Of a stretch of 64,000 nucleotides of DNA, positions 1 through 64,000 are shown in pieces. Positions within the stretch are counted from its first letter, which is position 1. The number at the start of each line of letters is the position of its first letter. Under the pieces are notes generated by a model that was not told the origin of the DNA, made no database searches, and saw only the letters and a list, made by a program, of their open reading frames with translations. The stretch comes from Ranitomeya imitator (lineage: Eukaryota): contig NC_091289.1 of assembly GCF_032444005.1 (NCBI RefSeq), positions 128,402,001 to 128,466,000 on the forward strand, in the 5' to 3' direction. Both the position numbers and the translations under genes were made by a program.

Positions 1-3000
1 TTCTGTCATGTGCTGCTGCCATTCTGCGCCCCCGTTCTGTCATGTGCTGCTGCCATCCTGCGCCCCCGTTCTGTCATATGCTGCTCCCATCCTGCGCCCC
101 TGTTCTGTAATGTGCTGCTCCCATCCTGCGCCCGTTCTGTCAGGTGCTGCTGCCATCCTGCGCCCCCGTTCTGTCATGTGCTGCTCCCATCCTGCGCCCG
201 TTCTGTCATGTGCTGCTACCATCCTGTGCCCCCGTTCTGTCATGTGATGCTCCCATCTTGCGCCCCCATTCTGTCATGTGCTGCTCCCATCCTGCGCCCC
301 TGTTCTGTCATGTGCTGCTCCCATCCTGCGCTCCTGTTCTGTCATGTGCTGCTCCCATCCTGCGCCCATTCTGTCATGTGCTGCTGCCATCCTGCGCCCC
401 CGTTCTGTCATGTGCTGCTCCCTTCCTGCGCCCCCGTTCTGTCATGTGCTGCTGCCATCCTGCTCCCCCGTTCTGTCATGTGCTGCTCCCATCCTGCGCC
501 CCTGTTCTGTCATGTGCTGCTCCCATCCTGCGCCCGTTCTGTCATGTGCTGCTGCCATCCTGTGCCCCCGTTCTGTCATGTGCTGCTTTCATCTTGCGCC
601 CCCATTCTGTCATGTGCTGCTCCCATCCTGCGCCCCTGTTCTGTCATGTGCTGCCCCCATCTTGCGCCCCCATTCTGTCATGTGCTGCTGCCATCCTGCG
701 CCCCCGTTCTGTCATGTGCTGCTACCATCCTGCGCCCGTTCTGTCATGTGCTGCTGCCATCCTGCGCCCATTCTGTCATGTGCTGCTCCCATCCTGCGCC
801 CCGTTCTGTCATGTGCTGCTACCATCCTGCGCCCGTTCTGTCATGTGCTGCTGCCATCCTGCGCCCATTCTGTCATGTGCTGCTCCCATCCTGCGCCCGT
901 TTTGTCATGTGCTGCTCCCATCCTGCGCCCGTTTTGTCATGTGCTGCTGCCATCGTGTGCCCGTTCTGTCATGTGCTTTTCCCATCCTGCGCCCCTGTTC
1001 TGTAATGTGCTGCTCCCATCCTGCGCCCGTTCTGTCATGTGCTGCTGCCATCCTGCGCCCCCGTTCTGTCATGTGCTGCTCCCATCCTGCGCCCGTTCTG
1101 TCATGTGCTGCTACCATCCTGTGCCCCCGTTCTGTCATGTGATGCTCCCATCTTGCGCCCCCATTCTGTCATGTGCTGCTCCCATCCTGCGCCCCTGTTC
1201 TGTCATGTGCTGCTCCCATCCTGCGCTCCTGTTCTGTCATGTGCTGCTCCCATCCTGCGCCCATTCTGTCATGTGCTGCTGCCATCCTGCGCCCCCGTTC
1301 TCTCATGTGCTGCTCCCTTCCTGCGCCCCCGTTCTGTCATGTGCTGCTGCCATCCTGCTCCCCCGTTCTGTCATGTGCTGCTCCCATCCTGCGCCCCTGT
1401 TCTGTCATGTGCTGCTCCCATCCTGCGCCCATTCTGTCATGTGCTGCTGCCATCCTGTGCCCCCGTTCTGTCATGTGCTGCTTTCATCTTGCGCCCCCAT
1501 TCTGTCATGTGCTGCTCCCATCCTGCGCCCCTGTTCTGTCATGTGCTGCCCCCATCTTGCGCCCCCATTCTGTCATGTGCTGCTGCCATCCTGCGCCCCC
1601 GTTCTGTCATGTGCTGCTACCATCCTGCGCCCGTTCTGTCATGTGCTGCTGCCATCCTGCGCCCATTCTGTCATGTGCTGCTCCCATCCTGCGCCCCGTT
1701 CTGTCATGTGCTGCTACCATCCTGCGCCCGTTCTGTCATGTGCTGCTGCCATCCTGCGCCCATTCTGTCATGTGCTGCTCCCATCCTGCGCCCGTTTTGT
1801 CATGTGCTGCTCCCATCCTGCGCCCGTTTTGTCATGTGCTGCTGCCATCGTGTGCCCGTTCTGTCATGTGCTTTTCCCATCCTGCGCCCCCGTTCTGTCA
1901 TGTGCTGCTCCCATCCTGTGCCCCCGTTCTTTCATGTGCTGCTCCCATCCTGCGCCCCTGTTCTGTCATGTGCTGCTCCCATCCTGCGCCCGTTCTGTCA
2001 TGTGCTGCTGCCATCCTGCGCCCCCGTTCTGTCATGTGCTGCTGCCATCCTGCGCCCCCGTTCTGTCATATGCTGCTCCCATCCTGCGCCCCTGTTCTGT
2101 AATGTGCTGCTCCCATCCTGCGCCCGTTCTGTCATGTGCTGCTGCCATCCTGCGCCCCCGTTCTGTCATGTGCTGCTCCCATCCTGCGCCCGTTCTGTCA
2201 TGTGCTGCTACCATCCTGTGCCCCCGTTCTGTCATGTGATGCTCCCATCTTGCGCCCCCATTCTGTCATGTGCTGCTCCCATCCTGCGCCCCTGTTCTGT
2301 CATGTGCTGCTCCCATCCTGCGCTCCTGTTCTGTCATGTGCTGCTCCCATGCTGCGCCCATTCTGTCATGTGCTGCTGCCATCCTGCGCCCCCGTTCTGT
2401 CATGTGCTGCTCCCTTCCTGCGCCCCCGTTCTGTCATGTGCTGCTGCCATCCTGCTCCCCCGTTCTGTCATGTGCTGCTCCCATCCTGCGCCCCCGTTCT
2501 GTCATGTGCTGCTCCCTTCCTGCGCCCCCGTTCTGTCATGTGCTGCTGCCATCCTGCTCCCCCGTTCTGTCATGTGCTGCTCCCATCCTGCGCCCCTGTT
2601 CTGTCATGTGCTGCTCCCATCCTGCGCCCGTTCTGTCATGTGCTGCTGCCATTCTGTGCCCCCGTTCTGTCATGTGCTGCTATCATCTTGCGCCCCCATT
2701 CTGTCATGTGCTGCTCCCATCCTGCGCCCCTGTTCTGTCATGTGCTGCCCCCATCTTACGCCCCCATTCTGTCATGTGCTGCTGCCATCCTGCGCCCCCA
2801 TTCTGTCATGTGCTGCTCCCATCCTGCGCCCCTGTTCTGTCATGTGCTGCCCCCATCTTACGCCCCCATTCTGTCATGTGCTGCTACCATCCTGCGCCCG
2901 TTCTGTCATGTGCTGCTGCCATCCTGCGCCCATTCTGTCATGTGCTGCTCCCATCCTGCGCCCCCGTTCTGTCATGTGCTGCTACCATCCTGCGCCCGTT

Positions 3001-3128
3001 CTGTCATGTGCTGCTGCCATCCTGCGCCCATTCTGTCATGTGCTGCTGCCATCCTGCGCCCGTTCTGTCATGTGCTGCTGCCATCCTGCGCCCCCGTTCT
3101 GTCATGTGCTGCTCCCATCCTGCGCCAC
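1..3128 (+). repeat. Minisatellite, ~32-34 bp unit (TTCTGTCATGTGCTGCTCCCATCCTGCGCCCC(G/T)), with higher-order blocks
   Basis: The unit is reiterated from base 1. The rare variant GTGATGCTCCC recurs at 244, 1139 and 2236 (spacing 895 and 1097 bp). The long Cys/Pro/Leu ORFs are by-products of a stop-free unit. Confidence 0.97.
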
Positions 3129-3624
3129 CATTGTATTATATGCCCCCCATAAGATGCTCCATTATATATGCCCCGTATGCTGCTGCCATATATAAAAAAA
3201 AAATACCATACTCACCTATCGTCGCTGGGCGCCGAGTGCTGGGGGCCTGAGCAGGCGGGGACACCGGCGCGCTGTGGGGGTCAGGTGCCGGGGTCACCGG
3301 TAGCTCAGGCCCCCAGCACTTGCTATACTCACCTGTCTGTCCTGTTCCAGCGCAGCGCGTCATCGCGCCCTCTGAACTGGGAACGTCACAGCAGAGGACC
3401 CGGGAGACGGAGCCGCACGCAGCACTGGAATGGGGGACAGGTGAATATACTTACCCTCCTGGCGGTCCCTGACTCTCCGGTGGAGATCGCGGTGTGCGTT
3501 CAGTGTTTACGCATACCGCGATCTCCTGGGAGCGTCACTCTGTGAGGCCCAAACTGCGCTGGCGCTTGCGCTTGCGCAGTCTATAAAGGCTTCGGACAGA
3601 GTGACGCTCCCAGCGTTATATTAT

Positions 3625-3650
3625 AGATATATATATATATATGTCTCAGT

Positions 3651-3697
<47 letters not shown>

Positions 3698-3716
3698 CAT
3701 ATATATACTGTATATA
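3625..3716. repeat. (TA)n microsatellite
   Basis: Interrupted TA run seen directly. Confidence 0.95.
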
Positions 3717-6700
3717 TGTTTTCAGGAATATTTGAGCCCATGGATCCATTGTATGTCCGTTTTGCAAGTCGGCGAGAAAATCTCGCTGTACGGATGCCAT
3801 ACGGATTACATACGGAGGATGACATGTGTAAAATACGCTGCCACACCCTGCCTACGGATGACATACGGATCACTATTTTGGGAACATTTCTGCGTATTAC
3901 GCATGTAGAATACGGACCGTATTTCCCTACGCTGAGTGTGACTCCGGCCTTAAGTCACCTCAAAACTATCTTCCTTTCTGCTCCTAACACACAGTTTCAC
4001 GTTGTGCAGCCCGCCGCTCTCATGGGGGCTCCGTCATGTCTCATAGGAGCTATACTGAAGGTTTCTGCAATCACTGCACTGATGACAGCTTTCTTTGCAG
4101 CTGCATGTCTCATGAAAGGCTTCTATGGTTTTCCTTTGCAGAATTGGAGCCTTTGCACCCCCATTGTAGCAGGAATCAAGGAGCTGTCCACTAGTCCGCC
4201 CTTGTGAATAGTCCAAGTGTGCTGAATAAAAAAAAGCCTACTTACCTCCTATAGCAGTGCCGCTCCTCCATTGTGAGCACTTTGTTCCCTGTGATCTTGT
4301 GACATTTTTACGTCAGCTGTCACAAATTGCCTGCAGCATCCATGGTTCTGTCAGACTGCACTGCAGGCCTCCGTGCTGACGAGACGTAACAATGTCACTC
4401 ACAGCACCACCAGGGGACACACTGCTCACTGCACAGCAGTTCGGGTACGGAAGGTAAGTATGTCTATTTTAATTTGTTCATCAAACTGAGGGCGATCAAA
4501 AGGGTCTGTCCAGTAGTGTAATACCCCTCTAAGCATTCTCACTCAGTCATCTGGGTAGATTTTTTCCTCACCTAAGTTAAATTTAAGATATCTACATCTG
4601 TACAGTAGCCCCAGAAGAAGAAAATAGTGCCGCGATGCAGGGATCAAGTAGCGAAATGCCACCAGTGTCTCCCCTAGTAAGGGCTGAGGCGGAAGCTCTG
4701 TGTAGTGCTGGAGGTCCATTCAGGCCCTTATCTCCTCACAAACCTTTCAGAGGGAGAGCTACATGTCATGTACACTTCTGTAATGGGCACTGGCCATCAT
4801 ACCCTGAATACTGCCTAAGTGGAAAGAGGCCAACAACCAGCAGTGTAGATCATGGCACCGCTGATTACCAGGAACGAGGCACAACATTCACTAACTGTGG
4901 CAATGACCAACAATTTGAGAACAGATCAAGAGTCATAAGCATCGGGTCAAAAAGCAGAAACTGCAACCTACCGCTTTCCAGTAGAGATGGGTGAACTCGA
5001 AAGGTGAAATTCAGGGTCTGTACCAGACTCCTATTGTCCATGCACGGATCCCGAACACGGACTTCTCCTGGAAGTCTGTGTTACTGTTTGGGTCCGGCAG
5101 CCCAAAGAAAGCTTGTGGAAAGTCTGCAGCACAGCCATTCAACAAGCTTTACTATGTGGGAACTTCTGATTCCATCACAGCTGTGTCAAGTATTGGTGAA
5201 TACACTCATCATCGTACGGCAGCTCTTGCTGCTAACAGCGAGACCAGGCATATGATCATCAGAGTAGTAACCTCTTCAGCTGACGCCTGTGACTGGCGGT
5301 AACCTTTTCACCACTGGTCGCAGCTGCTGGCTCAGACGCTATCATCTGTGTGACAGAGTGGGAACCGCAGCGCTGTGACCGGCGGTAACATGTAACATTA
5401 TCACCAATCCAAGCCGGTGTTTCTCGTGCTGTTTATAGATGACAGCGTGGGAAACACCAGATGTTTGGGTCCTCCATTCACTTTAATGGGGTGCAGGTTA
5501 CCTGCAGGGCAGGTAAAAAAGAAGTTCAGCAGGCATGAGATCTCTATAAATCATATCCACTTTGCTGGAACTGTAAGATGCAGCGTTTTTGACCCACAAC
5601 AAAAAAAATATATATACAGTGTTAAAAATGCACAAAAAACTCATTGTTGGAATGTAGATAATGCTGTGTGCCCACAAAGAGTTTTTGATGCTGCATATTT
5701 TTGTTGGGTCAAAAACGCAATGTCTTACAGTTTCAGGAAAGTGGATGGGATTTACCAAACCCTCATGCCCACTGCGCTTTTTTCACTCAGTGTAAATTGA
5801 CCTGCGGTTCGCGTTTCAGATCCACAACATGTCAATTTCTCTTGGGTACACCGAGTTTTCTGTCTGGATTTTCCCCATAGACTTGACATAGATGTGAAAA
5901 TTCTGCATGTAAAAAAACGCAAATGCGTTTTTAGTGTATATCTGTGGCGCAAATCCATAAAAAACTCATGTAATCCGCACCTAAGTATAGCAAAGTTTTA
6001 CCAAAGCCAAATACCAGGGAGTATCAAAAACAAAGCATCTTTATTTAAAGAATAACACCAACAAGAGACAAAAAAGCCAGGTAAAAAAAGACATTGATAA
6101 AAAAGCAAGTAAAAAAAAAGCAAGAAATTCTGCAACATCAAAAGCTCGCCAAAAGCTGACCGTGGCAATGTAACGACATGGGGAACTCCATTCAAAGGTG
6201 ATCTTTTTCTCTGGTGGGATATTATTATGGGGGAATGGTCTGCAGTTTCATATTAATATTCATGGTTCTGGTTTATGGTATGAAAAAATGGTCCATCTTA
6301 TACATTTGGTAGAAGTGTGAACCTATCATGGCATATTGGAAAGGAAAGGAGAAGACGCAAATGGAGATGGATCTCCTAAAATCCCTTTGTCAGCTGAAAT
6401 ATTTGTCTTGTCCCTCCCTTTCTCATTCCTGGTCTGAACTGTGCTCTACCTCCCATGCTCCTTGCCTAGGTAACCAGCCACCGCTGATAGACTGCAAAGG
6501 TGGCTGATCACCAAGGCAACAAGCAGTAAACCATAAAATTAAAAAAAAAAAGTCCTATTTTCTTGAGAACAGGGGGATATCTGTGCAAGTACTTAGCAAA
6601 TTTATCCATTTAATAAGATGACACAAAGCACTTTACAGTACTGTACATGCAAATCTATGCGAACAGGGCCCAATTATTATCCCTATCCTCGGCATCTCCT

Positions 6701-8475
6701 CTTTGGTCCTAAGACTGCCTTGAAGTAAATGTAATAAATCTATAATTAACAGCGATTGTTTTCTGTGTAAACTTTTATAAGCAATGCTTTCTGCAATGAG
6801 TGCTCTTCTAGATATCTCCATGATAATTACATATCTGTTACTCCCTAGCTGCGCAGGATTGCAGAAAACATCTGTCAGCGAGAGACAGAATTATGCGAGG
6901 AACTGCATATTGATCCCAAAATCCGCCAGATCTGTTACCGAGTCAGGCGCGCGGCAGAGCGACAACTTCCACAGCTCACCACTGCCACCTGCCTGTAGAG
7001 TGCAGTACTGGTTGTCATAGAGAAAAATACATCACTTGTCACTGTAGTCTGTATTTAATGCAATAAAACAATGTAAAAAATTTGTGGGTTCTGACCGACT
7101 GGACTCTATGATAAGGAGAAATAGACTATTTAATTGTAGCACAAAGCTGTTCTTATCCATGGGGCTGCGTCTGGTGCTTCAGTTCAGACCCAGATCATGT
7201 CCATTCCCTTAAATAAGACTAAATTGTAGAATAATTTTCACTCACTTTGATCGAGAGCCGCACTACAAACACAGCTCAGGCACACAACACCGTGCCCACA
7301 ACACTCTGCAGCCAGCAAGTGGCTGATATACCTGTATGCGTACACAGACATAGGCTATAGTATAATTTATACTTTCTTATAGGGAAACTATCATCAGAAA
7401 TGGACCTATTGTTCAAATCTGGGTTTTGCATCACATGCGTTTTTAAAAATAATTTGGCAATGTTTAAAATTTTTCCATATCGTGGTTTTAATTTTAATAA
7501 AAATAGTAATCTTGCAGCTTCCACAGTGGCCCCTGGGGCTTTTTTTAGACTCATTTTTTATGGTCTTTCAGGAAGTGTTTTCAGCAGGCTCCTTATCATC
7601 AGAGGCAGGATTACAATGACGGGAAACAGTTCTATGCACAGCTGCTAATACAGGATCCAACAATCGCAATAGGTGAGATCACAGCTGACCCTGCTCCCTG
7701 CGCTCCTTCACAGTGGTCTTTGCACACTCTCATTAGACGCTTCAGTATGAAAGATATTGTCAAAATCTGTTCACTGCTGCTAATGTACAAGTGAAGTGTA
7801 GAAAAGCCGCAATTAGAAAATTGCAAGATTTCTAATTTCTAATTGTTATTTTGATAAAGATTTGTTATGGAAAATTGCCAAAAATGTTTCCAACGTACAT
7901 CAAAAACAAAAACCTAATGTAAAAATGTAATTTTCTGATTGCACATTTCCTTAATTTCTGTTATTAAAGAGCCTTCACCCATTACTGTAAGCAGGGCCGG
8001 ACTGGGACTAAAATTCAGCCCTGGCATTTGAAGTTACACAGGCCCACTTGTCACATGGTGACCGTATAATATCTTTGTAAACTTGTAGGCAGGGCCGGTT
8101 TTAGGCAAAGTGGGGCCCTAGGCAAAGTTTAAAATGGGGCCCCAAATGCTAGCATATTGCACATCACACAAAAGCATTTCGGTTGTATTTACAAGCGCTG
8201 AGTTCAGGCCGCTAAATTAGTTTGATCGACAATACTGAAGCTGTTCAACGCTTGTTTCCCGGCCTCTTTCCACCAGCTGAGGAATAATTATGGGACAGAA
8301 CGATCACTAATAGATCACTAACAGATCACCATACAGTATCATGTTATCAGCAGCACATCTACAGTTTACACCGGCGATGTGCTGCTGAGAACAATGATTT
8401 TTGTTCCAGCAAAAAAAATCTGAATATGCATAATTTTACTTGTTTAGTAAAATACACCCCATAGTCCTCCATATA

Positions 8476-10116
8476 CAGTTAGGTCCATATATATTTGGAC
8501 AGAGACAACATTTTTCTAATTTAGGTTATAGACATTACCCCAATGAAATTTAAACAAAACAATTCAGATGCAGTTGAAGTTCAGACTTTCAGCTTTCATT
8601 TGAGGGTATCCACATTAAAATTAGATGAAGGGTTTGGGAGTTTCAGCTCCTTAACATGTGCCATACTGTTTTTAAAGGGACCAAAAGTAATTGGACAATT
8701 GATTCCAAGGCTATTTCATGGACACGTGTGGGCACTGCCTTTATTATTTCATTCTCAATTAAGCAGATAAAAGGCCTGGAGTTGATTTGAGGTGTGGTGC
8801 TTGCATTTGGAAGGTTTTGCTGTGAAGTAAACATGAGGTCAAAGGAGCTCTCCATGCAGGTGAAACAAGCCATCCTTAAGCTGCAAAAACAGAAAAAACC
8901 CATCCGAGAAATTGCTACAATATTAGGAGTGACAAAATCTACAGTTTGGTACATCCTGAGAAAGAAAGAAAGCACTGGTGAACTCATCAATGCAAAAAGA
9001 CCTGGGCGCCACGGAAGACAACAGTGGTGGATGATCGCAGAATAATCTCCATGGTGAAAAGAAACCCCTTCACAACAGCCAACCAAGTGACCAACACTCT
9101 CCAGGAGGTCGGCGTATCAATATCCAAATCTACCATAAAGAGAAGACTGCATGAAAGTAAATACAGAGGGTTCACTGCACGGTGCAAGCCACTCATAAGC
9201 ATCAAGAATAAAAAGGCTAGACTGGACTTTGCTAAAAAACATCTAAAAAAGCCAGCACAGTTCTGGAAGAACATTCTTTGGACAGATGAAACCAAGATCA
9301 ACCTTTACCAGAATGATGGAAAGAGAAAAGTATGGCGAAGGTGTGGTACAGCTCATGATCCAAAGCATACCACATCATCTGTAAAACACGGCGGAGGCAG
9401 TGTGATGGCTTGGGCATGCATGGCTGCCGGTGGCACTGGGTCACTAGTGTTTATTGATGATGTGACACAGGACAGAAGCAGCTGAATGAATTCTGAGGTA
9501 TTCAGAGCCATACTGTGTGCTCAGATCCAGCCAAATGCAGCCAAACTGACTGGTTTCACACTACAGATGGACAATGACCCAAAACATAAAGCCAAAGCAA
9601 CCCAGGAGTTTATCAAAGCAAAGAAGTGGAATTTTCTTGAATGGCCAAGTCAGTCACCTGATCTCACCCCAATTGAGCATGCATTTCACTTGTTAAAGAC
9701 TAAACTTCAGAGAGAAAGGCCCACAAACAAACAGCAACTGAAAACCACCGCAGTGAAGGCATGGCAGATCATCAAAAAGGAGGAAACACAGCATCTGGTG
9801 ATGTCCATGAGTTCAAGACTTCAGGCAGTCATTGCCAACAAAGGGTTTTCAACTAAGTACTAGAAATGAACATTTTATTTAAAATTATTGAATCTGTCCA
9901 ATTACTTTTGGTCCCTTTTAAAACAGGGTGGCACATGTTAAGGAGCTGAAACTCCTAAACCCGTCATTCAATTTTAATTTGGATACCCTCAAATGAAAGC
10001 TAAAAGTCTAAACTTCAACTGCATCTGAATTGTTTTGTTTAAAACTCATTGTGGTGATGTCTATAACCAAAATTAGAAAAATGTTGTCTCTGTCCAAATA
10101 TATATGGACCTAACTG
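8476..10116 (+). mobile_element. Full-length Tc1 transposon (1641 bp), defective
   Basis: Long TIRs (CAGTTAGGTCCATATATATTTGGACAGAGAC... and its reverse complement, ~235 bp), TA TSD, internal transposase. Confidence 0.96.
8833..9863 (+). pseudogene. Tc1 DD34E transposase pseudogene
   Basis: MRSKELS... start; WTDETK, QMDNDPKH and [12 protein letters not shown] motifs. Frameshift near 9010-9025 and in-frame TGA at 9483-9485. Confidence 0.95.
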
Positions 10117-10118
10117 TA

Positions 10119-11201
10119 TTATAATGTGCACCACAGTCCTCCATATAGTATAATACACTCATCATAGTTCTTCATATATTAAAATACACTGCTCAGTCCT
10201 CCATATAGCATAATACACTCCTCATAGTGCTCCATATAGTATAATGCACCACCATAGTCATCCATGTAGTACAATTCACTTCCCATAGTATAAGGCACGC
10301 CATAGTTCTTCATACAGTATAACGTATTCCCCATAGTGCTCGATACAGTATAATGCAGCCCATATATAGTATAATGCAGCCACCACCCTACAGAATACAA
10401 TGCAGCCACCCCAGAGTATAATGCAGCCACCCCATAGAATGTAATGCAACCCCCTCAGAGTATGATGCAATCACCCCTCAAAGAATATAAATATAATACA
10501 GCTCCCCATAGAATACAATGTAGCCCTAAATAGAATATAATACAGCCCACCTCCCCATAATATATAATGTAGCCCCCATAGAATATAATGCAGCCCCCCA
10601 TAGTATATAACACAGCCTCCCCCATAGAATATAATATACCCTCACAATAGTATATAACACAGCCACATAGTATATAACACGACCTCCCCATAGAATATAA
10701 TATACCCCCTTAGTATATAGCAAAGCCCGCATAGTATGTAGCAAAACCCGCAGAGTATATAGCACAACCCGCATAGCAGATAACACGGCCCAAGTAGTAG
10801 TATACAGCACAGCCCATGCAGTAGTATACAGCACAGCCCACACAGTAGTATACAGCACAGCCCACGTAGCAGTATACAGCACAGCCCACGTAGCAGTATA
10901 CAGCACAGCCCACAGAGCAGTATACAGCACAACCCACGTAGCAGTGTACAGCACAGCCCATGTCGTAGTATACAGCACAGCCCATGTAGCAGTATACAGC
11001 ACAGCCCACATAGCAGTATACAGCACAGCCCACGTAGCAGTATACAGCACAGCCCACGTAGCAGTATACAGCACAGCCCACATCGTAGTATACGGCACAG
11101 CCCACGTAGCAGTATACAGCACAGCCCACGTAGCAGTATACAGCACAGCCCACATAGCAGTATACAGCACAGCCCATGTACCAGTGTGCAGCACAGCCCA
11201 C
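10119..11201 (+). repeat. Graded minisatellites inside the hAT element, ending in a 24-bp array (GTAGCAGTATACAGCACAGCCCAC)
   Basis: Degenerate CCCATAG(A/T)ATATAATGCAGCC-type units grade into a homogeneous 24-bp unit at ~10795-11201, which gives the 8-aa TATWAVLY pseudo-ORF repeat. Confidence 0.93.
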
Positions 11202-13645
11202 ACTCCTCACCTCTCCTCGTGCCCATGTTGCTCCCTGCTCCTGTCTCGGCGGCTGCCGCTACACTGCCTGGCACACAGTGAGTGTGCGCGCACCCGCAGT
11301 GTCAGAGGCAGAACAGGGAATGATTTGAGAGGGAGCGTCAGGAGACGCTCTCTTCTCCATCATTGCGTTCAACTGTACCGGCGTCATGGACGCCGGTATA
11401 GTTGAATGCGGCGGCGGTGCTGGTGGGGGGGGGTGAGTCGGCATGCAGCAGCCCACTACTGGCACCGGCCCTTCTGGCATTTGCCAGAAGTGCCCGATGG
11501 CCAGTCCGGTCCTGACTGTAAGCAAATCGGTCACAACCAACTAGAAAAAAAGAGTGATGGCATAAATATAGGTGATCACTGGCAATTTTCGGAAGACCCT
11601 TCAAGTTGGCTTGATTCCTTATTTTGACTAATGTATCTACTGTGAGATGAAACATATCATGTAGATAAATGTAGCAACAGATGTCTACCTTCCATCTTTT
11701 AGGCGATGTTCACACACAGTGTCTCAGCATCATTTTTTTAGTAAATAAGAAGCTGGTTTTCACAGTACCAGCATTAGCTGGGAAATTTCAGGAATATCAT
11801 GCACTCACACTTGTTTTTGTCCCTGATTGAATTTGAGATCTGCAGCGTGTCAATTTTTTCAGCATTTTTTCAGCATTTTATCAATGGGAAAGTGCAAAAC
11901 TGCTGCAATAAATGAACAACACAAGTTTTGCTGCATTTTTGGTGAACACAACAAACTGTATAAACATGCGCTGTAGGAAAATTACACGTGTTATCTGCAC
12001 ACAAAAACACAGCTAAAAAGATGTTGCAAAAAGCAATATTGTTACTGCCAAGAGAGCAGGTTTTGCAAAACAAAGGCTGCAAAAATTTTGCATGTGAACA
12101 CAGTCATACTCCATCCCTCGCAATGAAAAAAGTAATTCAATACAACCTGATCATGTGTGTTTATAGCAGAATCTGATACCATAATGAGCAGCTATTGAAA
12201 GTGGTTATCTTATCCAGGTATATTATTTTTTTCCATGGGCTTAAGGACTTGTTAAGAATTGTTCTGCTTGCCGCCGGCTTGTAGCGATCACCAACTGCTC
12301 GTACCACAGATTCTGTGATGTCACGTTGACAGAGCAACTTCTTCTCTTCTCCTGTGTTCTGTTGGAAGGTGGCTACTCCAGATGTCATGCTGATTGACAG
12401 CTAGCTCCCTGCCTTCTTACTGCGGGGAGCCACATGCTGCATTGACAGAGAAATCAAGAAGAGGAAAATCTGCTCTGTTGATGTGAGGTCAAATGAAGCA
12501 GTAGAATCACCGGTCCGTGGCCACTCTGAGCTGGCACTGGGCAGAACAGGCTTGTAGTTGGCAACTATCAGTTCTTAGCCCCATGAGAAAGAAGTAAGAT
12601 AGTCCCAGATAACCCCAATAATCTGTACGGTCAAGTTTAACTGACAAACTCAACAACGCTACGACTAAAGTATATGCTTTGGCAAATAAAATGAAATGTA
12701 AAAATGTTGTCTTTCATGTGTACATAGGATGTGAGTGGAGACCCTTGATAAACTATGCATACATTGGAGCATAATATGAAGTGTCAGAGCAGTTAATGTG
12801 GGTTGTGCATACTCGATGCGACCAGCTAATCAGAAATCCAATTACCCTCTTACATACCATTAAAGAGGTTGAGATGTGTATGTGTGTCTGCCAGTGTGTG
12901 TGCGCTAACCTTCACATTGTCTAGTGATCCTGCATCAATACCCGTCAGGTATAATTCCTACAGCGCTCAGTTCTGTAGCTTCTTGCTCGGCTCCCAGAGA
13001 CATAAATCTCCGACTATATCCATCACCTTGTACAGATTTGCCGAAAAAGCAATTATTTCAATTTCAGCAAAAATATATAAATAAAAAGTTATTCATCAAT
13101 GCAGAACTTTTAAGTAGATTGTAATTATTAAAGTCGGCGCCTCGGAAAGAGGAACAAAACTCATCAATATTCTAGACCTGTGTACGAACAGGAAAAAACA
13201 GGGATTTTATTGTGATCATATTTTGGATTTATTACTGCCAGCGAATGCAAAGAAGACAAGTAATCAGGAGGCGTGAGACTAATATTACTGTGATACTGAC
13301 AGACAGCGCTCCGAACGCAGGCTGAATGAGCAGTTAGATGAAGTGAAGACACTTAAAACTTCAGAAGCTGACGCATAAATATCCATAAGATCAGCATGGC
13401 GTACCTTGGAAGCTGCATTATTACCAGATCTTAGTTCTTCTTGAACCTTGATTCTCCATACAGAACCGGGATTTGTGTTGTTTCTGGTGCAGTTTCACAA
13501 AACAATAAAACTAAACATATAGAAGCAATTAAATAGGAGCAACAAGAAAACGGGAAATATCAGAGCGCTGCTGAAGCCATGAAATGGAAACTGAGATGCC
13601 TTACAAAGTGCAAATGCAGGGCAAGAAGACCCAAAGTTCCTCTAA

Positions 13646-14439
13646 GGTCGGTTTCACACGTCAGTGGCTCCGGTACGTGAGGTGACAGTGTCCTCACGTT
13701 CCAGAGACACTGACTCACGTAGACACATTGAAATCAATGTGTCTCTGCACATGTCAGCGTGTTTTCACGGACCGTGTGTCAGTGTGCAAAACACGGAGAC
13801 ATGTCAGTGTTCGTGGGAGCGCACGGATTACACGGACCCATTAAAGTCAATGGGTCCATGTAAAACACGTACCGCACACGGACAGCGTCCGTGTGCAGTC
13901 CGTGTGCCGTGCAGGAGACAGCGCTACAGTAAGCGCTGTCCCCCCACCTGGTGCTGAAACCGCCATTCACATCTTCTCTCCAGCAGCGTTCGCTGGAAAG
14001 AAGATATGAAAAATCCTTTTTTTTTTTTTTCGTGTTTTAAATAAAGATCCCTGTCCCCACCCCCTGTGCGCCCGCCCGCTGTTAATAAAATACTCACCCG
14101 GCTCCCTCGCAGCGTCCTCGCCGCAGCTTCTCCTGTATGAGCGGTCACGTGGTGCCACCCATTACAGTCATGAATATGCGGCTCCACCTCCCATAGGGAG
14201 GAACGCTGCTGGAGAGAAGATATGAATGGTGGCTTCAGCACCAGATGCAGGGGACAGCGCTTATCTCTAGCGCTGTCTCCTGCACGCTCCGTGTGGTACC
14301 CAGTCGGCACACGGGCGGCACACGTCTGCCGCACGTGTGCCACACGGATGGCCTACGTGAACTCACGGACACACGGACACGGATAACTCCGATACCGATT
14401 TTTTCGGTACCTGAATTATCTGGATGTGTGGGACTGGCC
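13646..14439. mobile_element. PIF/Harbinger-like MITE
   Basis: Degenerate TIRs GGTCGGTTTCACACGTC / GATGTGTGGGACTGGCC, TAA TSD on both sides, internal inverted repeats. Confidence 0.8.
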
Positions 14440-14744
14440 TAAAAGGGGTTATAAGCCCTATTGGTAAGGGGGTCGTCTGCTATGAGGCAGTGTAGAGATC
14501 ATCTGAAAAGCAGCAGCTCTCACCAAGGTGAATCCAGTCCTTCTCTGACTTATTCTAGAGGGGTTATCCGATGCAGACAAGTTCTCCAAACTACCCACAG
14601 TATAAGTAATAGCTTGTTGATCCACTGCGCAACAAATTTCAGGGAAGTTCTTGTCCCTTGAGAAAATGTTATTGCATCTTATAGATTTTGATATGCTGAA
14701 CACGAATATCTGCTTCAAAAGTCTGTATCACGTAAGGTTTTTAA

Positions 14745-15649
14745 TCCCTTGATGACTGAAGCGTTTTCCGATTTTTCGTTTTCGTTTTTCACTCCCCTTC
14801 TTTCCGAAGCCATAACTTTTTTATTTTTCCGTCAATATGGCCATGTGAGGGCTTATTTTTTGCAAGACCAGCAGTCGTTTTAATAGATACGATCTTTTGA
14901 TTGCCCATTATTGCATTTTAATGCAATGTCACGGCGTAAAAAAAACCAATTCTGGCGTTTTTATTTTTTTATCACTACGCCGTTTAGAGATCATTTTAGT
15001 TTTTTTTTTTCCTTGATAGATCGGGCGATTCTGAACGCGTCGATACCAAATATGTGTAAGTTTGATTTTTTTTAATTATTTTACTTTAATTGAGGCGAAA
15101 AGGCGGTGATTTGAACTTATGTTTTTTATTTTTTTATATTTTTAAACACTTTTTTTTACTTTTGGCATGCTTCAATAGTCTCCATAGGAGGCTAGAAGCT
15201 GCCATAGCACTTATCGCCTCTGCTACATAGAGGTGATGCTCAGATTGCTCCTATGTAGCTGAATTACAGGCTTGCTATGCGCGCCGTCCACAGGGTGGCG
15301 CTCATAGCAATCTGCCATCAACAACAATAGAGGTCTCGATGAGACTTCTGGTTGTGATAGCAACGCAGCGATGACCCCTGATCATGTGACGGGGTCGTCA
15401 CTGCGTGTATTTCCGGACCGGTGTCTGGAAGTGCATTTAAATGCCTGCTGTCCAAGTTTGACAGTGGCATTTAACCACTTAATAGGCGTGCGTGGATCGC
15501 GATTCTGCTCGTGACTATTGTGGGCACATGTGAGCTGTTAAAAACAGCTGAAATGTCTCGGTTTTGAGGTGGGCTCACCACGGGAGCCCACCTCAAAGCG
15601 GGGAATACTGCCAGCTGACGTACTATTCCATCAGCTGGCAGTAAGGGGG
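14745..15649. mobile_element. Degenerate piggyBac-like (TTAA) non-autonomous element
   Basis: TTAA-TCCCTT start and AAGGGG-GTAA end resemble the CCCCTT/AAGGGG termini of the 21104-26308 element. Confidence 0.6.
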
Positions 15650-15733
15650 TAAGAAACAACAGTTTATAGTCTACATTATGACGTCCGAGACACTACATAC
15701 ATGTGCATCAACGTCAGTAGCAAAAGCAATTGT

Positions 15734-15961
15734 TCAAAAGTGTTTTGCAGATGACTTTCGTTTATAATCCATGTCAGAGACTTCTCGAAAAAGATTCCAG
15801 CAATAGTCAGCCAGCATTGACATACTCTACTTTCCCTGGTACCTTTTCTCCATTAGCGCAATGTCTTGGTGAAATGTTTCACCATGTTCATTGCTAAAGG
15901 CACCAAGATTGGCTGGAGAAAAGTCCAAGTGAGAATGTAGAAAATGCATGTTTAGTGACAT
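15734..15961 (-). pseudogene. C-terminal DNA-transposase fragment, probably Chapaev/CMC-type
   Basis: MSLNMHFLHSHLDFSPANLGAFSNEHGETFHQDIALMEKRYQGK*SMSMLADYCWNL...YKRKSSAKHF*. Family assignment is from recalled motif HxLHSHLDFFPxNLGxxSDEHGERFHQDI. Confidence 0.65.
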
Positions 15962-16573
15962 ATTGCTGTGATCCCCTGCTGTAATGTCAGTATTGTCTTT
16001 TGATTCCTCTCCTGCCCAGGAGATGTGGTATGTTCTGTACACAGTCAGCCGAATGATTCACTTATTCGCTTGCATATGTGTAGATCAGCGATTTATGTTA
16101 TTTCAGTGGAAAATTCAGAATATACTATTTCAGAAAAAGTTCATATATGAGTTTTTAGAATTATAACAGAAAATTATAATGTTTCGTATCATTTCTCAAA
16201 AACCTTACGTGATAGGAAAAATGTGAAGTCATTTCTGAAATCAGCATGAAAAAAAATCTATCAGGAACACTCAAAATTGTCCGAGGGACAAAACCTTTGG
16301 AACACAGTGTTACTGGGGGTCTGATTAGTAGAATTTTTTTTAACTTTTATCCCTGTTGGAGTGGAGCAACAGTGCGCATGCCCAACCACTACTCAACTCA
16401 TACCCTGTGGAGACCCATAAAAAATGAATGGAGCAATGGTTGGGCAACTAGCCACTACATTTTCTGATGGGGAAAAACTTCCCTATCATTAATACAAAAT
16501 CTCTGATCTGCCAAACAGAGGTCGGACCCCCATTGATCAACAATTGTCAATGATCCTGGGGATAGTTGATAAC

Positions 16574-16816
16574 TAGTGATGAGTGAGTATACTCGTTGAT
16601 CGAGTGGTCTCCGAGTATTTTTAAGTGCTCGAAGATTTAGTTTTTGTTGATGCAGCTGCATGATTTACGGCTGCTAGACAGGCTGACTACATGTGGGGAT
16701 TCCCTAGCAACCAGGCCACCCCCACATGTACTCAAGCTGGCTAGCAGCCGTAAATCATGCAGCTGCGTCGACAAAAACTAAATCTCCGAGCAGTCACAAA
16801 TACTCAGAGATCACTA
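16574..16816. mobile_element. hAT MITE (TAGTGATGAG... family)
   Basis: Palindromic body; 8-bp TSD TTGATAAC/CTGATAAC (one mismatch). Same family as 49798-50101. Confidence 0.8.
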
Positions 16817-16849
16817 CTGATAACTTGTTTTCATTGATCAACCCTTTCA

Positions 16850-17211
16850 TTTGCTATGCAATCTGAAAACAGCATGCTGTAGGGGTTAAAAGACAGATTT
16901 CAGTGTTGCCACTCTTATCAAGCTCTGATGTTTTGTTGGCTTGCAATGAATGTTTTAGCACCAGTAGCTTGTGTCTCCTGGGCTAGTAACGCCCCCTCTT
17001 GTGATAAGCTGCTCACTTTCTATACACATTGTATATAGAGAGCCTGGTGTGGGTGGGATTAGCTTTCTCAGCTCTGCTTCATTCTAAATAAAAAAGCTCA
17101 GATTTTGTCAGAACGGCTCCATATAAGTGAAACATCACTGGATTCAGCTTCTCTTTGCCTACATCAGGCTGCTCTCAGATGAGGTAGCAAAAACCTGATG
17201 ACAGGTTCCCT
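16850..17211. mobile_element. Kolobok/T2-like MITE, partial
   Basis: Right end GGTAGCAAAAACCTGATGACAGGTTCCCT-TTAA matches the family at 33267-33673. Left boundary uncertain. Confidence 0.6.
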
Positions 17212-17630
17212 TTAAGTGTTAGATCTGCCGTAATCATATTTTGTAGTCATGAGAATGTCCTTTTAAATATAGGGCTTTAAGACAGGAACATGTGCCAAGA
17301 ATTTTCTATAATGGTATGTTGAACAGGGTTGCATGCTTTTAAAAATTTGTTAGAAGTATCCCTTAATACTCAACTTGTCACACATCCCTCAGCTGAGACA
17401 GTTGGGATCTATGGGAATATGGGAATATCTCTCTGTAGGGGCTCATTCAGACGACTTTCATTTGTAACATGTAATTCACAGATAGAATTTGCACCTATGA
17501 TAGTTTATGGGGCTTTGCACATATCCAATTTGGGGGATTTGATTGAGTAGTCTACACAAAATCTGAGAGACATGTCAGATTAAAATTCCCAATGCAAATC
17601 TAGGGTCTCAAAAAAAAAGTGAGAGGTTAG

Positions 17631-17904
17631 GTAAGAGCCTCTAGACTGAGGTCTAAGGCCGGCGTCACACTCGGTGTCAGACAATACGGTCCGTAATTTA
17701 CGGCCGTAATATGCTGAAAAGTCCCCAAAATAGTGGTCCGTATCTCCTCCGTAGGCAGGGTGTGTAAGCGTATTTTGCGCATGGCATCCTCCGTATGTAA
17801 TCCGTATGGCATCTGTACTGTGAGATTTTCTCGCAGGCTTGCAAAACCGACATACGGATATACAAGGGATCCATGTGCTCAAAAAATAATAAAAACATAT
17901 ATAC

Positions 17905-17942
<38 letters not shown>

Positions 17943-20153
17943 TATATATATATATATATGTTAGTGAGGCACATATATATATATAAATTAATATTTCATC
18001 CAGCGCGAGATAGCTTAAAAGCCGGTAATTCAATTGCCGGCTTTTGCTATCTCTTTCAAAAACCCGACATGATTTGAGACATGGTTTACATACAGTAAAC
18101 CATCTCATATCCCCCTTTTTTTGCATATTCCACACTACTAATGTTAGTAGTGTGTATGTGCAAAATTTGGCCGTTCTAGCTAGTAAAATAAGGGGTTAAA
18201 TGGCAGAAAAAATTGGCGTGGGCTTCCGTGCAATTTTCTCCGCCAGAGTAGTAAAGCCAGTGACTGAGGGCAGATATCAATAGCCTGGAGAGGGTCCATG
18301 GTTATTGCCAATCCCCCCCCCCCCCCTGGCTGGTTAATTTTTTTTACAGCCAGGAGCTCTGCTATAATGCAGCTATGCTCGTACCTGTAAAACCCCAGCG
18401 AATGAATGGAAACTAGGTCAATGACCTATAGTTACCTTCATTCGCGGTGAGGTGCCCTCTGCTGGATGTCCTTCCAGCGTGGGTAAAAATGCAGAAAAGT
18501 TCCCAGGCTCGAGTTCATATGAGGACAACCAGCAGAGGGCGCCTCACCGCGAATGAAGGTAACTACAGGTCATTGACCTAGTTTCCATTCATTCGCTGGG
18601 GTTTTACAGCTACGAGCATAGCTGCATTATAGCAGAGCTCCTGGCTGTAAAAAAAATTAACCCCTTCAGATGGATTTACAACGTGGGACGTTACAGATCC
18701 TCGGAAGGTATGTATATTGTTGGTTTATTATTTTTTCTTTGTCACAGAGCGAGGGTCTTCAGCCAGTGGATTGAGCGTACAATAAAATATTACAACAAAC
18801 GGTGTGTTTATTTCATTTAATTACTTTTTAATAATGTGTGTGTGTTTTTTTTAACTCTTTCATACAATTGGATTAATAATGGATAGGTGTCATAATTGAC
18901 GCCTCTCCATTATTAATCTGGCTTAATGTCACCTTACAATAGCAAGGTGGCATTAACCCTTCATTACCCCATATCCCACCGCTACACGAGAATGGGAAGA
19001 GAGTGGCCAAGTGCCAGAATAGGCGCATCTTCCAGATGTGCCTTTTCTGGGGTGGCTGGGGGCAGATGTTTTTAGCCAGGGGGGGGGCAAAAACCATGGA
19101 CCCTCTCCAGGCTATTAATATCTGCCCTCAGTCACTGGCTTTACTACTCTGGCAGAGAAAATTGCGCGGGAGCCCAAGCCAATTTTTTCCGCCATTTAAC
19201 CCTTTAATTTAATAGCTAGAACGGCCAAATTTTGCACATACACACTACTAACATTAGTAGTGTGGAATATGCAAAAAAAAAGGGGGATATTATACAGTAA
19301 GGGGGATACAGTAAACCATGTGTCAAATCATGTCGGGTTTAGGAAGGAGATAGCAAAAGCCGGCAATTGAATTACCGGCTTTTAAGCTATATAGCGCTGG
19401 ATGAAATATTAATATATATACATATATGTGTCTCAATGACATATATATATATACCTTTTCTATGTGTACACATTTATTCTACCTATTCTACTGTAAGCTG
19501 TCAGTGTGATTTTACTGTACACCGCACTGAATTGCCGGCTTTTCTCTCTAACAGCGCTGCGTATTTCTCGCAAGTTACACTGCTGGTCCGTGTGTAATCC
19601 GTATTTTTCAGGCCCCCATAGACTTGCATTGGCGATTTTTTTGCGCAATGCGGTGACAAACGCAGCATGCTGCGATTTTCTACGGCCGTAGAAAGCCGTA
19701 TAATACGGATCAGTAAAATACGGCAGATAGGAGCTGGGGCATAGAGAATAATTGGGCCGTGTGTAATGCGTGTTTTACGGACTTATTTAATACGCTCATA
19801 CATCTGTAAAACTCGCTAGTGTGACGCCGGCCTAAGAGGTAATATTTCTCCTGGCGGAGAGTGACATACTGGCTCTGGCATGCCAAGGTAAGGAGGCTTA
19901 TTTGCCATGCAATGCTCCTCTGGGAAATTTAATATGCAAATTCTCTCTTCAGAGAGAAAGAGGATTTGAGCTCTATATAGCGCCCGCTGCTGGAAGTAGT
20001 CATCCTACAAGTCATTATTGACCATTTAACAAGCTTTGAAATGTGACTTGCACGGCGAGTCAGCCTCCTTACCTTGGCATGCCAGAGCCAGTATGTCACT
20101 CTCCACAAGGAGAAACATTACCACTTAGACCTCATTAGTTTGGAGGAACTTAC
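17631..20153. mobile_element. Diverged relative of the 28.5-29.3 kb ribozyme-bearing monomer, fold-back form, split by a Harbinger insertion
   Basis: 19845-20050 aligns by eye to the reverse complement of 28790-28960 (CAATGCTCCTCTGGGAAAT...TATGCAAATT.TCTCTTCAGAGAG). Arms 17631-17656 plus 19836-19897 and 20060-20153 are inverted. No hammerhead core remains. Confidence 0.75.
17657..19832 (+). mobile_element. PIF/Harbinger-like non-autonomous element (2176 bp)
   Basis: TIR GGCCGGCGTCACACT / AGTGTGACGCCGGCC with TAA TSD. Internal long inverted repeats at ~17955-18310 / ~19085-19450. Confidence 0.9.
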
Positions 20154-20612
20154 ATCTCTGTCCACGAGGAGTCTAATGTGTTAATGACATGCAGGTCCCC
20201 ACTGTCTTCCAGATGCCAGCTGGCAGATTTTTTCCTATATAAAGTAAATGGATGAAAGATTGGAAAAAGGAAAACAAGGCTCACCAGGCCTGAATATTGA
20301 ATGTTGAATGAAAAGCTGAGAACTATGATTAAGGGTGTTTGTTGCACCAGAAGCGTCTCATTTTTAATGTTTTCTATGTAGAGCCACTTGTTTTAATGGA
20401 TTTTGATTAAAGTATTTTTCTTTTTACTGGATGGCCGCGCTGAACCTTTCCTCACTCACAATGGGGAGAAAGCTGGAAATCAGGTTTCTGAAGGAAGTGT
20501 GACTGCTCTCCTTTACATAATGGATCTATTCAGATCAGCACATTGTCAGTGTGGTTCGGGTCAGGAAGGGCCGTCCAGTTCCTTATGACTGCTTTCATCT
20601 CTGGCCAATAGA

Positions 20613-20682
20613 TATTATTATTATTATTATTATCATTATTATTACTTATTTATATAGCACCATTAATTCTATGGTGCTGTAC
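20613..20682 (-). mobile_element. Extremely 5'-truncated L2-type 3' end (hairpin plus (TAA)n tail)
   Basis: The minus strand reads TGTACAGCACCATAGAATTAATGGTGCTATATAAATAAG(TAA)n, the same architecture as the L2 3' end at 63130-63193. Confidence 0.7.
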
Positions 20683-22511
20683 ATTCCTGCTCTAAAACGT
20701 ACCCCAAGTCTTCTGAAGGGAATTACGCTACTGTTTTGGCTTCGGACCCGTTTAAATCAAAGCTGGTGGCAGCTTACCGTGTGCTGTGCCTTTGGGAGTC
20801 GTCGTAGTGACTGCGGCGTTGATAATTATTGTTCCTGCCTGAGTGGGAGTATTTATATCGCCTCGCTGCAGCGTGCCCAATAGCCAGTACATAGCAGGCA
20901 GCCTTTCTGGCGACTAATTACCCTAGGTGCAGTACCTAATCTGACCTGAGGGTGAGGGGGGCGATTAGGCTTAAAACCGCCAAATTTCTCCAATATGAAT
21001 TCAGAGTTTATAAGTAGGCTGTTTAAAGTAAAGGCTATTTTCTTTTTGAAGGAAATGTGTAAGCAGAAAATAACGTTTTGATTAAATAAAGTTTTTGCTT
21101 TAACCCCTTAATCCCATATGACGTACTATCCCGTCCAGGTGACCTGGGACTTAATTCCCAGTGATGGGATAGTACGTCATATGCGATCGGCCGCGCTCAC
21201 GGGGGGAGCGCGGCCGATCGCTGCCGGGTGTCAGCTGCCTATCGCAGCTGACATCCGGCACTATGTGCCAGGAGCGGTCACAGACCGCTCCCGGCACATT
21301 ATCCCCCGGCTCAAAGATGATCGCGGTGTGCCGGCGGTGCAGGGAAGCATCGCGCAGGGAGGGGGCTCCCTGCGGGCTTCCCTGAGACGATCGGTACACG
21401 GTGATGTACTCACCGTGTACCGAGCGTCTTCTCCCTGCAGTCCCCGGATCCAAAATGGCCGCCGGGCTGCATCCGGGTCCTGCAGGGAGTACTTCCGGGT
21501 CAGGATCAGGCTGCAGCTGCAGCTCTAATCCTGCCCGGCTGTATGTAAGATCACCGATCTAACAGAGTGCTGTGCACACTGTCAGATCGGTGATCTGTGA
21601 TGTCCCCCCCTGGGACAAAGTGAAAAAGTAAAAAAAAAAATTTCCACACTTGTAAAAAAGAAAAAAATTCCTAAATAAAGCAGAAAAAAAAATATATTAT
21701 TCCCATAAATACATTTCTTTACCTAAAAAAAAAACAAAAAAACAATAAAAGTACACATATTTAGTATCGCCGCGTCCGTAACGACCCGACCTATAAAACT
21801 GGCCCACTAGTTAACCCCTTCAGTGAACACCGTAAGAAAAAAAAAAAAAAACGTGCCAAAAAACAACGCTTTATTATCATAACGCTGAACAAAAAGTGGA
21901 ATAACACGCGATCAAAAAGACGGATATAAATAACCATGGTACCTCTGAAAGCGTCATCTTGTCCCGCAAAAAACGAGCCACCATATAGCATCATAACCAA
22001 AAATATAAAAAAGTTATAGTCCTCAGAATAAAGCGATGCCAAAATAATTATTTTTTCTATAAAATAGCTTTTATCATATAAAAGCGCCAAAACATAAAAA
22101 AAATGATATAAATGAGGTATCGCTGTAATCGTACTGACCCGAAGAATAAAACTGCTTCATCAATTTTACCAAACGCGGAACGGTATAAACGCCTCCCCCA
22201 AAAGAAATTCATGAATAGCTGGTTTTTGGTCATTCTGCCTCACAAAAAATCGGAATAAAAAGCGATCAAAAACTGTCACGTGTCCAAAAATGTAACCGAT
22301 AAAAACTTCAACTCGTCACGCAAAAAACAAGACCTCACATGACTCTGTGGACCAAAATATGGAAAAATTATAGGTCTCAAAATGTGGAGACGCAAAAACT
22401 TTTTTGCTATAAAAAGCGTCTTTTAGTGTGTGACGGCTGCCAATCATAAAAATCCGATATAAAAAACGCTATAAAAGTAAATCAAACCCCCCTTCATCAC
22501 CCCCTTAGTTA

Positions 22512-22867
22512 GGCTAGGTTCACATTGCGTTAATGGGTTAACGCTAACGGACAGCGTTGCACGGCGAAAATGTCACAATTAATGCCGTGCAACGGGTCCG
22601 TTAGCACAACCATTGACAGCAATGTGATTTTCGGGTGTAGCGCATCGCTAGAGCGTGCCATTTTCGGCTCGCGCTAGCAAGGTGCCATTCTTTTGTGGCG
22701 CGCCTCAGACGCTGCTTGCAGCGTCCGCGGCGCGCCCGAGGTCCGATCCCCGATCTTCCAGAGCGGGGACGTTAACGCGACCACTAAACACGACACCTAA
22801 AAAGACATTGCGTTAGCGCAATCCGCTAGTGCTAAACGGATTTCCCTAACGCAATGTGAACCTAGCC
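22512..22867. mobile_element. PIF/Harbinger MITE nested in the piggyBac-like element
   Basis: TIR GGCTAGGTTCACATTGCGTTA / TAACGCAATGTGAACCTAGCC, TTA TSD. Confidence 0.93.
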
Positions 22868-22918
22868 TTAGGGAAAAATAATAAAATTAAAAAAAATGTA
22901 TTTATTTCCATTTTCCCA

Positions 22919-23090
22919 TTAGGGTTAGGGCTAGGGTTAGGGCTAGGGTTAGGGCTAGGGTTAGGGTTTGGATTACATTTACGGTTGGGATTAGGGTTGG
23001 GATTAGAATTAGGGGTGTGACAGGGTTAGGTGTGTGGTTAGGGTTACAGTTGGGATTAGGGTTAGGGGTGCGTTTGGATTAGGGTTTCAT
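22919..23090 (+). repeat. Telomere-like (TTAGGG/CTAGGG) repeat tract
   Basis: Eight contiguous hexamers at 22919-22966 (five TTAGGG, three CTAGGG), then degenerate TTAGGG/TTGGGA units to ~23090. Confidence 0.9.
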
Positions 23091-23099
23091 TTATAATTG

Positions 23100-25700
23100 G
23101 GGGGTTTCCACTGTTTAGGCACATCAGGGGCTCTCCAAACGCGACATGGCGTCCGATCTCAATTCCAGCCAATTCTGCATTGAAAAAGTAAAACAGTGCT
23201 CCTTCACTTCCGAGCTCTCCCGTGCGCCCAAACAGGGGTTTACCCCAACATATAGGGTATCATCGTACTCGAGACAAATTGGACAACAACTTTTTGGGTC
23301 CAAGTTCTCTTGTTATCCTTGGGAAAATAAAAATTTGGGGGGCTAAAAATCATTTTTGTGGGAAAAAAAAGGATTTTTTATTTTCACGGCTCTGCGTTGT
23401 AAACTGTAGTGAAACACTTGGGGGTTCAAAGTTTTCACAACACATCTAGATAAGTTCCGTGGGAGGTCTAGTTTCCAATATGAGGTCACTTGTGGGTGGT
23501 TTCTACTGTTTGGGTACATCAGGGGCTCTGCAAATGCAACGTGACGCCTGCAGACCAATCCATCTAAGTCTGCATTCCAAATGGCGCTCCTTCCCTTCCG
23601 AGCTCTGCCATGCGCCCAAACAGTGGTTCCCCCCCACATATGGGGTATCAGCGTACTCAGGACAAATTGAACAACAACTTTTGGGGTCCAATTTATTCTG
23701 TTACCCTTGTAAAAATACAAAGCTGGGGGCTAAAAAATCATTTTTGTGAAAAAAAAAAGAATTTTTATTTTCACGGCTCTGCGTTATAAACTGTAGTGAA
23801 ACACTTAGGGGTTCAAAGTTCTCACAACACATCTAGATAAGTTCCTTGGGAGGTCTAGTTTCTAATATGGGGTCACTTGTGGGGGGTTTGTACTGTTTGG
23901 GTACATCAGGGGCTCTGCAAATGCAACGTGACTCCTGCAGACCAATCCATCTAAGTCTGCATTCCAAATGGTGCTCCTTCCCTTCCGAGCTCTGCCATGC
24001 GCCCAAACAGTGGTTCCCCCCCCACATATGGGGTATCAGCGTACTCAGGACAAATTGGACAACAACTTTTGGGGTCCAATTTATTCTGTTACCCTTGTGA
24101 AAATACAAAACTGGGGGCTAAAAAATAATTTTTGCGAAAAAAAAAATTATTTTAACGGCTCTGCGTTATAAACTGTAGTGAAACACTTGGGGGTTCAAAG
24201 CTCTCAAAACACATCTAGATAAGTTCCTTAGGGGGTCTAGTTTCCAAAATGGTGTCACTTGTGGGGGGTTTTAATGTTTAGGCACATCAGGGGCTCTCCA
24301 AACCAACATGGCGTCCCATCTTAATTCCAGTCAATTTTGCATTGAAAAGTCAAATGGCGCTCCTTCCCTTCCGAGCTCTGCTATGCACCCAAAAAGTGGT
24401 TTACCCCCACATATGGGGTATCGTCGCACTCAGGACAAATTGCACAACAACTTTTGTGGTCTAATTTCTTCTCTTACCCTTGGGAAAATAAAAAATTGGG
24501 GGCGAAAAGATCATTTTTGTGAAAAAATAAGATTTTTAATTTTTACGGCTCTGCATTATAAACTTCTGTGAAGCACTTGTTGGGTCAAAGTGCTCACCAC
24601 ACATCTAGATAAGTTCCTTAAGGGGTCTACTTTTCAAAATGGTGTCACTTGTGAGGGGTTCCAATGTTAAGGCACATCAGGGGCTCTCCAAACGCAACAT
24701 GGCGTCCGATCTCAATTCCAGTCAATTTTGCATTGAAAAGTCAAATGGCGCTCCTTTCCTTCCGAGCTCTGCCATGCGCCCAAACAGTGGTTTACCCCCA
24801 CATATGGGGTATCGTCGCACTCAGGACAAATTGCACAACAACTTTTGTGGTCTAATTTCTTCTCTTACCCTTGGGAAAATAAAAAATTGGTGGCGAAAAG
24901 ATTATTTTTGTGAAAAAATATGATTTTTTATTTTTACGGCTCTGCATTATAAACTTCTGTGAAGCACGTGTTGGGTCAAAGTGCTCACCACACCTCTAGA
25001 TAAGTTCCTTAAGGGGTCTACTTTCCAAAATGGTGTCACTTGTGGGGATTTCAATGTTTAGGCACATCAGGGGCTCTCCAAACGCAACATGGCATCCCAT
25101 CTCAATTCCAGTCAATTTTGCATTGAAAAGTAAAATGGCGCTCCTTCCCTTCCGAGCTCTGCCATACGCCCAAACAATGGTTTACACCCATATATGGGGT
25201 ATCAGCGTACTCAGGACAAATTGGCCAACAATTTTTGAGGTCCAATTTCTTCTCTTACTCTTGGGAAAATAAAAAATTGGGGGCGAAAAGATCATTTTTG
25301 TGAAAAAATATGATTTTTTATTTTTACGCCTCTGCATTATAAACTTCTGTGAAGCAATTGGTGGGCCAAAGTGGTCACCACACATCTAGATAAGTTCCTT
25401 AGGGTGTCTACTTTCCAAAATGGTGTCACTTGTGGGGGGTTTCAATGTTTAGGCACATGAGGGGCTCTCCAAACGCAACATGGCGTCCCATCTCAAATTC
25501 CTGTCAATTTTGCATTGAAAAGTCAAATGGCGCTCCTTTCCTTCCGAGCTCTGCCATGCGCCCAAACAGTGGTTTACCCCCATATATGGGGTATCAGCGT
25601 ACTCAGTACAGATTGTACAACAATGTTTGGCATCCATTTTATCCTGTTACCCTTGGTAAAATAAAACAAATTGGAGCTGAAATAAATTTTGTGTGAAAAA
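23100..25700 (+). repeat. Internal tandem array of ~385-390 bp units (~6.5 copies)
   Basis: The marker C(A/C)TCTAGATAAGTTCC occurs at 23443, 23830, 24212, 24602, 24993 and 25383. Confidence 0.92.
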
Positions 25701-26594
25701 AAGTTAAATATTCATTTTTATTTAAACATTCCAAAAATTCCTGTGAAACCCCTGAAGGGTTAATAAACTTCTTGAATGTGGTTTTGAGCACCTTGAGGGG
25801 TGCAGTTTTTAGAATGGTGTCACACTTGGGTATTTTCTATCATATAGACCCCTCAAAATGACATCAAATGAGATGTGGTCCCTAAAAAAAAATGGTGTTG
25901 TAAAAATGAGAAATTGCTGGTCAACTTTTAACCCTTATAACTCCCTAACAAAAAAAAATTTTGGTTCCAAAATTGTGCTGATGTAAAGTAGACATGTGGG
26001 AAAGGTTACTTATTAAGTATTTTGCGTGACATATCTCTGTGATTTAAGGGCATAAAAATTTAAAGTTGGAAAATTGCGAAATTTTCTAAATTTTCGCCAA
26101 ATTTCCGTTTTTTTCACAAATAAACGCAAGTTATATCGAATAAATGTTACCACTAAAATGAAGTACAATATGTCACGAGAAAACAATGTCAGAATCGCCA
26201 AGATCCGTTGAAGCGTTCCAGAGTTATAACCTCATAAAGGGACAGTGGTCAGAATTGTAAAAATTGGCCCGGTCATTAACGTGCAAACCCCCCTCGGGGC
26301 TTAAGGGGTTAAATGTCATTTTAAATTTAGCAATTTGTAAAACATGGTTATATTATTTTTTTTCCATGTCACAATCAATATTAAAAATACAATTTAGAAA
26401 TGTTAATAGATACCGTTGGAGAAATAGCGCGAACATAGGGTCTTATCCGAGATTCAGATGGTTGGGCACAATAAGATTGTACTCACCAAATAGAGCCAGT
26501 TTATGGCTTATGATGCATTCGCTGCAGCAGATCCACAGGTCCAATGATGACCAACCGAAAAGAAAAAAAGAAAAAAATCTGTACATCTGTGATG

Positions 26595-26641
26595 TTTTTC
26601 CTGATGAAGGAATCTGGGAAGTCCAAAATGCGTTGAATAAA
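26595..26641 (+). ncRNA. Decayed Penelope-type hammerhead ribozyme motif
   Basis: TTTTTC-CTGATGA-AGGA...TCC-AAAATGCGTT-GAATAAA. GAAACGCGTT is altered by two CpG-type transitions. Confidence 0.55.
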
Positions 26642-27481
26642 GCCGCAATAAATATATGACATAGGTCTGGACTTTCACTTATTCAGCAGCGCAGAGTAAA
26701 TCCACGTTTACCCAATTTAGAAATCTTGCAATTTTCACACCGGCTACCGGGGCATTGTTAGACTCTAATTTCCTATTTTTTTTGGAAGTGCACATAATCA
26801 ATGGCAGCAATGAACAGACCTCAATCCTATCTTTTCCATTGAAGCATTTAATGAGCGTGTGCAAAGACCAATGTGAAGGGAAAAGAGGGGGAGCAGAGTC
26901 AGCTGTGTCATCACCTATTATAAATGGTGGATCCTGTCTTATCAGCTGTGTAAAGAGGTGATACCGGTTATAATAATTCTGCCTCTGATGATAAGAAACC
27001 TGCTGAAATCTCTTCTTGAAAGGAAATATGAATTTAAAAAAATCCCATTGGTCAATGTAAATATTGCAATATTACTTTTTTTTTCATTCCTCCCAGCTCC
27101 ATATCATTCAGCAGGTGTGAGTATATGGAGCAGGCTCAGGAGCTGAGCCCGCTCGACACAAGACGAATGCTGGCTGTGTTAAACAGCCATCCTCTGTCTC
27201 AAACAGCATTGAACTCTTTGAAGTAGGGGAGGAAAAAACAAAAGCACGAAAATAAAATTTGTCTGTATCCTAAAGGGGTTAATAAAGATTGTGATATAAA
27301 AGTAATGCCAACATCTAATAAACAAATCAAATGGTAAAATTGGAAAGATAAAAAGTGCAAATAGGGTCTCATATGATAACCAAGTGGTGGGAATATAATA
27401 GGTACACAATTCCGATCCGGTTGTGACAGTCCCAGCTCCTATAGAAGCATGTAATGGCTGCAGGACCACCAAGGAGATACT

Positions 27482-27777
27482 TTGCAGTAAATGAGGAATG
27501 TGGTGGTTCTGAGTCCGCGCAGGCCAAGGTTCAAAGGTATGATCACACAAGAAGGTGAAGCATGAATGCGGTTTATGTCAACGCGTTTCAAGGTTTTCAA
27601 ACCTCTTCAGGATGAAAGCACACTGATCATCATTGTGGTTTGGTCCTGATGAAGAGGTTTTAAAACCTTGAAACGCGTTGACATAAACTGCATTCATGCT
27701 TCACCTTCATGGGTGATCGTACCTTTGAACCTTGGCCAGCACGGACTCAGAACCACCGTGTTCCTCATTTATTGCAA
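27482..27777. mobile_element. Fold-back (inverted) Penelope-like pLTR remnant
   Basis: ~130-bp inverted arms (27482-27612 / 27645-27777) with a ~32-bp spacer. Each arm carries a GAAACGCGTT hammerhead motif. Confidence 0.75.
27638..27688 (+). ncRNA. Minimal type I hammerhead ribozyme (Penelope-type)
   Basis: Stem I GTTT.GTC / GAC..AAAC; core CTGATGA (27646-27652); stem II GAGGTTT/AAACCTT; GAAAC-GC-GTT with predicted cleavage after 27679. Confidence 0.75.
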
Positions 27778-28642
27778 CATCTCTTAAATAATATGCGTAA
27801 CATAAAATCCTATTTTATACACGATGACGCATTCCCTTTAAATGTATATGCTACCATAATATCTGGTAACTCCATCAGAAGATTCTGCACTGTGTATCGA
27901 TATTTTTTATGTATATATTCAACAGTTATTCTTAGAGGTGGTAGCTACCAGTTTGTTAATTATATTAAAAGGTCAGAGCTTTCGTTAAGCCGATAAATTG
28001 ATTTCATTTATACGGTGTGTATACTTCTGTGAATGCCAGGCACAACTAATGCATGTGTAACATACAGAACATTGTGAAAATTGTGCTATGTTTTGTCATC
28101 AGATTAATGGGAATATACTAAGACTCAGAGGTATACTCTACTGCATTCATAAGGACATGGGAAACAAAAGTCTGTAAATGTCCATTTATTTCTGTCGGAT
28201 AGTTTCCTAGGCATGATCTGTGATCTGTGCAGAGGTCACTATGCAGGGACAGAGGAAGAGGTGAGCAGTGATATCACTTCAAAAGAATCTGTCAGCAGGT
28301 TTTTGCTGTGTAATCTGAGAAATATTCAACAAATATATGCCTACTAGTGCCATCTCAAACAATTCTCTCAAGATATGCAGTATGCAACTTGGCAGAATAG
28401 AAACATTCTATAAAATATATCTTTTAATAAATCATTTTAATAAATCCCAAAATAAACACACCTGTAGATAACGTCCATAGATAATAAAACTTTAAATGCA
28501 GGTATGCAAATTGTCTCTTCAGGGAGGAAGAGGACTAGAACTCTAGTGCCACCTATTGGAAGTAGCGATCTTAACAGTCAATGTCGACTCTTTAACGAGC
28601 CTTGTCACATGACTTAGGATAATAGCCAAACCAGAACCTCAA

Positions 28643-28687
28643 TTTGCAGACACTGTGTTTCGGGGTACTGCCCCTCGTCAGTGCAAA
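28643..28687 (-). ncRNA. Type I hammerhead ribozyme
   Basis: The minus strand reads TTTGCA-CTGACGA-GGGG CAGTA CCCC-GAAAC ACAGT GTC-TGCAAA. All core nucleotides and stems I, II and short III are present. Confidence 0.9.
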
Positions 28688-29017
28688 GTGGAGATCTGGT
28701 TTGGCTGATTGAGAGGGGCAGTACCCCGAAACACAGTGTCTGCAAATTGAGATTCTGGTTTGGCTATTATCCTAAGTCATGTGACAAGTCTCGATAAAGA
28801 GTCGACATTGACTGTTAGGATAGCTACTTCCAATAGGTGGCACTAGAGTTCTAGTCCTCTTCCTCTCTGAAGAGACAATTTGCATATTTCCCAGAGGAGC
28901 ATTGCGGCTTTAAGTCTCCTCGCCTCGACGTGCTTATCATGTCACTCTCCGCAAAGAGAAACAATACTTCTTGGATCCCGGTCAGACACCTCTCAATCAG
29001 CCAAACCAGATCTCCAC

Positions 29018-29062
29018 TTTGCACTGACGAGGGGCAGTACCCCGAAACACAGTGTCTGCAAA
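29018..29062 (+). ncRNA. Type I hammerhead ribozyme
   Basis: TTTGCA-CTGACGA-GGGG CAGTA CCCC-GAAAC ACAGT GTC-TGCAAA, identical to the minus-strand copy. Predicted cleavage after C29056. Confidence 0.92.
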
Positions 29063-29692
29063 TTGAGATTATGGTTTGGCTATTATCCTAAACTATGCTA
29101 AGTCATGTGACAAGGCTCGTTAAAGAGTCAACATTGACTGTTAGGATTGCTACTTCCAATAGGTGGCACTAGAGTTCTAATCCTGTTCCTCTCTGAAGAG
29201 ACAATTTGCATATTTCCCAGAGGAGCATTGCGGGTTTAAGTCTCCTCACCTTGACATGCTTATCATGTCACTCTCCGCAAGGAGAAACAATACTTCTTAA
29301 ATGCAGGTATCAAACACTTATCGCATAGGTTCTAAACATGAACAAATATGTTAAGTAATAATTGTATTAGATCTCACCCAGTTGAGATGTGGAGATGTAA
29401 TCATCCTCAGAGCTCCATTGGAAACTTGAGATAAGTAGACGGGTTATCTAACATCGTTGTGCTCCATGCATTAGCTCCCACCCGAACAAGAACAGCAACC
29501 AAGTGTCATACTGATGATTTAGGCCTCTAATGGAAAAATGTTCTTGCCCAACAGGTTTCTACCATAGTTACATGGCGTCATCAGGGTAGTGTATATGTGG
29601 GGTAAGTATGCAATTTGGTGCAGTAGATCAAAGTCTCTCAGAGCACATAATCCAAAAATGCACCAGTTAGAGGGTCCTATAGTGGTAGATAT

Positions 29693-29882
29693 TAGTGATG
29701 AGCGAGTGTGTTCGTTATTCGGGTTTTCCGAGCATGCTCGGGTATTCTCTGAGTATTCTGGGCGTGCTCGGAGTTTATGTTTGAGTTGACTCAAACATAA
29801 TCTTCGAGCATGCCCAAGAAACTCGGAGAACACCTGAGCATGCTCGGAAAACCGAAATAACGAGCACACTCGCTCACCACTA
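29693..29882. mobile_element. hAT MITE, near-perfect palindrome
   Basis: TAGTGATGAGCGAGTGTG / CACACTCGCTCACCACTA termini; degenerate 8-bp flanks GTAGATAT/ATAGGTAC. Confidence 0.75.
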
Positions 29883-29889
29883 ATAGGTA

Positions 29890-30130
29890 CACCTCATGCG
29901 ATGTGCAAAATTCATTGAGAACAACACTGTACCACGAGGACTTCGCATCACCGTTCTCCCTGTGGCACGAAGCAGAAGTCAAAAGGAAGTCACTAGTCTT
30001 ACACAACTCTTACTAGAAGATGAAAAAGGTAATTTCTCTACACTGAATGAGAAACTCAGGGAGCAGATAGATCTGACCAAAAAATTCCAGAGTGATACAG
30101 ATATTAAAACTAAAGAGTGTGCATTATAAA
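29890..30130 (+). pseudogene. Possible Penelope-like element N-terminal ORF fragment
   Basis: KFIENNTVPRGLRITVLP resembles the xxPRGLRI motif I recall from vertebrate Penelope-like ORFs. Not verified. Confidence 0.4.
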
Positions 30131-30644
30131 TCACCAGAGAGGTTCCACTACCATCTAGAGGAACGTAAGCACAAACAACATCTAGGGATCTCCAGGATAT
30201 TAAACCAAATAAAGCATCTTGGGTGAAAGAACTGAGCGAAGGGACAAACAGACAGATATCTCATCAAAGATACAAAACGACCAAGTATTGAGGCATCCAC
30301 TAGACCCCAAAGGGGAACATCATTTCTTTAGCCGAAAACTACCCCCTCTGGAGTCGCAATACACAAATGAAGGATAAGTATCCAGGTTAGGGTGCGAGCC
30401 AATGCCTGGAGAACGACGGAGTTAGATAGCCCATCTGCTTATCACAAGATTTCCATGTGGCTCCTTTGACATCTATTCTTCATGTCTGAACTGGGTGAGT
30501 TCTAATACAATTATTACTTATTTTGACATGTTCATGTTTAGATACAATAGGTGTTTCATACCTACATTTAAGTTTGTATTATCTATGGATGGTATATAGA
30601 GGTGTGTTTTTTATCTCGATCTCCCTTCGATTTGAAACGATTTA

Positions 30645-30991
30645 GGCTATGTGCACACGTTCCGGATTATTTGTGATTTTACGCATTTTTCGGTGGTATT
30701 ACGTGGCAAAAATGCATAAAAAACGCATACATTATGCATCCCATCATTTCCAATTAATTCCGCAATTTTTGTGCACATGTTGCGGATTTTTCCGCAAAAA
30801 AACCCACTATGTTATTGAATTGGGAAGCTCCGGAAAAAAACGTGAAAAATCCGCCCAACATCCGCGCAAAAAACGCGACAAAACCGCAAATAAAATGCGA
30901 GAAAACGCGTGCGGATTTTATGCGGAAAATCTCCGGTTTTGCTCAGGACGTTTCCGCATAAAAAAAAAAATCCTGACGTGTGCACATAGCC
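30645..30991. mobile_element. PIF/Harbinger MITE
   Basis: TIR GGCTATGTGCACACGT / ACGTGTGCACATAGCC, TTA TSD. Confidence 0.93.
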
Positions 30992-31435
30992 TTACTGTAT
31001 TATTAGCATGTGATAAAAAATTAGTTGACAAAAACCAGATCAGGGAGTATTATACTTGTCAGTGGCCAGAGTGAAAGCTGCAAGATTTCAGGACTTTTTT
31101 AAATTAATATAGAGAGTAAAATAGAAATTATTTTAAAAAGCACCAATAATTCTTATTTAATTCTTGATTGAAGCAATAAGTGTTTTTCTACTTAAATAAT
31201 TAATTTAAAGGGAACTTTCATTTGATACATGCTGCTCAATCCATGAGCAGCATGTACCTGGCACTGGTTGTATTATCGCAGCCAGGTACATTGGACTCTG
31301 AAATCATTTCAGAGAAAAATATACTTTAAGTGCCTCTGGTGATCAAGACAGCACTATAAACTAGTTGGGCAGGCAGTCTCCAGCGGCTTCTAATGGATTG
31401 GACAGCATGTGTCTCTAAAAGTAGTGGACAAATGC

Positions 31436-32294
31436 TGTCACATTCATACCCCTGGACACACCAATCGCGTTAATGTATTGGTGAATAATGTCTTTCATCT
31501 TGTGTGAATATTGTGTAATGTGAATTGTATAGTATTGGGGTGTTCTGTGTGTAGTTAACTTTTGGGGTAAGTTTGGAGTTAACTTTTGGGAGTAGCCCAT
31601 TGTGGGAGGTGAAAGTTTTAGGGAGAGTGGCCTCTTCCAGCTAGGAAGGAGGATAGGGTCTTGAGAACTGAGTGAGCAGTGAGAGACCCTAAGCGAAAGG
31701 AGACTGAGGGAGAGGAATAGCAAGATCCTGAAGATCATTGACTAAGAGAGACAGAATAGCTTTCCGGAGATGGGTCCTAGGAAAGGAGCCTAGCCACGAG
31801 ACCTTGGGCTTGTAACACTGTGAGGTAATGGGCCTAAACAGGACTGAGTACAGGGGACTAGTGAAGGGTTCCGAGTGGACATTCCAGGGTGCCAGTAGTG
31901 GAAGAAATAGGATGCAGACTCGCTGTCCAAGTAAAGGAGGCTTGTTGATCAGGACTGTGGAACTAAAGCTGTGTTATAGGGACAAACAGTGGATGTAAAT
32001 AGCCCTGTACTATGCTACCAAGGAGGATACTGTGTGGAAAATGCTTCATGTCCCTGCTATACCTCATACATAACGCTTGCCAAGTTGACATTTAGTAAAG
32101 AGTTTACTTTTGAACGGTGGTCTCCCTGATTGAACTATGAAACATCTGGTCCTGGCAAAGCAGCAACATTAGTTTTATGCGTCTTTCATGATCACAAAGC
32201 CCTCACAGTAAAAGTGCACACACCCAGCCAGGACTGGGTGTCGGGAGCCTCAGAACAGTGCCTCGCCAGCGGCTACGCCCTGCACCATGTTACA
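31436..32294 (+). mobile_element. Possible solo LTR
   Basis: TGTCACAT...ATGTTACA termini, purine-rich body, AGTAAA signal near 32095. No matching TSD found. Confidence 0.45.
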
Positions 32295-33266
32295 TATCAG
32301 GTTACAAGTTTACAGGGGTTGTCCACGCTTTGCACCAATAAAATAAAAACACCTCTACTCCCCTCGAATGCCGGCGGTGTCAGCACTCGCATTCACGGGG
32401 CTCTTGTGTGGTGTGTTGTGACACAGGAGCCCGGATCCCAATCAGCACTGGTGTCACTGTCCCTGTCTTCATAAAACTGAACATGAAAAGGAAGTGAAAG
32501 AGCCGCTGCAGCCTGGCCTTCCTCTTGATGTTCAATTCGTACCAAGACGGGGACAGTGACGCCAGCGATGATTGGGATCCTGGCTCAGGTGTCACAACAC
32601 CGCACAAGAGCCCTGGGAACCCGAGCGCTGACGCTGCTAGGACGGCGCCGGCACAAGAGGCGCATATAGGTGTTTATGTTATTGAGGCCCAGCGGGGAGT
32701 ATCAGAAGACGTTGTCCTAGTAGTGGACACCACCGATAATAGCATTATTTTAAGACCAAATGTTCACAACTGATTTCATTTTCCTGACTTGTGGAGCGAT
32801 GGATTTACAGAGTTAAAGAGTCAAAATAGACTTTGAATCTGCAGAGTAACTCTTTCGTTACGCCCTGTTCTTCACTTGTGTCAGCGTATCAAGGACATTT
32901 TTGGGGGATGGAAAGAATAGTAAAATTTGCAGCACTATGCTAGCCATTAAGAACACTGGAATCCTTAACAGAAGCCTTTTGGATCCCATTAATGGCATTT
33001 ATCTGTATTCACTTGAAAACAGGTTAAGAATAGCTGTCATGGCTTCCTAACAAAGAGAAGCCATGATTCTGTTATGTACAGAGCAGGAAGCAGGTGATAT
33101 TGCCAGAAACATCCTTCTTTGTGTGCAGAGCACGTTTTAAGGACACATGAATAATACTAAACAGAGTCTGAAAAATATATGGTAGATATTTGCTAAAAAT
33201 CAGCAATGTAGTTGTGGGCACAGCTGGAGCCTAGCTGAAAATTTCAATGTATAAAATGCATCTTAA

Positions 33267-33673
33267 AGGGAATGTGCAGTAGATTTTTTTCTATGTAATC
33301 TGAGGACAGCATGAGATAAGGGGCTGAAACACAGAATTCAGGGATATGTCGCTTATCAAGCTATGTGCTTTTGTTTCCATATAATTATGGTTTTGTCACC
33401 AGGAGATAATCACTGACCAGACTAGTGCCCTTGTGCCATGTAGTCTGACCACGCCCTCTCTGATAAGCAGCTCACTGTCAATAGACAATATTCAGAGACA
33501 TCAGTGGTATGGGTGAGGGCAGCTTTTGATCTCTGCTATTTGCTACATGCAAAAACTCCGTCATACCTGCTGCACCCTGTAATCTAAGTGATACCTCACT
33601 GAACTCGGAGTCTTTTTTTCCTACTTTATGCTGTTCTCAGATGAGGTAGCAAAAACCTGCTGACAGATTCCTT
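33267..33673. mobile_element. Kolobok/T2-like MITE
   Basis: TTAA-AGGGAAT... / ...ATTCCTT-TTAA, TTAA TSD. Confidence 0.8.
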
Positions 33674-33855
33674 TTAAAGCACTGCTACAGCATTTCAGGG
33701 CTGGAGTGGTGCTTTACATGTAAGGTCCCAGCTCATGGTCTTATGCGCCGACGTCTTCACCTTTTTTCAGTTCCGCTCAGGTCCCGCGCCGCCATATTGT
33801 GACCGCAAATTTTGACTGTCCAGAAGACAGAAGTTACATCATAAGCCCTCTATGA

Positions 33856-34017
33856 CAGGGGTCCCCAACTCCAGTCCTCAAGGCCCACCAACAGGTCATG
33901 TTTTCAGGATTTCCTTAGTCTTGCCCAGGTAATAATTGCATCACCTGTGCAATGCAAAGGAAATCCTGAAAACATGACCTGTTGGTGGGCCTTGAGGACT
34001 GGAGTTGGGGACCCCTG
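33856..34017. mobile_element. hAT MITE (162 bp, near-perfect palindrome)
   Basis: CAGGGGTCCCCAACTCCAGTCCTCAAGG TIRs; perfect 8-bp TSD CTCTATGA. Confidence 0.95.
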
Positions 34018-35445
34018 CTCTATGAGACCAAGAACAAGGCTCTCATAGAATTGCATTGAAGAGTTACCTCCGGCTCGCTCCATGAAACACTGGAGCGATC
34101 TGGAAGGTCAAAGGTGAAGATGGTGGCAGGTAAGTATAGGAGTTAAGTCAGGGAGATGAGATTGGAAGCACCACTCCAGGGGTAAAATGAAAAAAAAAAA
34201 AGCTGGAGTGTTGCTTTAAAAAAGAGAGAACAAGATTCCACCTGGTGGTTGCAATAGGCAACTGCACTACATTTATATTTCCGATTTTTTTTCCCCCACA
34301 AATGTGATCCTTTTGGCAAATGTAGAAATAAAACGGAAAAGCAACAAACACACAAGATTGCCATCACAGTCTACTGTACAGCGGCGTGCCGATTTCCTAC
34401 TTGTCAGACAGCCATCGGAATAGGTCATTTTGCCTCAGCGGGTGACCTGACCCGCCATTCACCATTCCGGACTGAATCGATATAATCATGTCTCTTACCT
34501 ATTCATTTGAATTTCTGTACCAGCACAACTGGGAATCTGCTCTATCATTTGCCAAGCTTAATGCAGGGTTGTGCAGTCTTGCATTTCCACGGCCAAAACA
34601 AGCACTTGCTTGTAATATAAGGGAGCTGCTAGTAAATGCTGAAGGGTATGTGGTAAAATGTCACATTAGACCTTATTTACAGAAAGTGCTGTAAATTCAC
34701 AGCAGACGTAATACAGGATAATGGAATAAGTGGATTAAAATGCTTCCCTGGAATGGAAAGAAGTAGACGGAATAGACGAGAGGAGCCCGGACTGGCATTC
34801 TCTGCATTTTATCCATCTCTATATTTCTGTGTAATTATGGCATCGCTCGGTTACAACCTCTACCTCCAGACTCATTGCATATCATTCATCATTCACTCAT
34901 ATATCTTGCGTTAAATCTTCATTAAGCCTCATTAGTGGTGTCTCCTTCTTCAGGGGGTGTGGTACAACCGCAAAATAATAATAATTGAGATAGTAGGTAT
35001 AAGGGTCTCTACTGATTCCTACATCCACTGAGTCCACAGATAACATCAATTCCTCCACACGCTGACAAATAAGTCTTGACAAACTATTACAAATTATTCC
35101 TGCACATTCATGTGCCACAGGGGGTGCCATGCTTTGTCTAAGAATCCATACTAAAAGTGCATTGTTAACCCCAACCTCACTCAGGTAAAACGCAGCATAT
35201 TCATTTCTTTGCTTTTAAAAGAATGACTCCGCCAAAAAAAATTAATCTGGAGAAGCAATATGGGAAAGGAGTCGGTTGTCACCTAGCTTTCCCAGACTCC
35301 TGAGTGGTATATTGGTTAGCATATACAGTAAGATATCCCTTTTCCCCGATATAGATTTTAAGAGGTGATTTGTAATTCTTTTGGTGACCAAGTTGATTTT
35401 CACCAAGACATAAGTAATGAGTGAATAGATGTTCACTTGCTTTAA

Positions 35446-35929
35446 AAGGAATCTGTTAATATGATTTATCCCACAAACTAGTTATATGTGCCTGAAGCTC
35501 TTTCAGAAACAAGGCCAGCAAAACCCTTAAACGGCCAGTCCATTCCTCCATTACTGAAAAATCAGCACTCGAATCGATGCGCAAATGAGGCTGAAGATCT
35601 AATTTGTAGATCTGAAGCCTCTGTCACTCCAGCTCTATTTCCTTCCCAGGGCCGTCTCTTCATGCTTGACTGACCGCAGCTTTTCCCGGAGTCACATTAC
35701 ATAGAGACTGCTAATCAAGCAGTAGGAGGCGGCGCTGGGTCAGGAAGTAGAGCTGGAGTGACAAAGGCTTCGGACCTAGAAATGGCTCTTCAGCCTTATT
35801 TGCATATCTATATAAATGCTGATTTCTCAGTAACAGAGGGACAGATTGGCCTTTGAAACGTATCACTGGACTTGTCTTTAAAATATCTCCATGGGGTATT
35901 TGGGGGGATATCCTGCCAACAGATTCCCT
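35446..35929. mobile_element. Kolobok/T2-like MITE
   Basis: TTAA-AAGGAATCTGTT / AACAGATTCCCT-TTAA. Confidence 0.8.
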
Positions 35930-37621
35930 TTAATACGTTTCTGAAGCCAAGATTGTATCAAGAATGATACCAGATGCTATACAAACATGAAAAACAAAAT
36001 GTGCCCGTCTTACGGGTGGCTCACTTGACGCCATCTACTGTCCATCTGTCTTCCATTGGCTCCCATTTTAAGAAGCATACTTTCAATGCACGTGTTCTTC
36101 TACTGCATGGTTGTGATAAATGCGATCTGTCACACATCGGTCACCCAAAGGCTCCCAAGTTACAACACGTGTACAATTACAAGGATTGTCCACTACTATT
36201 AGGATAGGACAACCCCTTCTCAATCTTATTTTTTTACCCCCATTTAAATTAAAAACACTTATGCTCACCGCCATATTAGCTGTGTTGGCACTTGTGTTCC
36301 CGAGGCTCGCGTGAGGTTATGTCACGTGAATCCTGCTCCCAATCAGCGCTGCCCTCACTGTCCCCACTTTAAGATGTCTAAGTAATCAAGAGGAAGTCAG
36401 AGCTACGGCTGCCACTCATTTCCTCTATACATCGGAAGGCGAGGAGAGTGATGGCAGCGCTGATTGGGTGCAGAGCTCACATGACATAACAACCTCACCA
36501 GAGCCCTGGAATGCACTGCAGACACCGCTGGAGCGGCGCCGCCGCAGGAGGTGAGTATAGGTGTTTCTATTTTAAAGGGGGCAAAGATTCAGATTGAGAA
36601 AGGGTTGTCCTATAACATATAGATATTTTATTCTGAATGGACAAGATTGTATTCAGTTGGTAACATGACAACTCCATGGACGCTGTAGTATTTTTCTTTT
36701 CAGGTTTAGGGAAAAGTCTTCTCTAATACAACTGGGAAATAACTTCATCATCTAGAGTTCTAGACTCACTATTCCGCACAGGTCACGAAGACATCGGAAC
36801 TGATTTCTAATATCATCGTCCTGGTCATTTATGGTCAGAATTTCTAAAATACCAATTTAGGAGATTATATCTAAAGGGGCCTTTGACCCCGCGAGACAAG
36901 AGGGGGTGCGGGTGTAACTCTAAGTTTTGAAGCACGTATCCCAGCATTGTCTTCTTTTTAATACATATGCTCAGCATTATATATAGGGAAACACTTACTG
37001 CAGTTGTATAATATATAGGTTCTTTTTATGTAGATGTAAGCGACACCCTTTATTGTTAATGATATAGAGGGTGGTCCATCGTCTGCCGATAGAAGGCTTA
37101 ATTGACTAAAACATTCATGCAGGATACAATTAACCTATCAAAGTAAAACTAGGCTTAACGAACAGATGGCTCAGGCCTAAAGACATAATAATTCACGTTA
37201 CAAATTGCGCTAACTCTCCAGTTACAGCTGTCAGTGTCTAGAAATTGTGACATGGTATATTACAGATCAGGATTTGGATATTAATAATTACTATAAATTA
37301 TGGAGATGTCCCAGTTCTTCATTACTTCTACCTTAGGCGTGCCTTAAGAACATCTATAATAGACAGAAGTTTGTGAAATGAAATCTCACTGTAAAATGTT
37401 ACATCGGACTCATGGAGAGCGTCAATCAAACATCTCCATATGTACAGGCTTCTAATGTTAATGTTCAAGGTGATCTGAAGGTGACCATATTGGAAGAATA
37501 GTTCATGGATCACTAGGTCATATATGCTCCTCCGAAACTCTCAGACAAGAATTTCCATCCAATGTAAAATAAACAACAACTTGCAAATCAATTCTGGTTT
37601 TCATTACTTTAAGGGATCTTA

Positions 37622-38109
37622 GGCTACGTTCACATTTGCGGCTTTGGACGCAGCGTCGTGGACGCAACGCACGACGCACGAAAGGCGCAAGTAGAACGCA
37701 TGCATTTTTGACGCATGCGTTCAACCCTTTTTTAATATATAGGGTCTTTTCAGTGTCTCTGTTTTTAAAGTAAAGAACGCATGCGTCCTACAACGCACAA
37801 CAACGCAAGTACTTGCTTCTTCTGCGTTGCCAATACAATTCAATGGAGGTTTTGAAGCTTCGACGACGCAAATACAACGCAAGTGCGACGCAAGCGTTTT
37901 TTAAAAATTTTGGACGCAGAAAAAATGCAACATGTTGCGTTTGCAACGCACTGCCAGGTGCGTCGAAAGGACGCATGCGTCGCAAAACGCACCGAAACGC
38001 ATGAAAACGAACGCACATGCGTCCCCAATGTTAAAGATAGGGAAGCATGACGCGTGCGTTGTTTTGCAGCGACGCCGCTGCGTCCAAAGCTGCAAATGTG
38101 AATGTAGCC
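37622..38109. mobile_element. PIF/Harbinger MITE
   Basis: TIR GGCTACGTTCACATTTGC / GCAAATGTGAATGTAGCC, TTA TSD. Confidence 0.93.
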
Positions 38110-39766
38110 TTACAAAAGTAACATTCATCATGTTAGATCATTTTTACACACTGATCTTTATATTGACACAAACTGGTCCTCCCAATACAATAGGACCCAA
38201 GTTGTCACGGGTGACAGAATAGCACGAAACTTGACATGTCTCAAGAAGGCACTAGTTGTTCCGAGCAAGAAAAATGCATAGGATAGGACTGTCTTTGGGT
38301 CTACAGTACACTATATTAGTCAGCAGCCACAATTTGCAGTCCTATGTAAAATAAATATACTATATAGTCCTACGATATGACAAACGCAGTCCTTCTATTA
38401 CAAGTATTTTATTGTTAGATGCATCATAGTCTATCAATGTCATACTTTAAAAGTTATGAAAATAATCCGACAAAGTAGTGACAATATGAGAAAAATGTCA
38501 TAACAGAGCGGCGTCATCTTAATCGCTCTCCAAACCCATAAATCGTCGGTGAGACCTGAGACTTTTGCTGGTGGGCCCTTTAACTCCTATTCCTCTACCT
38601 GTCAAAACACTAAGAAGAAAAAAAAAAAAGAAAAGAGGACGACAGCAGCAGCGCCGCAAACTACACTGGTCCATGACTCCGGCTGGCAGTGGAGATTTTC
38701 CACACTCAGGATTACTATGCAGCCAATCAGACCCTGAGGCTCCTCTACCCAACCCCAGACCGCAGAATGCATTACCGATACAGATAACAAATACATACAA
38801 AATAAATCCATCAATCTTTTTTTTTTTTTTTTTTTGCCAAAATTGTCATATTAATCATTCAGATATGTGATTATATTATTTTTTTGTTTTTTTATTTCAA
38901 TGTGCTTAATGCCATCGCTCAGATATAAATATGAATGTATTACGGATATGGACATTTAGATGCACAAGGACATTTACATTTACCAGTAATCATGGAAATA
39001 TAGACACACGGTCACATTAAACCACCATATCCGTAGATCACTCTGTGTGTAAGACGATACGCTAGGGACTATGTGTGCTAGGACGGGATATTCATGTATT
39101 TATCTACAAAAAAAGAAATGGTGCTTTAGTAATTGGATTTCACATGCACCAGGGACGGGAATTAGCTGTTTACCCATATGCTGCATCACTTCGGTCACCA
39201 ACGCGTTTCAGTCCAATAACCCAATGACCACTATGCATTTACTTAGACATTCGGGAGAGAATCCTTGACTTTAAATGCCACTTCATTAAGATGTAATTAG
39301 ACATCAGAAGAAAGCAATGTGCATATCCTCCTGAGACATGCCAGCTATAGCTGCCCACAGCGATATCTGGGGTTCTGTCTAAAGTCTGAGGAGAATGAGG
39401 GCAAGGATTAGTTGGCATTCTGCTTTAGTGTGAGATTCAGCGAGGTCTGGCCAGCCTCCAGCCAGATTAGAGCATGGCAATGCTGCTGTCAGGAGCAGTT
39501 CTCTTCAGCTATCGATGGCTTTCCATGGGAAGTTATCTGCCTTTCCTACAATCCTCATAAATAAAGTTCTCCTCGCCTCCTTCATTGACTCCCTCCCTGG
39601 CTTTCTCTGCAGTGAGTGCTGCCCATCTACACAATTGATTCTGCCACCTCCAGATTGTGCCTGCTGCCTGTCACAGCAGTGATCTGTGTGGCATGGACCT
39701 CTGCCCAGCACCAGAGATGAATGGACCCTGGTGGCACCCCTCACATGGCATGCTAGTTTACTGTAC

Positions 39767-39826
39767 CTGAGCAGGCTCCAGCAGAGCCAGGATGGTGACG
39801 ATGAGGAGGCTTGGAGAAGTCTGCAT
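39767..39826 (-). CDS. Probable first coding exon of a secreted or membrane host protein (signal peptide MQTSPSLLIVTILALLEPAQ)
   Basis: ATG with A at -3, a 20-codon hydrophobic core, then CAG|GTACAG donor (phase 0). Unspliced reading stops two codons later. Lies in unique GC-rich sequence. Confidence 0.6.
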
Positions 39827-39866
39827 GATGCTGCTCCCCTGTCTGGCCGGCACATCAGCACTGATC

Positions 39867-39892
39867 GCTGCTGCTGCTGCTGCTGCTGCTGC
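39867..39892 (-). repeat. (CAG)8 trinucleotide repeat
   Basis: GCT x8 on the plus strand. Confidence 0.97.
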
Positions 39893-39970
39893 ACATCCTG
39901 CGCTGTCCCTGGTGCTGATCCAGCAGCCAAAGTTTGGAGCCCAGCAGAAGGCGAGAAGCGGTAAGAGGAT

Positions 39971-40016
39971 GGAGGAGGAGGAGGAGGAGGAGGAGGAGGA
40001 GGAGGAGGAGGAGGAG
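39971..40016 (+). repeat. (GGA)15 trinucleotide repeat
   Basis: Seen directly. Confidence 0.97.
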
Positions 40017-40692
40017 AGCTTCTACAAGAGGTGCTCAGACCTGGACAACGGATGTGACATCACTACATCTCTGGGGGTCCTGCTGGCATTGATTTTTTTT
40101 TTGGGGGGGAAGTCTTCAAGTAGGTGCCCCAAAATCAGAGTTAGGGGTAATGACACAAAGCTTATGTCTTCACCATACAAGAGCCATGTTCTGCTCTCTG
40201 GACTTCTCCTCTGAGCAAAAAGTCCACAGTCCGATGCCCACCTCGTGCCTGGGTGATCTGCAGAGACGAGCTGCTCCCCTTGGCTGTGTGCCTGGTGCTG
40301 GGGATGGTCTCAGCCACTACCTCACACTGAGAGACTTAGCAGAGCTCGCTCAGGGAGGGGGGATGTCTCCAGGGTGGCTCAGAGCCCACTGCAGAGCACT
40401 GCTTGGTCATGCCAGGAGGGAGAGAGGGTGGCCAGAGAGGGGTTAATGGCAGAGGCAGGAGCCGTTCAGATGTGGTGGGTGGGGGATTGGTGGAGGTGGG
40501 ACAGAAAGGAGGAACACGATGAGAGGTGGGAGAGGAGAAGACCCCTCAGGAGATACAAGGAGCTCATAAACCTACAACCTGTTACCTTATCTCCTGTGTG
40601 CTGGACAGCTGCCATGTATGGTGTATATAGCAATATAAACCAATATATACTGTATATATATACACACCTGAGATACTAAGATGCAAACAGAA

Positions 40693-40836
40693 NNNNNNNN
40701 NNNNNNNNNNNNNNNNNNNNNNNNNNNNNNNNNNNNNNNNNNNNNNNNNNNNNNNNNNNNNNNNNNNNNNNNNNNNNNNNNNNNNNNNNNNNNNNNNNNN
40801 NNNNNNNNNNNNNNNNNNNNNNNNNNNNNNNNNNNN
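40693..40836. other. Assembly gap (N run)
   Basis: 144 Ns. Confidence 1.
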
Positions 40837-41625
40837 CAAAGAGAAAGCTGACATGCATGATATATCATGCATGGTGTATAGTGAAGTGAAGATGAACTAT
40901 TTTTTTTAGAGAATAAAAAGTCGGATGCCATACGGAGATACAGTCCAGCATCTGATTTTTAGAGATACAATGCAATTCTGTAACATACCAAACTAAATGG
41001 TCTTTTACATCATTAATAGCTGCTGTGAAAAAAACGGATTGAGCACTGACAGCACACGGATGACAAGTGAGAAAAAAACTTCCAACTTTTGTGGATGAAA
41101 CACTGACTTATGATTTATTCACTTGCATGGACCTACCCTAAGAGCTTCAGATCGTGACTATAGCTTTACCATTGCTGAAGATATATTTCCCTTAACAAGC
41201 CATACTATCTGCTCATTACTATCTAAACTGCCTTTTACATGTCCTAAGACAGTTGTATTTTAATACAGCATTCTGACTTGGGTGCAGGGTGGTTCTGTAA
41301 CTGCTCATCCTGGGCCTCCTGGTTCATGATGAGAGAATTACACTGACTGTTTGCTAGAAAGAATAAGCAGGGAGTAAATCATTCTGTAATGCACGTTTTT
41401 GTTCTCATACATGCCTTGTAGAAATCTGGGCGACAGCACTAATGGAGGATATCATGGTGACCTTTTTTATCTTAAGAGACCATTATAACCCATTACTGCC
41501 TCAATACAACATTAAAATCATCTATATGTTTTGTATAAATGCTATTAATCCATTGCGGTCCCATAGTATTTATTATTATTTCCTGACAGCTTCAGCAAAA
41601 AATGTGCCACTCATAACACTATATA

Positions 41626-43231
41626 TAGTGGGGCAAAAAAGTATTTAGTCAGTCAGCAATAGTGCAAGTTCCACCACTTAAAAAGATGAGAGGCGTCTGT
41701 AATTTACATCATAGGTAGACCTCAACTATGGGAGACAAACTGAGAAAAAAAAATCCAGAAAATCACATTGTCTGTTTTTTTAACAATTTATTTGCATATT
41801 ATGGTGGAAAATAAGTATTTGGTCATAAACAAAATTTCATCTCAATACTTTGTAATATATCCTTTGTTGGCAATGACAGAGGTCAAACGTTTTCTGTAAG
41901 TCTTCACAAGGTTGCCACACACTGTTGTTGGTATGTTGGCCCATTCCTCCATGCAGATCTCCTCTAGAGCAGTGATGTTTTTGGCTTTTCGCTTGGCAGC
42001 ACGGACTTTCAACTCCCTCCAAAGGTTTTCTATAGGGTTGAGATCTGGAGACTGGCTAGGCCACTCCAGGACCTTGAAATGCTTCTTACGAAGCCACTCC
42101 TTCGTTGCCCTGGTGGTGTGCTTTGGATCATTGTCATGTTGAAAGACCCAGCCACGTTTCATCTTCAATGCCCTTGCTGATGGAAGGAGGTTTGCACTCA
42201 AAATCTCACGATACATGGCCCCATTCATTCTTTCATGTACCCGCATCAGTCGTCCTGGCCCCTTTGCAGAGAAACAGCCCCAAAGCATGATGTTTCCACC
42301 ACCATGCTTTACAGTAGGTATGGTGTTTGATGGATGCAACTCAGTATTCTTTTTCCTCCAAACACGACAAGTTGTGTTTCTACCAAACAGTTCCAGTTTG
42401 GTTTCATCAGACCATAGGACATTCTCCCAAAACTCCTCTGGATCATCCAAATGCTCTCTAGCAAACTTCAGACGGACCTGGACATGTACTGGCTTAAGCA
42501 GTGGGACACGTCTGGCACTGCAGGATCTGAGTCCATGGTGGCGTAGTGTGTTACTTATGGTAGGCCTTGTTACATTGGTCCCAGCTCTCTGCAGGTCATT
42601 CACTAGGTCCCCCCGCGTGGTTCTGGGATTTTTGCTCACCGTTCTTGTGATCATTCTGACCCCACGGGGTGGGATTTTGCGTGGAGCCCCAGATCGAGGG
42701 AGATTATCAGTGGTCTTGTATGTCTTCCATTTTCTAATTATTGCTCCCACTGTTGATTTCTTCACTCCAAGCTGGTTGGCTATTGCAGATTCAGTCTTCC
42801 CAGCCTGGTGCAGGGCTACAATTTTGTTTCTGGTGTCCTTTGACAGCTCTTTGGTCTTCACCATAGTGGAGTTTGGAGTCAGACTGTTTGAGGGTATGCA
42901 CAGGTGTCTTTTTATACTGATAACAAGTTTAAACAGGTGCCATTACTACAGGTAATGAGTGGAGGAAAGAGGAGACTCTTAAAGAAGAAGTTACAGGTCT
43001 GTGAGAGCCAGAAATCTTGATTGTTTGTTTCTGACCAAATACTTATTTTCCACCATAATATGCAAATAAATTGTTAAAAAAACAGACAATGTGATTTTCT
43101 GGATTTTTTTTTCTCAGTTTGTCTCCCATAGTTGAGGTCTACCTATGATGTAAATTACAGACGCCTCTCATCTTTTTAAGTGGTGGAACTTGCACTATTG
43201 CTGACTGACTAAATACTTTTTTGCCCCACTG
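41626..43231 (-). mobile_element. Full-length Tc1 transposon, copy 1 (1606 bp)
   Basis: ~205-bp IR/DR-type TIRs ((C/T)AGTGGGGCAAAAAAGTATTTAGTCAG), TA TSD. One terminal C is mutated to T. Confidence 0.97.
41842..42864 (-). CDS. Intact Tc1 DD34E transposase, 340 aa
   Basis: Uninterrupted ORF with paired-like N-terminus, GAPRK linker, [14 protein letters not shown] and SPDLNPIE; 34 residues between the second D and E. Confidence 0.97.
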
Positions 43232-43297
43232 TACATTTAACGGTCACCACCTACATTCTGCACATGCACCACCGGTACCCTAAGCACATAGCACATA

Positions 43298-43438
43298 CAG
43301 CGCTGGCAAAAGTTAAGAGACCACTGCAAAATGTTCAGTTTGTCTGATTTTTCTCTTTTCAATTGGGTTAAGGTCTGGAGACTGGGCTGCCCATGACAGG
43401 GCTTTAAAGTGGTGGTCTCTTAATTTTTGCCAGAGCTG
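43298..43438. mobile_element. 141-bp internally deleted Tc1 derivative
   Basis: TIR CAGCGCTGGCAAAAGTTAAGAGACCAC / GTGGTCTCTTAATTTTTGCCAGAGCTG, TA TSD. The antisense core encodes [11 protein letters not shown]. Confidence 0.85.
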
Positions 43439-43471
43439 TATATACCTCCCAAATGCCACCTGCATTTGCAG

Positions 43472-45195
43472 CACCTGATCCCTGGACCTATAGGCACCTG
43501 ATCACTCGATCTATAGGCACCTCAACATTGGTCCTATAGGCATCTGATCACTGGACCTATAGTCACCTGATCAATGGACCTATAGGCACCCGATCACTAC
43601 ACTTATAAGTACCTGATCACTGGACCTATAGGCATCTGATAACTGCTCCTATATGCACCTGATCAGTAGATCTATATTCACCTGATCACTGGACCTATAA
43701 GCACCTGATCACTGGACCTATGGGCACCTGATCACTGGACCTATGGGCACCTGATCACTGGATCTATAGGCACACCTGAACACTGGACCTATTGTCACCT
43801 GATTAGTGGGCCTATAAGCACCTGATCAGTGGGCCTATAGGCATCTGATCACTGGACCCCTAAGCACCTGATCACTGGATTTATATGCACCTGATCAGTG
43901 GACCTATAGGTACCTTATAACTGATCCTACAGGCACCTAATCACTGGACCTATAGGTATATGATTACTGGACCTATAGGCACCTAATCACTGGACCTATA
44001 GGTGCCTAACCAGTGGACCTATAGGCACCTGATCACTGGACCTTTAGGCGCCTGATCACTGGACCTATAGGCACCTGATTACTCATCCTATAGGCATATG
44101 ATTACTGGACCTATAGCCACCTATTGACTGGACCTATAGGCACCTAATCAATGGATCTCTAGGCATCTGATCACTGGACCTTTAGGCACCTGATCACTGG
44201 ACCTTTAGGCACCTGATCACTGGACCTATAGGCACCGGATTACTCATCCTATAGGCACATGATTACTGGATCTATAGTCACCTATTCACTGGACCTATAG
44301 GCACCTAATCAGTGGACCTCTAGGCACCTGATCACTGGACCTTTAGGCACCTGATCACTGGACCTATAGGCAGCTGATTACTCATCCTATAGGCATCTGA
44401 TCACTGGACCTATAGGCACCTGATCACTGGACCTATATGCACCTCATCAGCGGACCTTTAGGCACCTGATTGCTGAACCTATAGGCACCAGATCACTGGA
44501 CCTATATGCACCTGATCACTGGACATTTAGTCATTTTATCAATGGACCTCTAGGCAGCTGATCATTGGACCTATAGGCACCTGATTACTGGACCTATAAT
44601 CACCTATTCACTGGACCTATAGGCACCTAATCAGTGGACCTCTAGGCTCCTGATCACTGGACCTTTAGGCACCTGATCACTGGACCTCTAGGCACCTGAT
44701 CACTGGACTTATAGGCACCTGATTACTCATGCTGTAGGCACCTGATCGCTGGACCTGTACCCACCTTCTCACTGTACCTATGTGCACCTCATCACCAGTC
44801 CTATAGGTGATTGCTGGATCAATAGACACCAGATCACTGGATGTATATGCACCTGATCATTTGTCCTATAGGCACCTGATAACTGGACCTATAGGCACTT
44901 GATTACTCATCCTATAAGCACCTGATCACTGGACCTATAGGCACCTGATCACTGGACCTATATGCACCTCATCACCGGTCCTGTAGGCACCTGATTGCTG
45001 AACCTATAGGCACCAGATCACTGGACCTATATGCACCTGGTCAGTGGTCCTATAGGCACCTGATCATTGGTCCTATAGGCACCTGATCACTGGATCTATA
45101 GGCACCCGATCACTGGACCTATACCCTCCTTCTCTCTGTACCTATATGTATCCCATAACTGGTCCAATAGACACCTGATCAGTGGACCTATAGAC
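43472..45195 (+). repeat. 23-bp minisatellite (CACCTGATCACTGGACCTATAGG)n, ~75 degenerate copies
   Basis: Head-to-tail units without unique spacers. Confidence 0.95.
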
Positions 45196-45576
45196 ACACG
45201 CACTGTACTCAATTTGGAGCAGTGTTGCATTTGTGTGTAGAGCCTACACTTTACATCCATGCCGCACATGTGCCAACTACAACCTGAACACCTGCCTCAC
45301 ATGTGCCACCTTACACGCAAATCACTTGACATAGATCACTTTACACACCAGCACATTTTAACCCCTTAAGGACCTCCAATATGTCTTTTTACTGACTTGA
45401 GATTTAAGAGAATAACATCCTCCCCGATGAGTGAAAAAACCGCAGTTGTCAGTTGCATACTATAGCTGCATCAGCCACGATCAGTGATGGCACCAACCAT
45501 GGTTGTTTAATCGCTTAGATGCTGCTGTCAATAGTGACTACGGCATCTACATAGTTAACAGAGTGTGGGGGCTCCA

Positions 45577-46695
45577 TATATATGGCACAGACTTTGGTAG
45601 ACAAGGACAATGACTCCTGCCTATAGCTCTATAAACTACTAAGGACAATTAATCTATAAGTCCCCTGATGAACCCCCTGAGGAAAGATTACAGGGGAGAA
45701 ACGCGTCGGGACAGCGTGAGCTAATGTATCTACATGTCTGCAAAAAGGGAATCCCTGAGGAGCAAAGAGCTAAGCGAACGATTCTTAAGAGCTATGGTTT
45801 TTGAATCATATGTTGCATCAGTCATGCATGATATTGATGTGGGTATATTTCTCCGATGATAAACCATCGAGCCGTTAATGTACGTCTAACTAATTTTTCT
45901 GTGACACCCATAAGGGCAGCTTAGATTCAGCATAGCTACATAGGGTATTGTTCTCTTGTGTTTAAATTTTTGAGCTGTCAAAGCAATTTTCCATAATACC
46001 CATATAGGGCAGCTTAGATTCAGTATAGCTCTCCTCTTTGTTGTTTTTTTGCCTTGTGGCACTCTATAGTCTGACCACAGATATTTAAAGTCTCCAAGTG
46101 ATTATTGTAACATATTAATGTCTATGTGGTGAAGTAATAGAGGTAGTTACAGTTAGACTGGCTTAGTGAATAGATAGTAGTGCTTATGTGTGTTCATTAT
46201 GGATCTATATTGATCCATATTTTTGTGTTTTGTCTGTGATTATTAGAGTATTAGGGATCACCCAGGGATTTAAGGGGCAGCCGTCGTGGAGCGGGGGCGC
46301 CACATCGCATATTTAGGGTGCCAACCTCTGCTGAGGAAGGATACCAGAATCTAGGGCCTATTAGGGCAAGGATAGGCATATTATACCCTGCACAATCTTT
46401 TTTTCAATTTTTTAATTTTTTAATTTTGATATTTTTGTTATTATTACTTTTTTTCATTTTTTTCATTTTTTACTATATTTGTTTTTTTTTGTTGTTTTTT
46501 TTTTTGTTTTTTTTGGTATCACAAAAATTGTTTCTGTATATGCGATTCTATACATAGGCTGTATCCCTAATTCCTGGTATATGATTCCCTAGTGGGATGT
46601 TTTTTTATCTAGTTTTTGGATTTATGGTATTATCTGGGATTATTAATAAAGATTTATGATTTTAGGGGTAGGTTGTTGTTTGGTAGTGCAGCCTC
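45577..46695 (+). mobile_element. Penelope-like pLTR/3' region
   Basis: Begins with a hammerhead motif, has an internal direct repeat (~45908-45937 / 45999-46029) and AATAAA near 46645. Boundaries approximate. Confidence 0.6.
45660..45712 (+). ncRNA. Minimal type I hammerhead ribozyme (Penelope-type)
   Basis: GTCCC-CTGATGA-AC CCCCTG...CAGGGG A-GAAAC GC GTC-GGGAC: 5-bp stem I, 6-bp stem II, palindromic ACGCGT. Predicted cleavage after C45707. Confidence 0.85.
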
Positions 46696-47792
46696 ATATT
46701 TAACCTCATTGGCACCCTGAGATCATGATTGTGTCCTGATGTTTGCCATGGCAATTCACAGCCAAATAACAGCCTAGAGTCTGTATATAGTGACCTCTTC
46801 AGAAGTTAGCGACATTTAGGTGGTAAGAAATTAAATGTTTAATTCCTGTCATGCCATCGTACATATATGACTGAAAGGCACTTGAAGGGTTCATAAACTA
46901 CCTGAAATTAGTGTTGAATATGTTGAGGGGTGCTGTGTTTGATTTGGTATCACTTTGGGGGATTTTCCAATATATAGGTCTCCCAAAGTCACTTCAAAAC
47001 TGAATAGGTCCGTAAAAACATGTTTTGCAAATTTCCTTGAAAAAATGAAAAATGACTGCTACAATTTTACAGCTTCCAACATCCTAACAAAGTAAAAGAA
47101 CATTTTATAGATGGTGCTGATGTAAAGCACACATGGGTTAAATGGTATTTATTAACTATTTGACGCGGTATGACAGTCTAGACTAAAGCGATCATCATTC
47201 CAAGTTTAAAAATTACATTGTTTTAAAACTATTGCTAAATTACTGATATTTTTATTAAAAAAAAGAAAACAAAACATATCAACCTAAATATACCACTAAT
47301 GTAAAGTTATAACTCCTCACGACAAAACAGTCTCAGAATCACTGGGAAACGTTGATATTCCAGATTTGAAAAATGTGGCCTGGTGTGGCTGAGGTTAAGC
47401 ATTGGTCAAATGCTGTAACTATCTGACTTTGGAGGTGATAACAGCAGACTGGCGGAAGTGTCGGCTGTCGGACCACCACACATCGTGCATAAGGGTAGGT
47501 CATCAGTGTATAAATAGTGCACAACCTCTTCAGGAGATCTGAACCTGTTGTCATCTTACAACAACCTGACGCTGCACCTCCCGAGGAATACCTATGGCAA
47601 GTAATATATATGGCATGTAATGAATAAAGTGGGAGCCATATGCTGAATATTTCTTTCCTTTCTCTGATGCGAGAAGTGAAATGACAGAATGCGTGTGAAT
47701 GATACCTATTCATTAGGGTAACTTCTGCCATAACAAAAAACTTATGCAAAGTAGGTGTTCTGGTTTGGAGGATCCGGCATACCAATACTGTG

Positions 47793-47984
47793 AAAAAAGT
47801 GGAAAATCAAACAAGCGCAAATTCATTAAAACATCACATTTATTTGTAGATAATTAGGAGCTAGTCTTGCTCGAAACGCGTCGACCGTTGCGCTAACATG
47901 TTTTTTAAACTTTACTTTTTCATGTTTTGATCTACAAATAAATGTGATTGATGAATTTTGCATTTGCTGGATTTTCCACTTTTT
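47793..47984. mobile_element. Fold-back Penelope-like remnant with half hammerhead
   Basis: Inverted arms 47793-47851 / 47930-47984 enclose GAGC..GCTC-GAAACGCGTC; the CTGANGA half is missing. Confidence 0.6.
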
Positions 47985-48845
47985 GCTCGCGATTCACTTG
48001 CTCGCGAAACCAGCCTAAAGTCACTGTGCTCTGCACCCTTATTCCAGGCATTTATCAACACGGTGAGCTGATGCCAATATATACCAATACTGTATATTAC
48101 ATGAAAACCTATTCTTTTGGAGGAGCATTAGGTAATGCCACATTTCTCCTCTGCCCAACCCTTATGCAGTTACTTCTAGCTGTGTAAATATTAAGTGTAT
48201 GCAATTTTGTCATTAATAGTTGCATAAAACTGTAAACTGCATTAACCAAGGCAATAAGGTCAAGTATTGCGCTACATGTTGAACATGCACATTAAAGTTA
48301 CCTGCAATAGATATTGAAGGCAATGAGGAATGCCAGATCTAGAAAAAAACTCCATATATCTGAATAATGCCGTAGCCATCTGTGCATTTCCATGCATACT
48401 CGTAGAGCATCTGGCCATTGCGGTAAAGAAAAGAGCAGCAACGTGTCTACTGCGTGTGAGCGTAGCCTAAGCCTTCCTATGTAATAGTGAAATATACAAA
48501 TAAAATGATACACTTCGCTTTCTGTTACCAATAATTCTTCTGCCACTATGTTTGATTACTCAGCAGTGACTAAGCAGGATCAGGAACTACTGACATTTAT
48601 TGTTGCAGAAAATGTTAAGCATTTCCTATTTTTTGGTGCAGTCATTTCATCCATATCTATGTAACAAAATATTTATAAGTAATAAAGGACTAAATCAGAA
48701 TGCAGGATTCATCACAGGATTCTGACTCCATTCTCCTTCCCCAAGACATCATTTGCCATGCTGAAACAGTGCATACACTGTGCTGATGTTAGTTGCTACC
48801 ACCGACATCTGTCAATTCTGCATTCAATGCCAAAGTAGTTATAAG

Positions 48846-49394
48846 CAGGGGCGGACATATCATTAGTTCAACCTGTGCAGCTGCTAAGAGGGCCCATAGG
48901 TTTCCACCTCCAAAGCAGATGGAATTGTGCATTATGATGAGCTGTTGGGCTCTTAGGCTACTTTCACACTTGCGTCAGTACGGGTCCGTCGCTAAGCGTC
49001 AGCGCGACGTACCGACGCACGTTGTGAAAATTTGGCCAAATTGGGCAGCGGATGCAGTTTTTCAACACATCCGCTTCCCATTGTAAAGTCCTGGGGAGGA
49101 GGGGGTGGAGTTCCGGACGCGCATGCGCGATAGGAAATGACGGACCCGACGTACGAAAAAACGTTCCCTTGAATGTTTTTTCATGCCGATGGTTCCCCAA
49201 AACACGACGCATCCAGTGCACGTCACAATCCGTCGCTAATACAAATCTACAAGTCTATGAGAAAATGCAGGATCCTGCATTCTCATAAAACGACGGGATG
49301 TGACGGAAGCTGAAAAACGCAATTGTGAAAGTAGCCTTAGGGGCCCATGTACTGTTTTTGCACAGTGGCCCTTCAATGACCGTGTCCACCAGTG
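48846..49394. mobile_element. hAT MITE interrupted by a Harbinger MITE
   Basis: CAGGGGCGGACA / TGTCCACCAGTG termini; imperfect 8-bp TSD GTTATAAG/ATCATAAG. Confidence 0.7.
48956..49336. mobile_element. PIF/Harbinger MITE
   Basis: TIR GGCTACTTTCACA / TGTGAAAGTAGCC, TTA TSD. Confidence 0.92.
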
Positions 49395-49797
49395 ATCATA
49401 AGTGACGGCAAAGTTCAGGATTATGCTTGGAGAAAGGAATAAGAGGCAAGGCTATGGGACCGCAGATAGGGTCTGCAAAAGCAAGGTTATGCAAAATTCT
49501 GCATAACATGCTGCCATAGTTACCCGGGTTTTCCAAACAGCAAGCACTGCGATAACAGCTTAATGGATTCTCCTATCCTATTGAATTTCCCTCTATTCCA
49601 GCTCTGTGGTTCTGGTGGCCTCCTCTAGGTCCACAGGTAAACACATGGACATTATTCACGTTGGAGGTGCTTCGAGTTATTAGCCTAATTGATTTTGAAC
49701 AAGAACACTGAAGTTAGTAAAAATGCCATGCCTTTTAAACTGATTTCCTTTTGAGGAATGTCACTCTAGCGTATGGCATATGCGATATACTAATGAC

Positions 49798-50101
49798 CAG
49801 TGATGAGCGAGTATACTCGTTGCTCCGGTTTTCCCTAGCACGCTCGGGTGGTCTCCGAGCATTTGTGACTGCTCGGAGATTAAGTTTTTATTGATGCAGC
49901 TGCATGATTTACAGCCACTAGCCAGCCTGAGTACATGTGGGGGTTGCCTGGTTGCTAGGGAATCCCCACATGTAATCAAGCTGTCAAGTAACAGTAAGTC
50001 ATACAGCTGGAAAACTAAATCTCTGAGCACTCACAAATACTCGGAGACCACCTGAGCGTGCTTGGGAAAACCTGAGCAATGAGTATACTCGCTCATCACT
50101 A
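49798..50101. mobile_element. hAT MITE (304 bp)
   Basis: (C/T)AGTGATGAGCGAGTATACTC TIRs; perfect 8-bp TSD CTAATGAC. Confidence 0.93.
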
Positions 50102-51522
50102 CTAATGACCCTCGGGTTCTGCTCTGCGCTGAGCGTGAACTGAGTGTCATGCGTCTGTGCTCCAATCCTCTTGCATGACAGGATCGGAGCACAGCTGTGA
50201 AGGAGACAGAGAAATTAATTTCTCCACGTCCTCCACTGTTGGCATATATCGCATCGCACTCAGATGATATCCATATTGTACGGTAGTGTGACTCTGGCCT
50301 TTGAGTTACATGTAAATATGCTTATGTTGGTGCTTGGGCTCTATCTGCCTTTTTCGTCTCCATTCATTTGTATATGCTCTGTTTAGCAAAACTAATGGAT
50401 GTATGTTTTTCAGATAGTGGAGAGTTTCTCCTGTAAGATTCAATGTCAATTTTAAAATTTTACATTATCAGCAACATTTTTAATATAAACCTATATGACT
50501 AGGTACCCCTTTGAATCATTTTTTAATATCTTCCACATACAAAAAGTCTGAGGAGTAAAAAATCTTAGCAATCAGTCCTAGAATTTGCTTTTACAACTCT
50601 TATATTGCCCTATGCATTTCCATGGTAGCAGACAACAAGCAAACCCTGTGTAGTCTGATCGATTAATTAGAGTATGAGGGCAGAATGAGACTATCTGTCG
50701 CCAACTTCTTTAAAAAATATCAAATTAGCTTTATCATAGAGGGCAGATGAACAGAAGCATCAGAGTACATAGGGTTTGCTTGCTGTCATCTACCACAATA
50801 ACTACTACAGCAATCAACATTTATATTGAGCTGTACCCAAAAGAAACTCAGAGGTCCAGATTCATTCAGACTGGTGTTTCGTATGCCAGTCTTAATGAGG
50901 GACATACAGGAATAAGATGCACCAAATTCATTAAGACGTGCATGTCACTTAATGAATTTTGAGCATCTTAACAGTGGCATGCACCTTTGTGCATCTCACT
51001 AGATATGTTACTCTAGTCAAGGGCTTTGTCGGATGAACCCCATCCTATCCAGGCTCCTCCCCAGCACCACCCTTCATGACCTTGGATGTACCCAATACGT
51101 CATGGTTGGTAAGTACTTACCAACCTTGAACATACTGGGTTTGTCATGGCTAAAATTCGCACCGCGACCGCACTTAAGGTGATTGTATTAAGGTGCCTGC
51201 TTTTGCCCCAGGGGGTTTTGACACCCCCTTCTACTACAATTGCTGTGATTGCCTGTTCAGTTCTGAACAGTTAATCACAGTGCTTTCACTGACGGGTTGT
51301 AACAGCACCGATCATAGGCTGGAGACTAGCACGCCGACGTCACCAGGGCCAGCTGTGATTGGTGTGTTCGGAGGATGACGCTGATTGCACGAATCAGAGT
51401 GCACAAAGGCAATCTGACCTTAGTATGACTGCTGTTTTGTCTCGCTGTGCTGGGTGTTGTCATGCCACAGACTTTTTAAGCCTGTGCCATCACTGCTGCT
51501 TGTTTTCCTGTGATTCTTGAAA

Positions 51523-51940
51523 GAAAGAAGTTGTTCCTAATCCATTCCTGATCAGTATATTTTTCCTAAGCCACCTTAATCCCCCACTCACCCTTTTCCC
51601 CCCTTTTTTCCCTCTCTCTAACCATCTCCTCACTCCCCTTCTGCTGCCGAGTGCTGATCAATAATTGATCGCTGATCAGAACTCGAAAACTCGATTTTTG
51701 GCAGTTTTTGTTTGTATGTCCTGCAGTAGAAGAAGAAGGTCCTGATCCATTCCTGATCCATAGCTTTTTCCTAATTCACCCCAATCGCCCTCTATCCCAC
51801 CTTTCCTCCTCTCCCCTCTCCCTAACCCCTTCCCCACTCCCCCTTCTGCTGCCGAGCATTGATCAGTAATTGATCGCTGATCAGAACTTGATAGCCCGAG
51901 TTTTGGCAGTTTTTTTTGGTTTGTGTATCCTGCTGCAGCT
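51523..51940 (+). repeat. Two diverged tandem copies of a ~205-bp unit
   Basis: CCATTCCTGATC...CCCCTTCTGCTGCCGAG...TGATCGCTGATCAGAACT...TTTTGGCAGTTTTT occurs twice. Confidence 0.85.
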
Positions 51941-51974
51941 GAGCGCTGATTAGTGACACAAATCCATGAGTGTC

Positions 51975-52577
51975 CATGCTAGCTGTTTTCTAGGACAAAA
52001 GCTCCTACTTAAAGAATACACCAAAGTAGTGAATAATGAATATCTACCAATACATCAAAACATCCAAGATGTTCAAATACAGCTACTGAAATCAAGACAT
52101 CCATGCATCCGAACCGCAATTACCCTGTATGAACATGATTTAAATTTAGAAGAGAAATGGCGTGAACTTTGGGTCACTGCAGTAGACGATGAGCCTCAAA
52201 CGTTTCCTCACTTTCAAAATCCACCACCAGGCTTCAATCTGCCAAGGAAAGCCTGGGTCACTTTGAATCGTATCAGAACAAACTTTGGTGTCTGTGCAGA
52301 TCTTATGCATAAGTGGGGAAAATCTGACTCTCCTGCCTGTGATTGTGGAGCTGATCGTCAAACAATTCAGCACATTGTCGAGGAATGTCCCCTCAGATCT
52401 TATACTGGTGACAAGAATGATTTCTACATTGGAAATGACAATGTTATTGCATACATAGAGAACCTTGATATCCGACTCCGATTTCTGTTCCTTTGTTCTT
52501 TTCAATCACTGTTTATTATTGTTTGTTATTTATTCTTATGTGATGTTAAAATATATGTTCATACGATTAAATAAATT
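51975..52577 (+). mobile_element. 5'-truncated non-LTR retrotransposon, RTEX-like ORF2 C-terminus
   Basis: PPGFNLPRKAWVTLNRIRT...HKWGKSDSPACDCGADRQTIQHIVEECP (CxC..H....C knuckle). The 3' end is CATACGATTAAATAAAT. Clade assignment is from recall. Confidence 0.7.
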
Positions 52578-52689
52578 CAGGACCTTTTTCGTCTTTGTTT
52601 ATTCCTCCCTCCTTGCACCACCTTTGTGTTTGCGTCCTACAGTTGCCGTGCACTAATCAGTGCCATAAAATGCATGACAGCTACAGTAA

Positions 52690-53049
52690 AGGCCTCATTT
52701 TGACACAGTCAGTGCGGGAAGCTGACGGCGGGGGACGTGACAGACATCGGAATGTGAGTATGTAGTGTTTTTGTTTTTTTTTACTTTTACAATGGTAACC
52801 AGGGTAAATATCGGGTTACTAAGCGCGGCCCTGCGCTTAGTAACCCGATGTTTACCCTGGTTACCCGGGGACTTCGGCATCGTTGAAGACAGTTTCAACG
52901 ATGCCGAAGTTGTTCCCCGGACCGTTGGTCGCTGGAGAGAGCTGTCTGTGTGACAGCTCCCCAGCGACCACACAACGACTTACCAACGATCATGGCCAGG
53001 TCGTATCGTTGGTCGTGATCGTTGGTAAGTCGTTTAGTGTAACGGTGCC
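52690..53049. mobile_element. Harbinger-like MITE remnant with central hairpin
   Basis: Right end AGTGTAACGGTGCC-TTA. Near-perfect palindrome GGTAACCAGGGTAAA...TTTACCCTGGTTACC at ~52793-52865. Confidence 0.65.
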
Positions 53050-53052
53050 TTA

Positions 53053-53660
53053 AGAGTGAAGTTATCAGTAAACTAGAAGATTATGAGACAAAGTCAAGTG
53101 AAAAGTTTCGGAGAAAGCCTATTAGTATTCGAAGTGAAGATGGAGGTGAATTCACAGGACATCAAATAAAATACTATTTAAGACAGAATGCAATAGAAGA
53201 CCAAAGAACCATCCCATACACAACTGAACAGAATGGTGTAGCAGAGAGAAATAATAGAAACTTGACTGAAATTATTAGGTGTATGCTAACAGATTCCAAT
53301 CTACTTGAAAAATATTGGGGTGCAGCTGCAATGACAGCCACTTATCTACAGAAACGACTCTTTTCAAGAAATGGGGAGAAGAACTCATATGAACTGTGGT
53401 ATGGTGAGAAACCAAGTGTGAAATACTTGGTTTTGGTTGCAAAGCATTTGCATTAATTCCACAGGAGATGGGCTCCAAATTCAAAACAGAGGCATAGCAG
53501 GAATCTTTGTTGGATATAGTGACAACTGCAAAGGGTCCAGAACCCTAGATCCTAAAACAGACAGAATTATTTTATGTAACAGTGTAACTTTCGTTGAGGA
53601 ATTAAACAACAACACAATAACAACACTTGAAGCACTAAAGGAGAAAACCAATAATGAAAA
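53053..53660 (+). pseudogene. Ty1/Copia integrase fragment
   Basis: IRSEDGGEF...PYTTEQNGVAERNNRNLTEIIRCML...YELWYGEKP, then frameshifted VFGCKAF...GIFVGYS (Copia integrase core and SH3-like fold). Confidence 0.88.
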
Positions 53661-53764
53661 GATTATGACAATTACATGGCAGATTCTCTCCTGTGTGACT
53701 GTGCCTTGGCTGCAGACATATCATATATATACTGTATATACATACATATATATATATATATATA

Positions 53765-55370
53765 CAGTGGGGCAAAAAAGTATTTAGTCAGTCAGCAATA
53801 GTGCAAGTTCCACCACTTAAAAAGATGAGAGGCGTCTGTAATTTACATCATAGGTAGACCTCAACTATGGGAGACAAACTGAGAAAAAAAAATCCAGAAA
53901 ATCACATTGTCTGTTTTTTTATCATTTTATTTGCATATTATGGTGGAAAATAAGTATTTGGTCAGAAAAAAAATTTCATCTCAATACTTTGTAATATATC
54001 CTTTGTTGGCAATGACAGAGGTCAAACGTTTTCTGTAAGTCTTCACAAGGTTGCCACACACTGTTGTTGGTATGTTGGCCCATTCCTCCATGCAGATCTC
54101 CTCTAGAGCAGTGATGTTTTTGGCTTTTCGCTTGGCAACACGGACTTTCAACTCCCTCCAAAGGTTTTCTATAGGGTTGAGATCTGGAGACTGGCTAGGC
54201 CACTCCAGGACCTTGAAATGCTTCTTACGAAGCCACTCCTTCGTTGCCCTGGCGGTGTGCTTTGGATCATTGTCACGTTGAAAGACCCAGCCACGTTTCA
54301 TCTTCAATACCCTTGCTGATGGAAGGAGGTTTGCACTCAAAATCTCACGATACATGGCCCCATTCATTCTTTCATGTACCCGGATCAGTCGTCCCGGCCC
54401 CTTAGCGGAGAAACAGCCCCAAAGCATGATGTTTCCACCACCATGCTTTACAGTAGGTATGGTGTTTGAAGGATGCAACTCAGTATTCTTTTTCCTCCAA
54501 ACACGACAAGTTGTGTTTCTACCAAACAGTTCCAGTTTGGTTTCATCAGACCATAGGACATTCTCCCAAAACTCCTCTGGATCATCCAAATGCTCTCTAG
54601 CAAACTTCAGATGGGCCCGGACATGTACTGGCTTAAGCAGTGGGACACGTCTGGCACAACAGGATCTGAGTCCATGGTGGCGTAGTGTGTTACTTATGGT
54701 AGGCCTTGTTACATTGGTCCCAGCTCTCTGCAGTTCATTCACTAGGTCCCCCCGCTTGGTTCTGGGATTTTTGCTCACCGTTCTTGTGATCATTCTGACC
54801 CCACGGGGTGGGATTTTGCGTGGAGCCCCAGATCGAGGGAGATTATCAGTGGTCTTGTATGTCTTCCATTTTCTAATTATTGCTCCCACTGTTGATTTCT
54901 TCACTCCAAGCTGGTTGGCTATTGCAGATTCAGTCTTCCCAGCCTGGTGCAGGGCTACAATTTTGTTTCTGGTGTCCTTTGACAGCTCTTTGGTCTTCAC
55001 CATAGTGGAGTTTGGAGTCAGACTGTTTGAGGGTGTGCACAGGTATCTTTTTATACTGATAACAAGTTTAAACAGGTGCCATTACTACAGGTAATGAGTG
55101 GAGGAAAGAGGAGACTCTTAAAGAAGAAGTTACAGGTCTGTGAGAGCCAGAAATCTTGATTGTTTGTTTCTGACCAAATATTTATTTTCCACCATAATAT
55201 GCAAAAAAAATGATAAAAAAACAGACAATGTGATTTTCTGGATTTTTTTTTCTCAGTTTGTCTCCCATAGTTGAGGTCTACCTATGATGTAAATTACAGA
55301 CGCCTCTCATCTTTTTAAGTGGTGGAACTTGCACTATTGCTGACTGACTAAATACTTTTTTGCCCCACTG
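53765..55370 (-). mobile_element. Full-length Tc1 transposon, copy 2 (1606 bp)
   Basis: Intact CAGTGGGGC...GCCCCACTG TIRs, inserted in a (TA)n tract. Confidence 0.97.
53981..55003 (-). CDS. Intact Tc1 DD34E transposase, 340 aa
   Basis: Uninterrupted ORF with the catalytic triad retained. Confidence 0.97.
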
Positions 55371-55394
55371 TATATATATATATATATATATATA

Positions 55395-56998
55395 CAGTAC
55401 AGACCAAAAGTTTGGACATACCTTCTGATTTAAAGATTTTTCTGTATTTTCATGATTATGAAAATTGTAAATTCACACTGAAGGCATCAAAACTATGAAT
55501 TAACACATGTGGAATTATATACTTAACAAAAAAGTGTGAAACAACTGAAAATATGTCTTATATTTTAGGTTCTTCAAAATAGCCACCTTTTGCTTTGATG
55601 ACTGCTTTTCACACTCTTGGCATTCTCTTGATGAGCTTCAAGAGGTAGTCACCGGGAATAGTTTTCACTTCACAGGTGTGCCCTGTCAGGTTTAATAAGT
55701 GGGATTTATTGCCTTATAAATGGTGTTGGGACCATCAGTTTTGTTGCGCAGAAGTCTGGTGGATGCACAGCTGATAGTCCTACTGAATATACTGTTAGAA
55801 TTTGTATTATGGCAAGAAAAAATCAGCTAAGTAAAGAAAAACGAGTGACCATCATTACTTTAAGAAATGAAGGTCAGTCAGTCCGAAAAATTGGGAAAAC
55901 TTTGAAAGTGTCCCCAAGTGCAGTTGCAAAAACCATCGAGCACTACAAAGAAACTGGCTCACATGAGGCCCACCCCAGGAAAGGAAGACCAAGAGTCACC
56001 TCTGCTTCTGAGGATAAGTTTATCCAAGTCACCAGCCTCAGAAATCGCAGATTAACAGCAGCTCAGATTAGAGACCAGGTCAATGCCACACAGAGTTCTA
56101 GCAGCAGACACTTCTCTACAACAACTGTTCAGAGGAGACTTTGTGCAGCCTTCATAGTAAAATAGCTGCTAGTAAACCACTGCTAAGGAAAGGCAACAAG
56201 CAGAAGAGACTTGTTTGGGCTAAAGAACACAAGGAATGGACATTAGACCAGTGGAAATCTGTGCTTTGGTCTGATGAGTCCAAATTTGAGATCTTTGGTT
56301 CCAACCACCATGTCTTTGTGCGACACAGAAAAGGTGAACGGATGGACTTTACATGCCTGGTTCCCACCGTGAATCATGGAGGAAGAGGTGTGATGGTGTG
56401 GGGGTGCTTTGCTGGTGACACTGTTGGGGATTTAATCAAAATTGAAGACATACTGAACCAGCATGGCTACCGCAGCATCTTGCAGATGCATGCTATTTTG
56501 TCCATTTTGCGTTTAGTTGGAACATCATTTATTTTTTAACAGGACAATGACCCCAAACACACCTCCTGGCTGTGTAAGGGCTATTTGACCAAGAAGGAGA
56601 GTGATGGGGTGCTACACCAGGTGACCTGGCCTCCACAGTCACCAGACCTGAACCCAATCGAGATGGTTTGGGGTGAGTTGGACCACAGAGTGAAGGCAAA
56701 AGGCCAACAAGTGCTAAGCATCTCTGGGAACTCCTTCAAGATTGTTGGAAGGCTATTCCCGGTGACTACCTCTTGAAGTTCATCAAGAGAATGCCAAAAG
56801 TGTGCAAAGCAGTCATCAAAGCAAAAGGTGGCTACTTTGAAGAACCTAGAATATAAGACATATTTTCAGTTGTTTCACACTTTGTTAAGTATATAATTCC
56901 ACATGTGTTAATTCATAGTTTTGATGCCTTCAGTGTGAATTTACAATTTTCATAGTCATGACAATACAGAAAAATCTTTAAATGAGAAGGTGTGTCCA
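55395..56998 (+). mobile_element. Tc1 transposon of a different family, defective; right TIR runs into the gap
   Basis: TIR CAGTACAGACCAAAAGTTTGGACA; the matching right TIR ends ...GGTGTGTCCA at the N run. Confidence 0.92.
55809..56856 (+). pseudogene. Frameshifted Tc1 transposase
   Basis: MARKNQLSKEKR...[29 protein letters not shown] and AKGGYFEE spread over several frames. Confidence 0.93.
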
Positions 56999-57126
56999 NN
57001 NNNNNNNNNNNNNNNNNNNNNNNNNNNNNNNNNNNNNNNNNNNNNNNNNNNNNNNNNNNNNNNNNNNNNNNNNNNNNNNNNNNNNNNNNNNNNNNNNNNN
57101 NNNNNNNNNNNNNNNNNNNNNNNNNN
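56999..57126. other. Assembly gap (N run)
   Basis: 128 Ns. Confidence 1.
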
Positions 57127-57337
57127 TGTTATGTGATGTATTGTGCTGATTGTAATGTAATAAAACACAGTCACAGTGATGGACGTTGTCACCTGAGCCT
57201 GTTGTACAATAACAGGCACAACAATGATGAATAATGGGGTCAATCCAAGGAATGGAGAAAAATGGTGGTTGAGTTCATTGCTGCCACAGGTAATGAGGTG
57301 ATGTATTACTGGGGTAATGGTATAAAAACTTTATTTA

Positions 57338-57380
57338 TTGCTACGCGCTTCAGAGCCGTTCTACCTCCTTCATCAGGCAG
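57338..57380 (-). ncRNA. Decayed Penelope-type hammerhead motif
   Basis: The minus strand reads CTGC-CTGATGA-AGGAG...CTCT-GAAG CGCGTA-GCAA; GAAA is mutated to GAAG. Confidence 0.55.
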
Positions 57381-57579
57381 GTGTACATACACAATGAATA
57401 CCCATGATTTTATTAATTCATTGAGAACATATATCATTTGGATCCAACCCTTGATTGGCTGGAAAATTAGCTGCCGCTTGTGCTGTGCTCTGTCTTAGTG
57501 GTAACAGACTATAGGAAAAAAACACACAGATTAAAACCATACATACACTAAAACTGAACCCTCCGAAGGTGCACAAAAG

Positions 57580-58807
57580 CTTACAGAGTGATCTATTTCA
57601 ATTTTCAAGTGCTTATTTCCGCCGCTAATATTAACGATTATGGCTTATAGAAAATGAAAACACAAAAGTCATTATCTCAATAAATTAGAATAATTAACAA
57701 AAAAACCTGCAAAAGCTTCCTAAGCATTTAAAAAGGCCATGTGGTCTGTTTCAGTAGGTTCGACAATCATGGGGAAGACTGCTGATTTGACAGATGTCCA
57801 GAAGGCAGTCATTGACACACTCCACAAGGAGGTTAAGGCATAAAAGGTCATTGCTAAAAAAGCTGGCTGTTCACAGAGAGCTGTATCCAAGCTTATTAAT
57901 GGAAAGTTGAGTGGAAGTAAAAAGTGTGGTAGAAAAAGGTGCATAAGCAACCCCGATAACCGCAGACTAGAAAGGATTGTTAAGAAAAGGGCATTCAAAA
58001 ATTTGGGGGAGATTCACAAGGAGTGGACTGCTGCTGGAGACATTGCTTCAAGAGCCACCACACACAGACATGGGCTACAAGTGTCACATTCCTTGTGTCA
58101 AGCCACTCATGGCCAATAGACAACACCAGAAGCGTCTTTCCTGGGCCAAGGAGAAAAAGAATTGGACTGTTGCTCAGTGGTCCAAGGTGTTGTTACTAGA
58201 TGAAAGTACAGTTTGCAGTTGATTTGGAAATCAAGGTCCCAGACACAGGAAGAGTGGAGAAGCATACACTCCAAGAATGGCCTTTTCTTATCAATCCTTT
58301 CAAGGCTATGATTGCTTGTGAACCTTTTTCTACCACACATTTTCTTTCCACTCAACTTTCCATTAATATGCTTGGATAAAGCACTCTGTGAACAGCCAGC
58401 TTCTTGAGCAATAACATTTTGTGGCTTGGATAAAGCACTCTGTGAACAGCCAGCTTCTTGAGCAATAACATTTTGTGGCTTACCTTCCTTGTGGAGTGTG
58501 TCAATGACTGCCTTCTGGACATCTGTCAAATCAGCAATTTTTCCCATGATTGTGAAGCCTACTGAAACAGACTAAGGGACCTTTTTAGATGCTCAGGAAG
58601 TATTTGCAGGTGTTTTTTACTAATCTAATTTACTGAGATAGTGACTTTTGTGTTTTCATTGGCTGTAAGTCAGAAACATTAACAGAAATAAACACTTGAA
58701 ATATATCACTCTGTAGTGACTCTATATAATGAGTTTTTATTTTTTTTATTGTATAACTGAAATAAATTAACCTATTTATGATATTCTAGTTTTGTGAGAA
58801 GCACCTG
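57580..58807. mobile_element. Two 5' halves of an old Tc1 element in inverted (tail-to-tail) arrangement
   Basis: Plus-strand MGKTADLTDVQKAVIDTLH from ~57769 and minus-strand MGKIADLTDVQKAVIDTLH from 58547 (with a 54-bp internal duplication). Terminus TTTTGTGAGAAGCACCTG at 58807. Confidence 0.8.
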
Positions 58808-58836
58808 TGTGTGTCCAACAGCCACCTTACAATATA

Positions 58837-60443
58837 CAGTGGGGCAAAAAAGTATTTAGTCAGTCAGCAATAGTGCAAGTTCCACCACTTAAAAAGATGA
58901 GAGGCGTCTGTAATTTACATCATAGGTAGACCTCAACTATGGGAGACAAACTGAGAAAAAAAAATCCAGAAAATCACATTGTCTGTTTTTTTTAACATTT
59001 TATTTGCATATTATGGTGGAAAATAAGTATTTGGTCAGAAACAAAATTTCATCTCAATACTTTGTAATATATCCTTTGTTGGCAATGACAGAGGTCAAAC
59101 GTTTTCTGTAAGTCTTCACAAGGTTGCCACACACTGTTGTTGGTATGTTGGCCCATTCCTCCATGCAGATCTCCTCTAGAGCAGTGATGTTTTTGGCTTT
59201 TCGCTTGGCAACACGGACTTTCAACTCCCTCCAAAGGTTTTCTATAGAGTTGAGGTCTGGAGACTGGCTAGGCCACTCCAGGACCTTGAAATGCTTCTTA
59301 CAAAGCCACTCCTTCGTTGCCCTGGCGGTGTGCTTTGGATCATTGTCATGTTGAAAGACCCAGCCATGTTTCATCTTCAATGCCCTTGCTGATGGAAGGA
59401 GGTTTGCACTCAAAATCTCACGATACATGGCCCCATTCATTCTTTCATGTACCCGGAGCAGTCGTCCTGGCCCCTTTGCAGAGAAACAGCCCCAAAGCAA
59501 GATGTTTCCACCACCATGCTTTACAGTAGGTATGGTGTTTGATGGATGCAACTCCGTATTCTTTTTCCTCCAAACACGACAAGTTGTGTTTCTACCAAAC
59601 AGTTCCAGTTTGGTTTCATCAGACCATAGGACATTCTCCCAAAACTCCTCTGGATCATCCAAATGCTCTCTAGCAAACTTCAGATGGGCCCGGACATGTA
59701 CTGGCTTAAGCAGTGGGACATGTCTGGCACTGCAGGATCTGAGTCCACGGTGGCGTAGTGTGTTACTTATGGTAGGCCTTGTTACATTGGTCCCAGCTCT
59801 CTGCAGTTCATTCACTAGGTCCCCCCGCGTGGTTCTGGGATTTTTGCTCACCGTTCTTGTGATCATTCTGACCCCACGGGGTGGGATTTTGCGTGGAGCC
59901 CCAGATCGAGGGAGATTATCAGTGGTCCTGTATGTCTTCCATTTTCTAATTATTGCTCCCACTGTTGATTTCTTCACTCCAAGCTGGTTGGCTATTGCAG
60001 ATTCAGTCTTCCCAGCCTGGTGCAGGGCTACAATTTTGTTTCTGGTGTCCTTTGACAGCTCTTTGGTCTTCACCATAGTGGAGTTTGGAGTCAGACTGTT
60101 TGAGGGTGTGCACAGGTGTCTTTTTATACTGATAACAAGTTTAAGCAGGTGCCATTACTACAGGTAATGAGTGGAGGAAAGAGGAGACTCTTAAAGAAGA
60201 AGTTACAGGTCTGTGAGAGCCAGAAATCTTGATTGTTTGTTTCTGACCAAATACTTATTTTCCACCATAATATGCAAATAAAATGTTAAAAAAACAGACA
60301 ATGTGATTTTCTGGATTTTTTTTTCTCAGTTTGTCTCCCATAGTTGAGGTCTACCTATGATGTAAATTACAGACACCTCTCATCTTTTTAAGTGGTGGAA
60401 CTTGCACTATTGCTGACTGACTAAATACTTTTTTGCCCCACTG
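58837..60443 (-). mobile_element. Full-length Tc1 transposon, copy 3 (1607 bp)
   Basis: Intact TIRs, TA TSD. Confidence 0.97.
59054..60076 (-). CDS. Intact Tc1 DD34E transposase, 340 aa
   Basis: Uninterrupted ORF; triad retained (SPDLNSIE variant). Confidence 0.97.
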
Positions 60444-60461
60444 TACATACATATACATATG

Positions 60462-61472
60462 CAGTGGCTTGCGAATATATTCACCCCCTTGGCTTGCTGC
60501 CTATTTTGCTACATTACAATCTGTGTTTAGATATTTTTGCAATCCAATTTGTGTGATGCATCAGCACTAAATAGTCTGATTTGGTGAAGTGAAATGAAAC
60601 AAGTCCCCTATGTGCAATCTAAGTGTTACATGGTTTGTACACACCTTTTCTGAAAGGCCATAGAATCTGCAATATAAATAAGGAAGAGGCACCACTAGCC
60701 AAACAACACCATGAAGACCAAAGAGATCTCAAAACAATTCAGGGACAAAGTTGTTGAGAAGTACAAGTCAGAGTTGGGTAATATCCAATCTCTGATTATC
60801 CCCCAAAGCACCAACAAATCCATTAACATCAAATCAAAAGAACAAGGTACCACAACAAAATTGTCACGAGAGGGGTCATCCACCAAAACTCTCAGCCCAG
60901 GAAAGGAAGGCATTAATCAGAGCAACAGAGCAGAGACCAAAGGTAACCCTGAAGGAGCTGCAAAAATCCCAAGCAGAGACTGGGGTATCTGTCCATATGA
61001 CCACAATAAGCCATACACTCCATAGAGGCGGCCTTTGTGAGATAGTATGCAGAAAAAGCCTTTACTTACACAAAAAAATTGTAAGGCTAATTTTGAGTTT
61101 GCCTAAAGACATGTGGTAACTCCCCAAATGTATGGAGGAAGGTGCTGTGCTCAGATAAGACCAAAATTTTACTTTTTTGTCACCAAAGTAAACGCTATAT
61201 CTGGCACCAAAAAAACATATCTCATCACCCCGCAACACCATCCCCACACTAAAACATGGTGGTGGCAGCACTGTGCTGTGGGGATGTTTTTTGACAGTAG
61301 GGAGAGGGGTAATTGTCCAAGTTGAGGGGAAGATGGATGGAGCGAAATACAGGGATATTTTTTAGAAAAACCTGCTTCAGTCTGTCAGGGATTTGAGACT
61401 GGGATTGAGGCTCACCTTTCAAGAAGACAATGATCCAAAACATACTGCTAAGGCAACACCCGAGTGGTTTAA
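60462..61472 (+). mobile_element. Decayed Passport-like Tc1 element, interrupted at TTAA
   Basis: TIR CAGTGGCTTGCGAATATATTCACCCCC; MKTKEISKQFRDKVVEKY... and ...[17 protein letters not shown] just before the insertion. Confidence 0.8.
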
Positions 61473-64000
61473 CCCCTTAAGCCCCAAGGGTGGTTTGCAC
61501 GTTAATGACCGGGCCGATTTTTACAATTCTGACCACTGTTCCTTTATGAGGTTATAACTCTGGAACGCTTCAACGGATGTTGGCGATTCTGACACTGTTT
61601 TCTCGTGACATATTGTACTTCATGATAGTGGTAAAATTTATTCGATATAACTTGCGTTTATTTGTGAAAAAATGGAAATTTGGCGAAAATGTTGAAAATT
61701 TAGCAATTTTCCAACTTTGAATTTTTATGCCTTTAAATCACAGAGATATGTCATGTAAAATACTTAATAAATAACATTTCCCACATGTCTACTTTACATC
61801 AGCACAATTTTGGAACCAAAATTTTTTTTTAGGGAGTTATAAGGGTTAACATTTCTCATTTTTACAACACCAATATTTTTTAGGGACCACATCACATTTG
61901 AAGTCATTTTGAGGGGTCTATATGATAGAAAATAACCAAGTGTGACACCAATCTAAAAACTCCCCTCAAGGTGCTCAAAACCACATTTAAGAAGTTTATT
62001 AACCATTCAGGTGTTTTACAGTAATTTTTGGAATGTTTAAAAAAAATAATAACTTTTAACTTTTCTTCACAAAAAATTTATTTCAGCTCCAATTTGTTTT
62101 ATTTTCCCAAGGGTAAGAGAAGAAATTGGACCCAAAAAGTTGTTGTGCCATTTGTTCTGAGTACGAGGATACTCCACATGTGGGGGTAAACCACTGTTTG
62201 GGCGCATGGCAGAGCTCGGAAGGGAAGGAGCGCCGTTTGACTTTTCAATGCAAAATTGACTGGAATTAAGATGGGACGCCATGTTCGACTCTGCAAAAAC
62301 TCTTACTGTTTCACTTATTCATTCTCGTCTGGACTATTGTAACTCTCTACTAATCGCCCTTCCTCTTACCAAACTTTCCCCGCTCCAATCTGTCCTGAAT
62401 GCTGCTGCCAGGATCATATTCCTCACCAACCGTTACACCGATACCTCTACCTTGTGCCAGTCATTACGCTGGCTACCCATCCACTCCAGAATCCAGTACA
62501 AAACTATTACCCTCATCCACAAAGCACTCCATGGCTCAGCACCACCCTACATCTCCTCCCTGGTATCAGTCTACCACCCTACACGTGCCCTCCGCTCCGC
62601 TAATGACCTCAGGTTAGCATCCTCAATAATCAGAACCTCCCACTCCCGTCTCCAAGACTTTACACGTGCTGCGCAGATTCTTTGGAATGCACTACCTAGG
62701 TTAATACGATTAATCCCCAATCCCCACAGTTTTAAGCGTACCCTAAAAACTCATTTGTTCAGACTGGCCTACCGCCTCAATGCATTAACCTAACGATCCC
62801 TGTGTGGCCTATTTATAAAAAAAAAAAAACTATTAGGTTCCTCGCATCATGTTCTCATACACTTTATGCAGTTAATAGCCCTCTGTGTCTGTACTGCTAC
62901 ATACTTAGGCAGTTAACTGGTTCATGCAGCTTTACATGAACACCTGAGCCTTACACTATGGCCGGTCCGAATAACTAAAGCAATTGTTACCATCCACCTC
63001 TCGTGTCTCCCCTTTTCCTCATAGTTTGTAAGCTTGCGAGCAGGGCCCTCATTCCTCCTGGTATCTGTTTTGAACTGTATTTCTGTTATGCTGTAATGTC
63101 TATTGTCTGTACAAGTCCCCTCTATAATTTGTAAAGCGCTGCGGAATATGTTGGCGCTATATAAATAAAAATTATTATTATTATTATTATTATATGTTGC
63201 GTTTGGAGAGCCCCTGATGTGCCTAAACATTGAAACCCCCCACAAGTGACACTATTTTGGAAATTAGACCCCCTAAGGAACTTATCTAGATGTGTGGTGA
63301 GCACTTTAACCCACCAAGTGCTCCACAGAAGTTTATAATGCAGAGCCGTAAAAATAAAAAATCATATTTTTTCACAAATATGATATTTTCACCCCCAATT
63401 TATTATTTTCCCAAGGGTAAGAGAAGAAATTGGACCACAAAAGTTGTTGTGCTCTTTGTTCTGAGTACGCCGATACCCCACATGTGGGGATAAACCACTG
63501 TTTGGGTGCATGGCAGAGCTCAGAAGGGAAGGAGTGCCATTTGACTTTTCAATGCAAAATTGACTGGAATTGAGATGGGATGCCATGTCATGTTTGGAGA
63601 GCCCCTGATGGGCCTAAACATTAAAACCTCCCACAAGTGACACCATTTTGGAAAGTAGACCCCCTAAGGAACTTATCCAGCAGTGTTTTAACAGCTTTGA
63701 ACGCCCAAGTGTTTCACTACAGTTTATAATGCAGAGCCGTGAAAATAAAAATTATTTTTTTTCACAAAAATTATTTTTTAGCTTCCAGTTTTGTATTTTC
63801 CCAAGGGTAACAGGAGAAATTCGACCCCAAAAGTTGTTATCCAATTTGTCCTGAGTACGCTGATACCCCATATGTGGGGGGAACCACCGTTTGTGCACAT
63901 GGCAGAGCTTGGAAGGGAAGGAGCGCCATTTGGAATGCAGGCCTAGATGGATTGGTCTGCAGGCGTCACGTTGCTTTTCCAGGGCCCCTGATGCACCTAA
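61473..64000 (-). mobile_element. Second copy (reverse orientation) of the 21104-26308 piggyBac-like element; continues beyond the window
   Basis: TTAA-CCCCTTAAGCCCC...TTTGCACGTTAATGACCGGGCC is the reverse complement of the 26308 end. The ~385-bp array units follow. Confidence 0.92.
62286..63193 (+). mobile_element. 5'-truncated L2 LINE with (ATT)n tail
   Basis: SRLDYCNSLL...LQSVLNAAAR...WLPIHSRIQYK...FKRTLKTHLF ORF2 end (stop 62793). 3' hairpin GCGCTGCGGAATATGTTGGCGC, tail, and 5-bp duplication ATGTT at 62281-62285 and 63194-63198. Confidence 0.92.

What the first reader, a model, noticed from the sequence alone, without database searches (positions are those of the whole stretch)
28492..29310. 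Retrozyme-like element: ~316-nt non-coding monomer with two perfect hammerhead ribozymes, 5' inversion and 14-bp TSD
Seen: two identical canonical type I hammerheads (stem I TTTGCA/TGCAAA, CTGACGA, stem II GGGG/CCCC, GAAAC, very short stem III, GTC site), one per strand. A third copy at 28712-28746 has lost its core at the inversion junction. Equivalent cleavage sites are 316 nt apart, and the whole structure is bounded by TTAAATGCAGGTAT on both sides. Established: newt satellite-2, schistosome SMalpha and metazoan non-LTR retrozymes are 150-400-nt hammerhead monomers whose transcripts self-cleave and can circularise. Inference: a cDNA longer than one unit, plus a long TSD, a twin-priming-like inversion and no poly(A), points to rolling-circle or multimer reverse transcription by a borrowed LINE/Penelope RT. 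This may be an undescribed amphibian retrozyme family.
Basis: partly seen in the sequence, partly recalled or inferred. Interest (0 to 1): 0.9.

Follow-up and report, generated by a model that had tools for sequence, protein, structure and literature searches.

The report
Frog hammerhead retrozyme insertion, Penelope-style
This is one real, fairly young insertion of a small non-coding "retrozyme" repeat carrying self-cleaving hammerhead ribozyme motifs, laid down in the tandem-plus-inverted pattern typical of Penelope-like retrotransposons; the kind is already documented in amphibians, so it is a clean example rather than a discovery.

Summary
Two identical type I hammerhead motifs (29018-29062 +, 28643-28687 -) lie in a 791-bp non-coding insert (28506-29296). 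The insert is 1.8 head-to-tail units of 316 nt, preceded by a 211-nt inverted, 5'-truncated copy. It has no poly(A) and is bounded by a perfect 14-bp duplication.

A diverged paralogue of the host repeat (30386-30645, minus strand) runs unbroken across the insertion point and carries the target once. This confirms a true insertion with a target-site duplication.

The hammerhead has every core nucleotide. Its helix III is too weak to form in a monomer; a domain-swapped double hammerhead is predicted to be about 10 kcal/mol better, as reported for newt and axolotl ribozymes. Rfam RF00163 aligns full length but scores below its gathering threshold.

Partial tandem, adjacent head-to-head inverted copy, short duplication and an AT-rich target together form the published hallmark of Penelope-like element (PLE) integration. 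A purified PLE protein has been shown to cleave and extend both target strands.

A second, older copy (19829-20131) also has two inverted arms, both ending near the same unit position.

Non-LTR retrozymes are reported in every amphibian sampled, with a mean consensus of 316 bp. This is a new member of a known kind. Whether the family is catalogued could not be checked.

The parts
28492..28505 (.). Left copy of the 14-bp target-site duplication TTAAATGCAGGTAT. Its last 3 nt (TAT) could equally derive from the element (microhomology).
   Evidence: paralogous unfilled site.
28506..28716 (-). Inverted, 5'-truncated copy: reverse complement of unit positions 249-316 followed by 1-146. Interpreted as cDNA primed from the top strand of the target.
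   Evidence: (I1-I3). Identity to the full unit is 100% over unit 249-316 and 95.9% over 1-146.
28643..28687 (-). Complete type I hammerhead motif on the minus strand. Predicted cleavage is between 28649 and 28648 (minus-strand numbering).
28713..28716 (.). Head-to-head junction: 4-nt overlap GAGG shared by the inverted and the direct copies (microhomology join of two cDNA ends).
   Evidence: I3 arm ends at 28716; D2 starts at 28713.
28713..28740 (+). Truncated hammerhead remnant (unit 289-316). Stem II, GAAA, helix III and the GTC site are present; CTGACGA and the stem I 5' strand are missing.
   Evidence: identical to 29029-29056.
28741..29056 (+). One full 316-nt unit, from cleavage site to cleavage site. 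Non-coding, 46.5% G+C.
28999..29081 (+). Hammerhead domain with a long, interrupted helix I: 25-nt arms, with an internal loop CAC/UU six pairs from the core. The core motif is 29018-29062; predicted cleavage is after C29056.
   Evidence: (I6).
29057..29296 (+). Partial second unit (unit 1 to about 230-232) with a 10-nt insertion at about 29088-29097. It ends in ...GAGAAACAATACTTCTT with no poly(A). Interpreted as the start of the bottom-strand-primed cDNA.
29297..29310 (.). Right copy of the 14-bp target-site duplication. Its first 2 nt (TT) could equally derive from the element.
30386..30645 (-). Paralogue of the host repeat that serves as an unfilled site. It is contiguous across the insertion point, with one copy of the target (TTAAATGTAGGTAT, 30558-30571).
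19829..20049 (-). Older, diverged copy of the same family (about 72% identity), long arm: unit positions 34 to about 237-247. No hammerhead part.
20048..20131 (+). Short inverted arm of the older copy: unit positions about 163-237, joined head to head to the long arm. Both arms end in the same region of the unit.
   Evidence: (I1: 84 nt, 89%).

Best explanation
The 791 bp between the two TTAAATGCAGGTAT copies are one retrotransposition product of a non-autonomous, hammerhead-bearing retroposon. This is a metazoan 'non-LTR retrozyme' with a 316-nt unit, most likely copied in by the reverse transcriptase/GIY-YIG endonuclease of a Penelope-like element (PLE).

Proposed steps:
1. (Inferred) A master array elsewhere is transcribed into multimeric RNA. 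Hammerheads acting in pairs cut it into units, which may be ligated into circles.
2. (Inferred from the footprint) The PLE enzyme makes nicks 14 bp apart in an AT-rich target inside an older repeat.
3. (Read from the junctions) The bottom-strand 3' end (...TTTAA) pairs with UU at unit 231-232. It primes a cDNA that runs 1.8 units, crossing two ribozyme cleavage sites. The template was therefore an uncleaved multimer or a circle.
4. (Read from the junctions) The top-strand 3' end (...GGTAT) pairs with AUA at unit 144-146. It primes a second cDNA of 211 nt that crosses one cleavage site.
5. (Read from the junction) The two cDNA 3' ends, ...CCTC and ...GAGG, anneal over 4 nt. This gives the head-to-head inverted arrangement, and fill-in gives the 14-bp duplication.

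The daughter copy has only one complete ribozyme per strand, so it is probably not a source of new copies. If transcribed, it would form a hairpin with 174-nt arms.
For: Real insertion with target duplication:
- The 14-mer sits exactly at both ends.
- A paralogous unfilled site runs across the junction.

Retrozyme features:
- The 316-nt unit is head to tail with nothing between units.
- There is no ORF over 73 aa and no Pfam match at or above a gathering cut-off.
- G+C is 46.5%.
- Each complete unit carries a canonical type I hammerhead with all core nucleotides.

Dimer-type ribozyme:
- With the core held unpaired, the monomer forms no helix III (-31.3 kcal/mol) and loses to an inactive fold (-34.8).
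- Two copies give a domain-swapped double hammerhead with intermolecular ACAC/GUGU pairs at -73.0. That is 10.4 kcal/mol better than two monomers.
- This matches the dimer requirement reported for newt and axolotl (PMC7229834).

PLE signature in the literature:
- Partial tandems plus an adjacent inverted 5'-truncated copy (PMC8557442).
- Direct plus inverted pLTRs with 8-10-bp duplications and an overlap at the inverted junction; the pLTR alone suffices in trans (PMC3846280).
- A purified PLE protein cuts and extends both strands, prefers AT-rich DNA, and starts reverse transcription internally at the same site for both strands (PMC11167929).

Second insertion:
- The older copy has two inverted arms that both end at unit 235-247, next to the young copy's 3' end at 230-232. 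Three of four termini therefore cluster.
- All of them are far from the ribozyme-made RNA end at position 316, which implies internal initiation.

Background:
- Retrozymes are phylogenetically tied to PLE pLTRs in Xenopus and co-occur with PLEs in vertebrates (bioRxiv 10.64898/2026.07.22.740005).
- Penelope elements are annotated across anuran genomes (PMC12822217).
Against: - No PLE reverse transcriptase or endonuclease was found among the 33 ORFs of the window that I scanned.
- I could not show sequence homology between this unit and any PLE pLTR. The resemblance of unit 208-244 to the PAc start region (22 of 32 nt by eye) is not significant: 85 of 2000 shuffles score as high, and other places in the window score higher.
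- The 30-40-bp PLE 'tail' was not seen.
- The young copy's inverted arm starts at unit 143-146, not at 230. The rule 'same start on both strands' therefore holds only for the older copy.
- The 2-3-nt microhomologies at the primer junctions are also what LINE-type target-primed reverse transcription gives.
- The Rfam hammerhead score is below threshold.
- No covariation test is possible, because all three ribozyme copies are identical.
- Only two insertions could be examined. No further family members could be fetched.
Confidence: 0.72

Rival explanations
1. The same retrozyme RNA was copied in by a LINE (L1-like or CR1/L2/RTE-like) through classical twin priming, not by a Penelope-like element.
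For: - Twin priming by L1 gives a 5' inversion with microhomology at the junction and duplications of 7-20 bp (established knowledge: Ostertag and Kazazian 2001, recalled, not read here).
- The junctions here show 2-4 nt of microhomology.
- The target CTT|TAAAT is T/A-rich.
- PMC7229834 leaves LINEs open as possible mobilisers.
Against: - There is no poly(A) or microsatellite tail.
- The insert is longer than one unit, in tandem.
- A second, independent insertion shows both arms starting in the same unit region. PLEs do this in vitro, whereas L1 twin priming starts its second cDNA at arbitrary internal sites.
Confidence: 0.15
2. A DNA-level event. A piece of a hammerhead satellite array, possibly as extrachromosomal circular DNA or through replication template switching, was inserted and partly inverted, with no RNA intermediate.
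For: - Hammerhead repeats also exist as long satellite-like arrays that expand by unequal crossover.
- Fold-back inversions with microhomology can arise from replication errors (general knowledge).
Against: - A precise 14-bp duplication of a target that is single in the paralogue is the footprint of staggered nicks and fill-in.
- The insert's 3' end coincides with the termini of an independent older copy. This argues for a defined initiation site rather than random breakage.
Confidence: 0.06
3. A non-autonomous DNA transposon (MITE) that happens to contain hammerhead-like strings.
For: - A large inverted repeat is present inside the element.
- The surrounding window is rich in Tc1/mariner elements.
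Against: - The element's two termini are not inverted copies of each other: the left end is unit 146 in reverse and the right end is unit 230.
- A 14-bp duplication is not that of Tc1/mariner, which duplicates TA (general knowledge).
- The inverted arm is a truncated copy of the same tandem unit, not a terminal repeat.
Confidence: 0.02

Closest known systems
Amphibian non-LTR retrozymes / newt satellite 2 and axolotl Rtz331, Rtz353 (Epstein and Gall 1987; Cervera and de la Pena 2020, PMC7229834)
   Same: - Non-coding head-to-tail units of about 330 nt.
- A canonical type I hammerhead with a very weak helix III that is expected to work as a dimer.
- G+C below 50%.
- A duplication longer than 4 bp.
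- No LTR, PBS or PPT.
   Different: - The host is an anuran, probably a dendrobatid, not a salamander.
- This locus is a 1.8-unit dispersed daughter copy with an inverted 5' piece, not a long array.
- Expression and circles are untested.
Xenopus and other vertebrate non-LTR retrozymes derived from PLE pLTRs (Li, Clavereau and Pollet 2026, bioRxiv 10.64898/2026.07.22.740005)
   Same: - Same class of element.
- The mean amphibian consensus length is 316 bp, the same as the unit here.
- Dispersed monomers and dimers are found outside genes.
- PLEs are the proposed mobilisers.
   Different: - By that study's criterion (two consecutive units with complete hammerheads) this locus is not an 'active' copy.
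- The study as read does not describe insertion footprints (inverted 5' copy, duplication, microhomologies), which this locus shows clearly.
Penelope-like element insertions (Penelope/Poseidon/Neptune; PMC8557442, PMC3846280, PMC11167929)
   Same: - Partial tandem.
- An adjacent head-to-head inverted 5'-truncated copy with a short overlap.
- A short duplication in AT-rich DNA.
- A hammerhead in the repeated part.
- A cDNA start that is internal to the RNA.
   Different: - No RT/GIY-YIG ORF between the repeats.
- The hammerhead is the canonical form with a long helix I, not the minimal variant reported for autonomous PLEs.
- No 30-40-bp tail was recognised.
- Homology to a pLTR is not shown.
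L1 twin-priming inversions
   Same: A 5' inverted segment, microhomology at the junctions, and a duplication in the 7-20-bp range.
   Different: No poly(A); the insert is multimeric; a second copy shows both arms starting at the same place.
Plant LTR retrozymes (PMC4918200)
   Same: Non-autonomous hammerhead-bearing retroelements with circular RNA intermediates.
   Different: The plant elements have type III hammerheads, LTRs, PBS/PPT and 4-bp duplications, and are mobilised by Gypsy elements. None of these applies here.

Membership tests
Hammerhead ribozyme, type I (Rfam RF00163) | Conserved core nucleotides: C3-U4-G5-A6-N7-G8-A9, G12-A13-A14, the A15.1-U16.1 pair, and H17 at the cleavage site | tested here: met
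   CUGACGA ... GAAA ... GUC are all present in both complete copies.
Hammerhead ribozyme, type I (Rfam RF00163) | Three helices around the core, with helix I open-ended | tested here: met
   - Helix I: UUUGCA/UGCAAA, extended to 25-nt arms.
- Helix II: GGGG/CCCC with loop CAGUA.
- Helix III: only 2-3 pairs in the monomer, but 4+4 intermolecular pairs in the dimer.
Hammerhead ribozyme, type I (Rfam RF00163) | Score at or above Rfam's gathering threshold (34 bits) | tested here: not met
   No hit at gathering score or in the 1.8-kb E<=10 search. A 101-nt search gives 25.5 bits, full length 1-45/45, E=1.1e-4.
Hammerhead ribozyme, type I (Rfam RF00163) | Compensatory changes supporting the helices | tested here: inconclusive
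   The three ribozyme-region copies are identical, the older copy lacks this region, and no other copies could be fetched.
Hammerhead ribozyme, type I (Rfam RF00163) | Self-cleavage | not testable with these tools
   Needs in vitro transcription of monomer and dimer constructs.
Metazoan non-LTR retrozyme | Small (about 170-400 nt) non-coding unit repeated head to tail, each unit with a type I hammerhead | tested here: met
   316-nt unit, 1.8 copies; longest ORF 73 aa, with no Pfam match at or above a gathering cut-off.
Metazoan non-LTR retrozyme | No LTR/PBS/PPT; G+C below 50%; duplication longer than 4 bp when present | tested here: met
   No terminal direct repeats other than the unit itself; 46.5% G+C; 14-bp duplication.
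Metazoan non-LTR retrozyme | [quoted passage not shown] 2026) | tested here: not met
   There is one complete motif per strand; the upstream plus-strand copy is truncated at the inversion junction.
Metazoan non-LTR retrozyme | Expressed as unit-length linear and circular RNA | not testable with these tools
   No transcriptome access.
Insertion made by a Penelope-like element | Partial tandem with an adjacent inverted 5'-truncated copy, head to head | tested here: met
   The older copy is also head to head.
Insertion made by a Penelope-like element | Short variable duplication in AT-rich target DNA | tested here: met
   14 bp, with target ...AATAAAACTTTAAATGCAGGTAT.... Published examples are 8-10 bp.
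Insertion made by a Penelope-like element | Defined internal start of reverse transcription, the same for both strands | tested here: inconclusive
   Three of four termini fall at unit 230-247; the fourth is at 143-146. Only two insertions were available.
Insertion made by a Penelope-like element | Optional 30-40-bp 'tail' at one end | tested here: inconclusive
   None was recognised, but this needs many copies to define.
Insertion made by a Penelope-like element | Unit homologous to the pLTR of an autonomous PLE in the same genome | not testable with these tools
   No Repbase, Dfam or host genome access. The comparison with the published PAc template is not significant. No RT was found in 33 ORFs of the window.
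L1-type twin-priming insertion | 3' poly(A) tail | tested here: not met
   The element ends ...AACAATACTTCTT directly at the duplication.
MITE / DNA transposon | Terminal inverted repeats at the two ends | tested here: not met
   The left terminus is unit 146 (reversed) and the right terminus is unit 230; they are not complementary.

The most novel reading that the evidence does not exclude
These two insertions may be natural footprints showing how retrozyme RNA is copied. Reverse transcription would start at sequence-defined internal sites and from both strands of the target, as the Anolis PLE enzyme does in vitro.

In the young copy, both cDNA start points lie 8-11 nt downstream of the only two ACAAT pentamers in the unit. 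Each pentamer sits in an AGAGA(n)CAAT context, at unit 131-139 and 215-225. In the older copy, both arms start in the second of these regions.

A corollary concerns the truncated upstream ribozyme copy. In the domain-swapped double hammerhead, the intact downstream core would cut the truncated copy's site. Even this 'dead' locus could then release a 316-nt RNA.
Probability: 0.3. Interest if true: 0.5.

Novelty: new member of a known kind. Interest (0 to 1): 0.3.

Why it matters
The locus is a tidy, fully resolved example of a retrozyme insertion. It has a confirmed target duplication, an unfilled paralogous site, and all three junctions readable to the nucleotide.

Published work on animal retrozymes rests mostly on arrays, expression data and phylogeny. 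Insertion footprints that tie them to the odd two-strand priming of Penelope-like elements are scarce. A genome-wide census of such footprints in this frog could test whether retrozymes really use the PLE machinery, and whether the template is a circle or a multimer.

As a single locus it changes nothing fundamental. Hammerhead retrozymes, their dimer-type ribozymes and their PLE link are already described in amphibians.

Tried and rejected
- Rfam at gathering score over the whole window, and at E<=10 over 1.8 kb, gave no hammerhead. The mir-624 and mir-5681 'hits' only reflect the inverted-repeat hairpin. A 101-nt search recovered RF00163 below threshold.
- More family copies were sought in several ways, all without result:
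  - two metagenome scans, with the ribozyme core and with the conserved 3' motif;
  - one scan of prokaryotic genomes;
  - an exact look-up of a window transposase;
  - three look-ups of Ranitomeya imitator proteins, which located contigs of GCA_958301615.1 but returned no DNA because the file is too large;
  - an nhmmer profile of the family against the window, which found only the two known copies.
- Homology of the unit's 3' region to the published Anolis PAc start site looked good by eye (22 of 32 nt) but is not significant. It was dropped as evidence.
- A literature search for the ribozyme sequence string found nothing.
- The one held supplement of the 2026 preprint is an oligonucleotide order form and was of no use.
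- A Pfam scan of 33 ORFs for a reverse transcriptase found none, only Tc1/mariner parts.
- The bacterial promoter/terminator scan is irrelevant for a vertebrate locus and was ignored.
- Circle versus multimer template:
  - The three copies differ in a star-like way over 146 nt: 2, 4 and 3 private changes, plus one site where all three differ.
  - There is no change in 164 nt of ribozyme region, where about 3.7 changes would be expected (P about 0.02).
  - This hints at pre-existing variation from a selected source array, but it is too weak to decide.
- No duplication could be found for the older copy.
Full report
**What is there**

The 39-nt string CTGACGAGGGGCAGTACCCCGAAACACAGTGTCTGCAAA occurs exactly twice in the window, at 29024-29062 on the plus strand and 28643-28681 on the minus strand. 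It has no match in 100 shuffles.

A BLAST of the cleavage-to-cleavage unit (28741-29056, 316 nt) against the window gives the following anatomy:
- 28492-28505: target duplication.
- 28506-28716: reverse complement of unit positions 249-316 followed by 1-146.
- 28713-28740: unit 289-316.
- 28741-29056: one full unit.
- 29057-29296: unit 1 to about 230-232, with a 10-nt insertion near 29088-29097.
- 29297-29310: target duplication.

TRF sees 28713-29298 as 1.8 copies. The element holds no ORF longer than 73 aa, and none of the three longest reaches a Pfam gathering cut-off. The unit is 46.5% G+C.

**Is it a real insertion?**

The 14-mer TTAAATGCAGGTAT sits exactly at both boundaries. A one-mismatch copy on the minus strand at 30558-30571 led to a stronger test.

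I joined the left flank with one 14-mer to the right flank, reconstructing the empty site. It aligns without interruption across the junction to the reverse complement of about 30386-30645. BLAST gives 76% identity over 233 nt; the local alignment scores 238 against a maximum of 45 in 300 shuffles. The host sequence is therefore an older repeat with two inverted arms. One arm is unfilled and has the target once. The other received the 791-bp insert and has the target twice. This is as good as an empty-site test can be inside one window.

**The ribozyme**

All core nucleotides are present: CUGACGA, GAAA, the A15.1-U16.1 pair and C17.
- Helix II is GGGG/CCCC with loop CAGUA.
- Helix I is UUUGCA/UGCAAA. 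It continues, after an internal loop CAC/UU, into 25-nt arms.
- From my own knowledge of canonical type I hammerheads, an internal loop about six pairs from the core is where the loop that contacts loop 2 normally sits. This is therefore the canonical form, not the minimal form reported for autonomous PLEs.

A descriptor scan I wrote finds only these two motifs in 64 kb, and none in 30 shuffles.

Rfam is less kind. Nothing reaches gathering score, and nothing appears in a 1.8-kb search at E<=10. When only 101 nt are given, so that the filters are lax, RF00163 aligns over its full length at 25.5 bits (gathering score 34), E=1.1e-4.

Helix III is ACAC-A-GUGU, which cannot close as a hairpin:
- With the core held unpaired, the monomer forms no helix III (-31.3 kcal/mol) and loses to an inactive alternative fold (-34.8).
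- Two copies form a domain-swapped double hammerhead with two intermolecular ACAC/GUGU blocks at -73.0. That is 10.4 kcal/mol better than two monomers and nearly equal to the unconstrained dimer optimum of -73.6.

This behaviour is reported for newt and axolotl ribozymes, which cleave poorly as monomers and well as dimers (PMC7229834). Activity itself is untested. There is no covariation evidence, because all three ribozyme-region copies are identical.

**How the insert was made**

The junctions can be read directly.
- Right end. The unit reads ...ACTTCTT|GGATCC and the insert reads ...ACTTCTT|AAATGC. The bottom-strand primer (...TTTAA-3') could therefore pair with UU at unit 231-232.
- Left end. 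The duplication ends ...GGTAT and the reversed unit continues GCAAATTG. The top-strand primer could therefore pair with AUA at unit 144-146.
- Head-to-head junction. GAGG (28713-28716) belongs to both copies. This means the two cDNA 3' ends, ...CCTC and ...GAGG, annealed over 4 nt.

The long cDNA crosses two ribozyme cleavage sites and the short one crosses one. The template was therefore an uncleaved multimer or a circle. Its start at unit 230-232 is far from the RNA end that ribozyme cleavage would create (position 316). Initiation was therefore internal.

**A second insertion**

A 72%-identical older copy lies at 19829-20131. It consists of a 221-nt arm (unit 34 to about 237-247, minus strand) joined head to head to an 84-nt arm (unit about 163-237, plus strand).
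- Both arms end in the same region of the unit, a few nucleotides from the young copy's 3' end.
- It never contained the ribozyme part.
- I found no duplication for it.

**Which machinery?**

The literature read here describes exactly this architecture for Penelope-like elements:
- In Adineta vaga, direct plus inverted pLTRs are flanked by 8-10-bp duplications, the inverted and direct pLTRs overlap, and pLTRs alone can carry unrelated DNA in trans (PMC3846280).
- The purified Anolis PLE protein cleaves and extends both strands of an AT-rich target. It starts reverse transcription internally in an AC-rich stem-loop, with no difference in start site between the strands (PMC11167929).

The older copy fits the 'same start on both strands' rule. 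The young copy fits it on one strand only.

Animal retrozymes had already been proposed to depend on PLEs (PMC7229834). A 2026 preprint shows the link phylogenetically for Xenopus and reports retrozymes in all seven amphibians sampled, with a mean consensus of 316 bp. Penelope elements are annotated across anurans, including dendrobatids (PMC12822217).

Against the PLE reading:
- I found no RT in 33 ORFs of the window.
- There is no recognisable 'tail'.
- There is no significant similarity to the one PLE template sequence available to me.

A LINE partner is therefore kept as a rival at about 0.15. Its main weaknesses are the missing poly(A) and the paired termini of the older copy. DNA-level rearrangement and a MITE are unlikely, for the reasons given under the rival explanations.

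**Leads that are not established**

- The only two ACAAT pentamers of the unit start at positions 135 and 221. Both sit in an AGAGA(n)CAAT context, 8-11 nt upstream of the two cDNA start points of the young copy. With four termini in all, and a motif defined after the fact, this is a hint of sequence-directed initiation and no more.
- The three copies inside the young insert carry 2, 4 and 3 private changes in 146 nt, plus one site where all three differ. There are no changes in 164 nt of ribozyme region, where about 3.7 would be expected (P about 0.02). This mildly favours a multimeric template from a selected source array over a single circle. Several of the changes are CpG transitions, and the test is weak.
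- If all differences arose after insertion, about 2-3% per copy at the 1-3 x 10^-9 per site per year quoted for anurans gives an age of roughly 7-30 million years at most.

**Consequences for this locus**

Neither strand has two complete ribozymes, so the copy is not 'active' by the published criterion. In the domain-swapped dimer, however, the intact downstream core would act on the cleavage site of the truncated upstream copy. Release of a 316-nt RNA from this locus is therefore conceivable. This is an inference, and it is testable.

Read-through transcripts would fold into a hairpin with 174-nt arms. The predicted energy is -335.9 kcal/mol, z = -41. Such a hairpin is a plausible substrate for small-RNA pathways.

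**Source organism**

The window has vertebrate-like composition (43% G+C, CpG observed/expected 0.51). It carries three intact 340-aa Tc1/Sleeping-Beauty-type transposase ORFs. Their best matches, at 95-97% identity, are proteins annotated in Ranitomeya imitator. A dendrobatid frog is therefore likely, but the species is not proven. The two N runs (40693-40836, 56999-57126) were left untouched.

**Verdict**

The element belongs to an already described class that is common in amphibians. I file it as a new member of a known kind, of modest interest, mainly as a clean footprint of the insertion mechanism.

Noticed in passing
window 1-3126: A 3.1-kb minisatellite: 93.9 copies of a 34-bp unit (TTCTGTCATGTGCTGCTCCCATCCTGCGCCCCCG), 89% matches, with higher-order periods of 134 and 168. 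It is the source of the long stop-free ORFs in several frames.
   Followed up: partly
window 41842-42864, 53981-55003, 59054-60076 (all minus strand): Three intact 340-aa Tc1/Sleeping-Beauty-type transposase ORFs (HTH_SB, HTH_Tnp_Tc3_2, DDE_3). They differ from each other at 11-14 residues and are 95-97% identical to proteins annotated in Ranitomeya imitator. The family is possibly still active.
   Followed up: partly
window 28428-28505 + 29311-29490, and 30386-30645: The host of the retrozyme insertion is an older repeat with two inverted arms of about 260 bp (76% identical) some 0.9 kb apart. It looks like a non-autonomous DNA transposon with long terminal inverted repeats.
   Followed up: partly
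window 29690-29885: A palindromic segment of about 196 bp (85.7% self-complementary) inside that host repeat. Related 90-nt inverted pieces lie at 49799-49887 and 50012-50104.
   Followed up: no
window 9024-9863 and 55809-56165: Degraded Tc1/mariner transposase fragments: HTH_Tnp_Tc3_2 and DDE_3 split over two ORFs, and a Sleeping-Beauty/paired-like HTH fragment.
   Followed up: no
window 28503-28886: The inverted and direct copies together make a hairpin with 174-nt arms, 97% complementary, and a 36-nt loop. Predicted energy as RNA is -335.9 kcal/mol. It explains the spurious sub-threshold microRNA-family hits in Rfam.
   Followed up: yes
window 40693-40836 and 56999-57126: Two runs of N (144 and 128 bases), left as they are.
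   Followed up: no
window 28956-28970 versus 29029-29043: The 3'-terminal motif GAGAAACAATACTTC resembles the ribozyme's helix II region GAGGGGCAGTACCCC with G-to-A and C-to-T changes; MAFFT even aligned them. This may be chance or an old internal duplication.
   Followed up: no

What the first reader, a model, noticed from the sequence alone, without database searches (positions are those of the whole stretch)
41626..60443. Three independent, near-identical Tc1 copies with intact DD34E transposases within 19 kb
All three have complete ~205-bp IR/DR TIRs, TA TSDs, different flanks and open 340-aa ORFs differing at only a handful of residues. All are on the minus strand. Intact vertebrate Tc1 transposases are uncommon (Sleeping Beauty and Frog Prince were reconstructed from defective copies), so this suggests a recent or ongoing burst with local hopping. 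It is a candidate naturally active transposon and gene-transfer tool. Copy 1 has a mutated terminal base.
Basis: partly seen in the sequence, partly recalled or inferred. Interest (0 to 1): 0.72.

Follow-up and report, generated by a model that had tools for sequence, protein, structure and literature searches.

The report
Three young Tc1 transposons in frog DNA
Three real, full-length copies of a very abundant Tc1 "jumping gene" family, shared between poison frogs and fishes, lie close together with open transposase genes, but they look like ordinary young copies decaying neutrally, not proof of a currently active element.

Summary
Three Tc1 elements of 1606-1607 bp lie on the minus strand at 41626-43231, 53765-55370 and 58837-60443. 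Each has 208-bp IR/DR inverted repeats, TA duplications, unrelated flanks and an open 340-aa DD34E transposase ORF. The assembly gap (56999-57126) lies outside all three; only the c2-c3 spacing and linkage depend on it.

- **Age:** the copies are 98.3-98.5% identical in an almost perfect star. Each has 9-15 private changes, so they are roughly a few million years old.
- **Decay:** private changes have dN/dS 0.81, indistinguishable from neutral, and hit near-invariant residues, including ones beside catalytic D244 and E279. Open frames are expected at this age.
- **Abundance:** the family appears to have tens of thousands of copies in this poison-frog genome, so three in 19 kb is compatible with chance. 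Local hopping is unsupported.
- **Rarity claim is outdated:** intact ZB-like Tc1 copies are published for many frogs and fishes.
- **Horizontal transfer:** a catfish copy is 91% identical in DNA over the whole element (dS 0.13-0.16).

The scan also noted similar intact Tc1 copies in other windows of this genome. This is a clean example of a known kind. Activity is untested.

The parts
41626..43231 (-). Copy 1, full-length Tc1 element (1606 bp). Its TIRs are 41626-41833 and 43024-43231. The terminal base at 41626 is changed (TAGTG), and there is one mismatch in the inner direct repeat at 41802-41826.
41842..42864 (-). Copy 1 transposase ORF, 340 aa, DDE triad kept. It differs from the 3-copy majority by E90D, R129Q, A130V, H131R, I207M, A251T and V289A. 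Its states at 90 and 131 equal the fish state.
53765..55370 (-). Copy 2, full-length Tc1 element (1606 bp), inserted in a (TA)n microsatellite. Its TIRs are 53765-53972 and 55163-55370. There is one mismatch in the inner direct repeat at 55170-55194.
53981..55003 (-). Copy 2 transposase ORF, 340 aa. Its private replacements are T83K, S116C, A232V and H243R (next to catalytic D244).
58837..60443 (-). Copy 3, full-length Tc1 element (1607 bp). Its TIRs are 58837-59045 and 60236-60443. All four direct-repeat sites match the family motif: outer 58837-58863 and 60417-60443, inner 59014-59038 and 60243-60267.
59054..60076 (-). Copy 3 transposase ORF, 340 aa. Its private replacements are K50R, H110R, R119H, M193L, I207L, R237H, R259C and P277S (two residues before catalytic E279).
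   Evidence: At 59458, 59500 and 59928 nearly all family depth in the four runs carries the other letter.
41624..41625 (.). TA target-site duplication of copy 1 (partner at 43232-43233). The other copies have the same: copy 2 at 53763-53764 and 55371-55372, copy 3 at 58835-58836 and 60444-60445.
56999..57126 (.). Assembly gap (128 N) between copy 2 and copy 3. It is outside all three copies and cuts the right TIR of the neighbouring unrelated Tc1-like element.

Best explanation
These are three separate cut-and-paste insertions of one young, very high-copy autonomous Tc1/DD34E transposon family of the IR/DR type. By the evidence available it belongs to the 'ZB-like' sister clade of the zebrafish ZB element, and the host is a poison-frog (dendrobatid) genome. 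How it works is inferred from Sleeping Beauty, Tc1 and ZB. The 340-aa transposase binds through its paired-like PAI/RED helix-turn-helix domain to the outer and inner direct repeats in each 208-bp inverted repeat. Its DDE domain (D153, D244, E279) excises the element and integrates it at a TA, which is duplicated. The family is shared with teleost fishes at about 90% DNA identity, so it reached frogs, or fishes, by horizontal transfer. Each of the three copies left a near-identical master sequence at about the same time, roughly a few million years ago at 1-2 x 10^-9 substitutions per site per year (an assumed rate). Each has since accumulated mutations neutrally. Their frames are still open because they are young, not because selection keeps them. 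Their closeness most likely reflects the family's density and its taste for TA-rich DNA rather than local hopping. Shown here: anatomy, domain content, independence of the insertions, neutral pattern of change, similarity to fish copies. Inferred: mechanism, age, copy number, clade.
For: Anatomy and independence. Domains and DDE triad aligned to SB100X. Near-star relationship: 12, 15 and 13 changes against the 3-copy majority, none shared within the majority count. With fish outgroups, 37 of 40 variable sites are private. At 3 sites c2 and c3 share the non-outgroup state; one of these is a CpG site and another is the general frog state seen in all Ranitomeya models. Neutral decay: 19 nonsynonymous against 7 synonymous private changes, dN/dS 0.81, p = 0.64 against neutrality. 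The replacements fall at positions invariant or nearly so in 113 homologues. Open frames are expected: P(open) is 0.67-0.75 per copy after 7-10 random substitutions. Abundance: summed word depth over the element is about 1.0 x 10^6 against about 12 on the unique flank in run X1, with similar depth in two other organisms (the tool warns this is not a copy number). This agrees in order of magnitude with the 39,000-78,000 low-divergence Tc1 copies reported in Oophaga pumilio (PMC6278860) and with Tc1 making up 6.6% of the Dendrobates tinctorius assembly (PMC11152451). Frog host: closest proteins are Ranitomeya imitator models at 95-97%, which intermix with the window copies in a tree; the scan's notes also say poison frog. 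Horizontal transfer: Hemibagrus guttatus locus L001 is 91.0% identical over all 1606 bp including the TIRs, L005 89.9%, two Logan contigs 93%. Frog-catfish dS is 0.13-0.16. Another frog, Leptobrachium, is not sister to this clade. ZB-like placement: the TIR end resembles ZB's (21 of 30 bases). By hand alignment the N-terminal 146 residues are 55% identical to ZB, matching the published ZB versus ZB-like bracket of 54% rather than the 34-38% between SB and ZB groups. Size, ORF length, TIR length and TSD match 'ZB-like in Anura'.
Against: No direct evidence on activity either way. Insertion polymorphism could not be tested because short-read contigs break at the element ends. The copy-number figure is rough and mixes fragments with full copies; if young full-length copies numbered only about 10^4, three in 19 kb would be unusual. 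c2 and c3, the two nearest neighbours, share up to 3 states not found in c1, which a quick local hop could also produce. A run guessed to be RNA from the same organism holds the element's words, and published work reports Tc1 transcripts in poison-frog ova, so the family may still be expressed. The ZB-like placement rests on a hand alignment and published identity brackets, not on a tree with reference sequences.
Confidence: 0.85

Rival explanations
1. One reading: an ongoing burst with local hopping. The three copies would be recent daughters of one another, or of a nearby donor, and would encode functional transposases, so this would be a naturally active tetrapod Tc1.
For: Open ORFs with the DDE triad in all three. 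Copy 3 has all four direct-repeat sites and both ends intact. c2 and c3 are 3.5 kb apart plus the gap and share up to 3 states against c1. Family words occur in a run guessed to be RNA. Published work reports expression of high-copy Tc1 in poison-frog ova. Sleeping Beauty is known to hop locally (established knowledge).
Against: Pairwise divergence is 1.5-1.7%, against less than 1% among copies of the active ZB element. The private changes look neutral and hit conserved residues next to D244 and E279. 37 of 40 variable sites are private, and the shared ones include a CpG site and the general frog state. At the apparent family density, dozens to hundreds of such clusters are expected by chance. 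Copy 1 has a changed terminal base and an inner-repeat mismatch, and copy 2 has an inner-repeat mismatch.
Confidence: 0.12
2. Assembly artefact or segmental duplication: the three copies are one element duplicated by misassembly or copied together with its surroundings.
For: The region is repeat-rich and has two scaffold gaps. No contig bridged an element-flank junction.
Against: The flanks of the three copies are unrelated beyond the TA. Each copy has its own TSD and its own 9-15 private substitutions. The unique left flank at 57162-57690 is confirmed at 99.6% by an independent contig (record 1).
Confidence: 0.02
3. Host-domesticated transposase genes kept open by selection for a cellular function.
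For: Three open ORFs. Another window of this genome holds a domesticated Tc1 HTH gene (scan note s1-288114).
Against: Complete TIRs and TSDs. dN/dS is about 0.8 on private changes. The family is multi-copy, with tens of thousands of relatives.
Confidence: 0.01

Closest known systems
'ZB-like' Tc1/DD34E transposons of anurans (Jia et al. 2022, PMC9777934)
   Same: Length class (1596-1618 bp versus 1606-1607 here), 340-343-aa transposase, TIRs up to about 211 bp starting CAGTG, TA TSD, preference for AT repeats, patchy fish/frog distribution explained by horizontal transfer, and hundreds to thousands of intact copies in some frogs. The identity brackets fit.
   Different: The entries listed there for Ranitomeya imitator and Oophaga pumilio have a 343-aa ORF (O. 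pumilio: 1598 bp, 45-bp TIRs), so this 340-aa/208-bp-TIR lineage may be a different sub-lineage.
ZB (Tc1-8B_DR), the native active zebrafish transposon (Shen et al. 2021, PMC7913693)
   Same: IR/DR Tc1, about 1.6 kb, about 200-bp TIRs, TA TSD. The TIR ends are similar (21 of 30 bases). It shares the motifs [11 protein letters not shown] and [10 protein letters not shown].
   Different: Only about 55% identical over the N-terminal 146 residues (hand alignment). ZB has 341 aa, its copies are more than 99% identical to each other, and it is shown to be active; here the copies are 98.3-98.5% identical and activity is untested.
High-copy 'Tc1-3_SSa-like' element of the strawberry poison frog (Rogers et al. 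2018, PMC6278860)
   Same: Poison-frog host, tens of thousands of low-divergence copies, closest relatives in fishes including salmonids (here Hucho and Oncorhynchus at 86-89% aa), inferred horizontal transfer, reported transcripts in ova.
   Different: Identity with Tc1-3_SSa itself could not be tested because there is no RepBase sequence in the tools. The closest fish DNA fetched here was a catfish, not a salmon.
Sleeping Beauty (SB100X; PDB 5cr4, 2m8e, 5unk)
   Same: Same domain order, DD34E triad, glycine-rich strip, IR/DR ends and TA target. The catalytic domain aligns end to end at E 5e-81.
   Different: About 56% identity over 103 aligned catalytic residues and about 47% in the PAI subdomain (hand counts), so it is outside the SB clade. 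SB is a reconstructed element.
Passport (PPTN) and the Barb/SSTN/RTTN fish-frog group (Clark et al. 2009, PMC2651795)
   Same: Native IR/DR Tc1 with an intact ORF. The family is shared between fishes and frogs through horizontal transfer.
   Different: Passport's ends (CAGTGCCTTGCATAAGTATTC, from the published primers) differ from the ends here (CAGTGGGGCAAAAAAGTATTTAG). The transposases were not compared.

Membership tests
Tc1/mariner superfamily, DD34E (Tc1) family | [quoted passage not shown] | tested here: met
   D153, D244 and E279 lie in the motifs WSDETK, DNDPKH and NPIENLW, aligned to the same motifs of SB100X. Pfam DDE_3.
Tc1/mariner superfamily, DD34E (Tc1) family | N-terminal bipartite (paired-like) helix-turn-helix DNA-binding domain | tested here: met
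   Pfam HTH_SB (residues 1-52, E 5e-23) and HTH_Tnp_Tc3_2 (70-140) in all three. Matches to the SB PAI and RED structures 2m8e and 5unk.
Tc1/mariner superfamily, DD34E (Tc1) family | TA target-site duplication and terminal inverted repeats | tested here: met
   TA on both sides of each copy. 208-bp TIRs with 1-3 mismatches.
IR/DR subgroup of Tc1-like elements | Long (about 200 bp) inverted repeats, each with an outer and an inner copy of a transposase-binding direct repeat | tested here: met
   Outer repeat at TIR positions 4-27 and inner repeat at 177-201, with 21 of 24 aligned bases matching plus a 1-nt gap. Six outer and six inner sites in the window against 0 in shuffles. Binding itself was not tested.
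ZB-like clade (Jia et al. 2022) | Groups with ZB-like reference transposases in a phylogeny | not testable with these tools
   No reference sequences could be brought into the tools, and the supplements hold no sequences matching ours.
ZB-like clade (Jia et al. 2022) | Identity brackets: about 54% to ZB in the DNA-binding domain, 58-61% to SB in the DDE domain | tested here: inconclusive
   Hand alignment gives 80 of 146 (55%) to ZB's N-terminus and about 56% to SB100X over 103 catalytic residues. This is consistent with the brackets, but it was counted by hand on part of the protein.
Sleeping Beauty clade | More than 80% identity within the clade | tested here: not met
   About 56% identity in the catalytic domain and about 47% in PAI against SB100X/SB (hand count). 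The TIR end is different.
Currently active autonomous transposon | Demonstrated excision or transposition, or insertion polymorphism | not testable with these tools
   Only contig-based runs were available, and no contig bridges a junction.
Currently active autonomous transposon | Transposase sequence equal to the family master, with no private changes at conserved positions | tested here: not met
   4-8 private replacements per copy at positions invariant or nearly so in 113 homologues.
Currently active autonomous transposon | Transcription | tested here: inconclusive
   Run X11 is only guessed to be RNA. It holds the element's words and shows depth on it, but also on the neighbouring repeats. 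Published expression data are for a related frog.

The most novel reading that the evidence does not exclude
The family, though not necessarily these three copies, is still transposing in poison frogs. Some native copies would then encode a fully active transposase, giving a naturally active tetrapod Tc1 of the ZB-like clade recently exchanged with teleosts. In that case the c2-c3 pair could be a true local hop.
Probability: 0.3. Interest if true: 0.45.

Novelty: new member of a known kind. Interest (0 to 1): 0.25.

Why it matters
If the family is still mobile, it would be a natural frog counterpart of ZB and Passport and a possible gene-transfer tool. It would also be a live contributor to the genome gigantism of poison frogs. 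The roughly 91% DNA identity to a catfish element is a clear case of fish-frog horizontal transfer. All of these themes are already published for poison frogs and for ZB-like elements, so the value of this locus is as a well-documented example and a source of native copies to test. It is not a discovery.

Tried and rejected
- **Insertion polymorphism and orthology.** I laid contigs of four runs over copy 3 and its flanks. Contigs break at the element ends, so this could not be decided. The many 'skip' joints between the two TIRs have sides of only 21-25 letters and were not used.
- **Ranitomeya imitator DNA.** A locus could not be fetched because the file was too large.
- **Exact look-up of the three proteins.** None is in the collection.
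- **Searches for our peptide or TIR end** in the supplements of PMC7913693 and PMC9777934 and in the paper library gave no hits.
- **Pfam on ten neighbouring ORFs** gave no host gene and only weak HTH hits in an older element.
- **Two calls failed on term syntax**.
- **Segmental duplication or misassembly** was rejected because of unrelated flanks, separate TSDs and private mutations.
- **Domestication** was rejected because the TIRs are intact and dN/dS is about 0.8.
- **A perfect star tree** was corrected after outgroup polarisation: at 3 sites c2 and c3 share the non-outgroup state.
- **Structure prediction** was not run. The match to the solved SB domain is already decisive for the fold.
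- **The gap** was not filled, looked up or tested for continuity.
Full report

Yes. Repeat finding, alignment and a search for the end motif place three elements at 41626-43231 (c1), 53765-55370 (c2) and 58837-60443 (c3). They are 1606, 1606 and 1607 bp long, and all have the coding strand on the minus strand.

- Each holds one 340-aa ORF from ATG to stop.
- The 27-nt end motif occurs six times in the window and never in 100 shuffles.
- The inverted repeats are 208 bp, with 1-3 mismatches between the left and right arms.
- Each arm has an outer repeat (positions 4-27) and an inner repeat (positions 177-201) that match at 21 of 24 aligned bases, with a 1-nt gap. This is the IR/DR layout.
- Every copy is flanked by TA on both sides, and the flanks share nothing else. 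c2 sits inside a (TA)n microsatellite.
- c1 has TAGTG instead of CAGTG at 41626. In the sense orientation this changes the last base of the 3' end.

**2. The assembly gap**

The window has N runs at 40693-40836 and 56999-57126. Neither touches a copy, a TIR or an ORF of the three, so no reading frame depends on them. The second gap lies between c2 and c3. It removes the outer roughly 18 bases of the right TIR of a different Tc1-like element, whose left end is at 55395. The contig therefore ended inside a repeat. What depends on the join is only the c2-c3 distance, their linkage and their relative orientation. I did not look up or fill the gap and did not test continuity.

**3. What the protein is**

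All three ORFs carry Pfam HTH_SB, HTH_Tnp_Tc3_2 and DDE_3. Residues 116-340 align without gaps to the solved catalytic domain of Sleeping Beauty SB100X (5cr4, E 5e-81), and the N-terminus matches the solved PAI and RED subdomains.

The motifs WSDETK, DNDPKH and NPIENLW hold D153, D244 and E279, i.e. DD34E. The glycine-rich strip, the PRSGAPRK (GRPR-like) motif and the RVPLLK linker are present. The inferred mechanism is that of SB, Tc1 and ZB: transposase binds the four direct repeats, cuts at the ends and integrates at TA. This mechanism is inferred from homology and was not tested.

**4. How the three copies relate**

Pairwise they differ at 24-27 nucleotides (98.3-98.5% identity). Against their majority they carry 12, 15 and 13 changes, with no column lacking a majority.

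I polarised the variable sites with fish and Logan copies. Of 40 variable sites, 37 are private to one copy. At 3 sites (sense positions 637, 759 and 1446) c1 has the outgroup state and c2 and c3 share the other state.
- Site 637 (E90) is the state of all seven Ranitomeya models, so it is the general frog state.
- Site 759 (R131H) is a CpG transition that recurs in other homologues.

The tree is therefore close to a star. The three left nearly the same master at about the same time.

Independent support comes from the read data. At three of c3's private positions (59458, 59500, 59928), nearly all family depth in four runs from three organisms carries the other letter.

Divergence from the master is 0.6-0.9%. 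At an assumed 1-2 x 10^-9 substitutions per site per year this is about 3-9 million years. This is young, but older than the ZB copies of zebrafish (more than 99% identical, under 1 My).

**5. Are the ORFs kept by selection?**

No sign of it.
- Private changes in the ORFs are 19 nonsynonymous against 7 synonymous, giving dN/dS 0.81. This is not different from neutral (p = 0.64).
- They strike positions that are invariant or nearly so in 113 homologues. In c2: T83K and H243R (beside D244). In c3: R119H, R259C and P277S (two residues before E279). In c1: A130V and V289A.
- A simulation gives a 67-75% chance that one such ORF stays open after 7-10 random substitutions, so three open frames have a probability of about 0.35.

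'Intact' therefore means open and young, not proven functional.

In cis, c3 has all four repeat sites and both ends unchanged. c2 has one inner-repeat mismatch. c1 has a terminal-base change and one inner-repeat mismatch.

**6. Host and abundance**

The nearest proteins are Ranitomeya imitator gene models at 95-97% identity. They intermix with the window copies in a tree. Earlier notes of the scan call this genome a poison frog. The species itself is not determined.

In run X1 (same organism; the unique flank matches at 99.6%), the unique flank has word depth about 12 and the element bins about 1.0 x 10^6. Two other organisms show similar values. The tool warns that this is not a copy number. 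As an order of magnitude it points to 10^4-10^5 copies.

That agrees with published figures:
- 39,000-78,000 low-divergence Tc1 copies in Oophaga pumilio (PMC6278860).
- About 897,000 annotated Tc1 pieces, 6.6% of the assembly, in Dendrobates tinctorius (PMC11152451).

The window itself holds three further remnants of other Tc1 families. Other windows of this genome carry notes of intact 1606-1613-bp Tc1 copies (these notes are unchecked).

**7. Is three in 19 kb more than chance?**

Take 40,000-80,000 copies in about 6.5 Gb. The expected number per 19 kb is then 0.11-0.23, and the Poisson probability of three or more is 0.0002-0.0017. That gives roughly 75-600 such clusters genome-wide under uniform insertion, and more given the preference for TA repeats.

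This is my own arithmetic on rough inputs. If young full-length copies numbered only about 10^4, the cluster would be unusual. Together with the near-star tree, local hopping is neither needed nor excluded.

**8. Relatives elsewhere**

A Hemibagrus guttatus (catfish) locus is 91.0% identical to c2 over all 1606 bp: 89% and 88% in the non-coding ends and 92% in the ORF. Another assembly (L005) is 89.9% identical, and two Logan contigs are 93%.

Frog-catfish dS is 0.13-0.16 and dN/dS is 0.38-0.45. For hosts separated for more than 400 million years this can only be horizontal transfer, direct or through intermediates. Salmonids, a characiform and others lie at 85-89% amino-acid identity. The frog Leptobrachium is not sister to the poison-frog clade. 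The direction of transfer was not tested. Fish-frog transfer of Tc1 elements in poison frogs is already published.

**9. Which known family?**

- **Passport:** its ends differ from ours.
- **SB:** by hand count it is about 56% identical in the catalytic domain, outside the more than 80% seen within the SB clade.
- **ZB:** its TIR end is similar (21 of 30 bases). My hand translation of the printed ZB gene gives 80 of 146 identical residues (55%) in the N-terminal part.

Jia et al. report 54% between ZB and ZB-like DNA-binding domains, against 34-38% between the SB and ZB groups. They describe ZB-like elements in 17 anurans as 1596-1618 bp, 340-343 aa, with TIRs up to 211 bp and TA TSDs. I therefore file the family as most likely ZB-like, pending a proper tree.

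Whether it equals RepBase Tc1-3_SSa, the label used for the top Tc1 of O. pumilio, could not be tested.

**10. Verdict**

This is a clean, young example of a known kind: a horizontally transferred ZB-like Tc1 family that has flooded poison-frog genomes. The claims of rarity and local hopping do not hold on present evidence, and activity is open. I printed no consensus and proposed no repairs.

Noticed in passing
window 55395-56998: A different Tc1-like element (end motif CAGTACAGACCAAAAGTTTGGACA, about 250-bp TIRs, transposase remnant at 56150-56722 with 39% aa identity to ours). It is inserted only 24 bp from copy 2 in the same (TA)n microsatellite, so that microsatellite served twice as a target. 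Its right TIR is cut by the assembly gap.
   Followed up: partly
window 43471-45197: A 23-bp minisatellite with 75 copies at 77% matches (unit GCACCTGATCACTGGACCTATAG), 240 bp from copy 1. A 22-aa Tc1-like fragment lies at 43358-43423.
   Followed up: no
window 42215-42955, 54354-55094, 59427-60167 (+): A 246-aa ORF antisense to each transposase ORF. The stop-free run (240 codons) is also present in the catfish copy and a Logan copy but broken in L005. Only 1.6% of codon-order shuffles reach that length, and there is no Pfam match. It is probably a by-product of codon content.
   Followed up: partly
window 61439-62420: Extremely high-copy repeat: summed word depth of 2-4 million against about 12 on single-copy flank. 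This is several-fold above the Tc1 family itself, in all three organisms laid.
   Followed up: no
window 57699-58617: An older element with 194-bp inverted arms at 87% identity, an internal perfect 54-bp x 2 tandem repeat (58370-58481) and a 146-aa ORF (58107-58547, minus strand) with weak HTH matches. It lies just left of copy 3.
   Followed up: no
window 42473-42479 (copy 1, sense positions 753, 756, 759): Three substitutions spaced exactly 3 nt apart change three consecutive codons (R129Q, A130V, H131R). One of them equals the fish state. This could be a small conversion tract from another subfamily rather than three independent hits.
   Followed up: partly
window 10-3250 (+): Several overlapping ORFs of 300-700 aa in different frames on one strand, as expected of a long stop-poor tandem or low-complexity array. 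No Pfam match for the longest.
   Followed up: no
L001:1133-2739 (Hemibagrus guttatus): The catfish copy of the same family lies inside a Rap-GAP gene model and has a 340-aa open ORF. One of its ends is changed (CAATG) and its right flank is TG rather than TA.
   Followed up: partly
window 57153-57521: A contig from a second organism (B) covers the unique flank with 25 differences in 368 nt (about 93% identity). An orthologous region therefore exists in a related species and could be used to test whether copy 3 is lineage-specific (record 17).
   Followed up: no
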